Assembly: GCA_029953675.1 (NCBI GenBank)
Contig: JAMWBK010000001.1
Coordinates: 2,294,001 to 2,358,000, forward strand
Direction: 5' to 3'
DNA from: Rhodosorus marinus CCMP1338
Lineage: Eukaryota; Plantae; Rhodophyta
Length of the DNA stretch: 64,000 bases
Shown here: piece after piece, positions 1 through 64,000 of the stretch
How the letters are laid out: the number at the start of each line of letters is the position of its first letter
Position numbering within the stretch: the stretch's first letter is position 1
Notes under the pieces: generated by a model
The model's database searches: none
The model's input: only the letters and a program-made list of their open reading frames with translations
Told to the model about the DNA's origin: nothing
Position numbers and translations under genes: made by a program

Positions 1-40
1 CAGTTACAGCATCGTCTGCACAAATGACAACGAAAAACCA

Positions 41-373
41 TCAATTCGCAAAATATCTACCCTCATTTCTCACAAGAAAAGCAGAAAAAAAGCAGTCGTC
101 TTCCCAAATTTTTTGTTCGGTGTATTTACCTTCAATATCCACCATTTCTATAGGCGGCTCCTTGCCCCCCTCTGCGTCTCGTGGCACAAGCTCAGCAACA
201 GCTGCATCAAGGATATCCGCATTTTCCGATATGACGGGGTTCGGCACTTTCGAAGCTTCAGGTCCACCTTCCTCCATAGCCACCAAATCTCCCTGTACCG
301 CGTCATCCACATCATCGTTTATCATCACGGTATCACCGTTAACGTCCTTCTCGACGCCAGTCTCTTCCGTCAT
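41..373 (-). CDS. Hypothetical protein, acidic N-terminal exon; gene probably continues past the left edge of the window
   Basis: 110-codon ORF with ATG start and acidic protein-like composition (MTEETGVEKDVNGD...EQKIWEDD). Upstream DNA (560-1240) has the same strand skew as other 5' leaders here. No family recognised. Confidence 0.45.
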   Translation of the reverse strand: MTEETGVEKDVNGDTVMINDDVDDAVQGDLVAMEEGGPEASKVPNPVISENADILDAAVAELVPRDAEGGKEPPIEMVDIEGKYTEQKIWEDDCFFSAFLVRNEGRYFAN

Positions 374-1989
374 TATGCCAACTTCTGGAACAAAGAAACC
401 TCAAAACTTCCGCACAAGGCAGCGCCACCACCTCTCAACCACTCAAACTAAACAAAATCTGACCTGCTGTTGCCTTCGCTGTTCTCTCGTAAGTATCGAT
501 CACATCTCCTCAATCCCTTCCGAACCATCCAAAACTGCGATACGAACGTTTTGATGCTCAAGAAAACACAGAAATTCTCAAACTAAGCAAAAGCTTGACC
601 TCTTTCATTCACATTTCTATCTCCAAAATTAACCAAACCATCCTCAGCCTCGAAAATCCAAACTCCAACAACCACCCTCCCCCGCCCCCCCGAACAAAAC
701 CGAGAGATTCACAGCGAGAAAGCAAAGTACCGATTCTCAACGAAAACGCAGAACAACCCACAAAAAGCAGAGCCTAATCCGCTCTTCTGCTAATCAAACC
801 CAATACCGTGCTCAATCCCTCTCCTCCCCCCCAAAAAGGTCCCCCCTCCACACTTATCACCATGCAAAACCGCCAAATCTAAAAAAAACAGCAGGATGAG
901 GAACGATACAATGATCAGTTCCCCTCCTCCCCCCTCACCCCCCGACAAATTACAAACTTTAAAACAGCATAACGTCAAATCTTAACCCTTCAATTCTACA
1001 TTCTCCCTCTAAACAAAAAAAAGGCTCCATCTAGATCTCCCAATCTCTCCTCCCCAAGTCCCTCTTCCCCTTCAACCCTAAAACCCCAAATTGACCCGCG
1101 CCCATCCCCATCCTCAACAAATTCCCCTCCGAACTCTCCAAAAATCTATCCTCACACTCGGGTACAGAACTTCGAAAATTCCTGCTTGGCCAAGATCCGT
1201 TGCCCATTGATACTGGGACATTCTCTTTTTCACGAGAGGCAATCATTGAGACTTATTTTGATTGAATATAGTCAATATTATGCTTAGGTTGACTGATGGC
1301 GGGAAGAAGGTTGGAGGAGAGGTTGACGAGTACAGGTTGAGTTTTGTGGATGTTTGGTTCGACTGGGGGTTGTTTCGTTTGTTTGTTTTTGCTTTACTTT
1401 GATTACCTGGGAATAAAAACACAGGAAGCTGCTCATTGTCCCCCCATCCCCCTCCCGGGGCCTTCAAGAGGCTGACCCCCTTTTTTGTTGAGGAACAGGC
1501 TGTAAGCGTGGTCACCGGGTGGAGTATGCGGAAGCCGCAGTGGAAACTGAAAGCTTTGGCCTCGCATACGAAAGGATTTTACCGACCAAACTTGCGGCTA
1601 TTTAACCGTTGGAATAGCGCGACGGTGGCACTACCGCTGAAGGGGCGACTTTCCTCTGTTTCATACCCTCTTCGCTCGTCGCTTAGTACTTGTCGGCTCT
1701 TGCTACCTCAAACATACCTTCCATGCCCTAGGTTGTTCGCGCCCGTTTCAGGCCCTGTGATAGTGGACCACAGCCAGCGCAGTAGAGTGCGGGGTCCACC
1801 AGCTCGCAGAGGAACATGTTTGTATCGAAGTGTTCGTACGGATCGGTTTATAAAAAAAAAAGAAACAGTGTTTTTGTTTTGTTGGTCGACAGGGTCACTC
1901 GGATTTTTCCAAGAAACTTCACTGCTTTTGCGATAATGCTCGTCCGCCTCCTCTGTCCAGCCAACTCGCCTTGGTCTCGTCGCGTTCCC

Positions 1990-3179
1990 TCAGACAAGTA
2001 ACTGGACGGAGCAGTCAATCACGCGCTCAGGTCAAGCCGCCAAAGTCTATTGTGTTGCAAGGAACAGCTTACCTTTATCGAAAATGCGGTAATCGCCAGC
2101 ATTAGAATGATCTGTACTCCGGAAACTCCCATGTAAGAGTGCTCCGCTACGTCACTGGAATCTACAATACCGAGCGTGACCAAACAAGCACTCGATGAGG
2201 ATGACTCGAGTCCAGGAGGAAAACGACATAGGTGTTGGAAAGGAAGAACAAACCTTGGTTGGAGGTCGACGCTTCGATGTTACGCTTGAGCTCGTTAATT
2301 TGCAGTGAACGTTCGTTAATTTCTTTCTCAATCTCGTTAGCCATCCGTCGTCTTCTCTTCAGAAGCTCCTCTCCTGAATAAGTAGTTGACTTCACGCTTG
2401 CGCTCGTTCTTAAGAAGCCAATGCGCGGAGTTCGAAGCTGTCCAGTTAGTTCTTCCAAGCTTTCCTAGACATTCCCAGAGCAAAGCAACTCGGGCGGAAC
2501 TGGAGTCTCGCGAACTAAGGGGAGCACGCTTACTCTGACGGGGTTATAACAGTTCTGCCTTTATCCACATTCGCTTCTGACTCCATTTTATCGGCGATCT
2601 CCTTCCATTGAGAGTCCTCCCCAATCACCATTTTCACCGGGAAAAGCTGAAAACGTGTAGTTTTCGGTGGAACTTCTTGCCATAGCTATGATACACCAAG
2701 CAGAGACATGAGAGATTCAGAAAAACGCTACAAATGACACAGATCGGTGTTTCCTCTCACGCACCTCGGCAATATCAGCTGACTCGGTTCTGGGCATTGG
2801 GGCAGTCTGAGCAGAGATCAACGGGTAGTATCAAACAGAGGCAAAAGCACAAGCGCTCAGAAATGCAACATCCACGCCTTTCTTTCTCAGAAACATTTGG
2901 GGGTTGCATCACCTCTAAGCGAAACTTGTCCCTGCAGGAGAAGACATCGGGAGGAATCTGCGAATACGCGGTCATCCGAATCACGACCGCAATCTTCTGG
3001 TCCGGAGGGACGACTCCCGCAGGCGGATTCACAGAATATCTTTCCATCTTCGATAACTTCAGCTTGAACAGCACCGGGAGCTCCGACGTAGACTCCAGCT
3101 CAAGCGTACAACTCGCAGGCACGTCCGGAGTGATCGTGAAGACCATCTCCTTTGCGCTTGGCTTTATCAGCGCCTCCAT
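1990..3179 (-). CDS. VAP/MSP-domain protein (VAMP-associated protein-like), multi-exon
   Basis: Exon 1 has the MSP pattern (LELESTSELPVLFKLK...RYSVNPPAGVV...DKFRLEV). A coiled-coil exon follows (RRMANEIEKEINERSLQINELKRN, 2162-2458 frame). A hydrophobic frame at ~2075-2140 (GVSGVQIILMLAITAFSIK) plus LLV* at 1990 resembles a tail anchor. The splice path into that tail is unresolved. Confidence 0.72.
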
Positions 3180-6100
3180 TTAAAAAAAGACAGTAAACCC
3201 CCAAACGATAGGAAAATTTGATGCCCTAAGAAGCAGAATTCAAAGATGGCAGAAAGAAGAAAATTTCTCTCTTGTAATGCCAAACAGAGCCAGTCCCTCC
3301 GCACACCGGCCTAAGTCTCAATCGGGTCCTGATTCATAGCGATCCTACCACAATCAAACCGACACAAAAAATCACGGACGCGTGTTAGGTTTTCAATGGA
3401 ATAATTTCAAGATACAACGCGTGCCATGTTTTAATTGGTATTTTTACTCAAGACACGTGTACATTGAAAATTGGTTATTACCAACGAGAAGGACGCGTGG
3501 CGTATTTATGTGGTCAAAGGGGAATGGGACGGGATGGCGAACATGGACGCGCGCCGGTAAGAGGACACACCTCCGCGTTGCACACAGAGTTGGCGACCAG
3601 GCTGACGCTCTTGTACAGGACTGCGGGATGGACATTTGAGCAGGTCTAGTTTCGTGGTGTTTGTTTCGTGCTGATATGAGGCCACTTGGATCGTTTGTGC
3701 TTCCCGGAATGTGACATCGTTCAGTAGTCGCGGATTGCGCCGTGCGCCGAACACGGGCTAACAAGAAGACACGTATTCGGCGTAGCCCACGCTAGTCGTC
3801 GGGTAGTACTAATAGACGCAACAGAAGTCGAGTCTCCCGCTCCCTGAAACTCCTTTGCTCGGTTTTGCATGCTCGACGAGAGTTCCCGGCCACAAAAAAC
3901 AGTGCACAACGTAATGCCCTGGACAGGCGGGAAGACTATTCAACTGCGAAAACCACACGAAGGCTATCCGGACAAAGCTCGAGGATAGGTACGTTGAGAC
4001 TACTTCATGTAATGCATCTGCGCCTTCGGCCAGTTACTTGCCTCAGCTTGCAGGAAACCTCATCGATTGCAGTATTGGGCGAAACCGGGGATGAAGTTGC
4101 AGCTTAACAATCAAAAGGCTCTGTCCGACCGCTTCAATTCAGCCTATTGTTTGCAAGCTCACATATTTCCCTTCAGCCTCGTCCTGAACCATGTTCTACG
4201 CCTATACATGAACCTGGACTAGTTCCAAGGCGGTCATACTGCTTCCTTGACATCCATCAGCCAGATACGGGCAGCGCCCTGCCCGTTTGGCCTGACACCA
4301 TCATCCCAATCACCCAAACCAAGCCAGTTGCTCCTAACCGACAACGGGAAAGTGAGCTTTCCTTCCCCCAGTCGGTTTTGCTTACAAAAACAAGAGAAAA
4401 AAGAGTGCAGCTAACTAATCCAAACCGAGACTACTCACTTCAGGGTTAGTTCTCCACCCATCTGATGGTGGGGAAAAATTAGTGCAAAACCGTTTTGGGG
4501 TACTATGGTAAGGTTTTAAGAGAAAAACAATTTTGTCGGCCCTCGAGCAGACGAAATATTTTCAGAATTCAAGGGACCGACATCTTTGCTGCTCGGAATA
4601 GGTTTGAAATTAAGCATGCCTTTCCAAAACGGATATGTTGCAGTGTATTTTCTACTATTTTTCATTAATTAGGGCATATCCAGGTGAGGTCGGATTGGGC
4701 GATGAAAAAGTGGAAAATCTGAATCGCTTGATGCTACGCGTCGGTTTGTTCAAAAAGTGGAGGGGGGTAAATCACTTTACACATACTCCACTTTTTCTAA
4801 TAACACTCGTCAAAAATCCCATATTCAAAAAATTACCACCGCTTTAATCCACCTCCCTTACTCGAGCTCATTAGGAACCACCTGCACCATTGAACTTCTC
4901 AATACGTATTAATATCTCCCTTTCTTATTTTTATTAACAATAAAGAACAAATTCACCAGCCAAGTCCATTTCTGCACCCCCCCTCCTTCTCATCAAACCC
5001 GGAAGGGCGCTAGTGGATCGTCAGGCACCTTTTTTCAGATTACTACGATATTTATTTTTCAAATATATTTAGGGGCTCCCATTTCGGCAAATACGACCAG
5101 ACGAAGATTTCGTTTCTCAAGGATAGTCTTCAAAATAACAAAAAAACCTTTTTAGATAAATATTATTATGGAATATCGAGGTGTTGTTTTTTTTTGAAGC
5201 CGGTTAGTATATCATTTCATAATTGAAAAAAGCTTCCTCGCGCTCCAAACCGGCAGAAAAAAACCAGGAATTGTTTTTGTTTTCGAATCAAGAGTAAGGC
5301 ACACTACGTAAAGGGGAGTTAGCGGATACCGAGTAAGTTTCTCTCCACAGGACATAAATATTGTATTTCAAAAACGTTTAGAACTATTGTTGATATGATT
5401 GGACAACAAAGTGAAAAAAAAACCAACACCCATGTCCAAAGGAGTTTTTTGAAAGATTTTTCAGAAGCGAATTCATCCGATGACGAAATTTAGACCTGAT
5501 CATACCATTCCGAACCTAGTTTTCTGCTCTTTTTTTAGTATAAATTTTGTTTGAGGTTCTTCCACATTCAGCAGCCAGAGCGCGTTCTCTTTCTTGATAC
5601 ACAACTACCTTTAGGCTGTGATAAGTTTACTGATTATGACTCCCGCCATTCAACGGCCAGAGGCTTTCTCTTTCTTGATGTGGGACTTTCCCCCTTCCCC
5701 TCCCCCCCCACCAGCTCAACAGTTGGCGTAGAGCAAGCAGGCAACCTCATCATTTTCCAAAAAAAAATTATAGTTGGAACATCCCTAAATCTACGAAGTC
5801 CAATAGATATTTGTTAAAAGGGGTGAGGAGGGAGCAAAAAGTTATTCAGCGTCTTACCGGTTAATTGAATTAATTATAAAATATCATATGTATTGAGGGG
5901 AATGGGAAACGAGTAAAAGGGAAGGGGGGGGGGGCAAGGGAGCAGGGAAAGAAATATTTTACTTTAGTGCCTAGTTTATCAGTAAGCTGGAGTTTCCCGT
6001 CATGATGTATGATTAGTTTTTTTGCTGAAGGCGGTGGGCAGCTCCTCAATCTAAGAGTTAAGTTGGGAAATGTGGGGGTCGGAGAGCGAGCGGGGGGAGG

Positions 6101-6261
6101 GGCTGGGAAAGGGGTTGGGCTAAGAGAAGGTGTTTGTACAAAGTTTTGGCTTTTGTGGAAGGGATGTACGAGGATCGATCTCTTAGGGCTAGTTTTTTTT
6201 TGGAGGAGAATTTGACCAGGAGATGTTGAGTTAGAGAACGAAATTATTTTTTTGCTTCAAG

Positions 6262-8654
6262 ATGAGCGGTCTAGTGCGGTGGATTGGTTTGGGGTTGGTT
6301 TTGGTATGTTTTGTAGGGGTTTGGGGCCAGACAGAGACTATCATATCTGTCTCTGATGAAATCCCCCCGCCGAGTAGTGTACTCGAGAATGACATGCTTT
6401 GGGGAATCACTGTTAACCTCGACAAGTTCAACTCGTCTACGCTGGTTATAACGGCGGTTGGCCCAGACCTCGAGCAGCCGACCGACATGGCTACTTATGT
6501 GTACAGAGTGAATTCACAGGGTCAGGCATCTCAGAGTTTTTCTCTGTTTGGATACGGCAATTGCGCCGATGTCTCGTAAGCTTCCCTCCCGCCACCAAAA
6601 CAAAAGCCGATCACAATCGACCTGCCTTGGGGTATCTGCATCTATATGAACTTGTGTGTGCTACGTAAGAGTTCCCGCTGCTTAGAGTACTAATCATTTC
6701 GTTTTTGATGTTGTAAATTTTAGAAACAACGTGATCTACACATCCTCGACGGACGGGAGCGTGATGGTTATAGAGCTGAACAGTTCTGGAAACTGGGAAC
6801 CTACGCAGGAGGTTGTATTCTTCACGCCGGATCAACTTGATGATCTTGATAACTTTGGACGAATTTGTGCTGCCGGACCCGACGCCGCGCTGTTTACATT
6901 CTTCGATGTCATGGACAGCAGCGGTCCAATTCCAACGTTTGATACCTTTGACATGTATGTTGTGCGAAACGGAGACTCATACGAGTGCCTTGGTGGGCAG
7001 GGCGACTGTACGAAGAACACATTGGCCTCAGGACTGGATACCTTCCAGTACTTCCAGTTCGATCAGAATGGCGACCTTGGGTTGCTCAGTGTTGATTCTA
7101 TGGATATTGAGTTTGGAACGCCGGTATTCGACGTGTCGGCTGGAACCATCACCTTCAACGCAATCGGCATCCCCAGGGATGCCGACCCGTTGCCTCAGGC
7201 TATGGCCCTAGATAATGGAGCTCTGGCCTTCAACTACGCCTTTCTCCCGGAAATCAGTGATCCAAACGACGTGCGTGAGAGAGCATCGGATCCTCGGACC
7301 AGTTTTCTTCAGCTCAACATTGGGTTCTTTGGCGAGCTCCTAGGGTTTGTGACTGGACCTACGGGTTTCCAGAGGGAGAGGCAGGTGACTGTGAACAAGT
7401 TTGAGAACAGTAGTCCCAACGAAGTTACAGATTTCTTCAGCCTTGTTGACGACAGTGCAGCTGGAAACCTTATAAATATCGCCGTTCAAGATACGACTAT
7501 GAGTAGTGGCGAAGTGTTTGCGTTGAGCAACTTCACGTTCGACACTACTGCAAGCGGTACGACCGTGGTCAAGGTATGGCTTTTGCCCTTGGGAGCCAGT
7601 CCGACCCCCGTTCCGAGCAATACGCCGACTACCACTCCGACGCAGAGCCCATCTACGAGTGCCTCTGTGACCCCGACCGCGACTATGTCAGAATCTGCGA
7701 CCCCGACCGCGACTATGTCAGAATCTGCGACCCCGTCTCCGAGCCCAGATGTGAGTACATCTGTGAGTGCATCTGTGAGTGCATCTGTGAGTGCATCTGT
7801 GAGCGAGTCTGTGAGTGAGTCTGTGAGTGAGTCTGTGAGTGAGTCTGTGAGTGAGTCTGTGAGTGCGTCTGTGAGTGAGTCTGTGAGTGAGTCTGTAAGT
7901 GCGACTGCAAGTGCGTCTTCCAGTGCTACACCGAGTGAATCTGCGACTCCTTCGGCGACTCCGACTACCACTCCTACTCCTTCTCCCACGGCGGCGCCAG
8001 TTTGCTTCTCAGTTCATTCTTCTACCATGCAATGGACTCCGTCCGGACTGAAATCTGTCACTCTGGGTGACCTGCGACCTGGCAATCTCGTACAAGCCTT
8101 TGACGCCAATGGAAAATTAGCCCTGACGGAGGTCGTGCTAGTGCAGCACCATGATAGCTGGGATACTACTCAACTGCTCAGAATAGCTTACAGGACTGAG
8201 GCTGGGGAGGAGAAATCACTGCATGTGTCCGAAAACCATTACCTCGTGAAGGGGCTGCAGCCGCGAGTATATCAACTGGCGCGCGACTTCAAGGTACTCG
8301 TCGCGTCCTCCTATTGGTTTCGAACTAGCCCGCTTTGCACTCGTCTAACCGCTTTTCGTCCATCACAATTCGCAGGTTGGTGATGAACTGCTCATCGCGG
8401 GGGTGAAGGGTCACAGCGCCGCGAAGATCATCAGCAGAACTGTGGTTGAAGAGCCTGTACGGAATGTACTTACTACGAGCGACATGATTATCGTAGACGG
8501 AGTGTTAGCGTCGTCCTACACGAACGTTCTCGGCATCAGTCCGATGCTGCAGGCTATGCTGACATTGCCGCTGAAGGCTTTGAACGCCCTGGGTCTGGGC
8601 AAACTGGCCCAGAACCTCGATGCATTCGCCAACAAGCTTGTGTTAAAGTCTTAA
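6262..8654 (+). CDS. Secreted Hog/Hint-domain protein A (~720 aa): signal peptide, propeller-like domain, Ser/Thr/Pro stalk, Hedgehog-type Hint domain, amphipathic tail
   Basis: Exons 6262-6575, 6724-8293 and 8376-8654 join in frame through GT..AG introns (branch ctaac at ~8345). Hydrophobic N-terminus. Hint starts PV|CFS (Cys codon 8003-8005) and includes LRPGNLV, VSENH and IVDGVLASSY, matching Hedgehog Hint blocks. Confidence 0.88.
7667..7897 (+). repeat. Coding tandem repeats in the stalk of Hint protein A
   Basis: 30-nt unit (ATPTATMSES) x2, then 12 copies of a 12-nt unit encoding S-[T/A/E]-S-V at 7754-7897. Confidence 0.95.
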
Positions 8655-10230
8655 CTTCAGAGAAGAGAAACATTGCTTTCCTCCTTATATCCATGAAGAT
8701 TTAGGTCTTGCAATGCGATTCCTTCTCGACCGGTAGCGGCTGGCGTTTACTCAGCGCGACGTTGCAATCGCATCTGGAACAGAGGCTGAGACTGATTCTC
8801 GTTATTATGTACCGGATTTTGTTGAGCCGCCTTTTCTCCTGTCCTTGCCTGTGCCTGGAGCATTGTGCTAAACTTAAAATGCATTGAGCTACCGAGAGCA
8901 AACTTGAACCCCCGCCCCCACAACCCAGCCGTGAAATCAAGGAAACCACTGGAGACAGAGGGATGAGGAATTCGGTGCCGATGTTAGGAGGACTAGAACC
9001 ACCTCCAGGAGCTCCGACCCCTTCGACTGATGATCAGTCATCAGATCTCGACCGGGAGTCTGACCGAATTCTTCATCTACTCTGGGCCAAACACCAGTTT
9101 TGTTCCACTGCTGCTTGACTAGTTTTCTTCTGTTGAGCGAGTGGATTATGCTAGCCATTGTAACTCCCTCTCCTCGTGCCTAAAAGTTTGCATGAGCCAA
9201 AATGTTGCAGGGTGAGTACTTTTCGAGAATCGAAAGGCATGGCAGCTCCAGCGAGCTTCGGCAAACGCACGTTGGTGAAACCGTCTGCGTCGGCCAAATT
9301 GTGGGGGTTGAGTACTGCTCGGATCGAACCGTTTACTAGTTGGTTTGAAAGACTAGCAGAAGTCAGGATACGGACGCTGCGTTCGGATGCTGCTGGCGAA
9401 GTTTGCGGCCCTGATTCCCAACTTCAACGGAAATGGGATGGGTACGGGACAAAGCCGCGCATTCCCGGGAGACAGACGGAACAGCGGAGCAATGATTCGC
9501 TTGATGATGAACGAATTGTTCAATATTGGAGTACCAGTATCACGGGTTCAGTCAAGCTACGTTGGGCGGATGCTCTGGCAATTGATTGAACTGTCCCTGT
9601 GAATGGACGATTTCGGCACCGAAAACAGGGTTCGTGTCTCGATTGGTGACCTTTTCTGCAGCTAAACGTATACTAGGCACCCACGTGGATACTTTTTTTT
9701 CGAGTGCTATCTCGGAGTAGATTGGAACGCCTGAATCAGACTTGCTCTGCGACCCTCGGTTTCTCTCAATCCTTTTCCAAATTCCTTCTGTGGGGAACGC
9801 TTCTGGATTAATGTCAGCATCCTGCACAGGAACCATCATCTCGCTGCTTTTCTCATCTTCAATGTCAGAAGTTCCGTTTCTGGTCTTAGCTAGAAATGGG
9901 CGAATGTTAACATGTCGAGTTCAATTCCAATGCTACAAGGTGAGGGAGTACTTTTCCTGCCAAACAGTTTGAATCGGCCAATGTTACATGTCGAGTTCCT
10001 CTCGAGGGCAAAGGTTTGGGTTTTCAGAGACCATTTGTTCTTGTGGGATCAGTGGGTTTCCGGGGTTTCAATCCAAAGCGACGAGAGAGAGTTACTGAGC
10101 TCTTGTCGCAGATTTTACTTTATAAACGGACAAAGTATTAGTCGGCGATGAAGAAACACACACCAAAAACGGAAACAAAAAAATTTAGGTTCGCCCGAAA
10201 CATGCAGAGCCACAACTAGCAAAATTCTAT

Positions 10231-10259
10231 CGTGACGGCCTCCACGTGAGGCCGTCACG
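10231..10259. repeat. Perfect 12-bp inverted repeat (hairpin) with 5-nt loop
   Basis: cgtgacggcctc-cacgt-gaggccgtcacg, about 225 nt downstream of the stop codon of Hint protein B. Confidence 0.9.
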
Positions 10260-10272
10260 GATTCCAATGGCG

Positions 10273-10355
10273 TTCAGAAAGAGGTACCACTCCTACTTCT
10301 GCTCACGCACTCTCATAGCTTTCAGAAAAGGTACCACCACACCTACTTCTGCTCA
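10273..10355. repeat. Imperfect ~33-35-nt direct repeat, 2 copies
   Basis: ttcagaaagaggtaccactcctacttctgctca (10273-10305) and ttcagaaaaggtaccaccacacctacttctgctca (10321-10355). Confidence 0.85.
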
Positions 10356-10483
10356 GTTGCGACGGCTCAGGGAGGAAACCAGGGTCCACTTGCACAGAAG
10401 TTCTTGGAAGGCTCGTACATTCGCCGCACGAAGAACAAGCTTACGGAAATGGAGGAGATAGCTTAGCTGCGCTCATGCTTGAA

Positions 10484-13037
10484 TCAGTTGCGTCCGAGGA
10501 GAGTTCCAAATATAAACGAATGAACGGCCTTGTCGAAATAGTTGGCAACGCCGTTCAGCCCCAGCAGGTGCAAAACCTTGAGCGGAGCCAGGAGCGCTGC
10601 CTGTATTCTGGTCGGGATATTCAGCACTGCGGTGAAGCTGGAGGCGAGGACACCGTCCACAACGACCATATTGTTCATCGTCAGTACGTTTCGAACTGGT
10701 CCGTTGGTCTTGTGAATGCTGGTAATTCTTGCTCTAGATGGCTTCCGCCCATCGTCTCCGACAATGAGAAGCTCGCCGCCAACCTGGTATGGATTGCCCA
10801 AAAGGTGGAAAGGCTCACAGCGTGAGTACGTAAATACTGAAACAACTGATGCACTGGGTCACAGAGTTCATAGTGGAGGTTGCCTACCTTGAGAGATTGA
10901 GCCTTCACGAAGCGGCGAGGATTCAACTCCTCGAGGATAAGATGGTTTCCTGTCAATTTCAAAGTACCAGTCTTTGCATTCGCCCCCTCATAAGAGACTT
11001 CAAGAAGCTCAGTAGCCGCTTCGCAATTTGCGTGCTGGACGAGCACAGCTTCCGTAAACACCAGCTCTCCGGTTGCGTTGAAAGCCTCTACCAAATCTCC
11101 TGAGCGCACCTCCCTAAGTGCAATCTTTTCGACTTCGTTTCCTCTCATCACCGTCACCTCGGACTCCGCTGAGAAACACACCGGTTCCGCGGTCGGGGTA
11201 GGAGTCGGGGTAGGTGAAACACTAGGTGAAGCTGTTGCGGTTTCGGAAGGACTTGTTGAAGTAGTCTCTGAAGCCGTCGGAGTCGGAGGTGAGTCCGTAG
11301 GTGTCGGGGTCGGGGGTTCGTCAGTAGGCGTCGGAGTCGGAGGTGCGTCGGTCGGGGTCGGAGTCGGAGGTGCGTCGGTCGCGGTCGGAGTCGGAGGTGC
11401 GTCGGTAGGCGTCGGGGTCGGAGGTGCGTCGGTAGGCGTCGGAGTCGGAGGTGCGTCTGTAGGCGTCGGAGTCGCAGGTCCGCCAGTGGGCGTCGGAGTC
11501 GCAGGTCCGCCAGTGGGCGTCGGAGTCGCAGGTCCGCCAGTGGGCGTCGGAGTTGCGGGTCCGCCAGTAGGCGTCGGAGTGGCAGGTCCGTCGGTAGGCG
11601 TCGGAGTGGCAGGTCCGTCGGTAGGCGTCGGAGTGGCAGGTCCGTCGGTAGGCGTCGGAGTGGCAGGTCCGTCGGTAGGCGTCGGAGTAGCAGGTCCGTC
11701 TGTAGGCGTCGGAGTGGCAGGTCCAGAAGTAGGGGTCGGTGTAGCAGGTCCAGACGTTGGCGTAGAAGACGGTGTTGGCGTTGGTATCGGCGTTGGCGTT
11801 TCCAGGAGATAAACGTAGACCGTTTGTCCATCTCCCTTGTTCACAGCACCAGTTGAGGGACTTCCAATGGCGATAACATTCGCTGCGGCCATGTCCGCAT
11901 CACGAATTGTATCGCTGAAGCCGGCCGTACCCATATCGTTCGTTGCGATCAAGTATTCATTCACGAAACGCCCGCTAGTCTCGTTGAAGGCCACAACTCT
12001 GATGTCCAGGGGAGAATCCACATTTGATAGTACGTCTCCTTGTACGTAGAATACCCACTCTGGGGGAACAGCCGACACTCGAATGAAATTCGTCTCGTTT
12101 CTCTGAAACCGTGGGCCCGTTGTGCTATTCGTGTAGTCTACTAGATATTGTCGATTGTAAGCAAGGGTTTTGTTGGCAATATCGCCAGCACTGATGGCTT
12201 CTCCACCTCCTCCCGTACCCACAGTGTCGAAGATGGGAGTCGCAATTTGTCCGGTCTGACTAATGGAGTAGACAATGATCTGCTGCGGATTTGTCTCGGA
12301 GATAACTTGAAGCAATGATCCATCGGTATCAAACTTGAAGCGCTGGTCTAGGTCGAAGCGCCCGGAGAGGTCGGTTGGCTGACAGGACCCCTCGCCGCCG
12401 CGGCAGGTCCAGTTGCCATCAGTGCCCCTGAAGAGGAAGTATTCCACCGTATCTAATGTAGAGCTGTCGAAGGACGTCAGCATGAAAACATCGGGCCCAA
12501 GAGCACAGTTGAATCCGAATCGGCCGGCTGGGAGGACGTCTCCAGTGTCAAACGTCTGCTCTAACGTAGCTCCATCTGATTGAACTGAATAGAACCTAAC
12601 CTCGCTTCCTGTTCCAGTTGTGGCCATGGTTCCGTCGCTGGTACAAGAGCAAAGCAAATCGCTGGTTAATGACCGGCAGATAAAGGCGCACAGCCCTGGT
12701 TTTGTGACTGCAGAGTAACAACTTACTAGACGTCCACGCAGGCTCCCCATCCAGAAAGGTTGAGAATATTCGTAGGCTGACTTTGACCAGTAGGGTCCAG
12801 CTTGTAAATGTAAGTGAACACCGCAAAATCTCCTGACGGGTTGGATGGGATAGCGTTCGTCACCAGCACACTCTCATCAAATCGATCGAGCCTGACGACT
12901 CTCCCGAAAAGCAGATCCTCTCCAGCCGCATTTGCGGGAATATCAATTTCCGAATACGGCACCCTCCTCTCCACCGCAGTGACCCCTAAAAGCATGCCCA
13001 GTAGGATACATCCTACACCAATATTCCAGTACCTCAT
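10484..13037 (-). CDS. Secreted Hog/Hint-domain protein B (~786 aa), paralog of protein A
   Basis: Exons 13037-12727, 12637-10888 and 10783-10484. Both introns sit at the same protein positions and phases as in gene A (after CxDV, phase 2; and K|VG, phase 0). Hint starts PV|CFS (Cys codon 11178-11176) and includes VRSGDLV, LTGNH and VVDGVLASSF. Confidence 0.88.
11276..11755 (-). repeat. Coding 27-nt minisatellite forming the Pro/Thr stalk of Hint protein B
   Basis: About 18 copies of a 9-aa PTPT-x-x-P-[A/P]-T unit in blocks: SG x2, DG x5, GG x4, DA x5, DE, DS. Confidence 0.95.
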
Positions 13038-15872
13038 GATTCGTCCCTAAGAAACGGGATCAGTGCCCAGAACAAACACCTCCCGGCCCGCCCCCGAGTC
13101 TAAAAAAAACAACCGCAAACACGGAACACAAATTCTAACCAGTGGATCCTCAAGAAAATATTTCAACGTTGTTTACAAAACAAAACTCACTCCTTAAAAA
13201 TCCATCCACTTCTCCTCCTCCTCCTCCTCCTCCTCCTCCCCCTCCCATACTCATCCAGAATTGCACTTATCCTCTTTCCAAGTCTTTCAACACCACAAGA
13301 AGAAGAGGACACCGGCATAGCGTTTCACGTTGGACAACCCCATCCCCAAAACGGGTTTACATAACCCTGAAACAAAAGATAGCTCTTAAAATAAAAAGAA
13401 ATACACAAATCAAATAGTCTGGAGGGAGAGAGTCTACTGTCGAAGGAGTAAAAGAGTAGTAGTCCTACGTCAACTGGGTGGGGGCCGAAAACAACTCCCT
13501 CAGAGACGCCTCCTCAAAAACTACAAAATAACTTGAAAACTAATTAGCTCCATTTTCCTAGCTTGTCTTATTATTTATTAGTACGACATAAATATTCAAT
13601 ATTATTCCTTTTTTTTCCTTTTTGTGTTTATTATCTGAAGATATAGAATTGTAATAGTATCTTATTTTATTTAGTTTGATGCAAATCCAACTTCCCGTTT
13701 GAGATCACACTTTCTCATTGAGTGGCGGCTGTGATACCGAGGGGGTTATATCAGGGATAGCAGCCAAAAAAAGGGGGGAGGGGGGGGGGGAGAGGGGTTG
13801 CGTAGCATCTGGTTCCAGGAGAAATTATAATCCTTATTTAGTATTGCTGATTTTTCAAAACTATCGTTGGGCTCAAGGTTTATATATCGCAATCTCAGCC
13901 AAAAGTTAGATACTTCCGTTTCGATGAATCCTTGGTTAATTTTAATTAATTCAACATTGTGCTTTAAGAGGACTTGTACTATTCCAAACCCGTCCTGAAG
14001 CCAGTTCCCGATAATTTTTCTATTGAATAGAGATTTTCGATGGTTTAATTGTAGATATTAAATTTGCTAGTACAATCGATGTGGAAGTTTTTGAATTCAT
14101 TTTGTTTTGTTTTATAGCTGTTTTATGCGGTTGACGTACGACGTTTTCCAAATACAAAATGAGCTGAAGTTAGGTGGTTTTTTGTAAAAACCAGAATTTC
14201 TCCAGTCCTCCTGCCCCCAGCAGTTCCGTCTTTTTCCATTAAAAAACTTGAGCCGATTTCTCGTTCTTGATCGTAAAAAGGACCAATAGGGAAACAAATT
14301 GCCTGAAAAAGAAGGTATTGGCTCTGCCCATACATAGCAAAGGGCTATATGAACGTTATAAAAAAATCATAGTCAATACCGTAATATATTTGTTTTTTGT
14401 CAATTATCCCACACCCTAGGAGTATTGATAAAAATAAAAATAAATATGATAAACTTGGGGTAGTACAGTCTCCTATTTTGAACACAGAATTGGCTCTTCG
14501 CTCAGAATTTTGGCCATGTTTCTGGATCTATTTAGGTTGACGAGAGGGGGGGAAACAAAGCACATGAAAGCAAACAACAGTTCATGAAAAATTAAAGAAT
14601 CCGTCGCAACCAATCCTTAAGGAGGACCAATCCATTTTCGCCAATGAGAACAGGAAATGAATTCTCACCAATGCGAAAGAAAGAGTATTCTGTTAAATAA
14701 AAACAATTGATCATTATTTTATTTCTAATCAGGGATAACCAAATTCAAGCCACAGAAAAAAAATTACTTGTTTTTTGCAGGGGAGGAGAGTGGGGGGGAA
14801 GGGTCTTCCAAAGGCCGAATCTACTTAGAAGTAGATAGAGCTCGGGTAAATGACATTGGACGAATTTGTGGTTATTTTTGTAAGCTCTTTCGTCGGGACA
14901 GATTGTCCCCTAGCGAACTACGACTTTTTTTTGGAGGGAGGGGAGATCGGTGGAGCTGACAGTAGCGAAGTTGGAAAGCCGGCCGGTCTTGCTTAACAAG
15001 ACCGGCTTACCTTCTCCGCGTGACTTGTATCTTTTTGGAGCACACGCAGCTGTGAAGCCCGCAGCATGTGAAGTTTCAACGGATTCTTTAGGCCAAAACA
15101 GCGGGAGATTGGAGGCGTGACGCTCCATCACGATATTGTTTTTATTTCGTCCTTGGCTTGTGAGAAACTTTTGACGTGGAAAGTAATGGAGGGCACCTCA
15201 TCCGCTCCCTCAGACCATGACGACCAAGACGTTGAATTCGGTTTATTCCTAGAGTGGCTAGGAATTGAACTTCGACTTCCAATTTCAAGGAAGTCGAAAT
15301 TTGCATCCAGGCATCAAGCCTCAAGCATTTGTTGCAAATACCTAAAAGATAAAGATCTTTTAGGTGAAAAAAGTTTCATGAAATAGGATCATCCCCTGCA
15401 ATCCGTTTCATTCAGCAGAGAATGGGAATACGAACCCTTCCAGGGCAATAGTGTCATTTACTATTATGCCTCTTGTAGTAGTTCTACTGGAGTTGACAGT
15501 CCAAGTTCATGTGAAACACGTAAGTGAACTTGGACTCCAAGCCGTACCACGCAATATGGTACTCCCCTCTAGGGGCACACCTTGCGACTCGCACGAGTGG
15601 GGTATTATCCCACTCGTGCCGGTCGCAAGAAATACGCCAATGACGTCTGCAGCGGAGACAGCGATGATAGGTGGGAGCGGGTTACGTTAGTCTGGGGTTT
15701 GAAGCAACAAAAACTCGCACTTTGTTTCATCATCAGTAGACAAACAGGTATTTCATATGTACAGACTAAAACTTGGGTTGCTAAAGTAAAGCAACCGAAA
15801 CAGCAAAATAACAAAACGAGATCCAAGCAGCATCTAGAACGATTGCTTGGTCGCCATCAAACCAGCCGATCC

Positions 15873-18800
15873 TCAGCTATACTCGGCCCTGTAGGTCTGC
15901 TGCAGAACCCCTTGGTCCCGAACTTTGACAGTGAAAGTGTTCTTCAGCGACGGGTTATGTTCCCACTTCACAAAGGTCTTGCCTTTTTGAACTCGCGGAG
16001 CGGAAACAGTAATAAGCGCTCCAACAACAGCATCAATTTCCACCGGCCCTGGGCCTGTCCTTGAGTCAGCAGTTACGGTGAAACCATCCTGGTTCGAAGT
16101 TACAGCAACCTTCCGAAGTTTGGGCTCTATCGACTTCGACACGGTGTGACAAAACTTCCCGGCGGCATCAGTGCAAGCTGTCAGTTTCACTTCGAATGAA
16201 AACGTCTGACCATGGTCTGGAACGGTAAAATTGTTTCGAAGCCTATTGCACCCCTGCGTGAACATGTGCGTATGGCAGTTGGGGTCGCAGTGATGCAGAG
16301 GAACTTCAAAGCAATGCTTTTGGATCTGCATTCGCTGCCCCTTGTGATTCAAGCACTTCCCGGAGTATGTGATTTTCTGTCCAATGACAAACTCCTTCGG
16401 CAGGTCATCTAGCGAACATCTAGGATTTAGCGCACTAGCCTCACAGTCTACAACGGCGTCACCCCAGACTCCCAAATCATGCTTTACCCCTTGCCTTCCG
16501 GGCAAGACGTTCAGAAGCAGGTTAGTCGCCCCGAGCATTGGGCACTGCAGTAAAGCAGGTCCATCACCGCCTGTCATGATCTGGGTTGGGCATGTCGAGG
16601 TAGCCCCAACCGCACCCTTTGCAACAAACATCATCTCTCCGTAGTTTTGGCTCAGATAGCTAACTCCAACCTTCGAAATAAACTTGGAGCAACGGCCAGG
16701 AAGTTCAAATCGTATGGAAGATTGCGCGTGCTGAGTAACTCCGGATTTGTAGTTCACCAAGCTGCCCGGCGGGGGTTGCGTACGAAGCGTGATGAGCCCG
16801 CCGTTCCAGGCTTTGTTCGCATAGTATCCAGGTCCCCTTCCAGTTCTCGGCACCATTGCACCCAAGTACCTGATTTCCCCATTACAGTTCAGCCTTGCCC
16901 CGCCAAGCGCAACGTACTCGAAATCAAACGGATTTCCTCCATTTATCGACGCTCGAATACCCAACACGCTTTTCCCACCAATCGACACGAAGACGTTCTG
17001 CGCAAGAGTAGAGCCATTCAGGACCATTGTCTTCACAACATTAGAATCCAGCAGAAACTCCAACTTAGCGTTTCCATCGAGAGCGTCCACCCTCCCTTCG
17101 ATTCCAACCTGAGCCCACATTGACCCGCAGCCTTGTACGGCGTACTCGACCAGTTTGGGTGCCTTCAGCTGAATACCTCGGAAATACGTCTTCCTGACCC
17201 CGCTCATGCCCTGCTTCAAAACTCTTAGGCGGCTTTGGTTCCCAAGAGTATAGTCCGTTCTCCCATTGCTACCCAGAATCTTCAACTGCTCTACTTTAAC
17301 CATTAGTCCGCTCGGCGGTGGTAGTACAGTTGTGAACGAAGCAGTCCTTCCGTTCTGAATGCGCTGCCCGTCGGCGCCTCTCACAGCTTCGCCAACAACA
17401 ATCGAGTACCGTGAGTTGTACTCCAATTTCCCTGCTCCCAAAATCACGCGCGTAGAACCTTCCGCAAAGCGTGCTTGGAAGGCCACAGTGTTTCCACCAC
17501 TGTCTCTAAACTTGATACCCACCAAAACGCTTGTTGGATCTATCGGCTGCGAAAATTTTATCTCGGGATCCCTTTGCACGTTCACGTTTGTCTGCCCGAC
17601 GGAAGGTATGAAGCTTACCACACGCGGAGCAGCCTTTATTGACGCCCCGCAGCGAAATATCATGTCGCCCCAGGAAACACGGTTGCGGTTAACCCTTTGA
17701 TTAAGCCCGGTTATCTCCGCAGTGAGTGTGACCGTGGCCCCGGGTTGGACATCGAGGTTGAAGCTCAGCCCATCCGAAACTCTCGTCAGAACTCCGCTCG
17801 TTAAGAGAACTCTCCGAATCCCGTTAAATCGCTGAAGGACTTGTACTATGGACCGTCCGTCATCGAGCTTGGTCACCGCGTCGTCGATACCAACTGTTCC
17901 AGACAGCTTTTTGCAACTGTCTGGTACTTTCACGGACACGCTAGCGCTTGGATTCATGCCGACACCTTTCTCAAACGTCTCCCCTCTAATAGCAATTTTG
18001 GTTCCGTCCTTCAGGCCTGATTTCCCGTTGGATAAATCTTTTTCCATGGGACCCACACCATTCTTCACATTCAACCATTCTAGATCCGAGAAATATGTCG
18101 CGAACCCAGCACCAGTCTTGAACGAACTTCGAAAGTTCTTGGTCATGGTCCGACCCTGCTCATCCCTCAATCCTGTCAGCGTGATTGTATATTGGGTATT
18201 TTTCTGAAGAGGCTTCGAAGGTACGAACGTAGCAATATCTTCGCTCTTGTCAAAGGAAGTCTTGCCCTCAACCAAGTTCCCATTGTCGTTTCCTCCTTGC
18301 CTCATAATAAAGCCGTTTTTCAACGATCCGAACAGTACGTTCTTCGAAAGGGTAATCTTAATTGATGTTGTATACTCGACACCCTGAGCACCATCTGGAG
18401 GATTGATAAACTCCACCTCCGGAGGGTTGGTGTTCGGTTTGTAAAGAATCTTTCGAATCTCCCGAGCTGCCAAGGATATGTAATGAATCTCTTTCGACGG
18501 CGATGATTTCATCGATACAGGACCCCCAAGGTCCGAGGCGAACTTTTGCACATTGGTTAGTTGCAGCCTCTCGTTAATCTTCGCCCTTCTCATCCAGCCG
18601 AAGACGTAGTCGGTGTAGTAAATCCAGTCTTGGTCAGCCTCCGGCCAGTCGGAATTCGCTGATGAAATACGGAGCAGAGCGCTCGCAGCCTGTTTCCGCG
18701 GGTAAACAAGAAGTCGGATGAATTCAATTAGGCGTGGAAAAAAAGCAATGACACGGCGCCGCCTGGAAGTCTTCCATAGCAGGCAAGAAGATTCCTGAAG

Positions 18801-19846
18801 CTTTTTTGAGTACGACTTCTTGGGGGTCAACTTACCGCCCCTTCCGCGTGGTTCCAGAAAACAACCGGGTCGAACCTCCTTCCAGGACCATTACCGGAGT
18901 TGAATGCCCTGCACTCGGGAAAGTTGGAAAATCCGCCATTCTTCGTTCTAGCCTCCCAGCAGGGCCAACCCATATTAGAGCCAGCTCTCACTGGGTTCAT
19001 TTCCTCCCATGTGGACCAGCCTACCTCTGCCACTAGCGGCATCTTCAGAACATCATCGTAAACAACTCGCCACGGATTTCGGCAACCCAGACCCCAAACC
19101 TTGGCTCGATTAGCTGCAGCTCCGACTCCCTGCTTCATGAATGGATTCCCTTGTACTCCTCTACCATTTATGTCCACCCTCAAAAGCTTCCCATTCAAAC
19201 TGTCTATCTGCTGAGCCCGAATTGCCAAGTTGTCAGCACCATTGCCACCTCCGTCTCCAGTTGTAACGAGCAGGTGCTTCTGTGGATCCCAGTTGAGGCC
19301 CCCATTAGCATGAGTGAAACTCTCTGTACACATAACATCCCTTGTGATGGGAATCTTTTCGCATCCTGATCCTGTTACCGATCCAAGAATGACTGTCATG
19401 GAATTCTTCAAAGCCAGAGTTCCCATCGCGTTGGTCTTGAAACGTGAGACTTGCGCCGTCTTTGGACCTTCTCGATCATTTTTGTTGTTCTCAAACGTGT
19501 AGAGGAAGAAGACAAGTTTGTTGGTGCTCCAATCGGGGTGCACAGCACATGCAGACATTCCCCTGTCGTGATGATCATTAACCATGTTCCTCAGATCGAG
19601 GAAAGGGATGGCCTTCACTATGCAATTCTCAACGAGGAAAACGAATCCATCCTTCTGGGTTACGATGAACCGATCCTTGCCATTCGCCGGCGGCAAAAAG
19701 CACAGATCTGTAGGGAAGCCCGGAATCTTCCCACAACTCTTAAGCTCATACTGGTCCGGAAAATCGGGAAACCCGGAAACAATCAGCAGCATACAGGCTA
19801 CCACTAGACCTGCCACCAGGCCCATCCCCCTCACTAACTTTGCCAT
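15873..19846 (-). CDS. Secreted glucose/sorbosone dehydrogenase-family (PQQ-type beta-propeller) protein with Big_5 Ig-like and NPCBM/NEW2 modules (~1275 aa)
   Basis: Exons 19846-18836 and 18689-15873, joined by one phase-0 intron (gtaagt...ctaat...cag). Signal peptide present. GSDH motifs DRGMSACAVHPD, HANGGL, VTTGDGG, NGKLLRVD, WGLGCRNPWR, EVGWSTWEEMN, NMGWP. Two Big_5-like repeats (PEVEFINPPDGAQGV..; PRVVSFIPSVGQTNV..). One clear NPCBM (YFSDLEWLNVKNGVGPMEKDLSNG...GETFEKGVGM) and two degenerate ones. C-terminal LHHC..CHTH..FTVPDH module. Confidence 0.9.
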
Positions 19847-22560
19847 CGTCCCGTTCACGATAGAAGCACCGCTACCAACCCGCCCCTTCTCCCCTTGCTG
19901 CTCTTCAGCAGTGACAATCCTCCTCTCTCCTCTCCGCAATCCCCCTCACAACGCTCTTTGCAGCCATCCCCAAAAATGGACTCCTTAGCACAACATACAG
20001 CCAGTCGTTCCACCAGTTACCTTAATGGGTATATATTATACTACCTCTCACCTAAATCCTCACAGCAGATCCATCCTATGCATCGGACCTAACCTCACCC
20101 CTTACCCACACCCTCCCCGTACCATTTCGAACGCCCCTAACACAAGTCGTTTATTATACTCGTTTTCTCTCCCCAACGTTTGAAACAAGATTTCGCTACC
20201 GACAAAAACAAAGTGCCTTTCTGTTGCTCCACACCAGATGTGAAGAAGAGAGACAGAGAAGAGAGGAGCCAATGTTCTTCACCAATTCCTCTATTTCCAC
20301 TAACTTCTACTTGGCCCATCAGTGTCCAATTAGAAAACCATGTCATGGCCAGTGTGTTCAGTCCACACCAAGAAAAGGAGTTTCCCGTCCATTGAAAAAG
20401 TTTCCAATTTTCTCCACTTCTTTGTCCCCCCTCCCGAACTGGAGAGGTAAAAAACAAGGATATAAGTTTTTTCTTATATATTTCAAGTTCATAAGGGTTT
20501 AGTAAGGATTTTGTAATGGAAACGGCTTTTATTAATATAAAATCCCGTACTGCTGGATTTTTTCGGTTTCGAGGCCTCCAAAGGAAAAAGGCAAAAAGGC
20601 AAAAAAGGCTCCCCTCCCCCCCCGTCGGGGACCCACGTATCATTGAAGAAACAAAGCCGGAGGGCAAAAAAAAAACGGCCATAAAACCCGAACGATTTTA
20701 TTTCTTTTGAAAGAAGAAAAAATACTTTTTCTAGACTACTCTTTCCAGTTTTGAGCGACTTTTTCTTTTCTGAAAAAAAGGGCCGTGCCGTCGACTTTGC
20801 TATAAAAATGGGAGGATTAAAGTGAATTCGGAGGTCCTAAAAAATCAATATGGAAAAAATATATATGTACACAAATTGAGAATGGAGATCGGACTTTTAA
20901 ATGGAGTAACCAAATTTTTTGTGAGGAGTAGCGAATAGTAAAATAAAAATTGACCATGTGCATAAAGTATTATTGTTCTACACATTAGTTGGATAGAGGT
21001 TCCTGCTGGCGCAATATTGTGAGCCACGAGAGTACAATACTTTACTAATTTTATTGAGGATATGGCACTACTGGGATTTTTATTGGTGTATTGGTTCTTC
21101 TTTCAAAATGCTTCTACAGTTTGGTTGGTTAAGGCTAAAAAGATCGAGAACACCTCTTGGAAAAAGTGACTGAGTTCATTTCGATTGAGAGGCTTTGGAT
21201 TGCAGGTGCGCATGACATTCCCGAGGGGGGGTGAATCATAAACATGTTGTAGGCAATAACCGTCGGAATTTGCAAGGTGGGTTGACCGAATTTTTTTTTG
21301 CTTGAAAAAGCTGCCCCTGGGGTATTCTCAGGATTCCGACGCCTTTTAGTAAGAAAAAGTATCCGAAATGCAGCCCCACTTATGGGCTAGACGAGAATTT
21401 TATCAAATAAGATGAAGTTACCTGATAGTTGCTGAACTTGTTTCCCAGAATTGTTATTGAATTTTTTGGTGGGCAACTCTCTACTGGCCAGCTTTGCAAC
21501 ATTGTAAGGAAAACTGATGCGAGCAGGGGCACGACCCCTGGGCAGCTATACAAAATTCGCATCCGGCAGACTATTTATTTCTTTATTCAATCTATCCGCC
21601 TGCCAGACCTGTCCAGCCCGGGGGGTTTCGACTCATACTATGGGGGCCTACAAGATGTTTCTCAAAACCTTGACAAACAGTAAGAGCATAACGGCTTTTT
21701 TTCACGCACATTTTGTTGTTGCTTGAGAGCAATTTTTCCAAACTCCATATTTTTGATCAACTCCGTCCATATGAGACCTAATATCACACATGATTAACCT
21801 TTTTCCTTTTTCTAGACCTCTATTCTCAAATTAAGAATCCGTGTTGTAGGCTGTTTCGAAGTTAGCTTGAATCCAAATGATCGTTGTGAGCCTATATTTA
21901 GACAGTATTGCTCAAAAGTATGCGGTTGGAGTGTTAAAATATTCAAAATACTGTAAAACGTATTGGAAGAAGGATGAACTGCCATGAAAATGACTAGCTT
22001 CATTGACGGACAAAAACCAAGGAGGACACGAAAAGAACTTGCTGACAAACTCAATCATTTGGGCTTTCGGGGGCGAAACGGTTTTTCCGCGATTTCCAAA
22101 CAGAGAGGAGTAATATTGAATAAAGCAAATAAATTCAAATTCGGTTGAGAACGAATAGTCATTTTCTCGGGACAGCTTGGTCTTGTCCCACGATTTTGTC
22201 CCACGATTTTTCCCGCGTTTCATCCTACTGTGTTGTCAGCATTCAGGAACGGGGGTGGGATTTGCTGTCGCGGCTTTCAAACGTGGGTGAGTTTACTTTA
22301 GTACACAACGCTGAGGGCGGATGTTGCAGATGGCTAGTTAGCCACTGCTGAGCGGAAAAGAATCGAAAAAACTTTCTACGCTGGTCATCTAGGGGTTGAC
22401 CCTGGTGGCAGCTTAGGTTCCTCCATATCACGCACTTGTTCACGGGTTTGTGATCTTCTGATCTTGTAGGGGAACGACTTTATCAGGTTTTATTTTGGTG
22501 CGGCTCTTCTTTTGGGTTGCGCAACCTCCGCAGTAATCCGTTGAAAGTCGATAAAAAAAT

Positions 22561-23010
22561 TCCCGATAGTTTGGGTTTTTCGGGGCAGAACGAGTCTTCG
22601 GGCTTCGGTTCCCGTATCCGGCCTGAGAAAATGTCCAGTGACTCACCATCTCTCGCTGTTTTATTACTTGCTTCCGTTTGCTTTCTTCCTAACAAAGACG
22701 CAGACCGTATGTTGACGCGTTTGTACGTTCACGCTGCTTTTGTTGTTGGACGTCATCAGCGTCGCCCCTTCCCGGAGCTCCGCAACTATCCGTTGAAACA
22801 CGATCAAAATTCCCTATAGTTTGGGATTTGGGGCATAATTTGTCATCCGGCTTCGGTTCTTGTATTCGGCTGAGAAAGTGTCCGGTGACTCACTATCCTC
22901 GCCTTGTTGTTAGTTGCTTTCCCTTGCTTTCTTCCTAGCGAAGACGCCGACGGCAGGTTGACGCGGTTGCACGTCTGCTGCTCCGTTGTTGGACAGACGT
23001 CATCATCGCC
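22561..23010. repeat. Diverged ~250-bp tandem duplication, non-coding
   Basis: Collinear blocks recur 250 nt apart: tccc(g/t)atagtttggg, ggcttcggttc, ctgagaaa(a/g)tgtcc(a/g)gtgactcac, gctttcttccta, gttgacgcg, ttgttgga, cgtcatca. Confidence 0.85.
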
Positions 23011-25330
23011 ATCACTTCGGCTCCTCAGGGTAGATAGGCTCAATAAATTGTTGTTGCATTTTGTTGACAGTAGGCCCTGTTATAAGGACCGGGACGGCGG
23101 AAAATGCAAACAAAACGACTCTGTGCAGAGGCCGTGGAAAGCAGTGGGGGTGCCAGGTTGGAACCGTCGGCCTCCACAAGCCGATTTAGCTTTGGAAGAT
23201 TGTCAGAATCAAACTCTTCTGGTAAAATAGTTTCATAAAGCTTTGCATCAGCATTTCGACAGCTCTCCACGCCTATGTGATAAATTGGAGGCGGGCGGGG
23301 GGGAAAACAATCGACGCCTCCATTCCTGCGAAGCCTAGCTTAACACTGGGACTGCCCTGCTGTTTCTCGAACGCGGCGGCTCGATCGACATCTGTTGCAA
23401 TCCAGAGCTCCTCTAGGCGAGCGCCCAGCGGGCAGGACTTCGCGCGTACGTGAGAAGGTTAGGATAGATGGACCTGCGGCAGCAACTACTAAACAGACTT
23501 TGAGGGTTTTATTGAGAAGAGACACGCTCAACTTGTTTCCATTAGGATTTACCTCAGCAACCCGAGGATGTCCTCCCCCGTCCAGAACGTGTTAAACTTG
23601 AGGAGGGGAGAGGAAAGTACCGGCAAGTAGCTCCTCGCTACATCCGTGCATCCGTAGAGTTGCTCATCATTGACGACAAATTCAACCTACAGAGTTCCTG
23701 GAATTGCAGTCGGACTCGTTCTGATCGCAGGACGTTCCATCTCAGCGCTAACTCTGTGCATACCACGGTGAGTTTCGCAAACGACAGAGGTTTTCTATTT
23801 ACGGGTTGGGTATGCGGCCCTGGTCGTTTCCCCACATCCAAACGCATGCGAGCCCAGCTGTTGCTCAGCCGGCCATGCCGAGGACGGTTTCGCAAGTTTC
23901 TGGAGAGATTTTTACGGCACTTGAGATTTGGACAAAAACTCAGGGTCATGAATGAAGACCATCCTCTGCACCACCGAAATCACCCAATCGCTATCCACCC
24001 GTCGTTTCCTCTTCCTGTGGACGACGCAAGTTCCTGATCAATCCAAATCACCATATTGACTAAAACGTTGCAAATTGCACCATGAGCTTGGGCCTCAGCC
24101 AGTGTCCGAGATTTCGTACTGGTCTTTCTTTCTACTACACCCTCAGAGTCGCTTATAGCATTTCCTGCATAAAGCCAGGTTCATAGGAGCGGCCTTCGTC
24201 GAGTGGTCAATACGCAGCTTGGCAAGTACACACCCTCCTCAAGGCGGATGTAGTATTCCACTTACACTACGGCGGCTGTCCATCTGACGGGCTTTGACTG
24301 TTACAACGTTCGCTTCACACCCGTTCACGAACAACGCTGAAGTACCCTTTATTCCTTTGTCATGGCGAGCAACCGCAGGATATTCGGTGTGGGCCAAAAT
24401 CCACTTTGCCGGGAAGCTCCACCACAGGCTTTTCCGCGGTCCTGGTTGGTAGGAAATCTGCTGCCTGTCTCCAGCTACGGAAGAGAGAGGAGTAGTTACA
24501 TTTGCTGCAAAGCGTAAATGTACACTCTTGAGATGGAATAGTTCTTCAGTGGATTGCATCCACGACGAATTGCGTTTGAACTGAAGCATTGAATCGCACA
24601 GAACCGTCATCGGGAACGACCGCAGGGGTTGTTCGCGTCTAAACCCCACTTTCTCCGGTGACTTTGGAGCAAGGCAGTTTCATCAGTAATCGATAACGAT
24701 TCCTATTGAGTTCCTCTATACCAACCTTCAATATCAGTCGGATTCTATTATCCACTTTTACAACAAGAACATCGACAGAAAAGTTTTTGACTAACCCCAA
24801 AACCTGACACTAAAACTCCCCATGTCAACTCTGTCGGTTTAAGTGTCACCTATTTTAGCATGTATATTGATTGCTACGGAATACGAGTTGGAGGAAAATA
24901 TTCGCTCAAAAACAAATAATTGTATATTGATTGATATGTTGAAGATGACACTAATCACCGAATAGGGAGTTCTGCCATCCGATATGGAGGTGGGTCCAAA
25001 TTAAGAACGTATATTAAGTGTCATATAATTTTGATTGATAATAATGAATATCAAAATTATTTGAATGGATTTAGTATTCAAAAGGATTGAATTTGGGTGA
25101 CGCTTACTTGTTTTGTGAGCTTGGGGCGACGTTCCAGTGTTTGGTATTGAGTGGATGTGATTGAACGACTAAGACAATGAACGGGACGATGGGTTTGTGG
25201 AAGGGTTGGGCTGGGTGACTGAGTTTTTGTACAGGAGTGAGAGGGAGAAATCCGGTAATTTCGAGGATCTAGTTCAGTTATTTCTTACATTGAAGATTCT
25301 TTTGACGGTTTTGGAGAGCCCGGAAGGAAT

Positions 25331-27529
25331 ATGGAAATCGGGTTCGTGAGTACTGGGGCTCCATTGAGACGGCCCAGGGTTGCGTGTTATACGAAAATGG
25401 CGGTTGAAAGTGGGCGAGAGGGGAAGCATAGATCATTTTTCGCGGGTGCTGCGGGGGGGTTGGCGGCATCTGCCGTGATTTGGTCTGGTGCTATATCTGA
25501 CACCACGTCATTTGCGTTTACGGAAGAACAGAAGCTAATCGCGGAGGCTTGGAGGGTGGTTGATCAGGTATGTTTGGCAGAAAAATATTTGAGAGTCTTC
25601 TACCTCCCTACGGCCAAGTCCGGACTGTTTTATGCTGATAGATGGATCTCGTTCACACCACAGGGATACATCGACCGCACGTTCAACAACCAGGACTGGT
25701 TCAAAATCCGCATGAAAGCTGTCAAGAAGCAATACAAAGACCGCCAAGTACGTTTCCAATTCCTTCATTCAAAGGAGGAAACCTTCGCAGCTAAAATGCT
25801 AGGCTGGCCCGGATATCACTGCTAGCTTGACTGATAAAACCTACTACCACTGCGATGTATAGGAAGCGTACGAGGCCATTAGGAAGATGGTCTCTAGCTT
25901 GAATGATCCTTACACGAGATTTCTATCTCCAGATCAGCTCGACTCATTGACATCAACGACAACTGGAGATATTGCTGGAATAGGACTCGAACTCTACCCT
26001 GGAGCTACAAAGGTAAGGACTGCTTACCACTCTCGGAGACACCAACAAGACTCCTCGCAGGGAGTTAGCCTGAAATGGCGTTTGATTCTGTGCAGGCTGG
26101 CTTGCAAGTTCTCAACGTTGAAGGCGAAGGGCCAGCGTTCAGGAACGGGTTGAAACCTGACGATGTGATCATCGAAATTGACGGTGAAGAGACCGCGGTA
26201 AGGATAGCCAAGTGGGAAGAAGGTGTTCTTGCTTACAAAGCTGACTTCTGATTCTCGCTATATTCAGGAGCTCACACCTGATGAAGGAGCGGCTCGTATT
26301 AGAGGCAGTCCTGGCACAACTGTTGTGCTTACGGTTCAGCGAACGACGGATAAGCAAGAGGAGCTCAACTTGAAGTTCGTGAGGGAGCAGCTCAAGCTCA
26401 AATCAGTAACTCAGTCGGTAAAGATTTCAGCTGAAAATCGCAAGGTAAAGAAAAAAGGCGAACACGTCAAGACTCTCACCTCATGTATAGCACAAGTAGC
26501 GGCATGAGCTAAGCGACGGTTGTGGTGATGGATGAACAACAGGTTGGCTATGTAAAGATAAAGTCCTTCAACGGGAGTACTGCTGATGATGTAAAGGCGG
26601 CTCTTGAGAATCTCAAAAAGCAAGGAGCTCAGGAATACGTCGTTGACTTGCGGAACAACCCCGGAGGATACTTCCCAGCCGGCGTCGAAGTCGCTCAGCT
26701 GTTTTTGGACGAAGGTAAGACCGACAACCCGTGTTCAACGCTCAAGCCCTTTCGCGTTACTCTTAACTCATTTCCCACATATCGTTACTGCTCAGGATCA
26801 ACCGTAGCGTTCGTAATCAACAGCAAGGGTATTCAGGATGAATATATGAGCTCGGTGCCGGCTGTGACAAGGGATCCAGTGGCAGTTTTGATAAATAAGG
26901 TTGGTCCCCCGGAAAGACCAGATTTGCCCATCATCTCTACTTAACGGAAACGTAGGACTTGCGCAAAGACAGGGCCTCATCGAGGCACTAGCGTTTGTAG
27001 CAGCCTATGTGTCCCTCAGATACGCACGATGCTCTTTGAGGTGGTATTTTCCTGATTTTGTGTCTTGGATTCCTCGCTGACGCGTCTCATCTTCAATTTT
27101 TGTTTTTCCGCGAATGTTTCCAAAACAATTAACCCGAACAGAATACGGCGAGCGCGAGCGAAGTACTAGCTGGAGCACTCCACGACAACAACCGCGCGGT
27201 TCTCATAGGAGAGAAGAGCTTCGGAAAGGGCGTAGTTCAGACGGTGTCTCCATTGAGTGACGGCAGCGGACTTGCCGTTACGATTGCAAAATATGAGACT
27301 CCAAAACACAAGGAAGTGAACAAGGTAGTCAATTCAAGATCCGCCTGATAATTTTTCGCTCGCGGTTTGTCGATCTCCATCGCCATCTAGCGCGGGGAGT
27401 GCTCCGCGACATCGGTCTGAGTTTTCTCCTGCGTGTCCCCCAAATTTCTAGGTCGGAATATTCCCGGACGTCTCCAAGACCTGCCCACAGGATGAGACGT
27501 TCGTTCAGTGCCTTCCAGATGGCTTTTGA
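25331..27529 (+). CDS. ctpA: C-terminal processing protease, peptidase S41 family (plastid/thylakoid CtpA-like), multi-exon
   Basis: Algal plastid-targeting-like N-terminus (MEIGFVST..). Conserved segments EAWRVVDQ.YIDRTFNNQDW, MVSSLNDPYTRFL, PDZ (GIGLE..GPAFRNGLKPDDVIIEIDG), VGYVKIKSFN, DLRNNPGG, TASASEVLAGALHDNNRA, SFGKGVVQ, YETPK. Exons linked by GT..AG introns; stop at 27527-27529. Confidence 0.93.
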
Positions 27530-27752
27530 TCAGGGCATTTTGGCCCTGTGTTCATGTAGGAAAGACTAACCTTTGCTAACGAAAATATTAAAAAAGCACA
27601 AGCGCCTCCAACCTGGTCTCCATATCCCCGACAAGGCTTGAACGAGATCAACCGATTCAATTCCGAACGCTTTGTGCTGTGAGCTTGGGAACAAGCAACA
27701 TGCGGTGAGCTTATGGTTGCATTACTAATACGTGAGCGTGTGACAAACACCC

Positions 27753-29952
27753 TCATCCTTCAGTCTTCTCGTCCGTGGCTCCGGCAGCACCCTTGGCCTC
27801 CTTCACATCGGCACTGCTATCCAATTTTGCTTTCTTTCTGGGTTGAACCGTTACAGCGTCTTGCCAGAGAGAGAGGGAACCTGAATAAGTTCGTCTTATT
27901 TGGTACACAGTAAGCTCTTCGAACTGATACCTTTCGACTCTTCAGCGGCTTGGGCACCAAAACCAACACCTGATACAGCACCGTTTGTGGCCTTCTCGAT
28001 GGCGTCCGAAAAGGCTTTGACTTCCTCCTGCATTTCGTCTCTTAGGGAAGTCTCCCCTTCGGCGTCCTCGAGCCGATTTTCCTGCGTTTTGTCAACGCAA
28101 AAGCCTACTTCAACGATCTCGAAGAAAAACGTTCCTCATCTCCAGCTTGAAGCATGAGGCGGGATAGCATGAAGTTGATTGAGATTTGCAGATCACCTCT
28201 TTTGCTTTGCCAATTCGTCGATCGAAAAGCTGAATCGCGAGATTGAGCGAGTCGATCGCCTTGAGCGGGTCTATCCTTCTCAATGCTAGGTATCTACTGT
28301 GATGAAGGCCGCCTATGGCTCTTGATTCTTGGCTTTCGATCTGTGGTACAAGAACACGAAGTTCGTTCTCTGAGAACACGAGCTTGCTATCCAGAGGGCT
28401 GTACTAGACAAACGCATACCTTCAACCTCACGTCAATGGCGGCTTGATAATCCTTCGCAGCTAGTTCAAAGTCATCATTTTCCATGCTGAAGTCGCCAAG
28501 TGTCTCCAGCACATCCGCAAGCCTATGGTCCTTGCGCTCCGATAAGCTGTCGAAGATTACTCGAGCATTCTCCAGCTGTTCCCATGCCAGCTCAAAGCTC
28601 ACTTGAGCATCACCATCTTGCGCGTCCTCCCCACCTTCACCTTCTTCTCCGCCTTCACCTTCTTCTCCGCCTTCACCTGCCTCCTCGTCTTCGGCTTCCT
28701 CCTCACCAGCCTCCTCATCCTCTAGTCTGTCTTCCCCCTCCGCGTCCGCTTTCGATGCCACAGCTTCCTTCTTTTCACCTTGCTCAGCAGCATCCTTAGC
28801 TTCAATCTATCCAAAGAGTCCTCATCGCACAAGAGAAAAGGCGAAAGTCAGTAACTCCGTTCGGGCCAAAGTACGACCGCTAATGTTCCACGGGCAGACT
28901 GCCTGTGAAATCATAAGCCAATGCTGGCTAAAAGCCAAAGCCAATGTTCCACAGTGCAATCGGCCTGTGAAATCATAATCCACTGCTGGCCAAAATCCAA
29001 AGCCAATGTTCCAAGGGCAGTCCGCCTATTAAATCACAATCCAATGCTGGCCAAGAACCAAAGCCAATGTTCCAAAGGGCAATCGGCCTATGAAACCGAA
29101 ATCTAACTCTGGCCAAAAACCAAAGCCAATGTTCCAAGGGCAATCGGCAGGTGAAATCATAATCCAACGCAGGCCAAAGTACGAGAGCCAATGTTGCAGC
29201 AATAATCAAGCTTGTTTTGTGGCCAACCAAACAAAAACCCAATGTTACGCAAAGAAAAGTTGGCTAGTGGAGTCAACAGTTCAATTCTGGCCAGCGACTG
29301 AACGCCAATGTTGCAAAGAACATCAGCCGGTGGATTGTCGCCAGATGATTTTTCTCCATTTCACGCCTTTGTGACGAAGCCAGGGTTCGTCTTCTTCGTC
29401 AAGAGCTCTGAGGTGACAGAGCACGCGTGCTAGACCTCTGACAAAGAGGCAGGACGGACGGCGGGGAACACAGTTCCTAGGCCAGATCCGGTGGCATGAA
29501 ATGGTATGCCCTTCTAAAACATGGGAAACCAGAGTGTTGCTTGAGTAGTTCTTACCGATTTCAAAACTTCTGGTCCGAGCAAGGCGTCTTCTGTTTCCTG
29601 TTCCCGAAGGGTTTGTAGTAGAGCCTTTCCATAGGATAGGAGGAGCTCTGCATAAGATGAGCTCGCCTGTTTAAGTAAAAAACCAAATGCAAGTACGTAA
29701 GGCATGGGTTGGTCATTGGAAAACGGGATTAGAGACGCGGACTCGATCGCTTGGGCTTGTAAGGAGCCAGAGCGGTGACCCGCCTACCATAATCGACTCT
29801 GGAAAACTTTCACTTGTCTCCTTCAAAGCAGATTCTAGGAGATCAACCGCTTTCTCGGTCTCCGATCCTTCCCTAAGCAATCCCTCCGCCTCCTCATACT
29901 GATCAACCAGCTTCCTGCCAAGCTTCGCTCGCATCTCCTCATAATCGGCCAT
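27753..29952 (-). CDS. NASP/Hif1-like histone H3/H4 chaperone (SHNi-TPR), multi-exon
   Basis: TPR-like LLLSYGKALLQ, then a long acidic insertion, then FELAWEQLENARVIF...LADVLETLGDFSMENDDFELAAKDYQAAIDVR, and a C-terminal VTVQPRKKAK basic motif. This is the NASP layout. Confidence 0.82.
28864..29330. repeat. Intronic ~59-bp minisatellite in the NASP-like gene
   Basis: About 5 good and 2-3 decayed copies of ggccaa..ccaaagccaatgttccaagggcaatcggcctgtgaaatcataatccaatgct. They lie inside the ~750-nt interval 29555-28807 between the coding exons. Confidence 0.9.
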
Positions 29953-30457
29953 ACCGAAAACTAGACTCGCCGCTTCCGCCAAATCCAATCACTCCGGCTA
30001 AAAGGTCCTTAGGAACGTCCACGAACCATTCAAACACTCTTCCAGAATTTAACCGGAACATCGATCTACAATGCCCTCCCACCCTTTTCAAACCCTACTG
30101 AGATTCAGTTCATATCTTCAACGTTTGTCAAGAGGCACCAAAACCGACCGCAGTTTAGATGCTTTTTTGTACAGCCCGAGAGTATTTCAAAGTGGATAGT
30201 TGTAGGTTCGAATCCGGCGATTAACTATAGGCATAGTCTGTCGATCTGAAGACCTCAAAAAACAGACTCAGCTCTAATTAGCACTACGGCTAACTAGAAT
30301 TGGAGAAACGGACACGGCGACGCAATAGCATCCCCCCGTGGGTGTACAAGGAGCAGAGTGATGAATGCTGACGGCGAAGGGGTGGCAGCCTCCGAGCCAT
30401 ATTCCTGAGGTCTGATAGCGTCGAGTGCTGATCATTTTTGGTATCGTCTAGAGCAGA

Positions 30458-32567
30458 TCAATGCCTGCGGAGCATCCGAAGATCGGTTGCCACTGTTGCT
30501 CCGGTTGTTGGCACGACCATGCCAGGAACTGAGGACTCTGGTTCCTCACACGCCCGCCGGTGAAATGGAAGCGTTCTGGTGAATGATGGCGCGTCCTTCC
30601 CTGGCTTTCTCAAGCCAAGGAATTCGCTACCAACTGAATCGCGAGCATATCTCGTAACTTTTTTTCTGTTCAAAATTTACGCATGTGAGGGAAACCTTGA
30701 CATTCATGATACTTTCGCGCTGTACTTGCTTTGTAGACTGCTTTCTGCTCTCTCACAAATTTTCGCCATTCCCTCAGTTAGGATCTTATTGTCACTTAGG
30801 AATCCTCGAAACTCCTGGACAACCTCGGCGTTGGCTTTCCTGCTGGGGATGTTGAGTTGCTGGTACAGCTCTGGTTGGTTTCCGTAGACTAAACCAAGCA
30901 GGATGGCGCCATATCCAGCCGCGGGCCCGCCCTTGATCATACTCCTTAGTACCATCTTCATGTCCTCGATTGAGAATTCCACCTTCGAGTAGAAGTTGAG
31001 GCTGACGAGAAGACCTAGAGCGAGAGTCTGGGACAGACCGGAGCAATGGTTCAGCGGGTTGTTCCAGGCCTTCTGTCTTGAGACTGCAACTAGACTCACA
31101 ATCACGTCTTGTTGAAACCGTTGGTCGAGCAGACGTATACAAGCTTGAGCTGTGCCCAATCTCGTGAACGTAGCGGAGGGCTTGGGTCGGCCGTGGGTGA
31201 TGTTCATCGTGATCCGAAGTAGCCATTCCAGGTCGTCCTCGTCAGTTGTCGGACAACTCGTCAACTCTATGAACATCCGAGCAATGTCTTTAGACTCCTT
31301 TGCCGCCTGTCATTCAAGCAAAAAAAAGCAGAGGGCATCAGTTGGATATCCAAAGTAAGGGGGATTCCTGTGCTCTGGAGGGCGAGTATGGAGACCTCTT
31401 CCTGGGCAGGGACGTGAAGCGTACACCAGTGGAACAGATTCAGAGGGGAGGTCTCTGAAAGGTTGTTCAGAATTGCCCTCGTTCCACCTTGAGCATGAAA
31501 AGCCGCCCTACGTGACAAGCTGTCCTTGAGTTCGAAGGCGACTACGTGGTGGAAGATGTGCTCCACGGACTTGGCAGCGGGGCAGGAGCCTGGACAAGCA
31601 CCATAGGTGACGTTTAGAACGCGGACTGAAAGTGACTGAAGGAGGCTTTTCACGCACCGGTCGATCGTCTGCAGGTTTCAAGCAGCGATGCGGTCTCTGG
31701 GAGGAGCGTCCGGGGCGACAAGGACAAGGAGGACACCGAACGGTCAACCAGCGTAGTCCAAGTCGGTTCCGGGATCTGCATCGGGAGGTTGGTCCCATCC
31801 ACGCTGGCTCTCAGAACGCAGGCGGCTGCCGCTGGTAGTCCGCAGTCCTCACGATTGTCGAGTTTGAGAGACAGACTTAACAGCGTTTGGAAAGCCGCTT
31901 CACGCGAAATGCTCTCGATTTCAAACTGCAGACCAACGAGGGACTCGCAGATTACCTTCATGAGTTCTTGAAAATCGTTTCTGGACAGGCTGTCGGAACC
32001 TGGACTGACGCAGAATGCCTCCAGTCAGAGAAAAAAAGGAAACTCTCCACAGTTGGTGCTTTTTGCTACCTGACTTGACTACGTCGACCGCCTCCTCAAA
32101 CTCCTGGATGTAGAGTTTCCTCGCTGCAGAAGGCCGCTTGGGTTTTTGTCGACTTCCGTTTCGGCAAGTGAAGCTAGGAATTAGCTTTCTTGCTCATTGT
32201 TTGCCGTGAACTGAGAAGCGAACGCTCACCCTGCTGCTTTGACAAGTGGGGGTTCTGGTTGCTGAATTGCGTTCGATGCCACTGACGTTAGTGGAAGATT
32301 TCCCGTTACGACCTGAACTGAGATCTTATTTGCGCACAGGATACCACCGAACTGCGAAAGATCGAGGTCCAACTCAGCGGCATGCAAGGGATAGTTTTGT
32401 CCCAATGCTCGATCGAACTCCAGACTGGCTTCGTAGTCCAGTCGATCTGGACGTGACAACAAAAAAACAAGCTCTTAAGAAGAAAAAAAGCAACGCCCAG
32501 GAGGTTTGACGGTAGAACCCTTACGAGGTACAAATTTGCGCTTTCCATAGGTGACGCCAGCTGCCAT
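30458..32567 (-). CDS. WAPL-like (cohesin release factor) HEAT-repeat protein, multi-exon
   Basis: N-terminal MAAGVTYGKRK (TYG[R/K] start motif). C-terminal WAPL-like helices WLLRITMNITH, LALGLLVSLN, GYGAILLGLV, VQEFRGFL; upstream FHAQGGTRAIL. 3' end uncertain. Confidence 0.6.
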
Positions 32568-33704
32568 GCTCTCCACTTAGCGTCACAGCGGTCAGAAGTG
32601 TTAGCAGGCCCCAGGCGGCAACAGAGGAAATGCAACCCCGGTCCCTAAAGCATCGATCAAGGAGCTCCGCTCTTAGAATTTCTGGCTGTGCACCTCAGAC
32701 GGAGGCAAACATCCAAAAAGTCTCCTACTCTCGCATTGAAAAATTCACGCGCTCCCCAAAGCCCTCCACCAGTGTTGTCCATGAGACACAGTTAACCCAA
32801 TGCTCGTTGCCCATCCAAACATCGCTCTCAGACACAACATATTTTTTTTGAAAAACCAATGAGAACGAATGCCCTACCGGATTTTCTTCAAAAACCAATT
32901 AAATTATTTCCCGCGATATTGTTTTCACAATAAAAAGAAAAAACAACAGTATAAGTATAAATTATATTGCAATTCATATATTTTATACCAATCATGTAGG
33001 ATTTCGAGGGTAGTATTTTAGAAATAAATCGAACGACAGCTGTCGATTCCGAGTGTAGGTTAGGATAGTGTTGTGATGGATGTGGTCTGACAGCTTGGAT
33101 GCTCATGATGAGAGACTTGAGGAAGGATCTGCACGATATGTTCTCAAGGAGAAGACGTACTGCCCTGTGAGATCATGAAAATCAGATCATTTGTGGTTTT
33201 TTGGGGGTGGTCGATCTCTCCCGTGGGAGACAAGCTTTTGAGCAGGAGGGGCATATTGGGGTGAGCAAGACTTGCATGGAGTGGGCGTACTCAACAGTGA
33301 AGTTCCGCGGATACCTGAACGGGAGCAGTTGGATATGGTTTGGTCATCTGACGGAACGAAACCCCTGGACAGGGGGTCTAAGTGAGTTTAGAGCGAACAT
33401 AGAGTAGTGGTATTGCGGTGCGGTAGGTAGCTGCCGAATGAAGGCTACGGAACCCAACGCGAGTCACCGCTTCGAGCAACCAGGCACAGCCTGCGGAAGC
33501 GTTCAACCTCAATCGGGTTCACCGGTGAATCTAAGAGGATAAGCGTTTCACATCAGCCTCCAAATTGACGGGTACTACGTCACCTTGAGCGGACGTGAAA
33601 CGGATACTCCTCATCCAGGGAAAAGACATCGTCCTACATCAGCCACTGATGGGTAACTCTAAACGAGTCCTTACGTAAAACTCGATCCCCCATACCACGT
33701 ATTA

Positions 33705-34080
33705 CATCAGCCTCCGTTTGATGGTTGACTCCAGTAAGAGCGTTTCACGTCAGGCACTCGTTTTCCATCTCTCCGTGTTGACAGCAAACGTCTATACCTC
33801 GGAAACAAAAAAACGAGAAAAAAAAGAAAAACATGAACATGCTAGACGTCCTCATCCATCACCCTCCGTTTGATGGGTGACTCCAGAAAGAGCGTTTCAT
33901 GTCAGTCACCCGTTTTCCATCTCCCCACGTGCATAGGCAAACGCCTATATACCTCAGAAACAAAAACGAGAAAAAACAACAACATATGAACATGCTAGAC
34001 GTCGTCATACATCACCCTCCGTGTGACACTAGAAGGTCGTCTTACGTCTTTCCGTGTTGAGAGCAAACGCCTTTACCTCC
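33705..34080. repeat. ~155-bp tandem repeat, 2 full copies plus partial, non-coding
   Basis: catca(g/c)cctccgtttgatgg..gactccag..agagcgtttca..cgttttccatct..gcaaacg..atacctc.gaaacaaaaa..catgaacatgctagacgtc recurs at ~33705 and ~33857. A partial third copy starts at ~34010. Confidence 0.85.
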
Positions 34081-34399
34081 TCTAAGGCAACTCTGCGTCA
34101 TGCATCAGCTTCCATTGACAGATGACTCCAGATTGACTTTCATGTTTCACATCAAACACAAGCGTTTTACATCGTCAAGGGTTGTAAAACACAGAAACGC
34201 AAAAGCCTTCATGGGGCACCAGAATCGAGGTTTGGGGAAAAATGACCGTTTCTTGGTTGCTTTGAGGGGTTATAAATCTCACCAGCAGCATGGATGGGTT
34301 GGGGGGGGGGGAAGCACTCTGATTAGAGTCGCCGACTTGTGAAGACGTAGACTTTTTAAACAAGAGCGCTTTCTGTAATTGGAATTTGGATAAAAAAGG

Positions 34400-34888
34400 A
34401 TGACTGTTTTGATGATCATATCACCGAAGAACCGGCCAGTTTTTGAGGCCGTGATTCCTGCGAATTCGTTGAGTGAAAGGCAACTGATCCTCTCACAGCT
34501 AGCCATCTTCGCGGCTCTGGATATGGTGGATGAGGCCATGTGGAGCTCAAAAGACCTGTATTTGAAGGTGAGAGTACACATTTGTTTTTGTTTACATCTC
34601 ATTCAAGAAGTGGTTTGATTCTGATGATGAAAAAGGGGATTTGGGGGCTTGTTCTAGGTTGTGGATCGGTTCAATGATCAGAGTGTATCCGCATTCGTTA
34701 CTCCTGGAAACCATCGGTTCATGTTGCTTCATGATGCACGACAGGACGACGGATTGAAGGCCTTCTTCAACAAGCTGTATGAGTTCTTCATCAAGATCGC
34801 GCTGAACCCGTTCTACGATGATGAAGAACCCATTCGCTCCAAGGCGTTTAGTGACCGAGTTCGTCATCTTGCGCAGGAATATCTATAA
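34400..34888 (+). CDS. TRAPPC2: TRAPP complex subunit 2 (sedlin/Trs20), ~132 aa
   Basis: Exons 34400-34567 and 34658-34888 (phase-0 intron). Motifs AALDMVDEAMW..DLYLKVVDRFNDQSVSAFVTPG..RFMLLHD and FFNKLYEFFIKIALNPFY. Confidence 0.95.
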
Positions 34889-35036
34889 AGTGTTCCTAGT
34901 GCGAGGAAGGAGCCCTCCTCATGGACGACAGCTTGCGCGGAGGACGGCGCACCTCCCCCCCACCCCTTTTTTTCACTTTAACAAAGTATCTGCGAGAGAG
35001 AACTGCCCGGACCTTTCCCTCAACTCAGCCGACAAC

Positions 35037-36423
35037 TCACTGTGGAATCGCCACGAGGATGGTCTGACACCTCTGAGTGCAAGGCTTCAACCCAAGGGAA
35101 GTTAATTTATACTTCTGCTGAAGGACCAGCAGAAGTTTGGGGAGTCTCGATTCGAGACCGCCTGATTTGCTGAAAACTAGCGACACCTCGGTTTTTGCTT
35201 CGTAACGTTCGAAGAAGCGGATCCAGCTGAAGCGGCACCAAAATTTTGAGGCATGAACGGGACATGTCCCAAGGCCTGACATGAGGCCAAGGATCGGCGA
35301 TAGACCCTTGAAGAGAGAAAGCCATGCGAGCACCAACACCAATGTCGACCACATAAAAGTAGGAGTCAGAATGCAAGTGGCATCTGAAAAGACCAATTCC
35401 GGTAGGGCATGGGTTCTCAATACACCTGCGACGGCAATGCACCCTGTACACAGCCGTAGCTTTTCGGGTTTCACAGAGCACGAAGCACGTTTTTTTGCTG
35501 GCTACGAATCTAGTGGTGTAGAAAAGAAATATACGGAACACCGCTTCAGGGACTTTTTAAAAACTAGCATTTCTAGGGTGCTTATCAACGGAAGACAACA
35601 AAACGAAACACTGGACTGGAGAGAGAGAGAGAGACAGAGAGCGAGAGATCCTGGAGCGGGTGCTCTGGCATCTGCCTCTCTTGAATATACTGATGACTGG
35701 CATGTAATAAAACTGTTGCCGGAACCAACCGTCAACCCCACCACCCCCCTTTCGGACAAGTCAGAGAAAGGCTATTGGAGGGGGAAAAAAACCATCTAAT
35801 GGCTCCTCGCTGGAGATGAGGGTCTAGTTGGCAACTTCAATTGGGTGTGAAGCCTTGGAACGCAAAGCTAGAAAACTGATGAAAACATTCTTCTTTGAGA
35901 AGCGAATTTGGACCCAGTTTGTGGCACCTCAGCTACTCCGATTGCTCGGCATTAGCAATCATTTTGTTTTTCATGCAAAGGCAGAGCTCTTTGGTGAGAA
36001 TTCCTCACACTGCACAAGCGCATTTTTCCTGGGGGCTTCGTTGAATGCGACAGACGATCGAGTTTCTCCAGCGATGAAAAAGCTCTTGATCGGCTTATAT
36101 GCTAGAACGAGCTCTTGCCACATCCACCCCCCTCCGCAACTCGGGAGTACTAGTCCTTCGTGCCGCTTTGTACGAGGACGAGATTCTCACTGATGGCACC
36201 ATGTGGTGCATCAGAGGCATCAAGCGAAAGGATGCGGATGCTCTACGATACTCTTGCTCCTGTCCAGCAGGGAACATTCAAAGGACTGTCGCGCAGGGCG
36301 ATTGAAGAGCTTCTGGTAAATATCAAAAAATGATTTTTCGGGTGATCGGATCGAGGCATGCCACTCCTGAACCCTTCTCACTCGACGAATTAGTGATCGG
36401 GACATGAATCCATCCAGCTCCAT
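35037..36423 (-). CDS. Possible multi-exon hypothetical gene, exon structure unresolved
   Basis: GC-richer segment with several protein-like minus-strand frames (36423-36220, ~36150-35970, 35541-35037). A skewed leader lies upstream. No family recognised. Confidence 0.3.
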
Positions 36424-38864
36424 GAGTGATTGACGAATTCAAAGCTTGGAGAAAGTTGGGCGCTTCATCTTCGACGGCGAGAGACATGTGCTCCTTTTCG
36501 CTTTTTATTTATTATCTCTTTCGTCAGTAACCTCGAATAGCGAGGAAAGGCCACTGTCTCTCTCTCTCTCTCTCTCTCGCTCTCTCGCGTCTAAATACAG
36601 TCAACAAAATTTAGGGTATAGTACATCATCCCCACCATGGCCCACCCGCCAACCCTGCAAACACCGGGCGGGTGGTGTGAAACCTCATCCGATAAGTCAG
36701 TACAGGTTCAGAACAAAGAATGTAAGGAAATCTCTCAGGGGGAGGAGAAAGGTACACGACTGGGGATGTGCTAAATTGAGGCAAATACGAGGATGGGTTA
36801 AAACTATAACCCCTCACAAACCACAAGAGAAAATCCTTCAATCCTTTTAAAAATAAATTAGAGAACTTTTTCGATGCAAACATCGAGCAGGACAATGCAA
36901 TCTATTCCCCCTCTTACAAAGTTTGCTGAAAATTCTTTATTTTAGAACGACAGACTGTCGTCTAGGGGGAAGCGAATATAAAGTTTTTGGAAATTTTCGG
37001 TCCGGTTTTTTCTTCCTGTTTTTGTTCTTTCGTACAGCGAGGATGGCGGATATCCACATGACTTGACGACAGGTCTGTTTTCAGAAGGGGTTGTTGCCAA
37101 ACTAATTTTCCCACCTCTACAAGTATGTTTTCGAAAAAGTTTTACCCTGGGGCTGGCGGTAGGGTGTTAAAAACGATCGAAATATGATAAAGTGGAATTG
37201 ATTAACAAAATCGTCGTGAAATGTAGATCAGAAAATACTCGTTCTTTTTTGCAACCCCCCTCTACTTTTCTTACTAGAAAGAAGATGTTGAGATGGCTTC
37301 CCTTCCCCCTCCCCCCCCCCGCCCCCGCCTGCTCGAGCGCCCTAATGCCAAATGATTCCCCTTCTCCAGTTACTTCGAAACACAGCTCGAAAAAGTATGA
37401 ATATAGACTATTTGGCTGAGGTTAATACCCAGCCGGAGGTTACCAAAAAGAAAGAAAAAACAAATGCTCTTTGCTACATGAGGTTTTTAATGTCACGATG
37501 GGGTTCATGAAAACATCTCCAACATACTGATTCTTCCAGGTTAGAGAGAAGGGGTTTGAGAATAGACCGGGACTTCTCTCTTCTTCCAGGTTATAGAGAC
37601 GAGGGGGTTAGAGAAGAAACTAGACTTCTACTTGAGTACAAAAGTGATCATTTATCGTCCTTACAACAATGATCTCTCGCGACTGCAAAAAAACATGAAG
37701 TGTACAAATGCTTTTGCTTTTTTTATGGGTTGTCCTTCCCAACACATTCCTCATCAACAGATACAGTTAACTATCCCTCGCTTCCTCCTCCCCCCCCCCC
37801 TCCGCCCAAGCTTTGCACCCCACCTCATCACTTGCATATGGCAAATTTCGGCCCCATTGCATACGTCAACTGACATAAATACCGCCAAACCCCTTCAATC
37901 CTCACAGAAGAAGCATCCCTACGTTATCCATCTCTTCCCCCCAGTTAAAAGATAGAAGAAAAAATTGAAACCTTGACCGACCGGCGTTTCCTTTTCATGA
38001 CATAAAACTTAAACCATTTTCTTCAACACCTCCCCTCCCCATAAAAATGAATAAGCACAAGCAAATTTCAATATAGTTTGACCCCTCTGCCCAAATACCC
38101 GAAGTGGACAAAAACCAATCTTTCATTGATATTGAAAATTTGTTCGTTATCTAGATCACACAGTCCAAAGGGGTAGGGTATACTGTGAGATTTATGTACC
38201 GTAAGACTTGCACCCTCCCCCCCCATTTTTGAAGACTCTAAGTAAACTGTATCTGAAAAAGTACTGTTTAGAATTTACTTCTTTGAGTTCATTGATGCTC
38301 GACGCTTTTAACATGGATCTATTTAGACTAAAAAAACAAAGGCTGGTCGAATGTCAGCTGAGCTATTAGGCAAAATTTTTTTTTGGGTAATGCGTAATTT
38401 TTTTTTACGGAACAGGAGAAGGTGAAGTGGAGGAGACCCGCGGGGGCGGAGTAGAGGTGGATTAAGCTTGTTAGTGTATCGATGTGGATGGACATCCATT
38501 GTTGAGCAGAGGTAGGAGAGAACAGAGCTGTGTTGGGGTGGGGAAGAATGAGGGGACTTAAGGGAGATGACTGGATTGGGAGGTGTGGATTGATTTGTAT
38601 TAGAGTGGTGGTTGGGATTGGGGGGGGCGGGAGGAGGGGGATGTGCTTTTCTGGATTTTGGTGCTTCTGAAACGTGGGACATTGGGGATTCTTGTGGGTG
38701 GGCAAGTTCGTGTGTGTAGGATAAATAGGGATAGAGAAGCGGACAGCGGATGCGGAGAAGCAGATGTGGGGGATGTGGAAGTGGTGTTCAGGTATTGAGT
38801 GGTGTATTAGGCGACGGAATTGTGGAGAGTAGTGGGGTGGGGGAGGAGGGGGGACGGGGGGAGG

Positions 38865-39206
38865 ATGGATCTGAAGCTTCTGTTGAGTACGCAGCCTGGT
38901 GGGGCTTTTGAGGAGAAGAGGAAGAGCCAAGTGAAGAGCTATTTCTGTGAAAAGTGTTCGACGGGGTTTACCGCCAAGGGGAGCTTGAAAGTGCACCTGC
39001 GGACCGTGCACGAGGGCCTCCGGCCGTACGGCTGTGGGGAGTGCAATAAACAGTTCGGGACGAGGAACAACCTGATGCGGCATCAACGAATCGTCCATCT
39101 AAACCAGAAGCCATACTTTTGCGGCGCATGCAAACAGTACTTCGTAACTTTGAGCTCCGTAAATAGGCATATTAGCAGGAAGCACAAGGAGAGCTCTGTT
39201 TCATAG
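38865..39206 (+). CDS. C2H2 zinc-finger protein, 3 fingers, ~113 aa
   Basis: YFCEKC..F..KGSLKVHLRTVH-EGLRP-YGCGEC..F..RNNLMRHQRIVH-LNQKP-YFCGAC..F....SVNRHISRKH; single exon. Confidence 0.93.
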   Translation: MDLKLLLSTQPGGAFEEKRKSQVKSYFCEKCSTGFTAKGSLKVHLRTVHEGLRPYGCGECNKQFGTRNNLMRHQRIVHLNQKPYFCGACKQYFVTLSSVNRHISRKHKESSVS

Positions 39207-39905
39207 CCACTCTCCTCATACAAAGATCGGCATGGTCTGATGTGTATACTATCTCATCCCCGGAGGTACGCATGCGCGTCGCACAAAAGCAGTGAGGCGT
39301 GGGACATCGTAAGAAGAAAACTTGAGGCGCAGGTCGTTGCACGGATCTTCCGGGACCCAAAAAATTTAACCAAACCTTGATGTAAAGATAGCACAGTAAA
39401 GATGACATATATGACAAACAAAAAAACAAAGCGCTGTCTTCTTTCCCACCTTCCCAAGAAAAACCTTATCTCATGTATTTGTCAACTAATACTCTAAATC
39501 AAGAAAAAGCTTCTGCTAAGGATACGCTCCATTGCCCCCCTCAACGTCCGCTACGTCCGATTGCTCTTAATATACAATCGCTCTCAAGATATGACCAGTC
39601 CAAAAACAATAGCCTCCTTACAGAACAGAAACCTCTCCTCTTCAACCGAGCACAAACTAGGAGCCACCTTACAAACGGGATCCGGCTCCCCAGCGATCAA
39701 CAGTCCAGTCAAGGTCTGCCGGAACGAAAGAATCCTCCCTGATTAAGGCGCGAATGTGAGTCTCTCTCTCTTGCACACTCTCCACTTTGGGCACTCTCTT
39801 CTTCAAATGCATGCCACAGACTATGCAGTTAACATCAGATCCTGGCGGGCTAGATGCTCCCTCCCGGTTCCCTCTCCACCATGAACCCAGATGGAAACAC
39901 ACATG

Positions 39906-42900
39906 TTACGCCTTCGTATCCAGCTTTCGACTCTTCAGCCTACGTAATCTCAATCCGTACACGTAAGGCCCTCGAACACCACCGTGGTTATGTCTGTCCC
40001 ATTCACCGGTGACTTCCATTCTCAAGACTTTGCCGAAGAAGGTCTTCATCTTGTAGATGGTTATCTTTTGTCCCTCGTCACTTTGCGAAGCCGCGCGGGG
40101 AAACTGGTCCCGTAGTGTGCACAGCCGTACGTAGTCCTTGGAAGTATGGCGATCCGTGTTGTCTGTCAGCTCGTATGTTTGTTGTATGTACACCGCAAAA
40201 CTGTGAAATTCATGCTTCTCGTCGCCGATCATCCTCTTCATCATCTCATTCCTTTCCGCGAGGTCCATTGACTCGTTACCACCGGCTTCTTTCGCAGACT
40301 TTCGGAGATCCTTTGCGGGACAAAAAGAATTCGAAAACCATTTCGTTTAGCCCGCAGCTCTGTCTCCCGGTTTGTTCACTGCTTGAGCAAACTCAGACAC
40401 AAGCCTACCTCGCTAGTCGTTACGTTGGTTGGGGATGAGCTCGGATGTGCAGAACCACTCATACGAAAGGGTGCGGTGCTCTGCGTCGGAGTGAGTCCAG
40501 AAAAGTCGTTCCGAACTTCGGCGGGGTTGAGTATTGAAATGCCTGCAGTGGGACTTATGAACAACGGCTTGGATTGATGCTTCTGCTCCGCCTACCACAG
40601 ACACGAAGTGAGGATTTGCACAGTCAGCATTCAACGTTCAGTCGCACTGGAGCCTTTTCGTCTTGTTGGCCGGCGTACAATGGTGCCCGGGTCGTCAGAA
40701 CGTAGCTGCCACAGCATGGAAAACTGTTTGTGATTTTCTCGTCTAGATTTGTTTTCAGGATGGTCAGAAACCCTCCCCGAGTCGATTTCCGAGTTTTGTA
40801 TGAGGGACCACCTAAGCACATAGAACGAACATACATGGTCAATATCGATCCAATTCTTAATGTCTAGGAGCGAGCATTTTGAAGACGACATCCGGTACCT
40901 CTTCGGTTGCTGACCACTCAGAATTCCCCTCATCACCACAAGTGCGTTCCTTGCACGTTGTCTCGCAAACGACGCGTCGACTATTGGCGCAGGATAGTTT
41001 ACCCCCAGTCCAACTCCTGCCTCCCGCAGAACTGAGACCGGGGCTTTCCAAGGACAGTGAAGATATCTGCACAAGATGCAGAGTCGAGCACGCGTTCAGG
41101 AGATGATTCCGATTGGTCCAAAGCGGAGGAGCTCGCTACTGTTTCTTTGCCAACGCAACTCACTTGTTCGGCAGCTTGGACAATTCTGGCAACCATTTTC
41201 TAACATAGTAGCCAGTTGGGTCCTGTTTTCTGGCCAACCCGACGGGATTGATCAGGCTGTTGACGGGCAGGGAGTCTGAATTGGATCCAAACGACCACTG
41301 CCATCCGACAATGTTGGACTTCATGTCACCATCTACCAAGAGGTTGAAGAACCTGTTCGCTCCGGGCTGGAATTGATCGGCAGAGAAACAAAGAATGCCA
41401 TTAGACACCGCTTCCAAAGAAACGGGAAAACAGAGTTTGGCACTCACTCACCTGCCATGGCAGCAAGAGGTACTTCGTCAGGAACGAGGCCAGCAAGTAC
41501 CTGAGGATATTGTGTATCCAGCCCGTTGCTTTGAGGTCCCGAAGCGCCGCGTCAACGAGTGGGTAACTGTGTAGGTATAAGCAAATGGTACACGCCTTCT
41601 TCTTGAGCTTTTCACTAGTCTCAGTGGGAGTTGGTATTGAGGTCATTTCTACATACCCGGTACGCGCTTCGTTCCAAGATATCCATGCGTCCTTATCATT
41701 GCTCCAAGGGAAATTCTCATATTGAGGTATGAGACTGTAGTTTGCCGCGCTTGGGTTGTGGTACAAAAGGTGGTGAGCAAACTCTCTCGAGCAGAGGTTT
41801 TTCAGAAATGCTCTGGATGCCTGTGCATAGCCCTCAACCTCCTTCTCGCTGGTCTTCACGCCAAGCTTGGTCATCTGATCAGAACAAGATAACAGTAAAC
41901 CCGCATAGCTTCAGCGACTTTGGTTGGGCTTTCCGACACCAAGCACAGCTTTGAAAGTTCGAACCTGGCTTCTAACGAAGTGGTAAACTTGTCTGGGCGA
42001 TATTTCTCCGAACTGAAGGTGCGGAGAAAGCTTAGAGGTCCCGTATATATCTCTTCGACTCCTTCCTTCGCCAAAAGTCTTGAATGAACCTTTAAGAAAC
42101 CTGAAGAGGGAGTAGAATCCCGGTTGGGCTTGTCAGTCGACAATAGGAGCGGTCCCACGATCCCGTGGCGAGAGCTGAGGTGCTTACTCGCTGAGTTTCT
42201 TTATCGCTGACTTTGATCCTGGTTGCCAGACCCTGTTGTACTGTTCCTCCCGTAGCTTCGGAAGGTCGAGCCCAAGTTCATCAACACTCAGGGAAGGCAC
42301 CGCCTTAGCACAGTCGCCGAGCGCATTAGAACGAAACGTTTAGAAGAAGAAACTTGGGTGGAACTTTGGCGGCAAGGAGTGTTCACCTTGTTCCCTCCCT
42401 TAGTCAAGGGTGCCGGCGCCGGTGCTGGAGTGGGCATCGGCGGCGGAGGAAAGTTCATCCAGGCGGTCATGTAATTGTGCAGCACGGTGAATCGGGCCTC
42501 CAATTCCCACGGCTCTACGAGCAGCTCAGATTTCAGTGACCGCGCGTCAATCCCCTTCAATGTCAGAGTCTGCCTGAGCTTTTCCTCCTGATCAATAGTT
42601 GCTATATTGCACTGTCTATGCCAGTAAACGGCGTCAGCTTCAACCTGCTTGACCAGTTGCCACAGCTGCACCACGGAGAGCAAAAAAGTGGAATAGGAAC
42701 GTAAGCGTTTCCAGTAAGCAGAGCGCAAAGAGACTAAGCGTTCCGGGGTTGTAGCCAAGTAGCTTACTGTTTCGTAAGTATTGGTTGAGTCCATTCGGAT
42801 CACCAGCTTCAGGTTCAACGCGCGCAGGTCGCTATCCAGGCTCAGGAGGGATTTCTTCAACCACCTGAAGAAATTGCGTAATCCAGTACTTAGCTTTAGC

Positions 42901-43492
42901 AAGCATCCCATGGCTGTGTCCTGCTACGCCTAAACGAGAAAACAAACAAAAAGCTTACCAACGCCCGGCCTCTCCAGGGCTCCAGAGATCTGGGTTCCAT
43001 ATGAAGACTGGGATGACCGAGCCTCCTACCACGACAAAATACCCGAAGATTCGATTAGGAGAGGGAAACAAAACGTCGATTGCACAGGTTGGAATTAGAA
43101 CCTCACCTCTCCTCAGTGCCATTGATAGCGCAAGGTGATCCGCGACCCTGAGATCATGGCCTTGGAACCACACGATAGTAGCTCCTTGCTTTCGCGGACG
43201 CTTCGACTTTTTCCAACGTCCATTTGAGTCATCTTGAGCCAATCCCCCGACGCCATTTTTACCGTTCTGTTCCCGATACTTTGCCTTTGTCAGGTCTCCA
43301 GAGGGTGGTGGACGCTTCTTTCGTTCGACATTCGACGACAGAATTGTCGTGGGCACTTGGCTTTGAACTGCTCAGCAGGTAAAACCAGAAAAAAACCATA
43401 ACGAGCAATGAGTCGAATAAAATAAACCCACGCTGCGTTCAAGCTAGAAACTCACCAGCGCGCTTTGATCTATCTCCAACCCCATACTGCAT
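39906..43492 (-). CDS. Plant-type cryptochrome/photolyase-family protein with N-terminal basic extension and long C-terminal extension, multi-exon
   Basis: PHR motifs IVWFQGHDLRVADHLAL, VIPVFIW, WLKKSLLSLDSDL, TSKLSPHLQFGEISPRQV, REFAHHLLY, FPW, TGYPLVDA, GWIHN, LLLPWQ, DGDMKSNIVGWQW, DPTGYYVRKWLPEL, HCPWKAP..AGVGLGVNYPAPIVD. Phase-0 introns link exon 40591-40409 to terminal exon 40310-39906. Confidence 0.92.
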
Positions 43493-43880
43493 CGTTTCAA
43501 AGTCAAGCCCAGACACCGTGCAAAATAGTTTAGGAAAATACTGACAAGCTGTCGCTACTGGACTTATGAGCTCGACAAGAAAGAAAAAGCCCCTCTTCTT
43601 CCACCTTCCGAAGAAACAACTCAACGAAAACAAACCAAAAAAAAAAAAAAAAAAAACCTCCCCCCAAGAACACCCTAGTCCTCCTGCTAACTACTACTCA
43701 ACTCCATCCTCCCTTTCCACACAAACCCACCCACACCCTTCTCTCTTCTCCGAATCCCACACTCTCCCTCAAAAACAAACCCCCACGGCCCCAACCAACA
43801 TCCCCTCACATCCCGTCCGAACACACACTCACCTCCCGCCTATCCAACCCAGACTACCAAACTAAATTCCAACTTATGAT

Positions 43881-43898
43881 ACACACATACACACACAC

Positions 43899-43938
<40 letters not shown>
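43881..43938. repeat. (CA)n/(TA)n microsatellite
   Basis: acacatacacacacacacatatatatacatatatat... upstream of the cryptochrome gene. Confidence 0.95.
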
Positions 43939-43941
<3 letters not shown>

Positions 43942-46815
43942 CTTGTCTTCTCTAATTGCAACATAAACCCCAAACTCTCTCCCCCTCACTTCTTCCTTCG
44001 AAACGGCCCTTCTAAAACAGCTCCAAACCTCCACTAGCACCCTCCTCGTCAATTTAGAAATGACCTCAGGATTCAATCTTACAATCAACAGCAAATATTA
44101 CATTTCTTCTCAAAACACCCCCCCTTCTTGCAACGAGTATTTCAGGAGCTGAGATTGTCAATAATTTATTTATAAATAAAATATATACGTTTTGGTTTTT
44201 TGGTGAAAATAGAACGGGAGGGGTCAAGGGGGGGGGTTTGAAGAGGGTAGTTAGTTTCTGGTTTTTGTTGTTTTTTTTTCAACTGTCTGGGGATGACGAT
44301 GGGAGAGGGTTGTGCGGGTTTGGAGGAGATGAACTAGTCTGTAGCGACAGAGAGTTTTTACGATTTGTTTTTGATGGGTGAGGGGTGGCTGCTGTTCATT
44401 GGGTTTGTTGGGAAGTCTTCGCGTCTTGTTGGAAGTGTGCGGGATAGCTAAAACAGCTGGAGCTTTGACTAGATGTTTGAGTTTCCGTGTTATCGACGGG
44501 CTTTTCTCCGCGAAAACGTTAAGATGTGAGCGGAGGCGGAGAGGGGGGGGGGGAAGGGGGGCTGAAATGGGGCTGTGCTAGTAACTGAGCATTATGCTAC
44601 CCCCTCCCAACCGGTAATGGACTAGAGCACACCTCTTTACCCAACCTGAACTCCGATACCGACGACTTAACCTTCGAGGCTCTTAGTGAATTTCACTGAC
44701 CTCAACGAAGTTATGCTCTTTTACTGAATATCAAAAAATAATCTGATGAGAACAGATTATATCCAATCCGAGGAAACTTGTTGATATGACAGACGTAATA
44801 GCTCCGTTCGGAATAATTATCAAATATAACATGAAAGAATTATGAAAACGACCATCAATATTATTGAATTTATGAACACTTTTCGATGGTGGCGACCTGG
44901 TCTACGAAAGAACAGTCAATTTGGACGAAAACGTCCAATGGAGTGGACAAACCGACGAACAAATTTATATAAATAGAGAACATCAATCAGTTACTTCGAA
45001 ATCGCGTATTTACTTAGTGTTATTCAATGGATATATCGATTGAAATCTTCGGTGTTGTATTGGATAAAAAATGTTTAGTCGTAAACAGACCGATAAATTC
45101 TCTCTTTTTACCCATGAACTATTGAATAAATGTAGAAAATGCGATTGTATGTGCTTCTAAAAAACCTGTCCAATGCACGGCGGGTAAGATTTCCAATATT
45201 CAATCAGAGTTAGTCTAGTAATCAATCATCTTTGATCAGATATTGAATCATGATTACTTTTCGCGCGGTTGGGACCCACGTTCCTGCATTGAATAATGAT
45301 TACTCCTGAGCTCGACAGACTGTCATCAACAATCTAGGGGTTTTTCAGACCACTGCAGTCCCGGCAACGGTGAACGAAGGCAGTGGAACTTGATAAAATG
45401 AGATTGAATTTCAATCAATATCCATTGTTGATTGAGATATATCAGATTGAGAGATATCAGACATCGGTTCAGTCGTTATCGGACAATTATCAGAAAATAT
45501 ATTCATAATAAATTTCCGATTCAGGTCTAAGCCAGAGAAAAACCAACTATTTATTACGCAATTATGGCCCAATCACACCTGATATCGGACAGTATTGGAC
45601 GGTTGTGATCGAACCCATTATGACAACCTTGAGAAAAAGTCTAGCCAAAGTGTGGCATCCTGACTCTTGTTCATGTCTCACGACCCCCTGGCGTACAGCA
45701 CGATAAAGTGGGGTTCTCTCAATTTCTTTTGATAATTTGGAAGCAACGGACTGGAAACCTCTCTCTGCCCGTTCCGAGGCTAAATATCTAGATTTTTTGG
45801 CTCTCCTTAACCTGGAGTTGTTGGAACTCAATTAAGAATAATTTACGTACTTAAGTTCTGTATTCATCGAATGGCTGACTTGAGCCTCGATTGCGTACCT
45901 AAAGCATTCCCTATTTCAAGGGACCCGGTGAATCTTACACGTGTCCAAAATCTGTTCGTCCAACAATTGTGATAGGACAGATTGTCCTATTCAAACGCGG
46001 AACCCTCAGAAGGTGATCTGTAAACTGCAGATGCAAACTGCAGATCACCTTTTGCATAGCAGTGGCTTGTCTGAACGGGCCTTCCGGGTTCCTTTGTAAC
46101 GGTTAGCACATAGGCCTATATCAAATACTATCAAGGCAAGGTGGCACCCTCTCCCACCTTGGAGCACCGGTTGTTTGAGCAATGGAGCACTCTCCACGTC
46201 CATTAAGAAGTCCTCCCATCGTGAAATGCTTATTGTCTGAAAGGTATTCTGATCGTGGTGAAACGTTGTCAACAACACTAGGTTCTGGCCGGGGCAATAC
46301 TCAGTGATAGCACTAATGTAGAGATCTGCCTGTCCGCTTCACTCCCGTATGTTCTCAAAAACTATCTCACAGCCAAGCTCCTGGTTATATTCAATGCCAG
46401 ATCCTTGTCATTAAGACTCAAGTTGTCCTTTCTACGCCTCCGAGCACAGGCTCCCGTCAAAGATGTTGTTGAATGGAAGAAATCCGACTGTCAAGGGTTC
46501 CCATGGACGATCAATCCATCGAAAACACTGTGCCAAGGACGCGAACCCGATTGGTATGTGCCGGTGAAAACTATAGTATCCAACCAGCAAGACGAGGGTG
46601 CTCAATTGGTATCGGTCGATGATTCCCGAAACGCCCACGTTGTCATCTTGGTCCCAACCACACCAAGGCGTGACCAGCCACTCCTTTTGACGGTCGATTC
46701 ACGTCCTCCACTTCAAGGCTCCTTTGGATATCGCCGAGGGGAAAGGGTGAAGAAGTTGGGGACCCAAAATCTTCATCACTTCCTGATTCGAATCAGATCT
46801 GATGTGTCGCTAGCC

Positions 46816-48792
46816 ATGATAAACAGTCTGTTTATCCTCAATGGCAACGGGTAAGTGTATTATCTTTTCACTCCGATTTTTCACGTCTATGTATGCTGTT
46901 AAGGCCCGCTTGTCAACGTCTTTCTAATCAGGGAGGTGATCATAGAGAAACACTACCGAGGCAACACCAAGCGTGTTGAATGTGAGCTTTTGTGGGCTGA
47001 GGTGCTCAAGGCAAAGACTCCACAAGATGTCACTCCTGTTCTCAGTACGACCAGTGGAGTCCTTATCCACGTCTACAAGAACAATTTGTTCTTCGTGGCC
47101 TCTGTAAGAACCAGCAAGAAAGAGAGAGAGAGAGAGAGAGATTGCGCTTGTTGTCGCGAAGATGTTGGGTGCTTACCTCCTTGCTTTGTCCGAACAACTG
47201 CCTACAGGTCCGACGTGATGTTATGCCGCTCGTTGTGGTGGAGTTTCTAATGAGGGTAGCGGATATATTCGTCGACTATTTTGGAGAGCTCAACGAGCAC
47301 GCGATCAAGGACAACTTCATCACAGTATATGAGCTGCTTGATGAAATGCTGGACAACGGACTACCGCTGAACATGGAGCCCAGCGTTCTCAAGGAACTCG
47401 TTAAGCCACCCGATCCTATTGCAAAGGTTCGTCTACCCAAATTTTATCAACCCGTCCACGAGCTCTCCGCCGGACGACGAAATCTGATCGATGCACCTCT
47501 CAAAACACAACAGATGATTGAGACCGTAACCGGAGACTCGAGAAGCAATACGGAGCTGCCGCAGAGCAGCTTGACAAACGTCCCGTGGAGAAGAAGAGGT
47601 TGGTTATACAAGCCAGGAAAATTTCCCTGAGCTATTGACAGGATCCTGAAAGACACCGATACTCGCCCGGCCCCCACCATCCCGTAGGCATTCGTTACAT
47701 GCAGCATGAGATCTTCGTTGACATTGTAGAAGAGATCGATGCTTTGGTCTCAAAGAGTGGAAGACCAGTACAGATGCAGGTTAGTCCTCCCCAACAAGGT
47801 GTCCAAACCTATACCGAAGCTCGGTTTGTCAGACGGTTGTGAGCTCCGAGACGCGCCGCTGGTGGGACTCGGAGCTCAAGTTCAGACAATCTTGCTCATG
47901 AAGAAGGCCACAACCTGAAATCCATGGCTGCCTTTGCCTTGTTTTAAGGTTACCGGATCGATTTTCTGCAACGCCAAACTGTCTGGTATGCCAGATATCC
48001 GGATGGTCTTGAACAGATCTAGAGGCGATATCGTGGACACCGCGTTGCATCCTTGTGTGAGGCTAAAGCGGTATGAAGAGGAGGGAGTGTTGTCGTTTGT
48101 CCCCCCTGATAGTGCTTTCAAGTTGGCATCTTATGTCCTCCGCAAAGAGGTATGAAATTGCGAAAAACTGAAGCCGGCCGAGAGGAGATCACTCGTTGCT
48201 AGATAGCCCGGCTGAAGATCGCTTTTCTCTTGTCACGGATGGGACATAGTACCCATTACCGATCGCCGTTCGGCCCAAGATCAAGTACGATGAGTTGTCT
48301 CATGCCGGGGAACTCAATATAACGGTCACTCCACAGTATAGCCGAGGCCCGGGAGCGGATGGTAGTATCGAGGACTGTGTTGTTACCCTCCAGTTTACTG
48401 AAGAAGTTTCGACGACGTCCTTGTCGAGCAATATAGGGTCCACCCACTTCGATCCCTCTCGAAAGGTGTGCAAATGGACTGTAGGGCAGGTACCCATGGG
48501 TAGAACTGCGACGATGACGGGGGGTCTCGCACTTGACCCTACCATGCCAGTACCTAAGAGAAAACCTTCGGTTCTCTTACAATTCAAGTAGGCTGACCAC
48601 TGAATGTATTCGGGGGATTCTTGCTTGCTTAAACGCGCTCTGAGTGGTGGTGACTTTGCTCCCCGTAGGATATTATCCAACTCAATCTCAGGAATCATGA
48701 TTGAAAGCTGTACAGTACTTGGAGAGTCCAAGCAGCCCTACCGTGGGCTCAGATGTATAACGAAGGCGAGAAAACTCGAGTATGCAACGTGA
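46816..48792 (+). CDS. AP3M: Adaptor complex medium subunit, AP-3 mu type, multi-exon
   Basis: MINSLFILNGNG|EVIIEKHYR, PLVVVEFLMRVADIFVDYFG...IKDNFITVYELLDEMLDNGLP..EPSVLKELVKPP, VPWRR, HEIFVDIVEEIDA, LSGMPD, LHPCVRLKRYE..VLSFVPPD, PYRGLRCITKA. The N-terminus and the PL.V.EFL.RV motif favour AP-3. Confidence 0.9.
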
Positions 48793-49778
48793 GACAGTTG
48801 GGAGAGTCGCTCTTCACCGGTGAACATTTCCTGTAAATCATTCCACGTCGCGGAGGGGGGCCGGTTAGGGTTGTTCGTACTCCACATCCGCAGCCTGGTT
48901 CTCTGACTTGGGGTGGCGGAGCTCTTAGATTATACTGCGCAGCGCGTGCTGATCGAAGAGTCCCGACCTTGCCCTGGACATTTGTAGACACGTTGTCAAA
49001 GAAGAAAAAAAAGGAGCTCGCTCACTGTTCACGTAAGATTGCAATCTCAGGAGTCGAGGCCGGTTCCGGTCACGAACACGGAGCCGGACGGATCTGGCAT
49101 AATTTGACGGCCATATCCGTCCGGGCATCAAATTTCGTTGGATGAATCCTTCTAATCAGCAGATCCACCCCGTTCGTCAGCGCCGGCACCCTCTCCGACG
49201 CCAACTGGACATTCCCAAGCGAGCGTCTTCGCGCGATGTGACCATGTGGAACTATGGCCGTCCCCGATTCTCACAGAACTAGCTACTTATGAAGGAGGAG
49301 ATGCCATCGCTCCCATTACTGATCATCCAAGTGATCATCAAAGAGTCTACTCCACGATTCAACTCATTGGAGAACCCTTCATCAGGGATACGTGACGCAT
49401 ATTTCATCCGTTGCATCTGTTTCGCAGCTGAGGGGAAAGCACTGAGCCTGCGGGATGACAAAGAGCCAAGCATCTTGTACACCGATTGTAGCTTCAACTA
49501 GTTAACCAATTCGTCAACTCGAGCTGAGCGCGAGCTTCCGGAAGCGCTTGCGTTTCATGTCGCGGAAAGCTGTGACTAAGCTAACGACTTGCAGCTGTAT
49601 TTCAATCCGGAAAGGCAAAGTTGGTAGGGAGGGAGGGAGGGAGGAAAGTAGTTTGAGATTTCTCAGGAAACTATTCATCAATATTTTCGTGGTCTTGAAA
49701 CGAAAGAACCTGGACCTACTTAGTGTGTTTCTTTGCGTTTCTTTCCGACGTGGAGTACTGCAGCAATAGTTGCGGAAA

Positions 49779-50518
49779 ATGAACTTTTACGGACGTGGTT
49801 TGGCGGCGATGGGAGGGTCTGCACTGGGATCCTCTGGAACGATAACGGCAAGTTCAGTGATCGCACAATTCCAGCAGTTCCTTGAGAGGAGCGCAGCTCA
49901 GGATGCCCAGAAGGCGTTCGAGCTCGGGCACAGGGAAGCGCTGGTGGAATGTGCGGAGATCCTGTTGGAAGAGGGACAAGGATTGGAAAGCGCGGAGGAA
50001 TACACTCAGTTGCCAAAGAAAGATCTGTTTTCCCTTGGCAATGCTCATAAGCTTGTTGAAGAGAGTCAAACGACCGCTGTCGAAGGTCCGGATTTCTCCG
50101 AGAAGCGTTTCCGTGTTCGTGATGAGGAATTTGTGAAGTACTTGGGTAAGGCGAAACAAAAACACTCCCCAGCAATGGATTCGGTATCGAACTGAATCGA
50201 ACGAGATCTACCCTTCTGAAATAATCAGAATTCTTGACCCAGTACACCATCGTCCCTCACGTACAGCGGCAAGCGCTGCAAAATTACAACAGCGGTAGAT
50301 GGTACAAGGTGAAGGCCGCTGAAAAAGAGCCAGACGCGGATCCTACTGTAGAAGACGAAAGGCTACTGATAGCAGCCTGGGAGAAGAAGGTACAGAGAAA
50401 GTTCCAGCAGGAAGCCATTCATCGAGTCATTCCAACAGAATACAAAGGCCCATCCGTTTGGTGGAACGTCGTAGGTAAGTTGATCGGGGAGGGAATCATA
50501 CAAGCTCATAAACGCTAG
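49779..50518 (+). CDS. Hypothetical protein, at least 2 exons
   Basis: Helical protein-like ORF (MNFYGRGLAAMGG...EEFVKYL). gtaagg donor at ~50146, tacag acceptor near 50267, then a coding-like downstream frame. Frame join and 3' end unresolved. Confidence 0.5.
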
Positions 50519-51186
50519 AGGAATACAAACAGATCCTCTTCATATGAAACTCTTAAAGCTAACCAAGTCCGTGCACTATTTCTACAGGTGTCTCTCCCGT
50601 TGGCCTGAAGAGAGTCTTACGTCAATGCCCTTTCCAACGGGTAAAATCATCCGCGCCAAATGTAGTGTAAGAACGGTAACAAACAATCAATACAAGAATC
50701 AATATTCTTCTTTAAGACAAGACTGTTACACGTACTTCCAATAAATTGATTCCAAATACGATTCATTTCCTATTATGACGTTGTGGACGCGAGATATATC
50801 AAAATTTCTTTATCTTAAGGATTTACTGACAGCTGACACCCATAGTGCTCTCCGAACGGACGAGTTTTGCCGTGGATATGGGACACGATATTTGATAGAT
50901 GGATTTTTTTTGTTGGCCTAGGGTTGGTATCATTGGCCGGTGCTAGGGTTTGGTGGTTTTACTCCCTTTTGAAGTGAATAGTTGATTGAGAATATAAGGA
51001 GCTTCATGAGTCGATTTGGAATTGCAGTCAGGGGAGAGCGGAGGTGGAGGGTAGGCCGGGGGGTTGGGTCGGGATAAAGTACTGGGAAGGTGGAAGAATT
51101 GGACGTTGGTAGACGAACTTGAGATCACAGCGCTCGTTAAATATAAAAATCCCCGGTTTTTTTTGCGAGAATGTTTTGTTACCAAG

Positions 51187-52226
51187 ATGGACAAGTCGTT
51201 GCAGACAATTCGTAGTGGCGGAGCCGAGGTGGTGGGTCTCTTCGAGAGGGTCATGTCGAACAAGAAGCTATGCGCCTTTATGAAAGTAGGCTTATGGGCT
51301 TGAAGCTTTCCTCCACGACCTTTGTGGAGTTCGAAGCTAGGTTTTAGTCGTGAGGTCTTGGAAACGCGTTATTGTTAGGGCCACGCAGCTGGCATGCGTC
51401 GAGTTCAGGAGGAACTCGGACGTTCAAGCGCCGGAGAGGTTCTCGAGCTTCAAAAATCTGGGCGTTTAGAACCGTCCGACCACGATTATGGCAATCTTCT
51501 AGATCCAAAAGATAGTGCAAAAGGTTAGCGATAAGGGGCAGCACCACACTTGAAAATACGGTGCTTTGCTGAAGAAGCCTTCTTTCAATTACTTCCACGG
51601 GAGTAGGAGATCTACGTATCCCCCGGGAAACCAACGCGGCAGCTGATCTGGTGAAATTCCTGTCACAGACAACCGCAAGGGCGAGCTCTCATACAGAGAT
51701 GTCTCAGAATCCGTGGAGAGGTGGAAACTTCAATACTGCGCCGATGACCTTTCGACATCAAACTTCTAGTCGGCCAAATGGTCATAACCAAGTACGACGT
51801 GCTTACACGTGGACGAATTCCTACCAGAATGGTATGTTGTGTGCTTCCAACATCAGCTTCAAAAGCGCGAGGAAGAGTAGTTTGCAGTTGAAGATGCTTT
51901 CCAGCTGCTCCGAGTTCCAGGACCCGAAAAAGTCGGTCTCCGGTCAAGAAGAGGAAACGAGCGTCGGAGGTCAAGAAGGAGAAACGACTGCGCAGCCAGC
52001 TCATCAAAAGATCTCCCAGAAAGCAAGTCTACCGAAGAAAGCTTTGCGCTACAACGTGGAACGTTTGATCATGGGTCTCTTCTCCGATTCGAAAACGAGA
52101 ATGTACAAAATCTCGCACACAGCCAGTACCACTGGGCTGCCCGTCGCGCGATCTTTGCTCCCCAGCAGCGCCCGCAAGGACTACAGACGTGTTCGAAAAC
52201 AGCAACGCAGGTGGCTTTCACGCTAA
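51187..52226 (+). CDS. Hypothetical low-complexity protein, multi-exon
   Basis: MDKSLQTIRSGG...AFMK followed by a gtaggc donor, and a 191-codon downstream ORF ending in a basic tail. No family recognised. Confidence 0.4.
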
Positions 52227-52654
52227 TAGGGCCTACTCTGCGGAAGGTTCCAGAAAAAGCACTGTGTACATCAAACGAACCACGCACCCGCAGCTCCCTC
52301 AGTGGCCAACCCTGATTAATGGAGCTTCCTCGCGCGCAACTCATCAGGCACCTCGTGGCGGGTTAACCCACACGTGCTTGAGGACTACCAGGTGACCAAC
52401 AAACCCGCAAGCGAGCCGCTCCAGCGCGAACAAGATGTCGTTTTCCTTAATACCCGTACTTTGGAGACGTTTTCAAGAGTTAGTACCTTTTATTCGTCAA
52501 GTTAGCAAACAAGTTGTCATCCAATTTTCAAGCCCATTTCCGTAGCTACCAGTGCCCAGCAAAGACACTGGTACACATCAAACTTCTACAAGCCACATAC
52601 CCGAGCTTGCCAGTTACTTCTCCACCTTCACAATATTCCCACATGTCCTATTTT

Positions 52655-54416
<1,762 letters not shown>

Positions 54417-55918
54417 GATCCAAATACACCCTCCTTCCCTCAAAAAATATCCTCCTACATTGCCAATCCCAGAAACACTACAAAAGACATCCCAGAGAAA
54501 CAACCCCCCATCACAGCTCAAAAAGACAATCGTCTTCAGCCCTCATTCCATGCTTACGAATCCAGACCTAATTCCCACCACCTCCACCCCCAAGCATTTC
54601 CCTCTCAAAAGGTTACCTTCCTATACTTTTGAATCATGTGCAGCCACTGCCAAACCTCGCCCAGCAACTCTTCACACCACTCCCAACCAAAAACGGGAAC
54701 CCCAGCTTCCCCCGCGCTAATCCTTAAACGACATTATAACAACAAACATTAAAGATAAACATTAAAATAAATATCGAACAAAAAAAATAAAAAAAAGGTA
54801 CTCAAATAATATTTAAGTATAACTAGAAATATATATGTACAATAGAAGAAAAAATAATATGGTAATTTATTTACTAATAAACTAGATATGTTGTATAATA
54901 AAGAAGGAATTTTTGTCACCAATCATAAGTGCGCAAAAAATTGGGTTCGTACGGGTTTTGCTTTGATGGCTCTTTAAGGTTCAGTAGTTAAAGAACACCT
55001 GTTGAATAAATATGAAAATTAAAATAAAAGGGAGTACTTCTATTATATTTAGTTATATTTGATATTTACATATGTAAAATGGAAGAAAATATGTAGTGGG
55101 CTCTAAAATATTTATAAACTGGTTTATTCTTGCAATAAGAAAAAAGTTTTTGGAATGAATAAAAAAAAAGTTCGCGAATTCGCGTAGAACAGCGTTTCTT
55201 TGAGGCGTTTGAAAATGACTGATCAGCTGATCAGCTTTCAAGCGCGCTATGCTTATCGTCTGAGGATAGCTGGGACACTCAAACGAGGGTGCTGGGATGG
55301 TTAAGAGCGCCAGCCAGGTGCTACAAGTTGCCTTGGATGGATGAGCAATAAACCACCCGCGCGCAAGGGTGAACGCGGTCAGGACCGAAAACAATCTCAG
55401 CTGGTTGCAACCGTATAATAATATGTGTTTTCGTTCACATATTATTATACGGTTTATACTGTAATATTTTCAACGTATAAACAATATACAGAAGGGGGAT
55501 GGCGAAAATTATATTTTATTCACATGGTGTTGTTATTGTTTTTACTATAAGTTTCGGAGCGGTAGGTAGGCTAGGTACGGGACGCTGCTTCAGGGTGGTC
55601 TCTCTGTAAGGGTTGTTGGATCAGAGGCTCGTGATAGAGGATTGAATTGGTAGAGGAGATGAAACATTTGCGTTGTGCACGATGGACTTTGCTGCGATGT
55701 CGTCGACTTGCGTTGATTGGATGGTGGGATCTAATCGAGGCACTTTCGGATGCCAGGGTAGGATGACGGCGCCGGTTCTTAGCTTAGTATTGGTATCATT
55801 TAATGATTGAACTCATGCACATGGGGTTGCGTCTACAAGACACCCCCGAAGGTCCCTCGCGATTCCGCGTTTTGCTGTTTAGTCTCCGGAGACAAACCAT
55901 TACAGAAAATGCTTCCAT

Positions 55919-56671
55919 TTAGAAAGCTTTCTGGGGCTCTCCGTAGATAAAGTCATCACAGACGACAACGTCGGCGCTCGACTTGTAGGATTTGTTGATC
56001 GGTCTGTTACCCAAAGTCACAATCACGCGAGCGATGATCGCCTCCCTGAAGTAGAAGCCGAGGAATGACAGGCCTCCAGGGGTTGGCTCAACGTAATCCT
56101 CCGCGATAAGGCAGTCGTCGATATCGTACAGTTGCATCTTGGTCGTATTCTTCTTGTTCACATCCACAAACACAATTCCGAATCCCTTCGTGACAGCCTT
56201 GGCCCTCTTAGCAGGGATGGTAAGGCGGATCTGGAAGACATTTTCCTTGATCGGTGTGAACAGTCTCTTCGGGCTGAAGGTCTTGAAGTTCTGGGATGCC
56301 TTCTTGTTGACTGTCGAGAATCGCTTGTCGCCATTTGACGGAGTAGGATCACTGACCAAGAACCTGTTCGAATCACTGGACACGGTCAAGCCACGCGTGA
56401 CGGTGTCGGAGAAGAACTTCCTCGGAAACGTGAACGGCACGATTGGCGCATCCCAGTTGATCGATCGCTGTCCCTTGCTCTTCGGTCCCGGGTCGCTACC
56501 ATTGTCCTTTCCTCCCAGCAACTCCCTGAAGAAATCGACAGCGTACTCCAACTTGGCAGCCTTCGAACCGCTCCCATGAACGATCGTCTTGAAGCTCGTC
56601 TGTGACTCGCAAGTCGCAGCCTGCGCCGCTGCGATCAAAGCAACAGCCAACACGATTGACAAAATCTTCAT
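55919..56671 (-). CDS. Secreted uncharacterised protein (INWD...DDFxYxEP family), paralog 1, 250 aa, intronless
   Basis: Uninterrupted ORF with signal peptide MKILSIVLAVALIAAAQA; collinear similarity to 62648-63478. Confidence 0.9.
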   Translation of the reverse strand: MKILSIVLAVALIAAAQAATCESQTSFKTIVHGSGSKAAKLEYAVDFFRELLGGKDNGSDPGPKSKGQRSINWDAPIVPFTFPRKFFSDTVTRGLTVSSDSNRFLVSDPTPSNGDKRFSTVNKKASQNFKTFSPKRLFTPIKENVFQIRLTIPAKRAKAVTKGFGIVFVDVNKKNTTKMQLYDIDDCLIAEDYVEPTPGGLSFLGFYFREAIIARVIVTLGNRPINKSYKSSADVVVCDDFIYGEPQKAF

Positions 56672-59600
56672 CTCGTTCCGCGGTGTTTTAACAATCCTCT
56701 TCCAAATCTCAGTTGATAAACTACTGCCTCTACCCCTGCTGTCCTTCCTCCATCATAGCCAGCACTACCAACTCCAAATCCTCCCCCTTTTATACCCTTC
56801 CAGTGCCCTATCCAACTGCTCTCTTCCTCCCCAAACCGCAAAACCTGATCTTCACATCCAAAGATCCCCCACGAGAACTCCACAAAAAAAGGAAAGAAAA
56901 AAGGGGACAAAATTCGTCAACAAACAGCTGCTACCTAGAATCGATCTTCCCACCCCTCTTCAACAACCTCGTCAATACAAAATAAACTGCTAATTATTAT
57001 ATTAATTCATTTAAGTTACATTTGAGCTCTGGATCTTTACCCCCTTTCAATACCTACAACAACCCCGCGCTTACTAGCCTATAGTATTCCGTTCCGCATA
57101 ACCCCTATCAATAATTTACTAAACGCATATTTTATTATTACTAATCAAATAAAAGAGACCGATATGAGTTCCAGCCAAAAGGGTTTAGAAGACAGGTTGT
57201 GGGAAGCTATATCGTGCTAAATGTATTTAGGTTATAATTGAACGGAAGACAATGAGGAGCAGATATTGTCCTGTATTTTGGTAGAAATGGTCCTACGCTC
57301 TTCGAGTTTTTCGAGTTTTCTGATTTGTTTAGTCAAAAAAAATTTTAATATGTTTTTACAAAGAAACGGCTGGGCGCAGACATCAACTCCGCGGAAGTTT
57401 GTTTTGGGAATATATTTATTGGTTTTTTCAACCTCCTTCTCATCATAGCGCCCTAACGGTTTAATTGTTTTGTTTTTGATTTTTCGCTCTCCCACTCCTG
57501 GCCGAAAATGCCCAATGTTTCCTCGGTCTACCCTCAAACTGATGTCCATACCTTCATTTTGCGTCATTTAACTTCGGAACTAAACTTGCCCAAGCAAAAA
57601 CAAATTTTTTTCTGGGAACTCTAGACGCAGACGCGGAAGAGCCTCCAACAAAGAGCATTAGGAATTGAATTTATATAGAAACTAAACGTTTGTGGCCATA
57701 CCCCCTACTGGAGGACTCTTAGAAGTCGATAGTACTCTTTTTTCTTCTTAAAAAGGATTGCTACGGATCGACTTATATCACGGTACGTTCTGTTGGGTAG
57801 TAGGAACGAATATATATAACTTTTTTTCGTAGTAAGTTATGGTCTCTATAAAAGTTTACTTTTTTATTATTTTTCTGTTGACGTCGGGTTGGGCAGCTCA
57901 TTTACTCACTCACTTAGCAAGACGCGTTTCTTATTCATAATTATTTTTGAAAAACAAAAAATCTAGAAGTTTCCTTGGAAGGTAGTAAGTCCCCAATCTC
58001 AGGATTCCAAAATCGGGCTTTATCAGACGGATTTTGACGATATTGATAGTTCGACGGTTTAGTTTAGCACCCCTCCCCCCCATCCTAATATAACTCGATA
58101 CTATCCAGTACCCCACTCCTATTTGTTTTAAAAAACGGGAAACTTAAAATTGAGGACCGATGTTCGCCCGTTGACTAACTAAAATCGTAGTTCTATTGAA
58201 TAAATATTATTTTTCAGACGGAAAGCTACTGAGTACATCTAAAAAAATACCATTTTTTAATATAAGGATTTTTAATACGTGAACGTGGTTTTTGTCGCTG
58301 GAAGGGGTTTTTACCCTTAGTTTTTTTTATAGTGGAGAAGGGAAACGAAGTGATATAGCGAAGCAGACGAAAAAGCACTATCGAGAATCGAATACCGTTT
58401 TTCTTTTGAGATGGGGAAAAAAAACACAGAAATCTAGCCCCTTTTGTGAACCTAGAAGTAGCTTCATTCTAACCCCCTTCCCCCCCCCTCGGTTAACTAT
58501 TGAACTGGAAGATATGAACGTAGCCTTTACGGTGGGTGAAGTATTTAAGTAAATATGGGTTCATTCTTTTTGTTTTAATTAAACAAATAGTAGATGTTGT
58601 TCATAGGGTTGGAGAAGAATCTATATAAATTGAAGTGGGGTTTTCCGACGGGTTGTTCTTGAGGACAACGGCGACGTGCAGATGCATTTGCAAAATTCCT
58701 GAATTTTTTTTTGGAGGGGAGTGTAAGGCGGATGAGGAATCGGCGAACGTCATTTTCTTGAGAAGTGTGGCCCCCGAAATAGTGTATTGGTTTATACCTT
58801 TTTTTTGGGTGATCTCGATCGAATTGTATGGCTTATGTACGAGGGGGAAGAAAGTTGTCGGCGCGCGTTTCTCAAGCGCTGCTCGCCAAGTCGAGAGAGG
58901 ATTTTTTTTGATATTTATGGAGGGAAGATGGTGATAAGAGATGATGGATCTATTGATTTGCGTTGAGTTTGAATTCATTGCTGCCGACCTCGGTATGAGT
59001 AATGAAAAACGAAAACCGCGGCACTGGCTGCCTCAGCCCGCACACACTCAGTCAAGGACAATTGCATTTTTCAAACAACCCCCCCGCGCGCAAGTCGCGA
59101 TGGTTAGCCCGGTGGGTTTGGTCAGTGCTGAACGTTTCAGTAAGTGTCAGGCTTCTTTCATTTGCCAGCGTGAACGGAACATGCGATACCGAATTCCCAC
59201 CTTTTTGTGTTCTCCTCATGTTCATGTTGGGGTAGTCTTCAGACTAGCCCAACATGGTTAACCTCGTCATGAATGGATTTGCCCGTTGGCACAGAGCATA
59301 TACCACTACAGTTGGAACTTACATTCTCTTGTCCTCAACGGGCTAAGCTAATGAGAGTCTGGCGTTGATGTGATGCAACCGGTTCTAGGGCTAAGAGGCT
59401 GACCACCTGCTGATGTGAGTGGTTGATGCGGACGGCGTGCGAATTATCTTCCGTTCGGAATCTGTGAATTTTGTTTTGTGCGGGGGCGTGGCTGCATGGC
59501 GGCTCTCGAGCTGTGGTTTATTGCAACGATTTTGCCAGAAGTTTAGCAGCGACTGATGCTTGCTCACAGTGGGTTAGGTCTGTGACAAACGATCAATGAA

Positions 59601-59963
59601 GGGAGGCTGCTCGGTCGCCCCGCGCACGCCGCGATCAATGCTTAGCTCCGGGTACCGCACATCCTGAAATTGTGTGGCCTAAAGTTGATTGGATTCGTGT
59701 ATTGCCAACCGCTAAGGTGTTAGCCAAGGGCAGCGACTGTTTCCGTTTTGCCCCAATTACCGGACTGCGGGCCCTGTCGCCGGAGCCTTACCAAGGCGTG
59801 CCTTAAACAGCTGCTGGAAGAATTTTTTTTTCAAACTGCACTTAGCTCGGTGTCCGTTCCTTCCAATATGGAAAGCTCCGGATTTCATGAACGCGGTGAA
59901 GACGGACGGTTGCGCTGCGGACTTCACGGCCACTGAAGCCTTTACGTGCTAACCATGGAACGC

Positions 59964-60284
59964 CTATTTCATAAGGCGTGCCTGCCATGAAATCCGCAAT
60001 GCAAAGCTTTGTACTTGATCGAACAAACAAGGCGAAGTGTGGGATTCAGGTGGTACACCACTACTTCCTCCCTGCTCTGGATATGAACGCTCACTTGATG
60101 TTGAAGGCGCGTGATATTCGCCTTCAGATGTCTTTCTTCCCCTCTCCTTTTGTTCTATCTCCGAATAAGCACGTTCATTCACTTCCTGCCGCTGGAGACC
60201 CAGCTTGCCAGCAATGTCCGACTCATGAGTCGCGCCCACAATCCAATTGTGGGAGATGGGGGAAGGACCAAGATGTTGAAACAT
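59964..60284 (-). CDS. Possible hypothetical ORF
   Basis: 106-codon ATG ORF directly downstream of a skewed leader (60330-60420). No homology recognised. Confidence 0.25.
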   Translation of the reverse strand: MFQHLGPSPISHNWIVGATHESDIAGKLGLQRQEVNERAYSEIEQKERGRKTSEGEYHAPSTSSERSYPEQGGSSGVPPESHTSPCLFDQVQSFALRISWQARLMK

Positions 60285-60981
60285 ACCTTTCCAGGTGTTA
60301 GCACTTAAAATCTACTCATCCTACTTGTCCTGCTTAATGCCCGCCCTCCCAGCCTGCCCCAGGGATTGACCGGATTCCCAAAAAACCCCCTTCTCAACCC
60401 GCCAAAACACCTTACGTAAAACAAATTGGTTTTCGTAAAAATAAACACCCGAACGTTCGAATAGATCCAAAAAGCGATAGAAACACTTCAATCTAATCAA
60501 TCACATTCCAGTGTCGTCAACTCGGTTGGAGGTTCCATTATCAACAACAGCATGCCCAAATTATGAGAGACTTATAGGTAAATATTGGGGTAAACCCCTC
60601 AGCAACATAACAAGGACCGCTTTTTTTCGCTAGCTCCAGAATACCCGAAATCGCCGTATTTATATAGTTTCTCAACCGAATTAATAAATTCAACTATTCT
60701 GTTCCATAATCGGGGGTCGGACATCGGATAAAACAAAAACTGTATTTCTACAGCAGAATCAAGGGTCCAAACCGACTAAATACAGCAGTTTTGTTTCTCA
60801 GGTTCAGGTGTCGCAGGATTCGAGCTAGGATTGTCGATAGTCGTGAGGGGCCAAATCCGTAAGATTTGCGAGGATTATAAAAGGGATTCAGTCAATATAG
60901 CATCGCGAAGGTTAAATCAATCAATATGCGCTTCCTTTTGGGTTTGTTGTTGCGACATGAGGATTTCCGCTACCGATCGGA

Positions 60982-61215
60982 GTGCGTGAGGAAGCAAAGG
61001 AAGCAAAAATCAGCATCCACATGTTGACCCAAGAGAGTTTTCTAGAATGGAGGTTCAGGGTGGAGCGAGCAACCAGAGCAAAGGGAGCAGCAGCATCACT
61101 CCGAGAACAGATGGATGAAGAAGCCAAGGAGGATATGAATGCCCAGAGCATTATCGTGAATACAAGAAAAACAATTTATTCAGAGCCTATCCAGAAGCGG
61201 AAAGGGAGATGCTGA
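60982..61215 (+). mobile_element. Possible decayed Ty1/copia Gag N-terminal fragment
   Basis: LTQESFLEWRFRVERATRAKG...EDMNAQSIIVNT resembles the copia Gag start pattern (L...NY..W..RM...L.AKG.....D..A..IIV). The frame collapses afterwards; no LTR or PBS found. Confidence 0.4.
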
Positions 61216-62647
61216 TGACGAGAGTCCAACAATATTGCAGCATTCGAACGCCAGAGAGTTAGAGAGAGCTCCGTGAGGAGGCTGTCAAGGCTCCCAGGGG
61301 CATGGCGAAAACACAGCTAAACCCCAGACTACTCCAGTGGTCGCATTGAACCAGCGAAGCACCACGACGTTGTGCAGACGTGGGAAGATATCGCGCAGCC
61401 CGGGGACAAGAAATAGAAAAGTCAAGATACTCACTCCTGCAAGCAGCCAGATCAGTGACCACCAATACCACCGAATCACACGAAGGAAAACAGGTGTCGC
61501 ATCATTTGCATCAAGCGCACGAGATACAGGCAAAGGGACCTCGTAGTCCAGCTCGCGATCCGTACCTGGCGCCTGCGGCCGTAGATATCGAAATAAATAC
61601 CGGTTTATACGCGTATGGCGATGAGCACGGGGTCTTGCAACGCCAGACAGGACGTGGAGGCAGCGTGATGTTTAGTAACCTCCCGGCGAGACCAACTTAT
61701 AAATACAAAACAAATTAGACAAATTTCATTCGTAAATACAACATGAAAACTTCGCTTTCATTTATTCCGACCTAAATGTTGACGAATCAACCTAAATTAT
61801 CGTACCCTCCCAAAAAGAATTGATTGATAACTGCCAAATGTTGAGTGTTTCCAAAATTCGTGAGCTAGTTTTCAATTGATTTACAGACGAAAATTCATGA
61901 ATTATAAAAACTTTACAACAGGATCGAGTATTTGTTTCCTGATTTTTTAATTATTTTTGGAAATATTTGTTCAGGTATAGTAAAAGTTGTTTTTAAAATT
62001 AAATTCTCCTGGTTTTTATTATGTTATGAGAAGGTCTAGTATGTTTTGAGTTTATTTTTGATCGTAGGGGCTCCCGTTCTGATTGAACTTAGTGCAGCCC
62101 AAACCACTTGGCTGTTGATGGCATTTTTCTTGCGTCAGTGGACTTCTGCTGTGAAGGCTCTCTACTGTCTGATTCTCAGCATCTGAAGACAAGTATTGTA
62201 CTCCTTGACTGGAGGATGCATACGAATGGCGAACAACCAGCAAAACATCACAGCAATACCAAAGTTGGAATCTTTCCTTCGCAGAACAGTCCCGATGCGG
62301 GTTTGGCGGGGGGAGCCCAACTTCCATGAGCATACATTGAACAGCTCTAGCGGAGGCCGCTTTATGATTGCGTTAAGGGTGGGCAATATTTTCAGCGCAA
62401 TTGTGGTGATTAAAAAAAGAAACAAATCAGAACTTAGTCTCCGAAGTCAGTCCAGTCTACTCGCTTTCGGGCGGAGCCCAATCTGACGAGCCGTTTAGCA
62501 GTTGTCATGGACACTGCGGCATGCAGATCCCAACGACCACTGACTACCTGACTGCCCAAAAGGGTATTTAAAGTGGCTTAGTGGAAATGTGTGCGGTTCG
62601 GGTCGGGAAGGAAACGACAGCTTTAGGTATTGGTACAGCTGGGAAAG

Positions 62648-63478
62648 ATGAGGGTTTGTGGAATTGTTTCAGCGGCAATTGTCGCAGTGATTATTGCAAG
62701 TGTTACTGCAGATCACCACGGCAACTGCACGTTTTTGGATGATGTTCACTTCAAGTCGATCACCCATGGCCGTGGGAAGAGTGCTGGGGATTTAATCTAC
62801 TCGCTGGAGTTCTTTAGGAGTCTCCTTGGATCTCCAAACAACGGGAGTAGGAAGGGTCCAAAGTCAAAGGGCCACCGGTGGATCAACTGGGACGCTGAAG
62901 AGGTGCCGTTCAAGCTTCCGTACGACTACTTTAACTCCATCAGCCGACGGGGCCTAATTCTTGAGAGCAGGAAGAACAAGTTCCGAGTCAGCAGCCCCCC
63001 AGCGGTGCCTGGTGGAACAAAGGACAAGAGGTTCTCATCGATCAACCAGAAGGAATCAAAGAACTTCAAGACCTTCACGCGGAAGAGACTGTTCACTCCT
63101 GTCAAGGATAATGAGTTTGAGATAAAATTCAACATCCCCGGACGGAGCCAGCGCGCCGTTGTGCAGGGCTTTGGAGCCGTTTTCGTTGGTGTCGACGTAC
63201 CCGGGGTCACAAGGATGGTCGCGTACGACCGAGGGGGATGTATCTTGGCCGATAAATACGTTGAAACGTACCCGAATGGACTCTCCTTCCTCGGTTTTTA
63301 CTTTGACTCACCGATCATATGGAGCGTGAAGATTAGACTTGGAAACAAGGCAATTGATAAGTCCAAGTGCGGCCTCTCGTGCGGTGAAGACGTTGTAGTG
63401 ATGGACGACTTTCTATACGCCGAACCTATGGACCGCAGATATGGAGTACCAGGAGTTCGGGACAGGGACAGCGTGTAG
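62648..63478 (+). CDS. Secreted uncharacterised protein (INWD...DDFxYxEP family), paralog 2, ~276 aa, intronless
   Basis: Signal peptide MRVCGIVSAAIVAVIIASVTA. Shares FK(T/S)IxHG, FFRxLLG, GPKSKG.R.INWD, RG, DKRFS.(I/V)N.K.S.NFKTF..KRLFTP.K.N, GFG.VFV.V, GLSFLGFYF and DVVV.DDF.Y.EP with 55919-56671. Confidence 0.9.
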   Translation: MRVCGIVSAAIVAVIIASVTADHHGNCTFLDDVHFKSITHGRGKSAGDLIYSLEFFRSLLGSPNNGSRKGPKSKGHRWINWDAEEVPFKLPYDYFNSISRRGLILESRKNKFRVSSPPAVPGGTKDKRFSSINQKESKNFKTFTRKRLFTPVKDNEFEIKFNIPGRSQRAVVQGFGAVFVGVDVPGVTRMVAYDRGGCILADKYVETYPNGLSFLGFYFDSPIIWSVKIRLGNKAIDKSKCGLSCGEDVVVMDDFLYAEPMDRRYGVPGVRDRDSV

Positions 63479-64000
63479 AAAACTAGCACAGGGAGAAATA
63501 GTAGTAAAGGAACTTTCATACGGAAAACTTCGTCTTAATTGAGTCTTGGTCGGGTCCTGCACCGTTCCAAGCATCGCATCTTCGATTGATTTCCACGATC
63601 TGTGAACAAAGGCCTAGTCAGGCGGCCTTGGAAAAGGGAGAGCGTCGATTTTCCTTGGAATGGAGATCGTGATTCGCTTGAACCCATTCCTGGGAGAGCC
63701 CGCCCCTGGGAGAATTGCCATTTGTTCGATATCGTCGGAAGGAAGCGAGGAGAAAGCCTCCGAGGGGAGAAAGCAGAGGACGTCCACAATTGACAGGCAG
63801 GGAGTGAAATCGTATTCCAGAGATGTCAAAGATTCAGCGATGGAGATGGAGCTGTGGAAAGACAGGAGATATGTCAAAGTGGTTCTAGTTTCTGGAGCGC
63901 TTGGTGTACAAGCGGAACCTCTCAACTATTGTCGATTGAATTAGCATATTCAATCTAGGGTATTTATTTTCATTCCACCTAGGAATTCAGTCGAACGGTC

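Follow-up and report, generated by a model that had tools for sequence, protein, structure and literature searches.

Results

The window that we analysed, a 64,000-nucleotide stretch of contig JAMWBK010000001.1 from Rhodosorus marinus CCMP1338 (GCA_029953675.1), harbours two convergent genes, A and B, whose models we rebuilt from the sequence and whose ATGs lie at 6262 and 13037, respectively. Gene A (6262..8654, forward strand; exons 6262-6575, 6724-8293 and 8376-8654) encodes 720 aa and is interrupted by GT..AG introns of 148 and 82 nt, and gene B (10484..13037, reverse strand; exons 13037-12727, 12637-10888 and 10783-10484) encodes 786 aa with introns of 89 and 104 nt. The rebuilt gene B is identical to the public KAJ8908859.1 (NDN08_005563), a "Hint domain-containing protein". 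The public annotation of gene A (6394-8654, 676 aa) has the introns as we rebuilt them and starts at Met45; the upstream ATG at 6262 is backed by an orthologous ORF (P0003; 88 of 105 residues identical, and 35 of 44 over the first 44 aa), with further support from an in-frame stop 10 codons upstream.

An earlier note on this DNA had described, within limits that are exactly these two ATGs, convergent paralogues with identical intron positions; we confirmed this, finding both introns in the same alignment columns and phases in A and B: intron 1 in phase 2 after ..DV(S/Y) and intron 2 in phase 0 after ..K|VG. In L002, a third member of the family, intron 1 occupies the corresponding position. 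Between A and B, identity reaches 42% over the Hog domain (E 2e-43) and 28% over the N-terminal head (E 1e-27), and the two genes represent an old inverted duplication of paralogues and not the two-component "system" of which the note had spoken. Intron 2 of gene B is precisely absent from L001, a poly(A) cDNA of a related strain (82% and 76% DNA identity), which confirms the exon 2/3 junction; positions 642-1329 of L001 align to window positions 10785-10083, and a poly(A) tail comes next. The orthologue of gene B is thus transcribed as a polyadenylated mRNA, with the stalk (see below) in frame, and the same cDNA places a putative poly(A) site at the end of a 3' UTR at 10083..10483 (reverse strand).

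By inspection, A, B and L002 each begin with a hydrophobic N-terminus followed by a plausible cleavage site, which in A and B is consistent with signal peptides at 6262..6327 (forward strand; aa 1-22, ..VWG|QTE, Kyte-Doolittle value of 2.0 in a 19-residue window, small residues at -1 and -3) and at 12975..13037 (reverse strand; aa 1-21, ..VTA|VER). Kyte-Doolittle analysis in 19-residue windows revealed neither a transmembrane helix nor a GPI-like C-terminus that could anchor A or B in another way, since outside the signal peptides no window exceeded 1.6, the tail of B peaking at 1.54-1.58 and that of A staying at or below 1.5.

The putative signal peptides are followed by an all-beta head of about 365 aa. 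In A it occupies 6328..7585 (forward strand; aa 23-392, spanning intron 1 at 6576-6723) and has four conserved Cys (101, 153, 193, 200) and 4 N-glycosylation sequons; in B it lies at 11800..12974 (reverse strand; aa 22-383, spanning intron 1 at 12726-12638) with the four Cys at 100, 148, 182 and 189 and 6 sequons. The head has neither a Pfam match (no hit at E<=10) nor a PDB match, and no relative outside its own lineage surfaced among 1.84 billion representative proteins, bearing out the earlier view that it differs from described Hog N-termini. The suggestion in the same note that the head is a propeller fared less well. While the top Foldseek hits of the AF2 model are nearly all beta-propeller proteins, their TM scores reach only 0.2-0.28 and the model has a pLDDT of 43 overall, with just residues 11-110 reaching 55-81; the best PDB profile, a WD40 blade, matched weakly (E 0.75), and hhalign between head segments, run as an internal-repeat check, gave probabilities of at most 2%. 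A beta-propeller fold is thus weakly suggested by modelling and is the least secure part of our description.

Next to the head lies the Ser/Thr/Pro stalk, recognised by composition and tandem repeats. That of A, also rich in Val (7586..8002, forward strand; aa 393-531, ending in ..PSPTAAPV), spans 139 aa, of which S makes up 32%, T 17% and P 14%, and its DNA carries tandem repeats of 12 nt (x 11.8) and 30 nt (x 2.4). The Pro/Thr stalk of B (11179..11799, reverse strand; aa 384-590, ending in ..PTPTAEPV) has 207 aa (P 35%, T 33%); in it the 9-aa unit PATPTPT(D/G)G recurs about 18 times, encoded at 11275-11751 by a tandem repeat of 27 nt (x 17.7).

The sole Pfam match in A and B was Hint (PF01079), with no Hedge signalling domain, and both proteins score above the cut-off of 29.7 bits: A with 34.2 bits (8003..8522, forward strand; aa 532-677, spanning intron 2 at 8294-8375) and B with 54.5 bits (10631..11178, reverse strand; aa 591-738, spanning intron 2 at 10887-10784). 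This agrees with the secreted Hog proproteins of the earlier note, in which Hint begins at CF, as the module opens with Cys532-Phe533 in A and Cys591-Phe592 in B, the Cys being the predicted nucleophile of the N-S acyl shift. The other key residues are His580 in A and His639 in B at the position of Hedgehog D46, the (S/T)xxH motif of intein block B (S607-E-N-H610 in A, T666-G-N-H669 in B) and Ser675 (A) or Ser736 (B) at the position of Hedgehog C143. The replacement of the animal Cys143 by Ser had gone unmentioned in the earlier note. The predicted cleavage site reads Pro-Val|Cys-Phe, with Val in place of the animal Gly at -1. Motif J is VVDGVLASS(F/Y)T, and the protein ends 43-48 aa later.

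To place these residues, we compared 41 Hog domains, mostly non-animal. Cys1 and Phe2 are each present in 35 of 35 sequences, His stands at the D46 position in 39/41, and the TxxH motif has T or S (Ser in 10/41) and His in 41/41. The C143 position holds T in 25, S in 7, C in 5, A in 3 and E in 1, and Val is the most frequent residue at -1; A and B carry all the consensus residues at the key positions.

Searching PDB sequences with phmmer returned Drosophila Hedgehog as the sole match, its alignment with B extending from Cys1 to the first SRR helix (LAPLKVL versus LAPMRLL). AF2 modelled the Hog domain of B with high confidence (pLDDT 89.6, pTM 0.85) as a Hint beta fold (model residues 9-156) followed by two C-terminal helices (163-178 and 182-200). 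In Foldseek this model matched structures of Drosophila Hedgehog-C best, namely 6tyy (the D46H form; E 9e-11, TMt 0.83) and 1at0 (TMt 0.86), with inteins ranking lower. A and B therefore almost certainly belong to the Hog family, and self-cleavage of their Hog domains is likely. We rejected A and B as bona fide Hedgehogs, as there is no Hedge domain and the site is Pro-Val|Cys-Phe, not Gly-Cys-Phe.

Both proteins end in a candidate adduct-recognition tail of 43-48 aa with a predicted helix-loop-helix. The tail of A (8523..8651, forward strand; aa 678-720, motif K ..LTLPLK..) aligns with those of B and of red-algal Hogs, and the tail of B (10487..10630, reverse strand; aa 739-786, motif K ..LLAPLK..) has predicted helices at aa 745-760 and 764-782. 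Of the Hogs compared, 38/41 have Pro in motif K, and 38/41 have a basic residue there. The animal motif L (HWY) is missing from A and B, and Gln replaces the His of the animal HPR motif. The earlier note had announced an amphipathic tail of about 40 aa; the size and the two predicted helices hold, but amphipathicity is no more than moderate, with just one of the four helices clearly above shuffles. Comparison of B with its orthologue gave dN/dS values of 0.31 for the Hog domain, 0.34 for the Hint module and 0.24 for the tail, showing that the tail is constrained at least as strongly as the Hint module.

Discussion

The best explanation, to which we assign a probability of roughly 0.6, is that A and B are secreted Hog proproteins that would cleave themselves in the ER and transfer head and stalk onto a sterol. 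Going by sequence features, the proteins would enter the ER by their signal peptide, the head would fold with two disulfides and N-glycans, and the stalk would probably be O-glycosylated. By homology to Hedgehog-C, (S/T)xxH would then help the Hog domain to perform an N-to-S acyl shift, at Val531-Cys532 in A and at Val590-Cys591 in B. A lipid bound in the helix-loop-helix tail would resolve the thioester with its hydroxyl, activated by His580 (A) or His639 (B) at the position of animal Asp46. The most likely acceptor would be a membrane sterol, so that head and stalk, ending in ..AAPV or ..AEPV, would be held as sterol esters on the outer leaflet at the cell surface, while the freed Hog part would be discarded. 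Red seaweeds as a group are reported to have cholesterol as their main sterol (PMC5104453), and an ancestral secreted Hog adding a sterol or similar moiety has been postulated (Buerglin 2008, PMC2362128); our literature search found no report of autocleavage or of an adduct for any red-algal Hog. That the adduct is a sterol we hold tentatively, at a little short of even odds. The fuller proposal, in which head and stalk are esterified by their own Hog to cholesterol or a related sterol and displayed at the surface and the orphan head is a new extracellular binding fold limited to stylonematophycean red algae, is somewhat unlikely. The features counted against the best explanation are the changes from Cys143 to Ser and from Gly-1 to Val, the short tail without motif L, the change from His to Gln in HPR, and a tail amphipathicity not clearly above shuffles. 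Counted in its favour, Hedgehog D46H is processed and active in cells (PMC12054796, Fig. 1C). Cys143 forms a branched thioester in animal Hedgehog, and C143A/D mutants are inactive in cells (PMC12054796). As this residue is Ser in A and B, chemistry identical to that of animal Hedgehog is not to be assumed.

Were the thioester resolved by water or a small nucleophile, self-cleavage would proceed without lipid and release a soluble, heavily glycosylated head and stalk into the cell coat, mucilage or medium. Ser at the Cys143 position and the short tail without motif L speak for such an outcome, as do C. elegans Hedgehog-related Hog proteins, which are described as structural parts of apical extracellular matrices (PMC10793445). 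However, the tail with its conserved motif K is common to A, B and other Hogs, is predicted to form a helix hairpin of the SRR type and evolves under purifying selection, and since a tail serving hydrolysis alone is not expected to be kept, we consider lipid-free cleavage unlikely. The acceptor could instead be another hydroxyl-bearing lipid, or a wall or matrix polysaccharide (a "polymer anchor") that would fix the head covalently to the wall and not to the membrane. The His general base is reported, in the paper on 6TYY, to broaden the acceptor tolerance of the D46H enzyme. The tails of non-animal and nematode Hogs have been termed "adduct recognition region" because the acceptor is unidentified (PMC2362128); both points were counted for a non-sterol acceptor. 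We nevertheless regard it as quite improbable, as the tail can be aligned to the helix by which Drosophila Hedgehog recognises sterol, our literature search found no precedent for a glycan acceptor, and a reaction in the ER would come before any meeting with wall polymers. Nothing supports the terms "adhesin" and "polymer-anchored" of the earlier note, and an adhesion or lectin role of the head is unlikely.

A catalytically dead Hint, with the proteins remaining full length and Hog and tail acting as a C-terminal membrane-associating or interaction module, would fit the absence of Cys143, the Val at -1 and the Pfam score of A, which is barely over the cut-off. Yet A, B and the orthologue keep Cys1-Phe2, (S/T)xxH and the general-base His despite the modest identity between A and B, and non-animal Hogs normally have Ser/Thr at position 143 and Val at -1, which are thus no sign of decay, making inactivity very unlikely. 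Protein splicing is excluded: A and B share the Hint fold with inteins and BIL domains (Foldseek ranks 3-50, TM 0.6-0.8), but lack a C-extein, an endonuclease and a terminal Asn with a +1 nucleophile, leaving N-terminal cleavage as the one option.

Ever since the 2008 catalogue of non-animal Hogs, it has been a question what Hog domains outside animals join to their cargo, and recent red-algal work labels them "of unknown function" (PMC13353863). A and B are clean and complete test cases, with intact catalytic residues, a compact tail, a defined cleavage site, an expressed orthologue and a host phylum with cholesterol reported as main sterol, and they naturally carry His46 and Ser143, substitutions at the focus of current mechanistic work on human Hedgehog. 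Sterylation by A and B would, if true, be the first demonstrated outside animals and, proceeding with a His general base and Ser for Cys143, would reveal the ancestral "Ur-Hog" reaction. Many red-algal Hogs could equally serve as such test cases, and A and B are no new kind of system, B being already public as a Hint-domain protein.

Indeed, A and B add to a family that red algae have long been known to possess: Hogs were described there in 2008 (Buerglin 2008, PMC2362128), and Cyanidiophyceae have Hog and Kelch+Hog genes (PMC13353863). Like A and B, red-algal Hogs have a secreted N-terminus followed by Hog, with His at D46, Ser/Thr where Hedgehog has C143, and motif K (LLAPLR/K) in a short tail. 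In many cases the linker is acidic or rich in Pro/Ser and Val precedes CF, and the cyanidiophycean Kelch+Hog proteins are a precedent for an all-beta, possibly propeller-like head. In contrast, the head of A and B is unrelated in sequence to the upstream regions of these red-algal Hogs and has no recognisable Kelch, the long tandem-repeat stalk was not seen among the red-algal sequences compared, and florideophyte Hogs are just 21-29% identical to those of A and B, with GLYNPQT in place of PVRNVLT. Animal Hh-C (1AT0, 6TYY) shares the Hint fold (TM 0.83-0.86), Cys1-Phe2, TxxH and a post-Hint helix-loop-helix (PMC7906309), but its identity to A and B is about 24%, its tail has about 70-100 aa compared to about 45 and includes motif L, and animal Hedgehog has the Hedge domain as well as Asp46, Cys143 and Gly-1, the last three replaced in A and B by His, Ser and Val. 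The nematode warthog, groundhog, quahog and Xhog proteins likewise fuse lineage-specific secreted N-domains, some with Thr-rich stretches, to Hog (PMC2362128); however, these N-domains are unrelated to the A/B head, and the nematode Hog has two Cys of its own.

A head on a Thr/Pro-rich stalk freed by Hog is an already described design, for Hoglet as well as certain nematode Hogs (PMC2362128) and for Kelch+Hog (PMC13353863). Hoglet of the choanoflagellate Monosiga ovata (Snell et al. 2006, as portrayed in PMC2362128) has a signal peptide, a distinct head, a Thr-rich spacer of about 200 residues and Hog, but its head resembles cellulose-binding domains, that of A and B is an orphan, and the lineages are unrelated. 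The stalks of A/B and Hoglet probably arose independently by repeat slippage.

Two convergent paralogous genes encode Hog proteins

Sequence reading and ORF listing across window positions 5800-13500 revealed two long, convergent reading frames, broken by introns, that yield intact proteins once spliced at canonical GT..AG sites: gene A on the forward strand (exons 6262-6575, 6724-8293 and 8376-8654; introns of 148 and 82 nt; 720 aa) and gene B on the reverse strand (exons 13037-12727, 12637-10888 and 10783-10484; introns of 89 and 104 nt; 786 aa). The start codons fall exactly on the two coordinates of the original finding (6262 and 13037), and the tail-to-tail arrangement and shared intron positions described in the earlier note were recovered as a whole when the genes were rebuilt from sequence. 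Intron 1 interrupts both genes in phase 2 after ..DV(S/Y) and intron 2 in phase 0 after ..K-VG, in identical columns of the A/B alignment. By sequence A and B are clear paralogues, 42% identical across the C-terminal 220 aa (E 2e-43) and 28% across the N-terminal 480 aa (E 1e-27), and no further copy was found in the 64-kb window. The contig belongs to the CCMP1338 nuclear assembly (JAMWBK010000001.1 of GCA_029953675.1; PMC10250338), and the locus lies ~2.30 Mb into its 3.81 Mb, thus it is not subtelomeric.

An exhaustive HMMER search retrieved a public 786-aa protein identical to our rebuilt gene B model, KAJ8908859.1 (NDN08_005563), deposited as a "hypothetical protein" of Rhodosorus marinus and listed in UniProt as A0AAV8V3H0, "Hint domain-containing protein". 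An alternative acceptor for B intron 1 at 12661, adding 8 aa, was ruled out, as the public model and a gap-free alignment with L002, a contig carrying a third head-family member, favour 12637. Transcript evidence comes from L001, a polyadenylated 1339-nt cDNA of the B orthologue from a JGI sample (87% protein identity to B), which maintains a single frame through the PT repeats, ..EEPI-CFSADSE.., ..KVGGELF.. and ..LGRN*. Its alignment to window positions 11533-10882 and 10785-10083 indicates that B intron 2 is skipped exactly and that the poly(A) site lies near 10083. The 3' UTR of B harbours an imperfect direct repeat of ~40 nt (10268-10352; TTCAGAAA..GGTACCAC..CTACTTCTGCTCA), and a (CTC)11 microsatellite (13212-13245) is located ~180 nt upstream of its start codon.

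Gene A is annotated publicly as a 676-aa protein (6394-8654). These figures add up if both introns are kept and translation begins at Met45, a start that would cost the protein its conserved signal peptide. An extra 132-nt intron behind the shorter protein was ruled out, since it lacks good splice sites and the span fits the Met45 start. We retained the start at 6262 because this is the first ATG past an in-frame stop, because it yields a canonical signal peptide and because 35 of the first 44 residues are conserved in P0003, the ORF of the A orthologue. The public product, which leaves out the 5' end of gene A (6262-6394), is on record without a Pfam match, so that gene A looks non-secreted and Hint-less in databases.

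The C-terminal Hog domain is conserved

The C-terminal region of each protein comprises a Hint module starting at V-CF and a tail of 43-48 aa. As the earlier note had proposed, this module is of the Hedgehog type: both spliced proteins exceed the gathering score of Pfam Hint (PF01079), and sequence matches in the PDB are to Drosophila Hedgehog only, the alignment reaching from Cys1 into helix 1 of the sterol-recognition region. An AlphaFold2 model of the B domain, run with a 41-sequence alignment, predicts an all-beta Hint fold with two helices behind it (pLDDT 89.6, pTM 0.85), and the structures closest to it are those of Hedgehog-C, 6tyy at E 9e-11 and TMt 0.83 and 1at0 at TMt 0.86, with inteins and BIL domains ranking after them. 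On sequence and model grounds, the C-terminal domain of A and B is a Hog domain. Intein-type splicing was also weighed and rejected, as was anchoring of A and B by GPI or a transmembrane helix.

Key positions (in Hedgehog numbering) were counted in 41 Hogs, mostly non-animal, with Cys1, Phe2 and the -1 residue scored in 35. Cys1 and Phe2 are invariant (35/35 each), as is the His of TxxH (41/41), whose first position is Thr in 31 and Ser in 10; the motif K Pro is found in 38/41, while Val is the commonest -1 residue (11/35). The position of Hedgehog Asp46 is occupied by His in 39/41 and that of Cys143 by Thr (25), Ser (7), Cys (5), Ala (3) or Glu (1). A (C532, H580, S607..H610, S675) and B (C591, H639, T666..H669, S736) carry the consensus at every scored key position. 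Comparing B with its orthologue, dN/dS is 0.31 for the Hog domain, 0.34 for the Hint module and 0.24 for the tail, values that place the Hog domain under purifying selection and show the tail to be constrained no less than the Hint module. The tail, thought earlier to be an amphipathic stretch of ~40 aa, has about this length and is predicted in the B model to form two helices, but its amphipathicity is moderate, with only one of four helices clearly above shuffles.

Two substitutions relative to animals, at positions 46 and 143, matter for mechanism. In cells, D46H Hedgehog still undergoes processing, while C143A and C143D Hedgehog are dead because C143 forms the branched thioester (PMC12054796). 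Outside animals, Ser or Thr at position 143 is the rule in the 41-Hog alignment. In inteins, Ser or Thr at +1 forms an oxy-ester intermediate, and by analogy Ser/Thr143 could do likewise; alternatively, the branched-intermediate step could be skipped in such Hogs.

An orphan head on a repetitive stalk

Both proteins begin with a signal peptide (by inspection, aa 1-22 in A and 1-21 in B) and possess the long Ser/Thr/Pro stalks reported earlier. That of A spans 139 aa (S 32%, T 17%, P 14%) with SVSE/SVSA repeats encoded by a 12-nt tandem repeat (11.8 copies), and that of B 207 aa (P 35%, T 33%) with ~18 PATPTPT(D/G)G units encoded by a 27-nt tandem repeat (17.7 copies). Each unit of the gene A repeat TCTGTGAGTGAG (7760-7901) contains a perfect donor-like GTGAGT hexamer, liable to mislead gene predictors and perhaps also the spliceosome.

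The heads (aa 23-392 in A, 22-383 in B) have four Cys in common with the third member and 4-6 N-glycosylation sequons. The earlier note did not recognise this domain from described Hog families, and separate searches agree: a word-indexed search returned no relatives among 5.8 billion proteins, no Pfam family matched even at E<=10, no PDB profile did so better than E 0.75, and BLAST against the upstream regions of other Hogs gave no match. An exhaustive HMMER search of 1.84 billion representatives with the head profile found three proteins only, namely B itself and the exon-1 ORFs of the A orthologue and of the third member (P0004), and relatives emerged from neither of two metagenome-contig scans, one with the head and one with the Hog profile. 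A weak tblastn match of the B head at window 44955-44827 is spurious, as it contains a stop codon. By these searches the head is an orphan, with all relatives found confined to its own lineage.

L002 (Logan SRR22824290, 1-2015) encodes a whole head, 36% identical to B and 25% to A, with intron 1 placed as in A and B and an SA/SP-rich stalk within which the contig ends; these identities indicate that the A/B duplication predates the split from its source organism. Together with L003, it represents a third head-domain family member that is known up to the stalk; a Hog domain, if present, would lie beyond the contig end.

The earlier note had called the head a propeller. Foldseek matches of the AlphaFold2 head model are indeed almost all beta-propeller proteins, but with TM scores of only 0.2-0.28, and they count as a hint only because the model is poor (pLDDT 43; residues 11-110 alone reach 55-81, drawn as four-stranded sheets); hhalign detected no internal repeats in the head. 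The evidence supports no more than an all-beta fold, possibly a propeller.

Relation to known Hogs and proposed processing

A 2008 catalogue of Hog fusions to lineage-specific secreted N-termini includes red algae, mosses, alveolates, cryptophytes, haptophytes and others; in its red-algal and moss proteins the motif-J Cys gives way to Ser, Thr or Asp (PMC2362128). Cyanidiophycean red algae encode 2-17 Hog genes per genome, Kelch+Hog among them (PMC13353863). The same design of head, Thr-rich stalk and Hog occurs in choanoflagellate Hoglet and some nematode Hogs (PMC2362128). Thus, the earlier interpretation holds for Hog-family proteins with an orphan head but not for a new kind of anchoring system: A and B add two new and well-preserved members to a known family and are clean candidates for testing what non-animal Hog domains attach. 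Their top-scoring published sequence is Hog1 of the cryptophyte Guillardia theta (57 bits), which has VRxxLT in common with them, whereas florideophyte Hogs score lower (about 42 bits) and have GLYNPQT instead. One possible reason for this likeness is that cryptophyte Hogs came from a red alga, the endosymbiont; another is simply deep red-algal diversity.

While Hog membership of A and B is established, what follows beyond membership we infer. In the best-supported scheme, both proteins would be imported into the ER, fold and become glycosylated, and undergo an N-to-S acyl shift at Val-Cys; the helix-hairpin tail would then position a hydroxyl nucleophile, which the conserved His activates, to resolve the (thio)ester. 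Head and stalk would thereby terminate at ..AAPV or ..AEPV and carry an adduct in ester linkage. Among possible acceptors a sterol is the likeliest: the tail can be aligned to the sterol-recognition helix of Hedgehog, and the Pro and basic residue conserved in the tail correspond to the HPR motif, described as membrane-binding in human SHH (PMC7906309). In addition, the major sterol reported for red seaweeds is cholesterol (PMC5104453), and no TM- or GPI-type alternative anchor was seen in A or B. The rival readings are that hydrolysis releases a soluble matrix glycoprotein, that the acceptor is something other than a sterol, or that the Hint domain is catalytically dead.

Neighbouring features in the window

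Next to B on its upstream side, the annotation places a 1268-aa protein (15873-19825, reverse strand) with an N-terminal hydrophobic segment, a GSDH (glucose/sorbosone dehydrogenase) propeller, Big_5 Ig-like and NPCBM domains. Since Pfam names Big_5 a bacterial Ig-like domain, this set of domains has a bacterial look for a red-algal protein, and a horizontal origin is possible. On the other side, ~3 kb upstream of the gene A start and on the opposite strand, public gene calls place an MSP (Motile_Sperm, PF00635) domain gene (~1990-3179, reverse strand). Finally, the window harbours a second orphan secreted pair, two intron-less paralogues (55919-56671, reverse strand; 62630-63478, forward strand) that share 48% identity (E 1e-81); both have a signal-peptide-like N-terminus, and neither falls in a Pfam family.

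Follow-up and report, generated by a model that had tools for sequence, protein, structure and literature searches.

The closest described systems to the propeller considered here are PQQ sugar dehydrogenases of known structure, and A. calcoaceticus sGDH (1C9U), E. coli YliI/Asd (2G8S), P. aerophilum Asd (3A9G) and the S. coelicolor protein (3DAS) served as the comparison set. In sGDH the pair Arg228-Asn229 contacts O5 and O4 of PQQ (PMC6881789). The fungal AA12 enzymes of Coprinopsis cinerea (CcPDH) and Trichoderma reesei are eukaryotic, secreted, modular proteins with a PQQ-type propeller, and the PQQ they use is not made by the fungus itself (PMC6881789, PMC4133262), and a GSDH-like protein has been noted in brown algae (bioRxiv 10.1101/2024.02.19.579948). 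The HHIP and HIPL proteins of animals and plants share the propeller superfamily and are likewise extracellular. To our knowledge, eukaryotic quinoproteins have so far been demonstrated only for the fungal AA12 enzymes.

The window, a stretch of 64,000 nucleotides from Rhodosorus marinus CCMP1338, carries on its minus strand, from 19846 to 15873, a single gene consisting of two exons and one 146-nt intron and encoding 1275 aa, with the following features.

15873..19846, minus strand: whole coding region, ATG at 19846 and TGA stop at 15873-15875, 1275 aa; equals R. marinus NDN08_005564 / KAJ8908860.1 and is colinear with the transcript-derived P0001
18836..19846, minus strand: exon 1, residues 1-337 (337 aa)
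18690..18835, minus strand: single spliceosomal intron, GTAAGT...CAG, 146 nt, phase 0
15876..18689, minus strand: exon 2, residues 338-1275 (938 aa)
19772..19846, minus strand: predicted signal peptide (MAKLVRGMGLVAGLVVACMLLIVSG/F cleavage), from a hydropathy scan with the cleavage site inferred from the -3/-1 rule
18438..19759, minus strand: GSDH six-bladed beta-propeller, residues 30-421, spanning the intron; Pfam PF07995 7e-26; AF2 pLDDT 93, pTM 0.93; Foldseek 3a9g E 3.6e-23, target-normalised TM 0.86; hhalign to E. coli YliI 99.8%
19310..19312, minus strand: His179 codon (FTHANGG), matching the Asd/sGDH catalytic His in alignments; no variation among 66 subfamily sequences
19076..19081, minus strand: Arg256-Asn257 codons (GCRNPW), equivalent to sGDH R228-N229 and invariant in the subfamily
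18111..18431, minus strand: Big_5 Ig-like domain 1, residues 424-530 (Pfam)
17643..18104, minus strand: NPCBM/NEW2 module 1, residues 533-686 (Pfam)
17325..17633, minus strand: Big_5 Ig-like domain 2, residues 690-792 (Pfam)
16875..17318, minus strand: second NPCBM module, a divergent copy, residues 795-942; 29.9 bits (cut-off 23.9), E 6.4e-7
16437..16874, minus strand: NPCBM module 3, residues 943-1088; E 4.3e-16, 59.6 bits against a cut-off of 23.9
16125..16436, minus strand: Cys/His-cluster Ig-like domain, residues 1089-1192, with no Pfam or NCBIfam family match
15876..16124, minus strand: C-terminal Ig-like domain, residues 1193-1275, weakly Flg_new / InlB B-repeat-like and always found after the His-cluster domain

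The spliced product aligns without gaps to P0001, an MMETSP transcript product of 1275 aa (87% identity; junction between ...HAEGA and AASALL), and agrees at 1268/1268 residues with KAJ8908860.1 (NDN08_005564, labelled "hypothetical protein" in GenBank, Rhodosorus marinus), the model of which begins at Met8; exactly one intron is therefore present in about 4 kb, as an earlier note on this DNA had stated. The gene is intron-poor compared with the mean of about 3 introns per gene in the described genome of strain CCMP1338 (PMC10250338). P0001 and a second MMETSP transcript, P0002 (90% identity to the window protein), come from related Rhodosorus strains, between which all domains are 84-93% conserved. 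The locus is an intact nuclear gene of Rhodosorus marinus, and its orthologues are transcribed in related Rhodosorus strains.

The domains follow the order signal peptide, GSDH six-bladed propeller, Big_5, NPCBM, Big_5, NPCBM, NPCBM, Cys/His module and C-terminal Ig-like domain, so that the arrangement read from the sequence in the earlier note (GSDH, Big_5, NPCBM, Big_5, two NPCBMs and an LHHC..CHTH..PDH module) is reproduced by Pfam and motif matches. The signal-peptide segment is the only hydrophobic stretch found by the hydropathy scan, and the protein is probably secreted, to the cell surface or the mucilage. Exon 1 alone scores 91.6 bits against the PF07995 profile (cut-off 25), placing the protein in the GSDH superfamily, and the AF2 model with its Foldseek match to 3a9g identifies the fold as a six-bladed propeller. 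The two Big_5 domains total 111 bits and the three NPCBM stretches 160.5 bits in Pfam. NPCBM modules 2 and 3, previously described as degenerate, are indeed divergent but exceed the Pfam threshold of 23.9 bits even when scanned singly. A phmmer search of the PDB with NPCBM module 1 returned no solved structure at E<=0.01.

The best Foldseek matches of the propeller are the PQQ sugar dehydrogenases 3a9g, 1c9u, 3das and 2g8s (target-normalised TM 0.80-0.86). In common with sGDH and Asd, the algal protein has the catalytic His, the quinone Arg-Asn pair and a G-x-P/W stretch at the Ca2+ position, and both are exported (the algal protein by prediction). It differs from them in a sequence identity of just 16-20% in the propeller, in the additional conserved disulfides C162/C173 and C296/C312, in RNPW-R instead of RNPQ-G and in about 850 aa of extra Ig-like, NPCBM and His-cluster domains. 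His179 aligns with the catalytic His of 3das, 3a9g, 2g8s and YliI (the general base, His144 in sGDH), so that the reported retention of His (THANGG) and Arg (GCRNPW) agrees with the solved PQQ sugar dehydrogenases. His179, Arg256, Asn257, Lys249, Arg260, Glu298 and Asp364 show no variation across 66 sequences and are largely kept in all the red-algal paralogues; in one short paralogue His replaces the Arg of the Arg-Asn pair. The window protein has the full propeller signature of the subfamily (C162, D170, H179, K249, W251, R256, N257, R260, GWPC-x-E and D364), every position of which is invariant in the subfamily alignment.

The two C-terminal arginines that bind the PQQ carboxylates, Arg406 and Arg408 in sGDH (PMC6881789), are absent from this protein and from the subfamily as a whole. 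In MAFFT and hhalign alignments the place of this R-x-R pair is taken by G-P-V-S in the window protein, by G-P-V in the consensus of the subfamily and by R-I-R(-D-V) in E. coli YliI, and the alignment is reliable here because conserved Asp and GPDG anchors lie on either side. The NCBIfam model for non-repeat PQQ dehydrogenases (TIGR03606) scores 48.9 bits, for exon 1 only, against a cut-off of 434.55. The designation as a PQQ sugar dehydrogenase is weakened by the replacement of the carboxylate arginines with Gly and Val and by the TIGR03606 score. PQQ-dependent dehydrogenase chemistry in the propeller is a tentative assignment, with chances slightly below even.

Sequence comparison places the protein in a large, uncharacterized bacterial subfamily of multidomain GSDH-propeller proteins, the core of which consists of the GSDH propeller, spacer or carbohydrate-binding modules, a His/Cys-cluster Ig-like domain and a second Ig-like domain. 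The searches returned 425 representative proteins at E<1e-30 (the best of them 36-46% identical and multidomain) and 280 loci in species-representative bacterial and archaeal genomes, with the best 80 of the 280 covering about 10 bacterial phyla; Myxococcota, Chloroflexota and Acidobacteriota are included, and Patescibacteria are also carriers. Bacterial matches align over the full domain length with E values down to 1e-81. The propellers of Corallococcus exercitus (L006), Chloroflexia (L003 and L015), Bryobacterales (L026 and L032) and MCU1326207.1 are 33-43% identical over their full length, and these proteins share the invariant residues, the disulfides, the His/Cys module and the terminal Ig-like domain. 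The modules in between vary across the subfamily (PKD, Big_5, NPCBM, PA14 or LamG), and in Chloroflexia and Bryobacterales proteins GSDH, Big_5, NPCBM, the Cys/His module and the Ig domain co-occur; the module set called typical of secreted bacterial enzymes in the earlier note does therefore occur in secreted bacterial GSDH proteins. In contrast to the bacterial proteins, the algal gene encodes a signal peptide of eukaryotic type, contains an intron and lacks the N-terminal SNase-type extension, and five modules separate its propeller from the His module, where bacteria usually have one domain of about 80 aa. No characterized member of the multidomain subfamily was found in the literature searched. 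These results define a widespread, uncharacterized bacterial family spanning hundreds of species and about ten phyla.

Nine red-algal sequences, from Rhodosorus, Bangiopsis and further samples, form one clade within the bacterial subfamily (UFBoot 96 / SH-aLRT 94), a single origin of this clade is required by 97% of the bootstrap trees, and in a quick tree a 100* branch splits the subfamily from ordinary single-domain GSDH proteins. The red-algal genes constitute a multigene family with at least three members in R. marinus, at least two in Bangiopsis and more in the further samples. The nearest branch of the tree comprises P0204, P0239, P0280, P0283 and P0286 (Pseudanabaena), the architecture of which differs and which long branches may have drawn to this position. 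The separation from HIPL, HHIP and AA12 is judged from E values and Foldseek ranks. With phmmer, Asd-type structures are matched at E 4e-11 and HHIP at 0.03 over 70 residues, with no AA12 match at E<=10 among PDB chains. The Foldseek order is Asd/sGDH, then HHIP (1e-17, after 19 PQQ-enzyme chains), then AA12 (E 1e-12 to 2e-12, TM 0.6-0.64). HHIP and HIPL have none of the accessory domains, and the red-algal clade nests among bacterial multidomain proteins. Of the GSDH phylogeny that the earlier note had proposed, the tree supplies the bacterial side, with HHIP/HIPL and AA12 compared by E value and Foldseek.

We infer one old transfer of the whole multidomain gene from a bacterium into the Stylonematophyceae lineage, probably followed by amelioration to a neighbour-like GC3, gain of one intron and duplication; the origin and architecture as described are very probably correct. 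The suggestion of horizontal acquisition is upheld both by the nesting of the red-algal clade in the bacterial subfamily and by the E values and Foldseek ranks that favour Asd over HHIP and AA12. Reshuffling, which had been part of the same suggestion, is unnecessary, since the joining of GSDH with Big_5, NPCBM and the Cys/His module already exists in bacteria, and the presence of the same combination in Chloroflexia and Bryobacterales proteins indicates that the unit probably arrived whole. Bacterial contamination or an assembly artefact in the algal genome might be suspected from the bacterial-type domain content, the very long exon and the solitary intron. That reading is ruled out by the canonical spliceosomal intron, which is spliced out in the transcript of the orthologue and the site of which recurs in an orthologue of 50% identity from a different sample (L001, Logan SRR22824282), by the 3.8-Mb contig with eukaryotic genes on both sides, by transcripts in several independent MMETSP transcriptomes from Rhodosorus and Bangiopsis and by a GC3 of 0.56, compared with 0.53-0.62 for neighbouring ORFs. 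The adjoining ORFs encode Hint modules and a photolyase exon, in keeping with the attribution to an algal nucleus. Vertical inheritance, or endosymbiotic gene transfer from the cyanobacterial ancestor of the plastid, is improbable. The nearest small group in the careful tree does include Pseudanabaena P0286, and the family is old enough for several deep paralogues, an intron and a host-like GC3. However, only a short branch (0.084) makes this join, and the algal rows are both long and of odd composition; in Pseudanabaena-type proteins the propeller is C-terminal and accompanied by Calx-beta, the His module being absent, whereas the accessory modules match Chloroflexia and Bryobacterales proteins; and among the sequences covered, eukaryotic members come only from Rhodosorus, Bangiopsis and the samples grouping with them. 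Transfer of the whole gene would make this a clean case of a multidomain secreted protein that moved into a eukaryote and then gained an intron and expanded into a family.

A separate alternative concerns function: PQQ binding may have been lost from, or never present in, this GSDH subfamily, in which case the conserved His/Arg/Asn/Glu/Asp pocket, perhaps with Ca2+, would serve some other activity towards glycans, for instance that of a lectin, a lactonase or other hydrolase or a beta-elimination lyase, and the metal site of the His/Cys module would have a structural or adhesive role. The subfamily-wide absence of both carboxylate arginines and the low TIGR03606 score are as expected on this account, and the fold family includes the non-enzymatic HHIP. 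The carriers include Patescibacteria, in which PQQ synthesis and respiration are both improbable. In the neighbourhoods of the bacterial homologues (123 ORFs), neither pqq nor cytochrome genes are found among the 25 commonest families, and there is no conserved partner, just scattered glycosyltransferases, NTP-transferases and GH6. A weaker six-bladed match, 9m58, is a lactonase fused to a Cu/Zn-SOD sandwich (PMC12362111). Against this, the residues at the reactive quinone end and in catalysis (His179, Arg256 and Asn257) are invariant in sequences from about 10 phyla and are kept in most of the algal paralogues, the closest structures by both sequence and fold are PQQ enzymes throughout, and the subfamily has invariant basic residues of its own in Lys249 and Arg260. 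E. coli, which lacks pqq genes, still uses YliI with imported PQQ (PMC13088180), and replacement of ligands is not disqualifying since AA12 enzymes hold PQQ with a partly different residue set (PMC6881789). We consider a non-quinoprotein function rather unlikely, although more probable than the other alternatives.

The best overall explanation, to which we assign a probability of roughly 0.55, is a transferred, secreted, glycan-bound enzyme of the PQQ type. The protein would be exported to the cell surface or mucilage, where the three NPCBM (CBM51-like) modules and the Big_5 spacers could tether it on galactose-type glycans. His179 would act as the base and Arg256/Asn257 would polarize a bound ortho-quinone, most likely PQQ-Ca2+ obtained from outside, so that the propeller oxidizes the anomeric carbon of an aldose or of a glycan reducing end to a lactone. 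Electrons would leave to an external acceptor, possibly via a metal centre in the His/Cys-cluster domain, a relay that would have its parallel in the cytochrome carried by the fungal AA12 pyranose dehydrogenase. AA12 is alike in its working parts, a PQQ-type propeller with a carbohydrate-binding module and an electron-transfer domain of its own (cytochrome b, AA8), but is a separate family with CBM1 and a haem domain in place of the NPCBM and the putative Ig-like His/Cys relay of the algal protein. A galactan or EPS substrate and a supply of PQQ by associated bacteria are speculation. If PQQ is used, eukaryotic quinoproteins would extend to an alga, implying dependence on a bacterial cofactor.

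The Cys/His module carries the motif PLHHCDPNCHTH...VPDH at residues 1134-1163, with the conserved pattern H1137-C1138-x3-C1142-H1143-x-H1145 ... D1162-H1163 set on an Ig-like sandwich. AF2 models the region as two Ig-like sandwiches (pLDDT 92.9), for which Foldseek against the PDB gives generic tandem Ig-like matches only (pilins, MSCRAMMs and complement MG domains; TM about 0.3), so a functional homologue is lacking there. Pfam searches with bacterial copies give faint Big_7 and Flg_new_2 hints only, and a word-index search with the module returned Rhodosorus proteins only and is uninformative on its wider distribution. The module probably binds a metal, and a beta-sandwich bearing C-x3-C and histidines is reminiscent of CuA. 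The idea of a variant haem-c attachment site was set aside because the modelled Cys pair brackets a tight beta-hairpin turn and not a helix; it is also disfavoured by the strict retention of C-x3-C-H in algal proteins routed via the ER, a compartment for which we know of no machinery that matures cytochrome c. A type-1 copper loop containing Met was ruled out since the Met after His1145 is unconserved (consensus Pro). A far bolder and distinctly doubtful proposal is that the domain is a new redox metal centre, for example of copper, forming the electron outlet of an unrecognized class of extracellular glycan-tethered quinoproteins, and that Stylonematophyceae acquired such a bacterial 'quino-metalloprotein' complete and depend for it on PQQ from associated bacteria; were it true, the algae would depend on bacteria for a cofactor much as for a vitamin, and photosynthetic eukaryotes would have their first PQQ enzyme. 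The pairing of the propeller with this conserved domain is in any case a lead to a possible new extracellular metal or redox module on glycans. The module is a near-obligate, un-annotated partner of the multidomain GSDH subfamily: residues 1089-1275 match bacterial modules in phmmer with E values down to 2e-14, H-C-x3-C-H-x-H...D-H is kept from bacteria to all full-length red-algal paralogues, and 158 of the 226 subfamily sequences contain the module, its commonest position being 80-84 aa past the propeller. In a metagenome search seeded from the module itself, a subfamily GSDH lay in frame or just upstream at about 29 of about 33 informative loci.

The gene is encoded on the minus strand of the window and comprises two exons. 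Its coding features and the domains of the 1275-residue product (the window protein) are as follows.

Features of the window gene (window positions) and of its product (residues)
19846-15873, minus strand: whole coding region, ATG at 19846 to TGA at 15875-15873, 1275 residues after splicing
19846-18836, minus strand: exon 1, 337 codons
18835-18690, minus strand: intron, 146 nt, GTAAGT...CAG, phase 0
18689-15873, minus strand: exon 2, 938 codons, closed by TGA 15875-15873
Residues 1-25: predicted signal peptide, the sole hydrophobic stretch of the protein
Residues 30-421: GSDH propeller
Residues 424-530: first Big_5
Residues 533-686: first NPCBM
Residues 690-792: second Big_5
Residues 795-942: second NPCBM, divergent
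Residues 943-1088: third NPCBM
Residues 1089-1192: Cys/His module
Residues 1193-1275: terminal Ig-like domain, faint Flg_new similarity

GenBank already contains this gene, labelled only 'hypothetical protein' (KAJ8908860.1, NDN08_005564, Rhodosorus marinus, on a 3.8-Mb contig; 1268 of 1268 residues identical, with the annotated start at Met8), which identifies the window as nuclear DNA of this red alga. A start at the in-frame Met1 further 5' (ATG 19846; window 19826-19846, minus strand) adds MAKLVRG to that model, supplies a positively charged n-region to the signal peptide and agrees with the start of P0001, an MMETSP transcript product of 1275 residues that aligns without gaps (87% identity, exon junction between HAEGA and AASALL). 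Pfam recognizes one GSDH, three NPCBM and two Big_5 stretches, the second and third NPCBM scoring 29.9 and 59.6 bits when scanned alone (cut-off 23.9), whereas residues 1089-1192 match no Pfam or NCBIfam profile. The motifs THANGG, GCRNPW and LHHC..CHTH..PDH reported in an earlier note are all present, and the domain series and single intron in 4 kb that it described are reproduced by Pfam, the spliced model and the alignment with P0001.

The window gene is a bona fide algal gene, very probably of horizontal derivation. Orthologues are transcribed in related strains, and its GC3 (0.56) falls within the range of the adjacent ORFs (0.53-0.62), which contain Hint modules and a photolyase exon. 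The R. marinus genome (31.2 Mb) has 8392 genes and 24,821 introns (PMC10250338), so that with one intron the gene lies below the mean of about three per gene.

With exon 1 as query, HMMER matched 425 of 1.84 billion representative proteins at E < 1e-30, and the top 150 of these are 33-51% identical and mostly 800-2400 residues long; single-domain ordinary bacterial GSDH proteins are far more distant (identity about 30%, E about 1e-27). Against solved structures, the propeller matches PQQ sugar dehydrogenases at E values of 4e-11 to 8e-6, HHIP only at 0.03 over 70 residues and fungal AA12 not at all in the sequence search. Species-representative bacterial and archaeal genomes contain 280 subfamily loci, of which the best 80 belong to Myxococcota (Corallococcus, Myxococcus, Archangium and Pyxidicoccus), Chloroflexota, Acidobacteriota (Bryobacterales), Actinomycetota, Nitrospirota, Rokubacteria/Methylomirabilota and Patescibacteria. 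The entire 400-residue propeller, including the part encoded by exon 2, aligns with bacterial loci (E down to 1e-81).

In a tree of 88 propeller domains (394 columns; IQ-TREE, LG+C20+F+G4 with PMSF), nine red-algal sequences form a single clade with UFBoot 96 and SH-aLRT 94, values that are approximate because the bootstrap stopped short of full convergence (correlation 0.971); one origin suffices in 97% of the bootstrap trees. These sequences are the window protein, P0001, L001 and P0141 (from Logan samples SRR22824282 and SRR22824290), P0142 and P0252 (Bangiopsis sp. CCMP1999), P0222, P0244 and P0287/P0292/P0293. P0222/P0289 is a second R. marinus gene (KAJ8907594.1, NDN08_007704), and P0287/P0292/P0293 is a short GSDH of the same species consisting of the propeller only, with His in place of Arg256. 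The Stylonematophyceae thus possess a multigene family, with at least three genes in R. marinus. The clade is nested in the bacterial subfamily, which a long, fully supported branch separates from ordinary GSDH proteins in a quick tree; this placement, the far weaker HHIP match and the undetected AA12 support the horizontal acquisition proposed earlier. The branch that connects the clade with its nearest neighbours (P0204, P0239, P0280, P0283, and the Pseudanabaena protein P0286) is short (0.084), and their architecture differs from that of the algal proteins, so no donor lineage is named.

The intron of L001 occupies exactly the same codon as that of the window gene, and P0141, from the same Logan sample, is intronless. 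For the red algae sampled here (Rhodosorus, Bangiopsis and the Logan samples), the single clade, the shared intron site and the host-like GC3 together point to one old transfer into the Stylonematophyceae lineage, after which the gene was duplicated and gained an intron. A small red-algal class has taken up and expanded this GSDH/His-Cys subfamily. Among the Logan loci, an intron-bearing orthologue stands beside an intronless 1258-residue paralogue of like architecture (L001 and L084, both in SRR22824282; L083 in SRR22824290); the single organism that holds both is probably a further stylonematophycean alga.

Each module of the window protein was also searched separately against the collected bacterial proteins. 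Big_5 and NPCBM domains follow the propeller in Chloroflexia (L003, L015 and P0149), in Bryobacterales (L026, L032, P0143, which is MCU1326207.1, and P0147) and in other bacteria, and the Cys/His module with the terminal Ig domain occurs in most subfamily members, including Myxococcota proteins that lack any NPCBM. The set of modules is thus of bacterial making and, in line with the earlier note, does occur in secreted bacterial GSDH proteins; judging from these sequence matches, the gene most likely reached the alga with its several domains already joined. Since bacteria already combine these modules, the 'reshuffled' enzyme of the note calls for no reshuffling in the alga. Domain order varies widely within the subfamily. 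Many bacterial members (e.g. P0146 and P0147) begin with about 200 residues of a staphylococcal nuclease-type (SNase/YncB) domain before the propeller, which is missing from the algal proteins.

The AF2 model of the propeller (pLDDT 93, pTM 0.93) has six blades, and its best PDB neighbours in Foldseek are all PQQ sugar dehydrogenases: 3a9g (E 3.6e-23, target-normalised TM 0.86), then sGDH, 3das, 2g8s, 7cdy and 2ism, with HHIP (1e-17) and AA12 (1e-12) behind them. His179 aligns with the catalytic histidine and Arg256-Asn257 with R228-N229 of sGDH, which contact the quinone oxygens (PMC6881789); none of the three varies among 66 subfamily sequences, and nearly all algal paralogues retain them. 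These features favour the PQQ enzyme proposed in the earlier note, but the site that would hold the PQQ carboxylates does not fit. These are bound in sGDH by Arg406 and Arg408, the former also having a conserved equivalent in AA12 (PMC6881789). The corresponding segment of E. coli YliI, Q-R-I-R-D-V-R-T-G-P-D-G, aligns with L-G-G-P-V-S-M-K-S-S-P-S-K in the window protein and, in the subfamily consensus, with G-P-V; MAFFT gives this alignment, and so does hhalign (99.8% probability over 343 columns). Both arginines are replaced, and the Asp and GPDG anchors are kept. The score against the NCBIfam PQQ-dehydrogenase model is likewise far under the cut-off.

Two invariant basic residues are specific to the subfamily (Lys249 and Arg260), and the algal proteins carry a Lys or Arg two positions past the lost Arg408 site; by analogy with Arg273 in AA12, these could make up for the lost arginines. 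PQQ-dependent dehydrogenase chemistry in the window propeller is accordingly a tentative assignment (probability roughly 0.45). That the same pocket serves a non-quinoprotein function would fit the loss of both arginines and the low profile score, but is rather unlikely in view of the fold and the retained quinone-contacting pair. The hypothetical scheme of PQQ-dependent action on galactan with a cofactor from bacteria is weakened by the missing arginines. The 123 ORFs around bacterial homologues show no recurring genes beyond scattered ones for polysaccharide biosynthesis and GH6, the commonest families including neither pqq nor cytochrome genes, and the papers searched yielded no study of any subfamily member. 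Candidate-phyla-radiation bacteria have a minimal redox metabolism, and the subfamily propeller is odd there for a putative PQQ redox enzyme. It was observed in large proteins of Saccharimonadia/Paceibacteria MAGs (L044, L054, L057 and L066); L044 has PKD, PA14 and CARDB domains in a Pfam scan, and no His/Cys module was seen in the other three.

The most interesting new point concerns a widespread bacterial GSDH subfamily, itself uncharacterised, whose propeller is tightly paired with an un-annotated His/Cys-cluster domain. An iterated search placed the module in 158 of 226 subfamily sequences, many of the others ending at a contig edge; it is separated from the propeller most commonly by 80-84 residues, with from 0 or 1 up to at least six intervening domains. 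When a metagenome scan was seeded with the module rather than the propeller, a subfamily propeller lay within the same ORF at 27 of 42 loci and just upstream of a frameshift at two, nine loci ended at a contig edge, one (L098) carried other domains instead, and the remaining three comprised two very short ORFs and L121, without a propeller in its own ORF, the only one examined. A rare exception to this otherwise tight pairing is the metagenomic locus L098 (Ga0207682_10016779, ~1744-2202), where the module follows FG-GAP repeats, fn3 and NPCBM in an ORF without a GSDH propeller.

AF2 run on a 56-sequence alignment (pLDDT 92.9) predicts two Ig-like β-sandwiches for the module and terminal domain, for which Foldseek returned only generic tandem Ig domains. 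At His1137, Cys1138, Cys1142, His1143, His1145, Asp1162 and His1163, conservation in bacteria runs from 79% (for Asp1162) to over 90%, and no full-length red-algal paralogue lacks any of these residues. In the model, H-C lies on one strand of a hairpin and C-H-x-H on the other, with the cysteines flanking a three-residue turn, and from the strand geometry His1137, His1143 and His1145 should lie on one common face. An H-x-H pair with a cross-strand histidine is typical of mononuclear metal sites, and the modelled hairpin suggests such a putative site here; the cysteines may either pair as a disulfide or serve as metal ligands. The C-x3-C and histidines within a sandwich also resemble CuA, a likeness that offers a lead only. 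Because the tie to the propeller persists despite the varying number of intervening domains, the module probably serves the propeller. Our preferred but unproven reading is that it would pass on electrons through a metal centre, much as the cytochrome domain does in the fungal CcPDH.

Elsewhere in the window, two long single-exon ORFs at 6731-8383 (plus strand, 550 residues) and 10681-12750 (minus strand, 689 residues) each have a Hint module of the hedgehog type at the C-terminal end (PF01079; E 4e-4, under the Pfam cut-off, and 2.8e-8, respectively). Pfam gives nothing for their N-terminal parts, and they may be Hint/'Hog'-type autoprocessing proteins of a red alga. The ORF at 42288-42911 (minus strand) matches the DNA photolyase domain (PF00875, E 7e-12) and is evidently a single exon of a split photolyase/cryptochrome gene.

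Follow-up and report, generated by a model that had tools for sequence, protein, structure and literature searches.

A cryptochrome of red algae that ends in a conserved domain with a predicted winged-helix fold

The minus strand of the window (the whole 64,000-nucleotide stretch of the Rhodosorus marinus genome analyzed here) carries a cryptochrome gene whose product ends in a conserved domain predicted to fold as a winged helix. Since the predicted shape is closest to the winged helix of RFX factors, the cryptochrome may act on DNA directly. We propose, at about even confidence, that the protein is a plant-type cryptochrome of red algae equipped with its own winged-helix DNA-binding effector, which would bind DNA under the control of light. 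No cryptochrome with a winged-helix or DNA-binding domain of its own was found described in the literature on cryptochromes, red algae and RFX.

The coding region (NDN08_005570; positions 39906–43492, minus strand, as are all the features below) comprises 14 exons with 805 codons and a stop. Its 13 introns, 81–102 nt long, all begin with GT and end with AG. The spliced translation is identical to P0320, that is, to the annotated 805-aa protein KAJ8908866.1 ('hypothetical protein NDN08_005570 [Rhodosorus marinus]'). Fully spliced transcripts from two other strains encode 805-aa proteins, P0067 (MMETSP0315, 89% identical) and P0324 (MMETSP0011), that are colinear with this model at every exon junction. 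Exon 1 (43456–43492) opens with the ATG at 43492 and holds codons 1–13; exon 2 (43107–43367) encodes basic clusters and the start of the photolyase-homology region (PHR). A tandem NAGNAG acceptor lies ahead of exon 2. Splicing at 43370 would add one Ala; in annotation and transcripts alike, the exon starts at 43367. The basic clusters, ERKKRPPP (43326–43303) and KKSKRPRKQ (43212–43186), look like nuclear-localization signals, and as K/R-rich sequences near the N-terminus they fit a nuclear location of the cryptochrome. The PHR continues through exons 3–5 (43025–42959, 42864–42768, 42665–42387) and 6–8 (42303–42188, 42100–41965, 41874–41657) and is completed by exons 9–11 (41566–41452, 41366–41164, 41066–40899), so that exons 3–11 span 40899–43025.

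The C-terminal extension begins in exon 12 (40679–40811; codons 566–610), whose junctions match P0067, P0324 and P0320 and which includes a short conserved motif, FSMLWQLRSDD (40723–40691). An 87-nt intron (40678–40592, GTACGC...TGGTAG) separates it from exon 13 (40409–40591; codons 611–671), a linker rich in Ser, Pro and Thr that matched no family. Intron 13 (40311–40408; 98 nt, GTAGGC...GCAAAG, with an internal CTAAAC) is followed by exon 14 (39906–40310), which provides codons 672–805 and the stop codon TAA at 39908–39906. The first-pass annotation had joined exon 40591–40409, in phase 0 and with a GTAGGC donor, in frame to 40310–39906 across an intron with a ctaaac element and a caaag end, and had regarded the connection from the PHR exons through 40780–40590 as less certain. 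Annotation and transcripts bear out the first junction in every detail, and the less certain stretch resolves into exon 12 and the 87-nt intron.

Because the same junctions are found in the 805-aa transcripts of two other strains, 40310–39906 is the last coding exon of the cryptochrome. These transcripts also speak to the idea, raised at the first pass in the form of a separate transcript, that the terminal exon is a gene of its own lying outside the cryptochrome: an ATG at 40268 does open a 120-aa frame (39906–40268), and an open reading frame for the domain alone was called on an intron-retaining transcript (P0319) and on short contigs (P0001–P0006). However, both the spliced transcripts and the annotation join the exon to the cryptochrome, family members that reach 586 aa all have a PHR upstream in the same chain, and conservation among homologues reaches upstream of the ATG. 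We regard a separate gene as highly improbable. The intron-retaining transcript has its own story. In MMETSP0011 transcript 20291 intron 13 is kept, and translation reading through it adds VGLCLSLLKQ before a stop, so that the product is a cryptochrome of 681 aa that lacks the terminal domain (P0068); the 120-aa frame P0319 was called downstream of P0068 on this same molecule. One could envision that retention supplies a PHR-only isoform capable of modulating the full-length cryptochrome.

Judged by its sequence, the PHR is plant-cryptochrome-like. Pfam identifies PF00875 at residues 76–233 (E=2.7e-29) and PF03441 at residues 354–551 (E=1.5e-66) of KAJ8908866.1, and both are present in all seven long homologues scanned. 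Among PDB sequences, plant CRY1 and CRY2 take the first six places (E 1.7e-97 to 1.7e-94); the best solved-structure matches, over residues 75–555, include 1u3c, 6x24, 6k8i and 6lz3. A class III photolyase, 4u63, ranks behind them among PDB sequences (E=5.9e-89). In E. coli photolyase, a Glu and a Trp of the substrate site act in dimer binding. An alignment of 36 bacterial photolyase homologues has E/Q-x-x-W-R-E-F at this site, with Glu in 31, Gln in 5 and Trp in all, and FR[IV]FNP is likewise present in all 36. The R. marinus protein has KNLCSREF (41779–41802), with Asn and Ser at the Glu/Gln and Trp positions, and VNSLINP. Throughout the red-algal family, KN[LM]C[LS]RE and [SN]x[LI][VI]NP replace the two photolyase motifs. 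The substrate-site Glu and Trp are lost from plant CRY1 and CRY2 as well.

The flavin site departs from the plant pattern. The Asp that faces flavin N5 in plant cryptochromes, which we take to be D396 of AtCRY1 in D-x-D-x-E-S-D-x-x-G-W-Q-Y, is replaced by Asn in the R. marinus motif (DGDMKSNIVGWQW, 41295–41333, versus DADLESDALGWQY in plants), and the tryptophans of GWQW are kept, so that Asn and Trp are both photolyase-like here. Together with the fact that the closest non-eukaryotic homologues of the PHR are annotated as bacterial photolyases (40–45% identical), this would suit a DNA-repair photolyase in which the winged helix served as a non-specific tether to DNA or chromatin and raised the efficiency of repair. 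Against this possibility stand the replacement, across the red-algal family, of the Glu/Gln-x-x-Trp and FR[IV]FNP motifs of the bacterial enzymes and the precedence of plant CRY1 and CRY2 over 4u63, and we consider it unlikely. Since residues that its photolyase relatives conserve are missing from the PHR, it would be expected to signal rather than repair DNA. From its family homology, it would also be expected to bind FAD and sense blue light.

The terminal ~105 residues of the protein belong to a conserved family, of which we found 72 members. Homologues of the exon 14 product were retrieved down to E ~1e-36, with 62 cluster representatives at E≤1e-3 among 1.84 billion, which is well outside what chance would give. 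Named members are all red algae, from the Stylonematophyceae, Porphyridiophyceae, Florideophyceae and Cyanidiophyceae. All 46 domain-bearing proteins of at least 586 aa have a PHR. In every member the domain sits at the very C-terminus, 0–41 residues from the end, behind linkers that range from 91 to 1063 aa. One contig (L001) has a full copy of the domain and no PHR within 1.6 kb upstream, a stretch too short to be informative when linkers may run to 1000 aa. Besides the terminal domain, the extension carries a motif of the LLPSLW[SQ]L type, FSMLWQLRSDD in R. marinus, with LLPSLW[SQ]L found in 21 of 47 long members. Fusion to a cryptochrome is conserved across red algae and not a one-off. The first-pass annotation had looked to algal proteomes at large: the fusion it described held, whereas the distribution proved narrower, confined to Rhodophyta among named members.

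Sequence comparisons place this domain in no described family. A Pfam scan of exon 14 returned nothing at E≤1, and a scan of 54 members at E≤10 yielded weak noise, with PF02257, the RFX family, absent from the best 25 of 28 families. Searches of PDB sequences (best match uS13m, E=0.5) and of PHROGs profiles with the terminal domain also gave noise and, for PHROGs, no significant profile match. We conclude that this is a new, undescribed domain family, and it would remain so even if it turned out to be a protein-interaction module.

AlphaFold2 (AF2) predicts a folded domain for residues 688–793 (39945–40262; pLDDT 82.5, pTM 0.73). The model consists of an N-terminal helix (40262–40224), α1 (40205–40176), a β1 hairpin with a conserved loop, YELTDNTDRHTSKDYVR (40175–40125), α2 (40124–40092), α3 (40058–40026) and a wing formed by β2, a loop and β3 (LRMEVTGEWDRHNHGGVRGPYVYGLRL, 39945–40025). 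A second model, from a member 46% identical to the first, agrees with it (H-β-β-H-H-β-β; pLDDT 86.2). The winged-helix order α1-β1-α2-α3-β2-wing-β3 is predicted in both models, which are not independent because most of their alignment is common to both. The claim of an ordered terminal domain, made at the first pass, agrees with these pLDDT values of 82–86.

Comparison with solved structures yields marginal statistics (best PDB E-values: model 1, 4.6e-3; model 2, 0.34). The best PDB match of model 1 in Foldseek is the RFX1 DNA-binding domain, 1dp7 (E=4.6e-3, probability 1.00, TM 0.66 over the target), followed by RFX5, 8zjr_M (E=2.2e-2), and then by ASFV PrimPol and MPXV E5. RFX5 comes first for model 2 (TM 0.66, E=0.34), followed mostly by the winged helices of Fur, Zur, PadR and MecI. 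Most PDB matches of both models are winged-helix proteins. In BFVD, dozens (~40) of primase-helicases from phages, giant viruses and virophages were matched (E 8e-4 to 3e-2, probability 0.9–1.0). C-terminal winged-helix tails or origin-binding domains of primase-helicases of the D5, P4-α and pRN1 type are thus recurrent structural matches in the PDB and in BFVD; they differ in belonging to replication enzymes rather than to a photoreceptor, and are only 6–19% identical to the terminal domain. Tails of this type had already been grouped structurally with RFX1 (PMC2777425, PMC10516667). On the best reading of the predicted models, the extension is more than a disordered tail, and the terminal domain has a winged-helix fold of the RFX and primase-helicase-tail structural type.

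The RFX DNA-binding domain (PF02257; 1dp7, 8zjr) is the top Foldseek match of both models (TM 0.66–0.67, rmsd 3.3–3.7 Å). The order of elements, α1-β1-α2-α3-β2-wing-β3, is the same, and conservation is highest in the wing. Differences lie in an extra N-terminal helix, a β1 region longer by 7 residues, a longer α2-α3 loop and a wing region longer by ~2 residues net (two inserted here and three on the RFX side), as well as in the fusion to a photoreceptor. The terminal domain has no significant sequence or profile similarity to RFX. In hhalign, the family alignment A1 was compared with RFX1 alone and with a shallow profile of 33 RFX sequences (Neff 2.5, mostly RFX1-3-like), and the result was not significant (P=0.039 local, P=0.014 global, probability <2%). 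The forced global alignment, itself not significant, is colinear in pairing TYE with NYE, FFGK with SFGK, GVRG with GTRG and VYGLR with YYGLR (terminal domain first, RFX second). The resemblance to RFX and D5 primases proposed in the first-pass annotation therefore stands for the predicted fold, with RFX best in the PDB and primase tails next for model 1, and falls for RFX membership by sequence: PF02257, which it had named, has no counterpart in the exon, where Pfam finds no match and hhalign gives P=0.01–0.04 at a probability <2%. RFX factors are essentially limited to opisthokonts and amoebozoans, and a rhodophyte match has been reported in Madagascaria (PMC10530576). The latter is a canonical RFX DNA-binding domain, 54% identical to the query, and distinct from the terminal domain described here.

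In A1, eight of ten invariant columns are in the wing (L96, V100, D105, G110, R113, P115, Y118 and G119, exon numbering). Conservation reaches 0.78–0.89 there versus 0.42–0.62 in the helices, making the wing the most conserved segment of the domain. The 95-residue core (exon residues 30–124) is basic, with a pI of 9.1 equal to the family median, and its positive charge is concentrated on α3 and the wing; the domain is only moderately basic, with a net charge of +3 in KAJ8908866.1 and of 0 to +12 across the family. Most of the DNA contacts of RFX1 reportedly lie in its wing, a finding ascribed to Gajiwala et al. (2000). RFX binds DNA through α3 and the wing, and DNA is also bound by the winged helices of pRN1 ORF904 and phage P4 α (PMC2777425, PMC10516667). 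The terminal winged helix would thus be an output module that binds double-stranded DNA in an RFX-like manner, through the basic α3 and above all through the near-invariant wing.

Many winged helices mediate protein-protein contacts and do not bind DNA, and a conserved protein partner, or an intramolecular contact with the PHR, would explain the near-invariant wing just as well. The domain would then be an interaction or autoregulatory module that binds back to the PHR in darkness, or in the light oligomerizes or recruits a conserved partner, with signaling left to partners as it is in plant cryptochromes. That the wing and the β1 loop are the most conserved parts, where Gly, Pro, Tyr and Trp residues are invariant, would suit a fixed protein interface; the weaker matches of model 1 in the PDB include the winged helices of ESCRT-II, the Cdt1 C-terminal domain and DEP; and sequence similarity to DNA-binding families is undetectable. 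Reviews, moreover, assign cryptochrome extensions an effector role exerted through changes of conformation (PMC8591175, PMC12558739). On the other hand, the best structural matches (RFX, Fur/Zur and primase-helicase tails) bind DNA, and it is α3 and the wing that carry the positive charge. Paralogues in Galdieria have degenerate flavin-site motifs and retain the terminal domain; the persistence of the domain beside such a site argues that it does more than dock on a working photosensor. An interaction module is, in our judgment, a possibility to be taken seriously, if not one we would favor.

Some winged helices bind RNA, and the domain might by the same token bind RNA or single-stranded nucleic acid and not duplex DNA. 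The structurally matching primase-helicase tails work at replication forks (PMC10516667), which lends this view some appeal. The best matches, RFX1 and RFX5, nevertheless read duplex DNA, and no sequence feature specific to RNA is present; the chances of this alternative seem slim.

If the terminal domain is a DNA-binding effector, as we propose, light could control it in two ways. The domain might be released from the PHR, in the manner of plant cryptochrome tails; alternatively, photo-oligomerization of the PHR might gather winged helices on repeated or palindromic sites. Either would yield a one-component, light-regulated DNA-binding protein, the cryptochrome counterpart of the aureochromes. 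Those proteins likewise unite flavin-based sensing and DNA binding in a single chain (architecture in PMC12558739), the likeness being one that we propose here; they combine LOV with bZIP in ochrophytes, whereas in red algae a cryptochrome PHR is joined to a predicted winged helix, with a function that would be analogous. Spliced transcripts and annotation place the photosensor and the domain in a single polypeptide, the latter being of DNA-binding type by its predicted fold. It is tempting to speculate further that, throughout red algae, this cryptochrome is a sequence-specific transcription factor in which, under blue light, the PHR gates a winged helix of RFX type whose wing reads DNA and which was acquired perhaps from a viral primase-helicase of D5 type, and that the PHR-only isoform is its antagonist. 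This fuller scenario we hold only tentatively and would sooner doubt than assert.

The comparison with other cryptochromes sets the family apart. In plant CRY1 and CRY2, as here, the PHR is followed by a C-terminal extension; however, reviews describe such extensions as little conserved and structurally undefined (PMC8591175, PMC12558739), whereas the red-algal one ends in a conserved domain that is predicted to fold, and the cryptochrome lineage that bears it is restricted to red algae. The diatom CryP, compared by description, likewise comes from an alga and is akin to the cryptochromes of plants and to class III photolyases; its flavin was isolated as a neutral radical, and its extension differs in comprising ~70 residues with no folded domain described (PMC8591175). 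A family-wide survey notes an unassigned red-algal branch adjoining the plant cryptochromes (PMC9498864). Matched by description, this branch probably corresponds to the domain-bearing cryptochromes.

Light signaling in red algae is poorly understood. These findings indicate that a whole eukaryotic phylum possesses a cryptochrome with a strongly conserved, folded module at the end of its extension, of DNA-binding type as judged from its predicted fold. Were the module to bind DNA, red-algal blue-light signals would pass directly from photon to promoter by way of one protein, the branch left unassigned in PMC9498864 would probably gain a function, and the winged helix of RFX and primase tails would extend to a new lineage and context; synthetic biology might also gain a compact, cryptochrome-based, light-switchable DNA binder. 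Should the protein prove to be a transcription factor, it would be the first among cryptochromes to have a DNA-binding domain of its own, and a winged helix of the RFX/primase-tail type would be found in transcriptional control beyond opisthokonts and amoebozoans.

The gene NDN08_005570 (minus strand, 43492-39906) encodes a cryptochrome whose photolyase-homology region (PHR) and terminal domain are joined in frame, as the first-pass annotation had proposed. A Pfam scan located PF00875 and PF03441 on the upstream ORF pieces, from 43356 to 40900. The final splice model, assembled by hand with the start of exon 2 set at 43367, comprises 14 exons separated by 13 introns of 81-102 nt, all GT..AG. 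The link from the PHR exons, previously regarded as uncertain, proved to consist of exon 12 (40811-40679) and the 87-nt intron 12 (40678-40592). The coding piece of exon 13 (40591-40409) has a stop-free translation, AEQKHQ...TTSE, directly followed by GTAGGC; it is joined across the 98-nt intron 13 (40408-40311, with CTAAAC inside and GCAAAG at its end) to exon 14 (40310-39906), translated as DLRKSAKEAGG...YVYGLRLRRLKSRKLDTKA and then a stop. All of these elements lie on the minus strand. The 805-aa product is identical to KAJ8908866.1 (P0320), "hypothetical protein NDN08_005570 [Rhodosorus marinus]", which places the window in the nuclear genome of this red alga (Stylonematophyceae). The minor alternative that the terminal exon is a separate gene, with its own transcript, fails because the transcriptomes of two other strains hold complete 805-aa ORFs, with all junctions colinear with the model: one from MMETSP0315 (P0067; 89% identity, one 1-residue gap) and one from MMETSP0011 (P0324). 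Exon 2 begins at a tandem NAGNAG acceptor (gAGcAG, 43367-43371), whose distal AG is the one used by the annotation and by the transcripts; splicing at the proximal AG would lengthen the protein by one alanine.

The MMETSP0011 assembly contains both the spliced 805-aa form and a form of 681 aa. On its transcript 20291, from the same gene, the ORF (P0068) ends at 681 aa after ...TSREVGQCQSLLKE, with an ORF of 120 aa (P0319) called separately further downstream on that transcript. When the window is translated through intron 13 (40311-40408), the product has an equal length of 681 aa, with the tail ...TSEVGLCLSLLKQ before the stop. Since transcript and read-through agree, the RNA includes a form in which the last intron is retained and the terminal domain is missing; this may be an isoform switch or no more than unspliced precursor RNA. 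Convergent with the gene, at 38820-39206 on the plus strand, lies an ORF of 128 aa that encodes three zinc fingers of the C2H2 type (PF00096, E=1e-12), its 3' end about 700 bp from the cryptochrome stop. Upstream of the gene, at 43630-43660 and 43900-43995, are a minus-strand tract of some 25 T and a (TA)n(TG/CA)n microsatellite.

The terminal domain defines a family of its own. Searched exhaustively with HMMER, 1.84 billion cluster representatives yielded 62 proteins at E<=1e-3, 21 of them at E<=1e-30, and pooling HMMER with word-indexed searches gave 72 proteins at a domain E<1e-8. The domain ends no more than 41 residues from the C-terminus in 72/72. All 46 family proteins of at least 586 aa match the window PHR, and a Pfam scan found PF00875 and/or PF03441 in 7/7 long representatives; the 26 proteins lacking the PHR are all of 550 aa or less and come from short contigs or partial gene calls. 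The suggestion that the domain is always fused to a cryptochrome holds for 46/46 of the longer proteins. One metagenome contig (L001) may or may not be an exception: a full copy (1667-1984) has no PHR in the 1.6 kb upstream, which would reflect either a long linker or long introns, or a rare non-cryptochrome context. Flanking ORFs on the other strand of this contig match DUF222 and NAM-associated. The linker from PHR to terminal domain runs from 91 aa in Rhodosorus up to 1063 aa. On another, GC-rich metagenome contig (L002) the domain directly follows a cryptochrome ORF; there, at 2940-3042, a (GCG)n-rich stretch is shared by the cryptochrome ORF (1013 aa) and the domain ORF, which overlap in it but are read in different frames; a short intron, a frameshift or an assembly error might account for this. 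In a related protein, P0005, the Pro-rich linker and the domain share one frame.

Members with an organism name come from red algae only: Rhodosorus (two paralogues), Porphyridium purpureum ("Cryptochrome-2"), Chondrus crispus, Hildenbrandia rubra, Galdieria sulphuraria ("Cryptochrome-1"), G. partita, G. yellowstonensis, G. phlegrea, Cyanidiococcus yangmingshanensis and Cyanidium caldarium. The second Rhodosorus marinus cryptochrome (P0025, NDN08_007876; 1021 aa, PHR 47% identical) ends in the same domain; hence the fusion is older than a within-lineage duplication. An alignment of 54 sequences has ten invariant columns and fourteen others at least 90% conserved, with a peak at ...L.VTGEWDR..HGGVRGPYVYG...

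The predicted structure suggests that the terminal domain is a winged helix, and bears out the resemblance to RFX and D5-primase domains first noticed in the sequence. An AlphaFold2 model built on this alignment (mean pLDDT 82.5, pTM 0.73) has the elements H17-29, H36-45, E46-48, E60-62, H63-73, H85-95, E116-118 and E120-122, and a second model, of a Florideophyceae-type target 46% identical, repeats their order (pLDDT 86.2, pTM 0.78). In a Foldseek search of the PDB, the first model matched best the RFX1 DNA-binding domain (1dp7; E=4.6e-3, prob 1.00, TM 0.66 over the target, rmsd 3.7 A), followed by RFX5 (8zjr_M, E=2.2e-2), the ASFV primase-polymerase, the monkeypox E5 primase-helicase and then generic winged helices. 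RFX5 was again at the top for the second model (TM 0.66), but with E=0.34, and most subsequent matches were the winged helices of Fur, Zur, PadR and MecI. Among predicted viral structures the matches were overwhelmingly primase-helicases of phages, giant viruses and virophages (best E 8e-4). The literature places the RFX1 domain, the origin-binding domain of the phage P4 alpha protein and the "tails" of primase-helicases together, as DNA-binding winged helices of a single structural group (PMC2777425, PMC10516667). Compared with RFX1, the red-algal domain has one more helix at its N-terminus; its beta1 region, which holds a conserved loop (LT.NTDR.TSKDYVRL), and its alpha2-alpha3 loop are both longer, and its wing region is about 2 residues longer net.

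Membership of the RFX family by sequence is not supported. Pfam gave no match for the window copy or any of the 54 family members, and the RFX family PF02257 was not among the 25 listed of the 28 weak Pfam families from the scan of these members; PHROGs and a PDB sequence search likewise gave no match to the domain. Against an RFX profile of 33 aligned sequences, with RFX1 and RFX5 taken from the PDB search, hhalign returned P=0.039 (local) and P=0.014 (global), the probability staying under 2%. When a global alignment is forced, it is still colinear over 73 columns and pairs TYE with NYE, FFGK with SFGK, GVRG with GTRG and VYGLR with YYGLR. As the resemblance lies in the predicted fold and sequence membership is unsupported, we label the domain a winged helix of RFX/primase-tail-like predicted fold and do not count it in PF02257.

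The core of the domain is basic (family median pI 9.1), with positive charge on alpha3 and the wing and an acidic alpha1-beta1. The wing is the most conserved part (majority-residue fraction 0.78-0.89, versus 0.42-0.62 in the helices); that of RFX1 is said, after Gajiwala et al. in 2000, to read the major groove. In RFX proteins, contacts are made by alpha3 and the wing, and one site is bound by two monomers (PMC2777425). The main rival to a DNA-binding role is that the winged helix is a protein-interaction or autoinhibitory module; that it binds RNA is a minor alternative. N-terminal K/R clusters (RKKR, KKSKR) would be compatible with nuclear import.

The PHR itself finds its best PDB sequence matches in plant CRY1 and CRY2 (E 1.7e-97 to 1.7e-94), followed by class III photolyase 4u63 (5.9e-89) and class I photolyases (1e-64). 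Thirty-six aligned bacterial photolyase homologues carry E/Q-x-x-W-R-E-F (Glu in 31, Gln in 5, Trp in all 36) and, without exception, FR[IV]FNP; at those sites the red-algal family has KN[LM]C[LS]RE[FY] and [SN]x[LI][VI]NP. In E. coli photolyase, that Glu and Trp bind the pyrimidine dimer. A further minor alternative is that the winged helix is a DNA tether for repair. The family differs from plant cryptochromes in having Asn beside GWQW where plants have Asp. These motifs are consistent with a cryptochrome that signals and whose flavin chemistry resembles that of photolyases; the family may be the unassigned red-algal branch adjoining plant cryptochromes in PMC9498864. Two Galdieria paralogues of 850-861 aa, P0056 (G. 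yellowstonensis cluster) and P0060 (G. phlegrea), keep the terminal domain while their flavin-site motifs are degenerate (GWQW absent, D-G-D altered); they look like "blind" cryptochromes retaining the output module. A second conserved element of the C-terminal extension, the short motif LLPSLW[SQ]L (in most cases with ..YD.PP after it), lies about 30-60 residues after the PHR in 21/47 long family members; its window counterpart is FSMLWQLRSDD, in exon 12 (40691-40723).

In two recent reviews that cover algal cryptochromes and photoreceptors, the C-terminal extension is presented as variable, its structure undefined, and no fusion to a DNA-binding domain is included among the cryptochromes (PMC8591175, PMC12558739); no relevant paper came up in full-text searches pairing cryptochrome and red algae with winged helix or RFX. 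Public entries name the family proteins only "hypothetical protein", "Cryptochrome-1/2" or [quoted passage not shown], and their precomputed Pfam lists hold just the two PHR families. In a eukaryote-wide survey, RFX genes were essentially confined to opisthokonts and amoebozoans (PMC10530576); the single rhodophyte match of that survey is a canonical RFX domain and was ruled out as a copy of the terminal domain. We regard the protein as a cryptochrome with a new effector domain, predicted to be folded and of DNA-binding type, conserved across Rhodophyta. We propose a blue-light sensor in one chain, in which the winged helix would provide the DNA-binding output. By analogy with plant cryptochromes and RFX, light might release the tail from the PHR; alternatively, photo-oligomerisation of the PHR, as in plant cryptochromes, could confer higher avidity for paired sites, much as two RFX monomers share one site.
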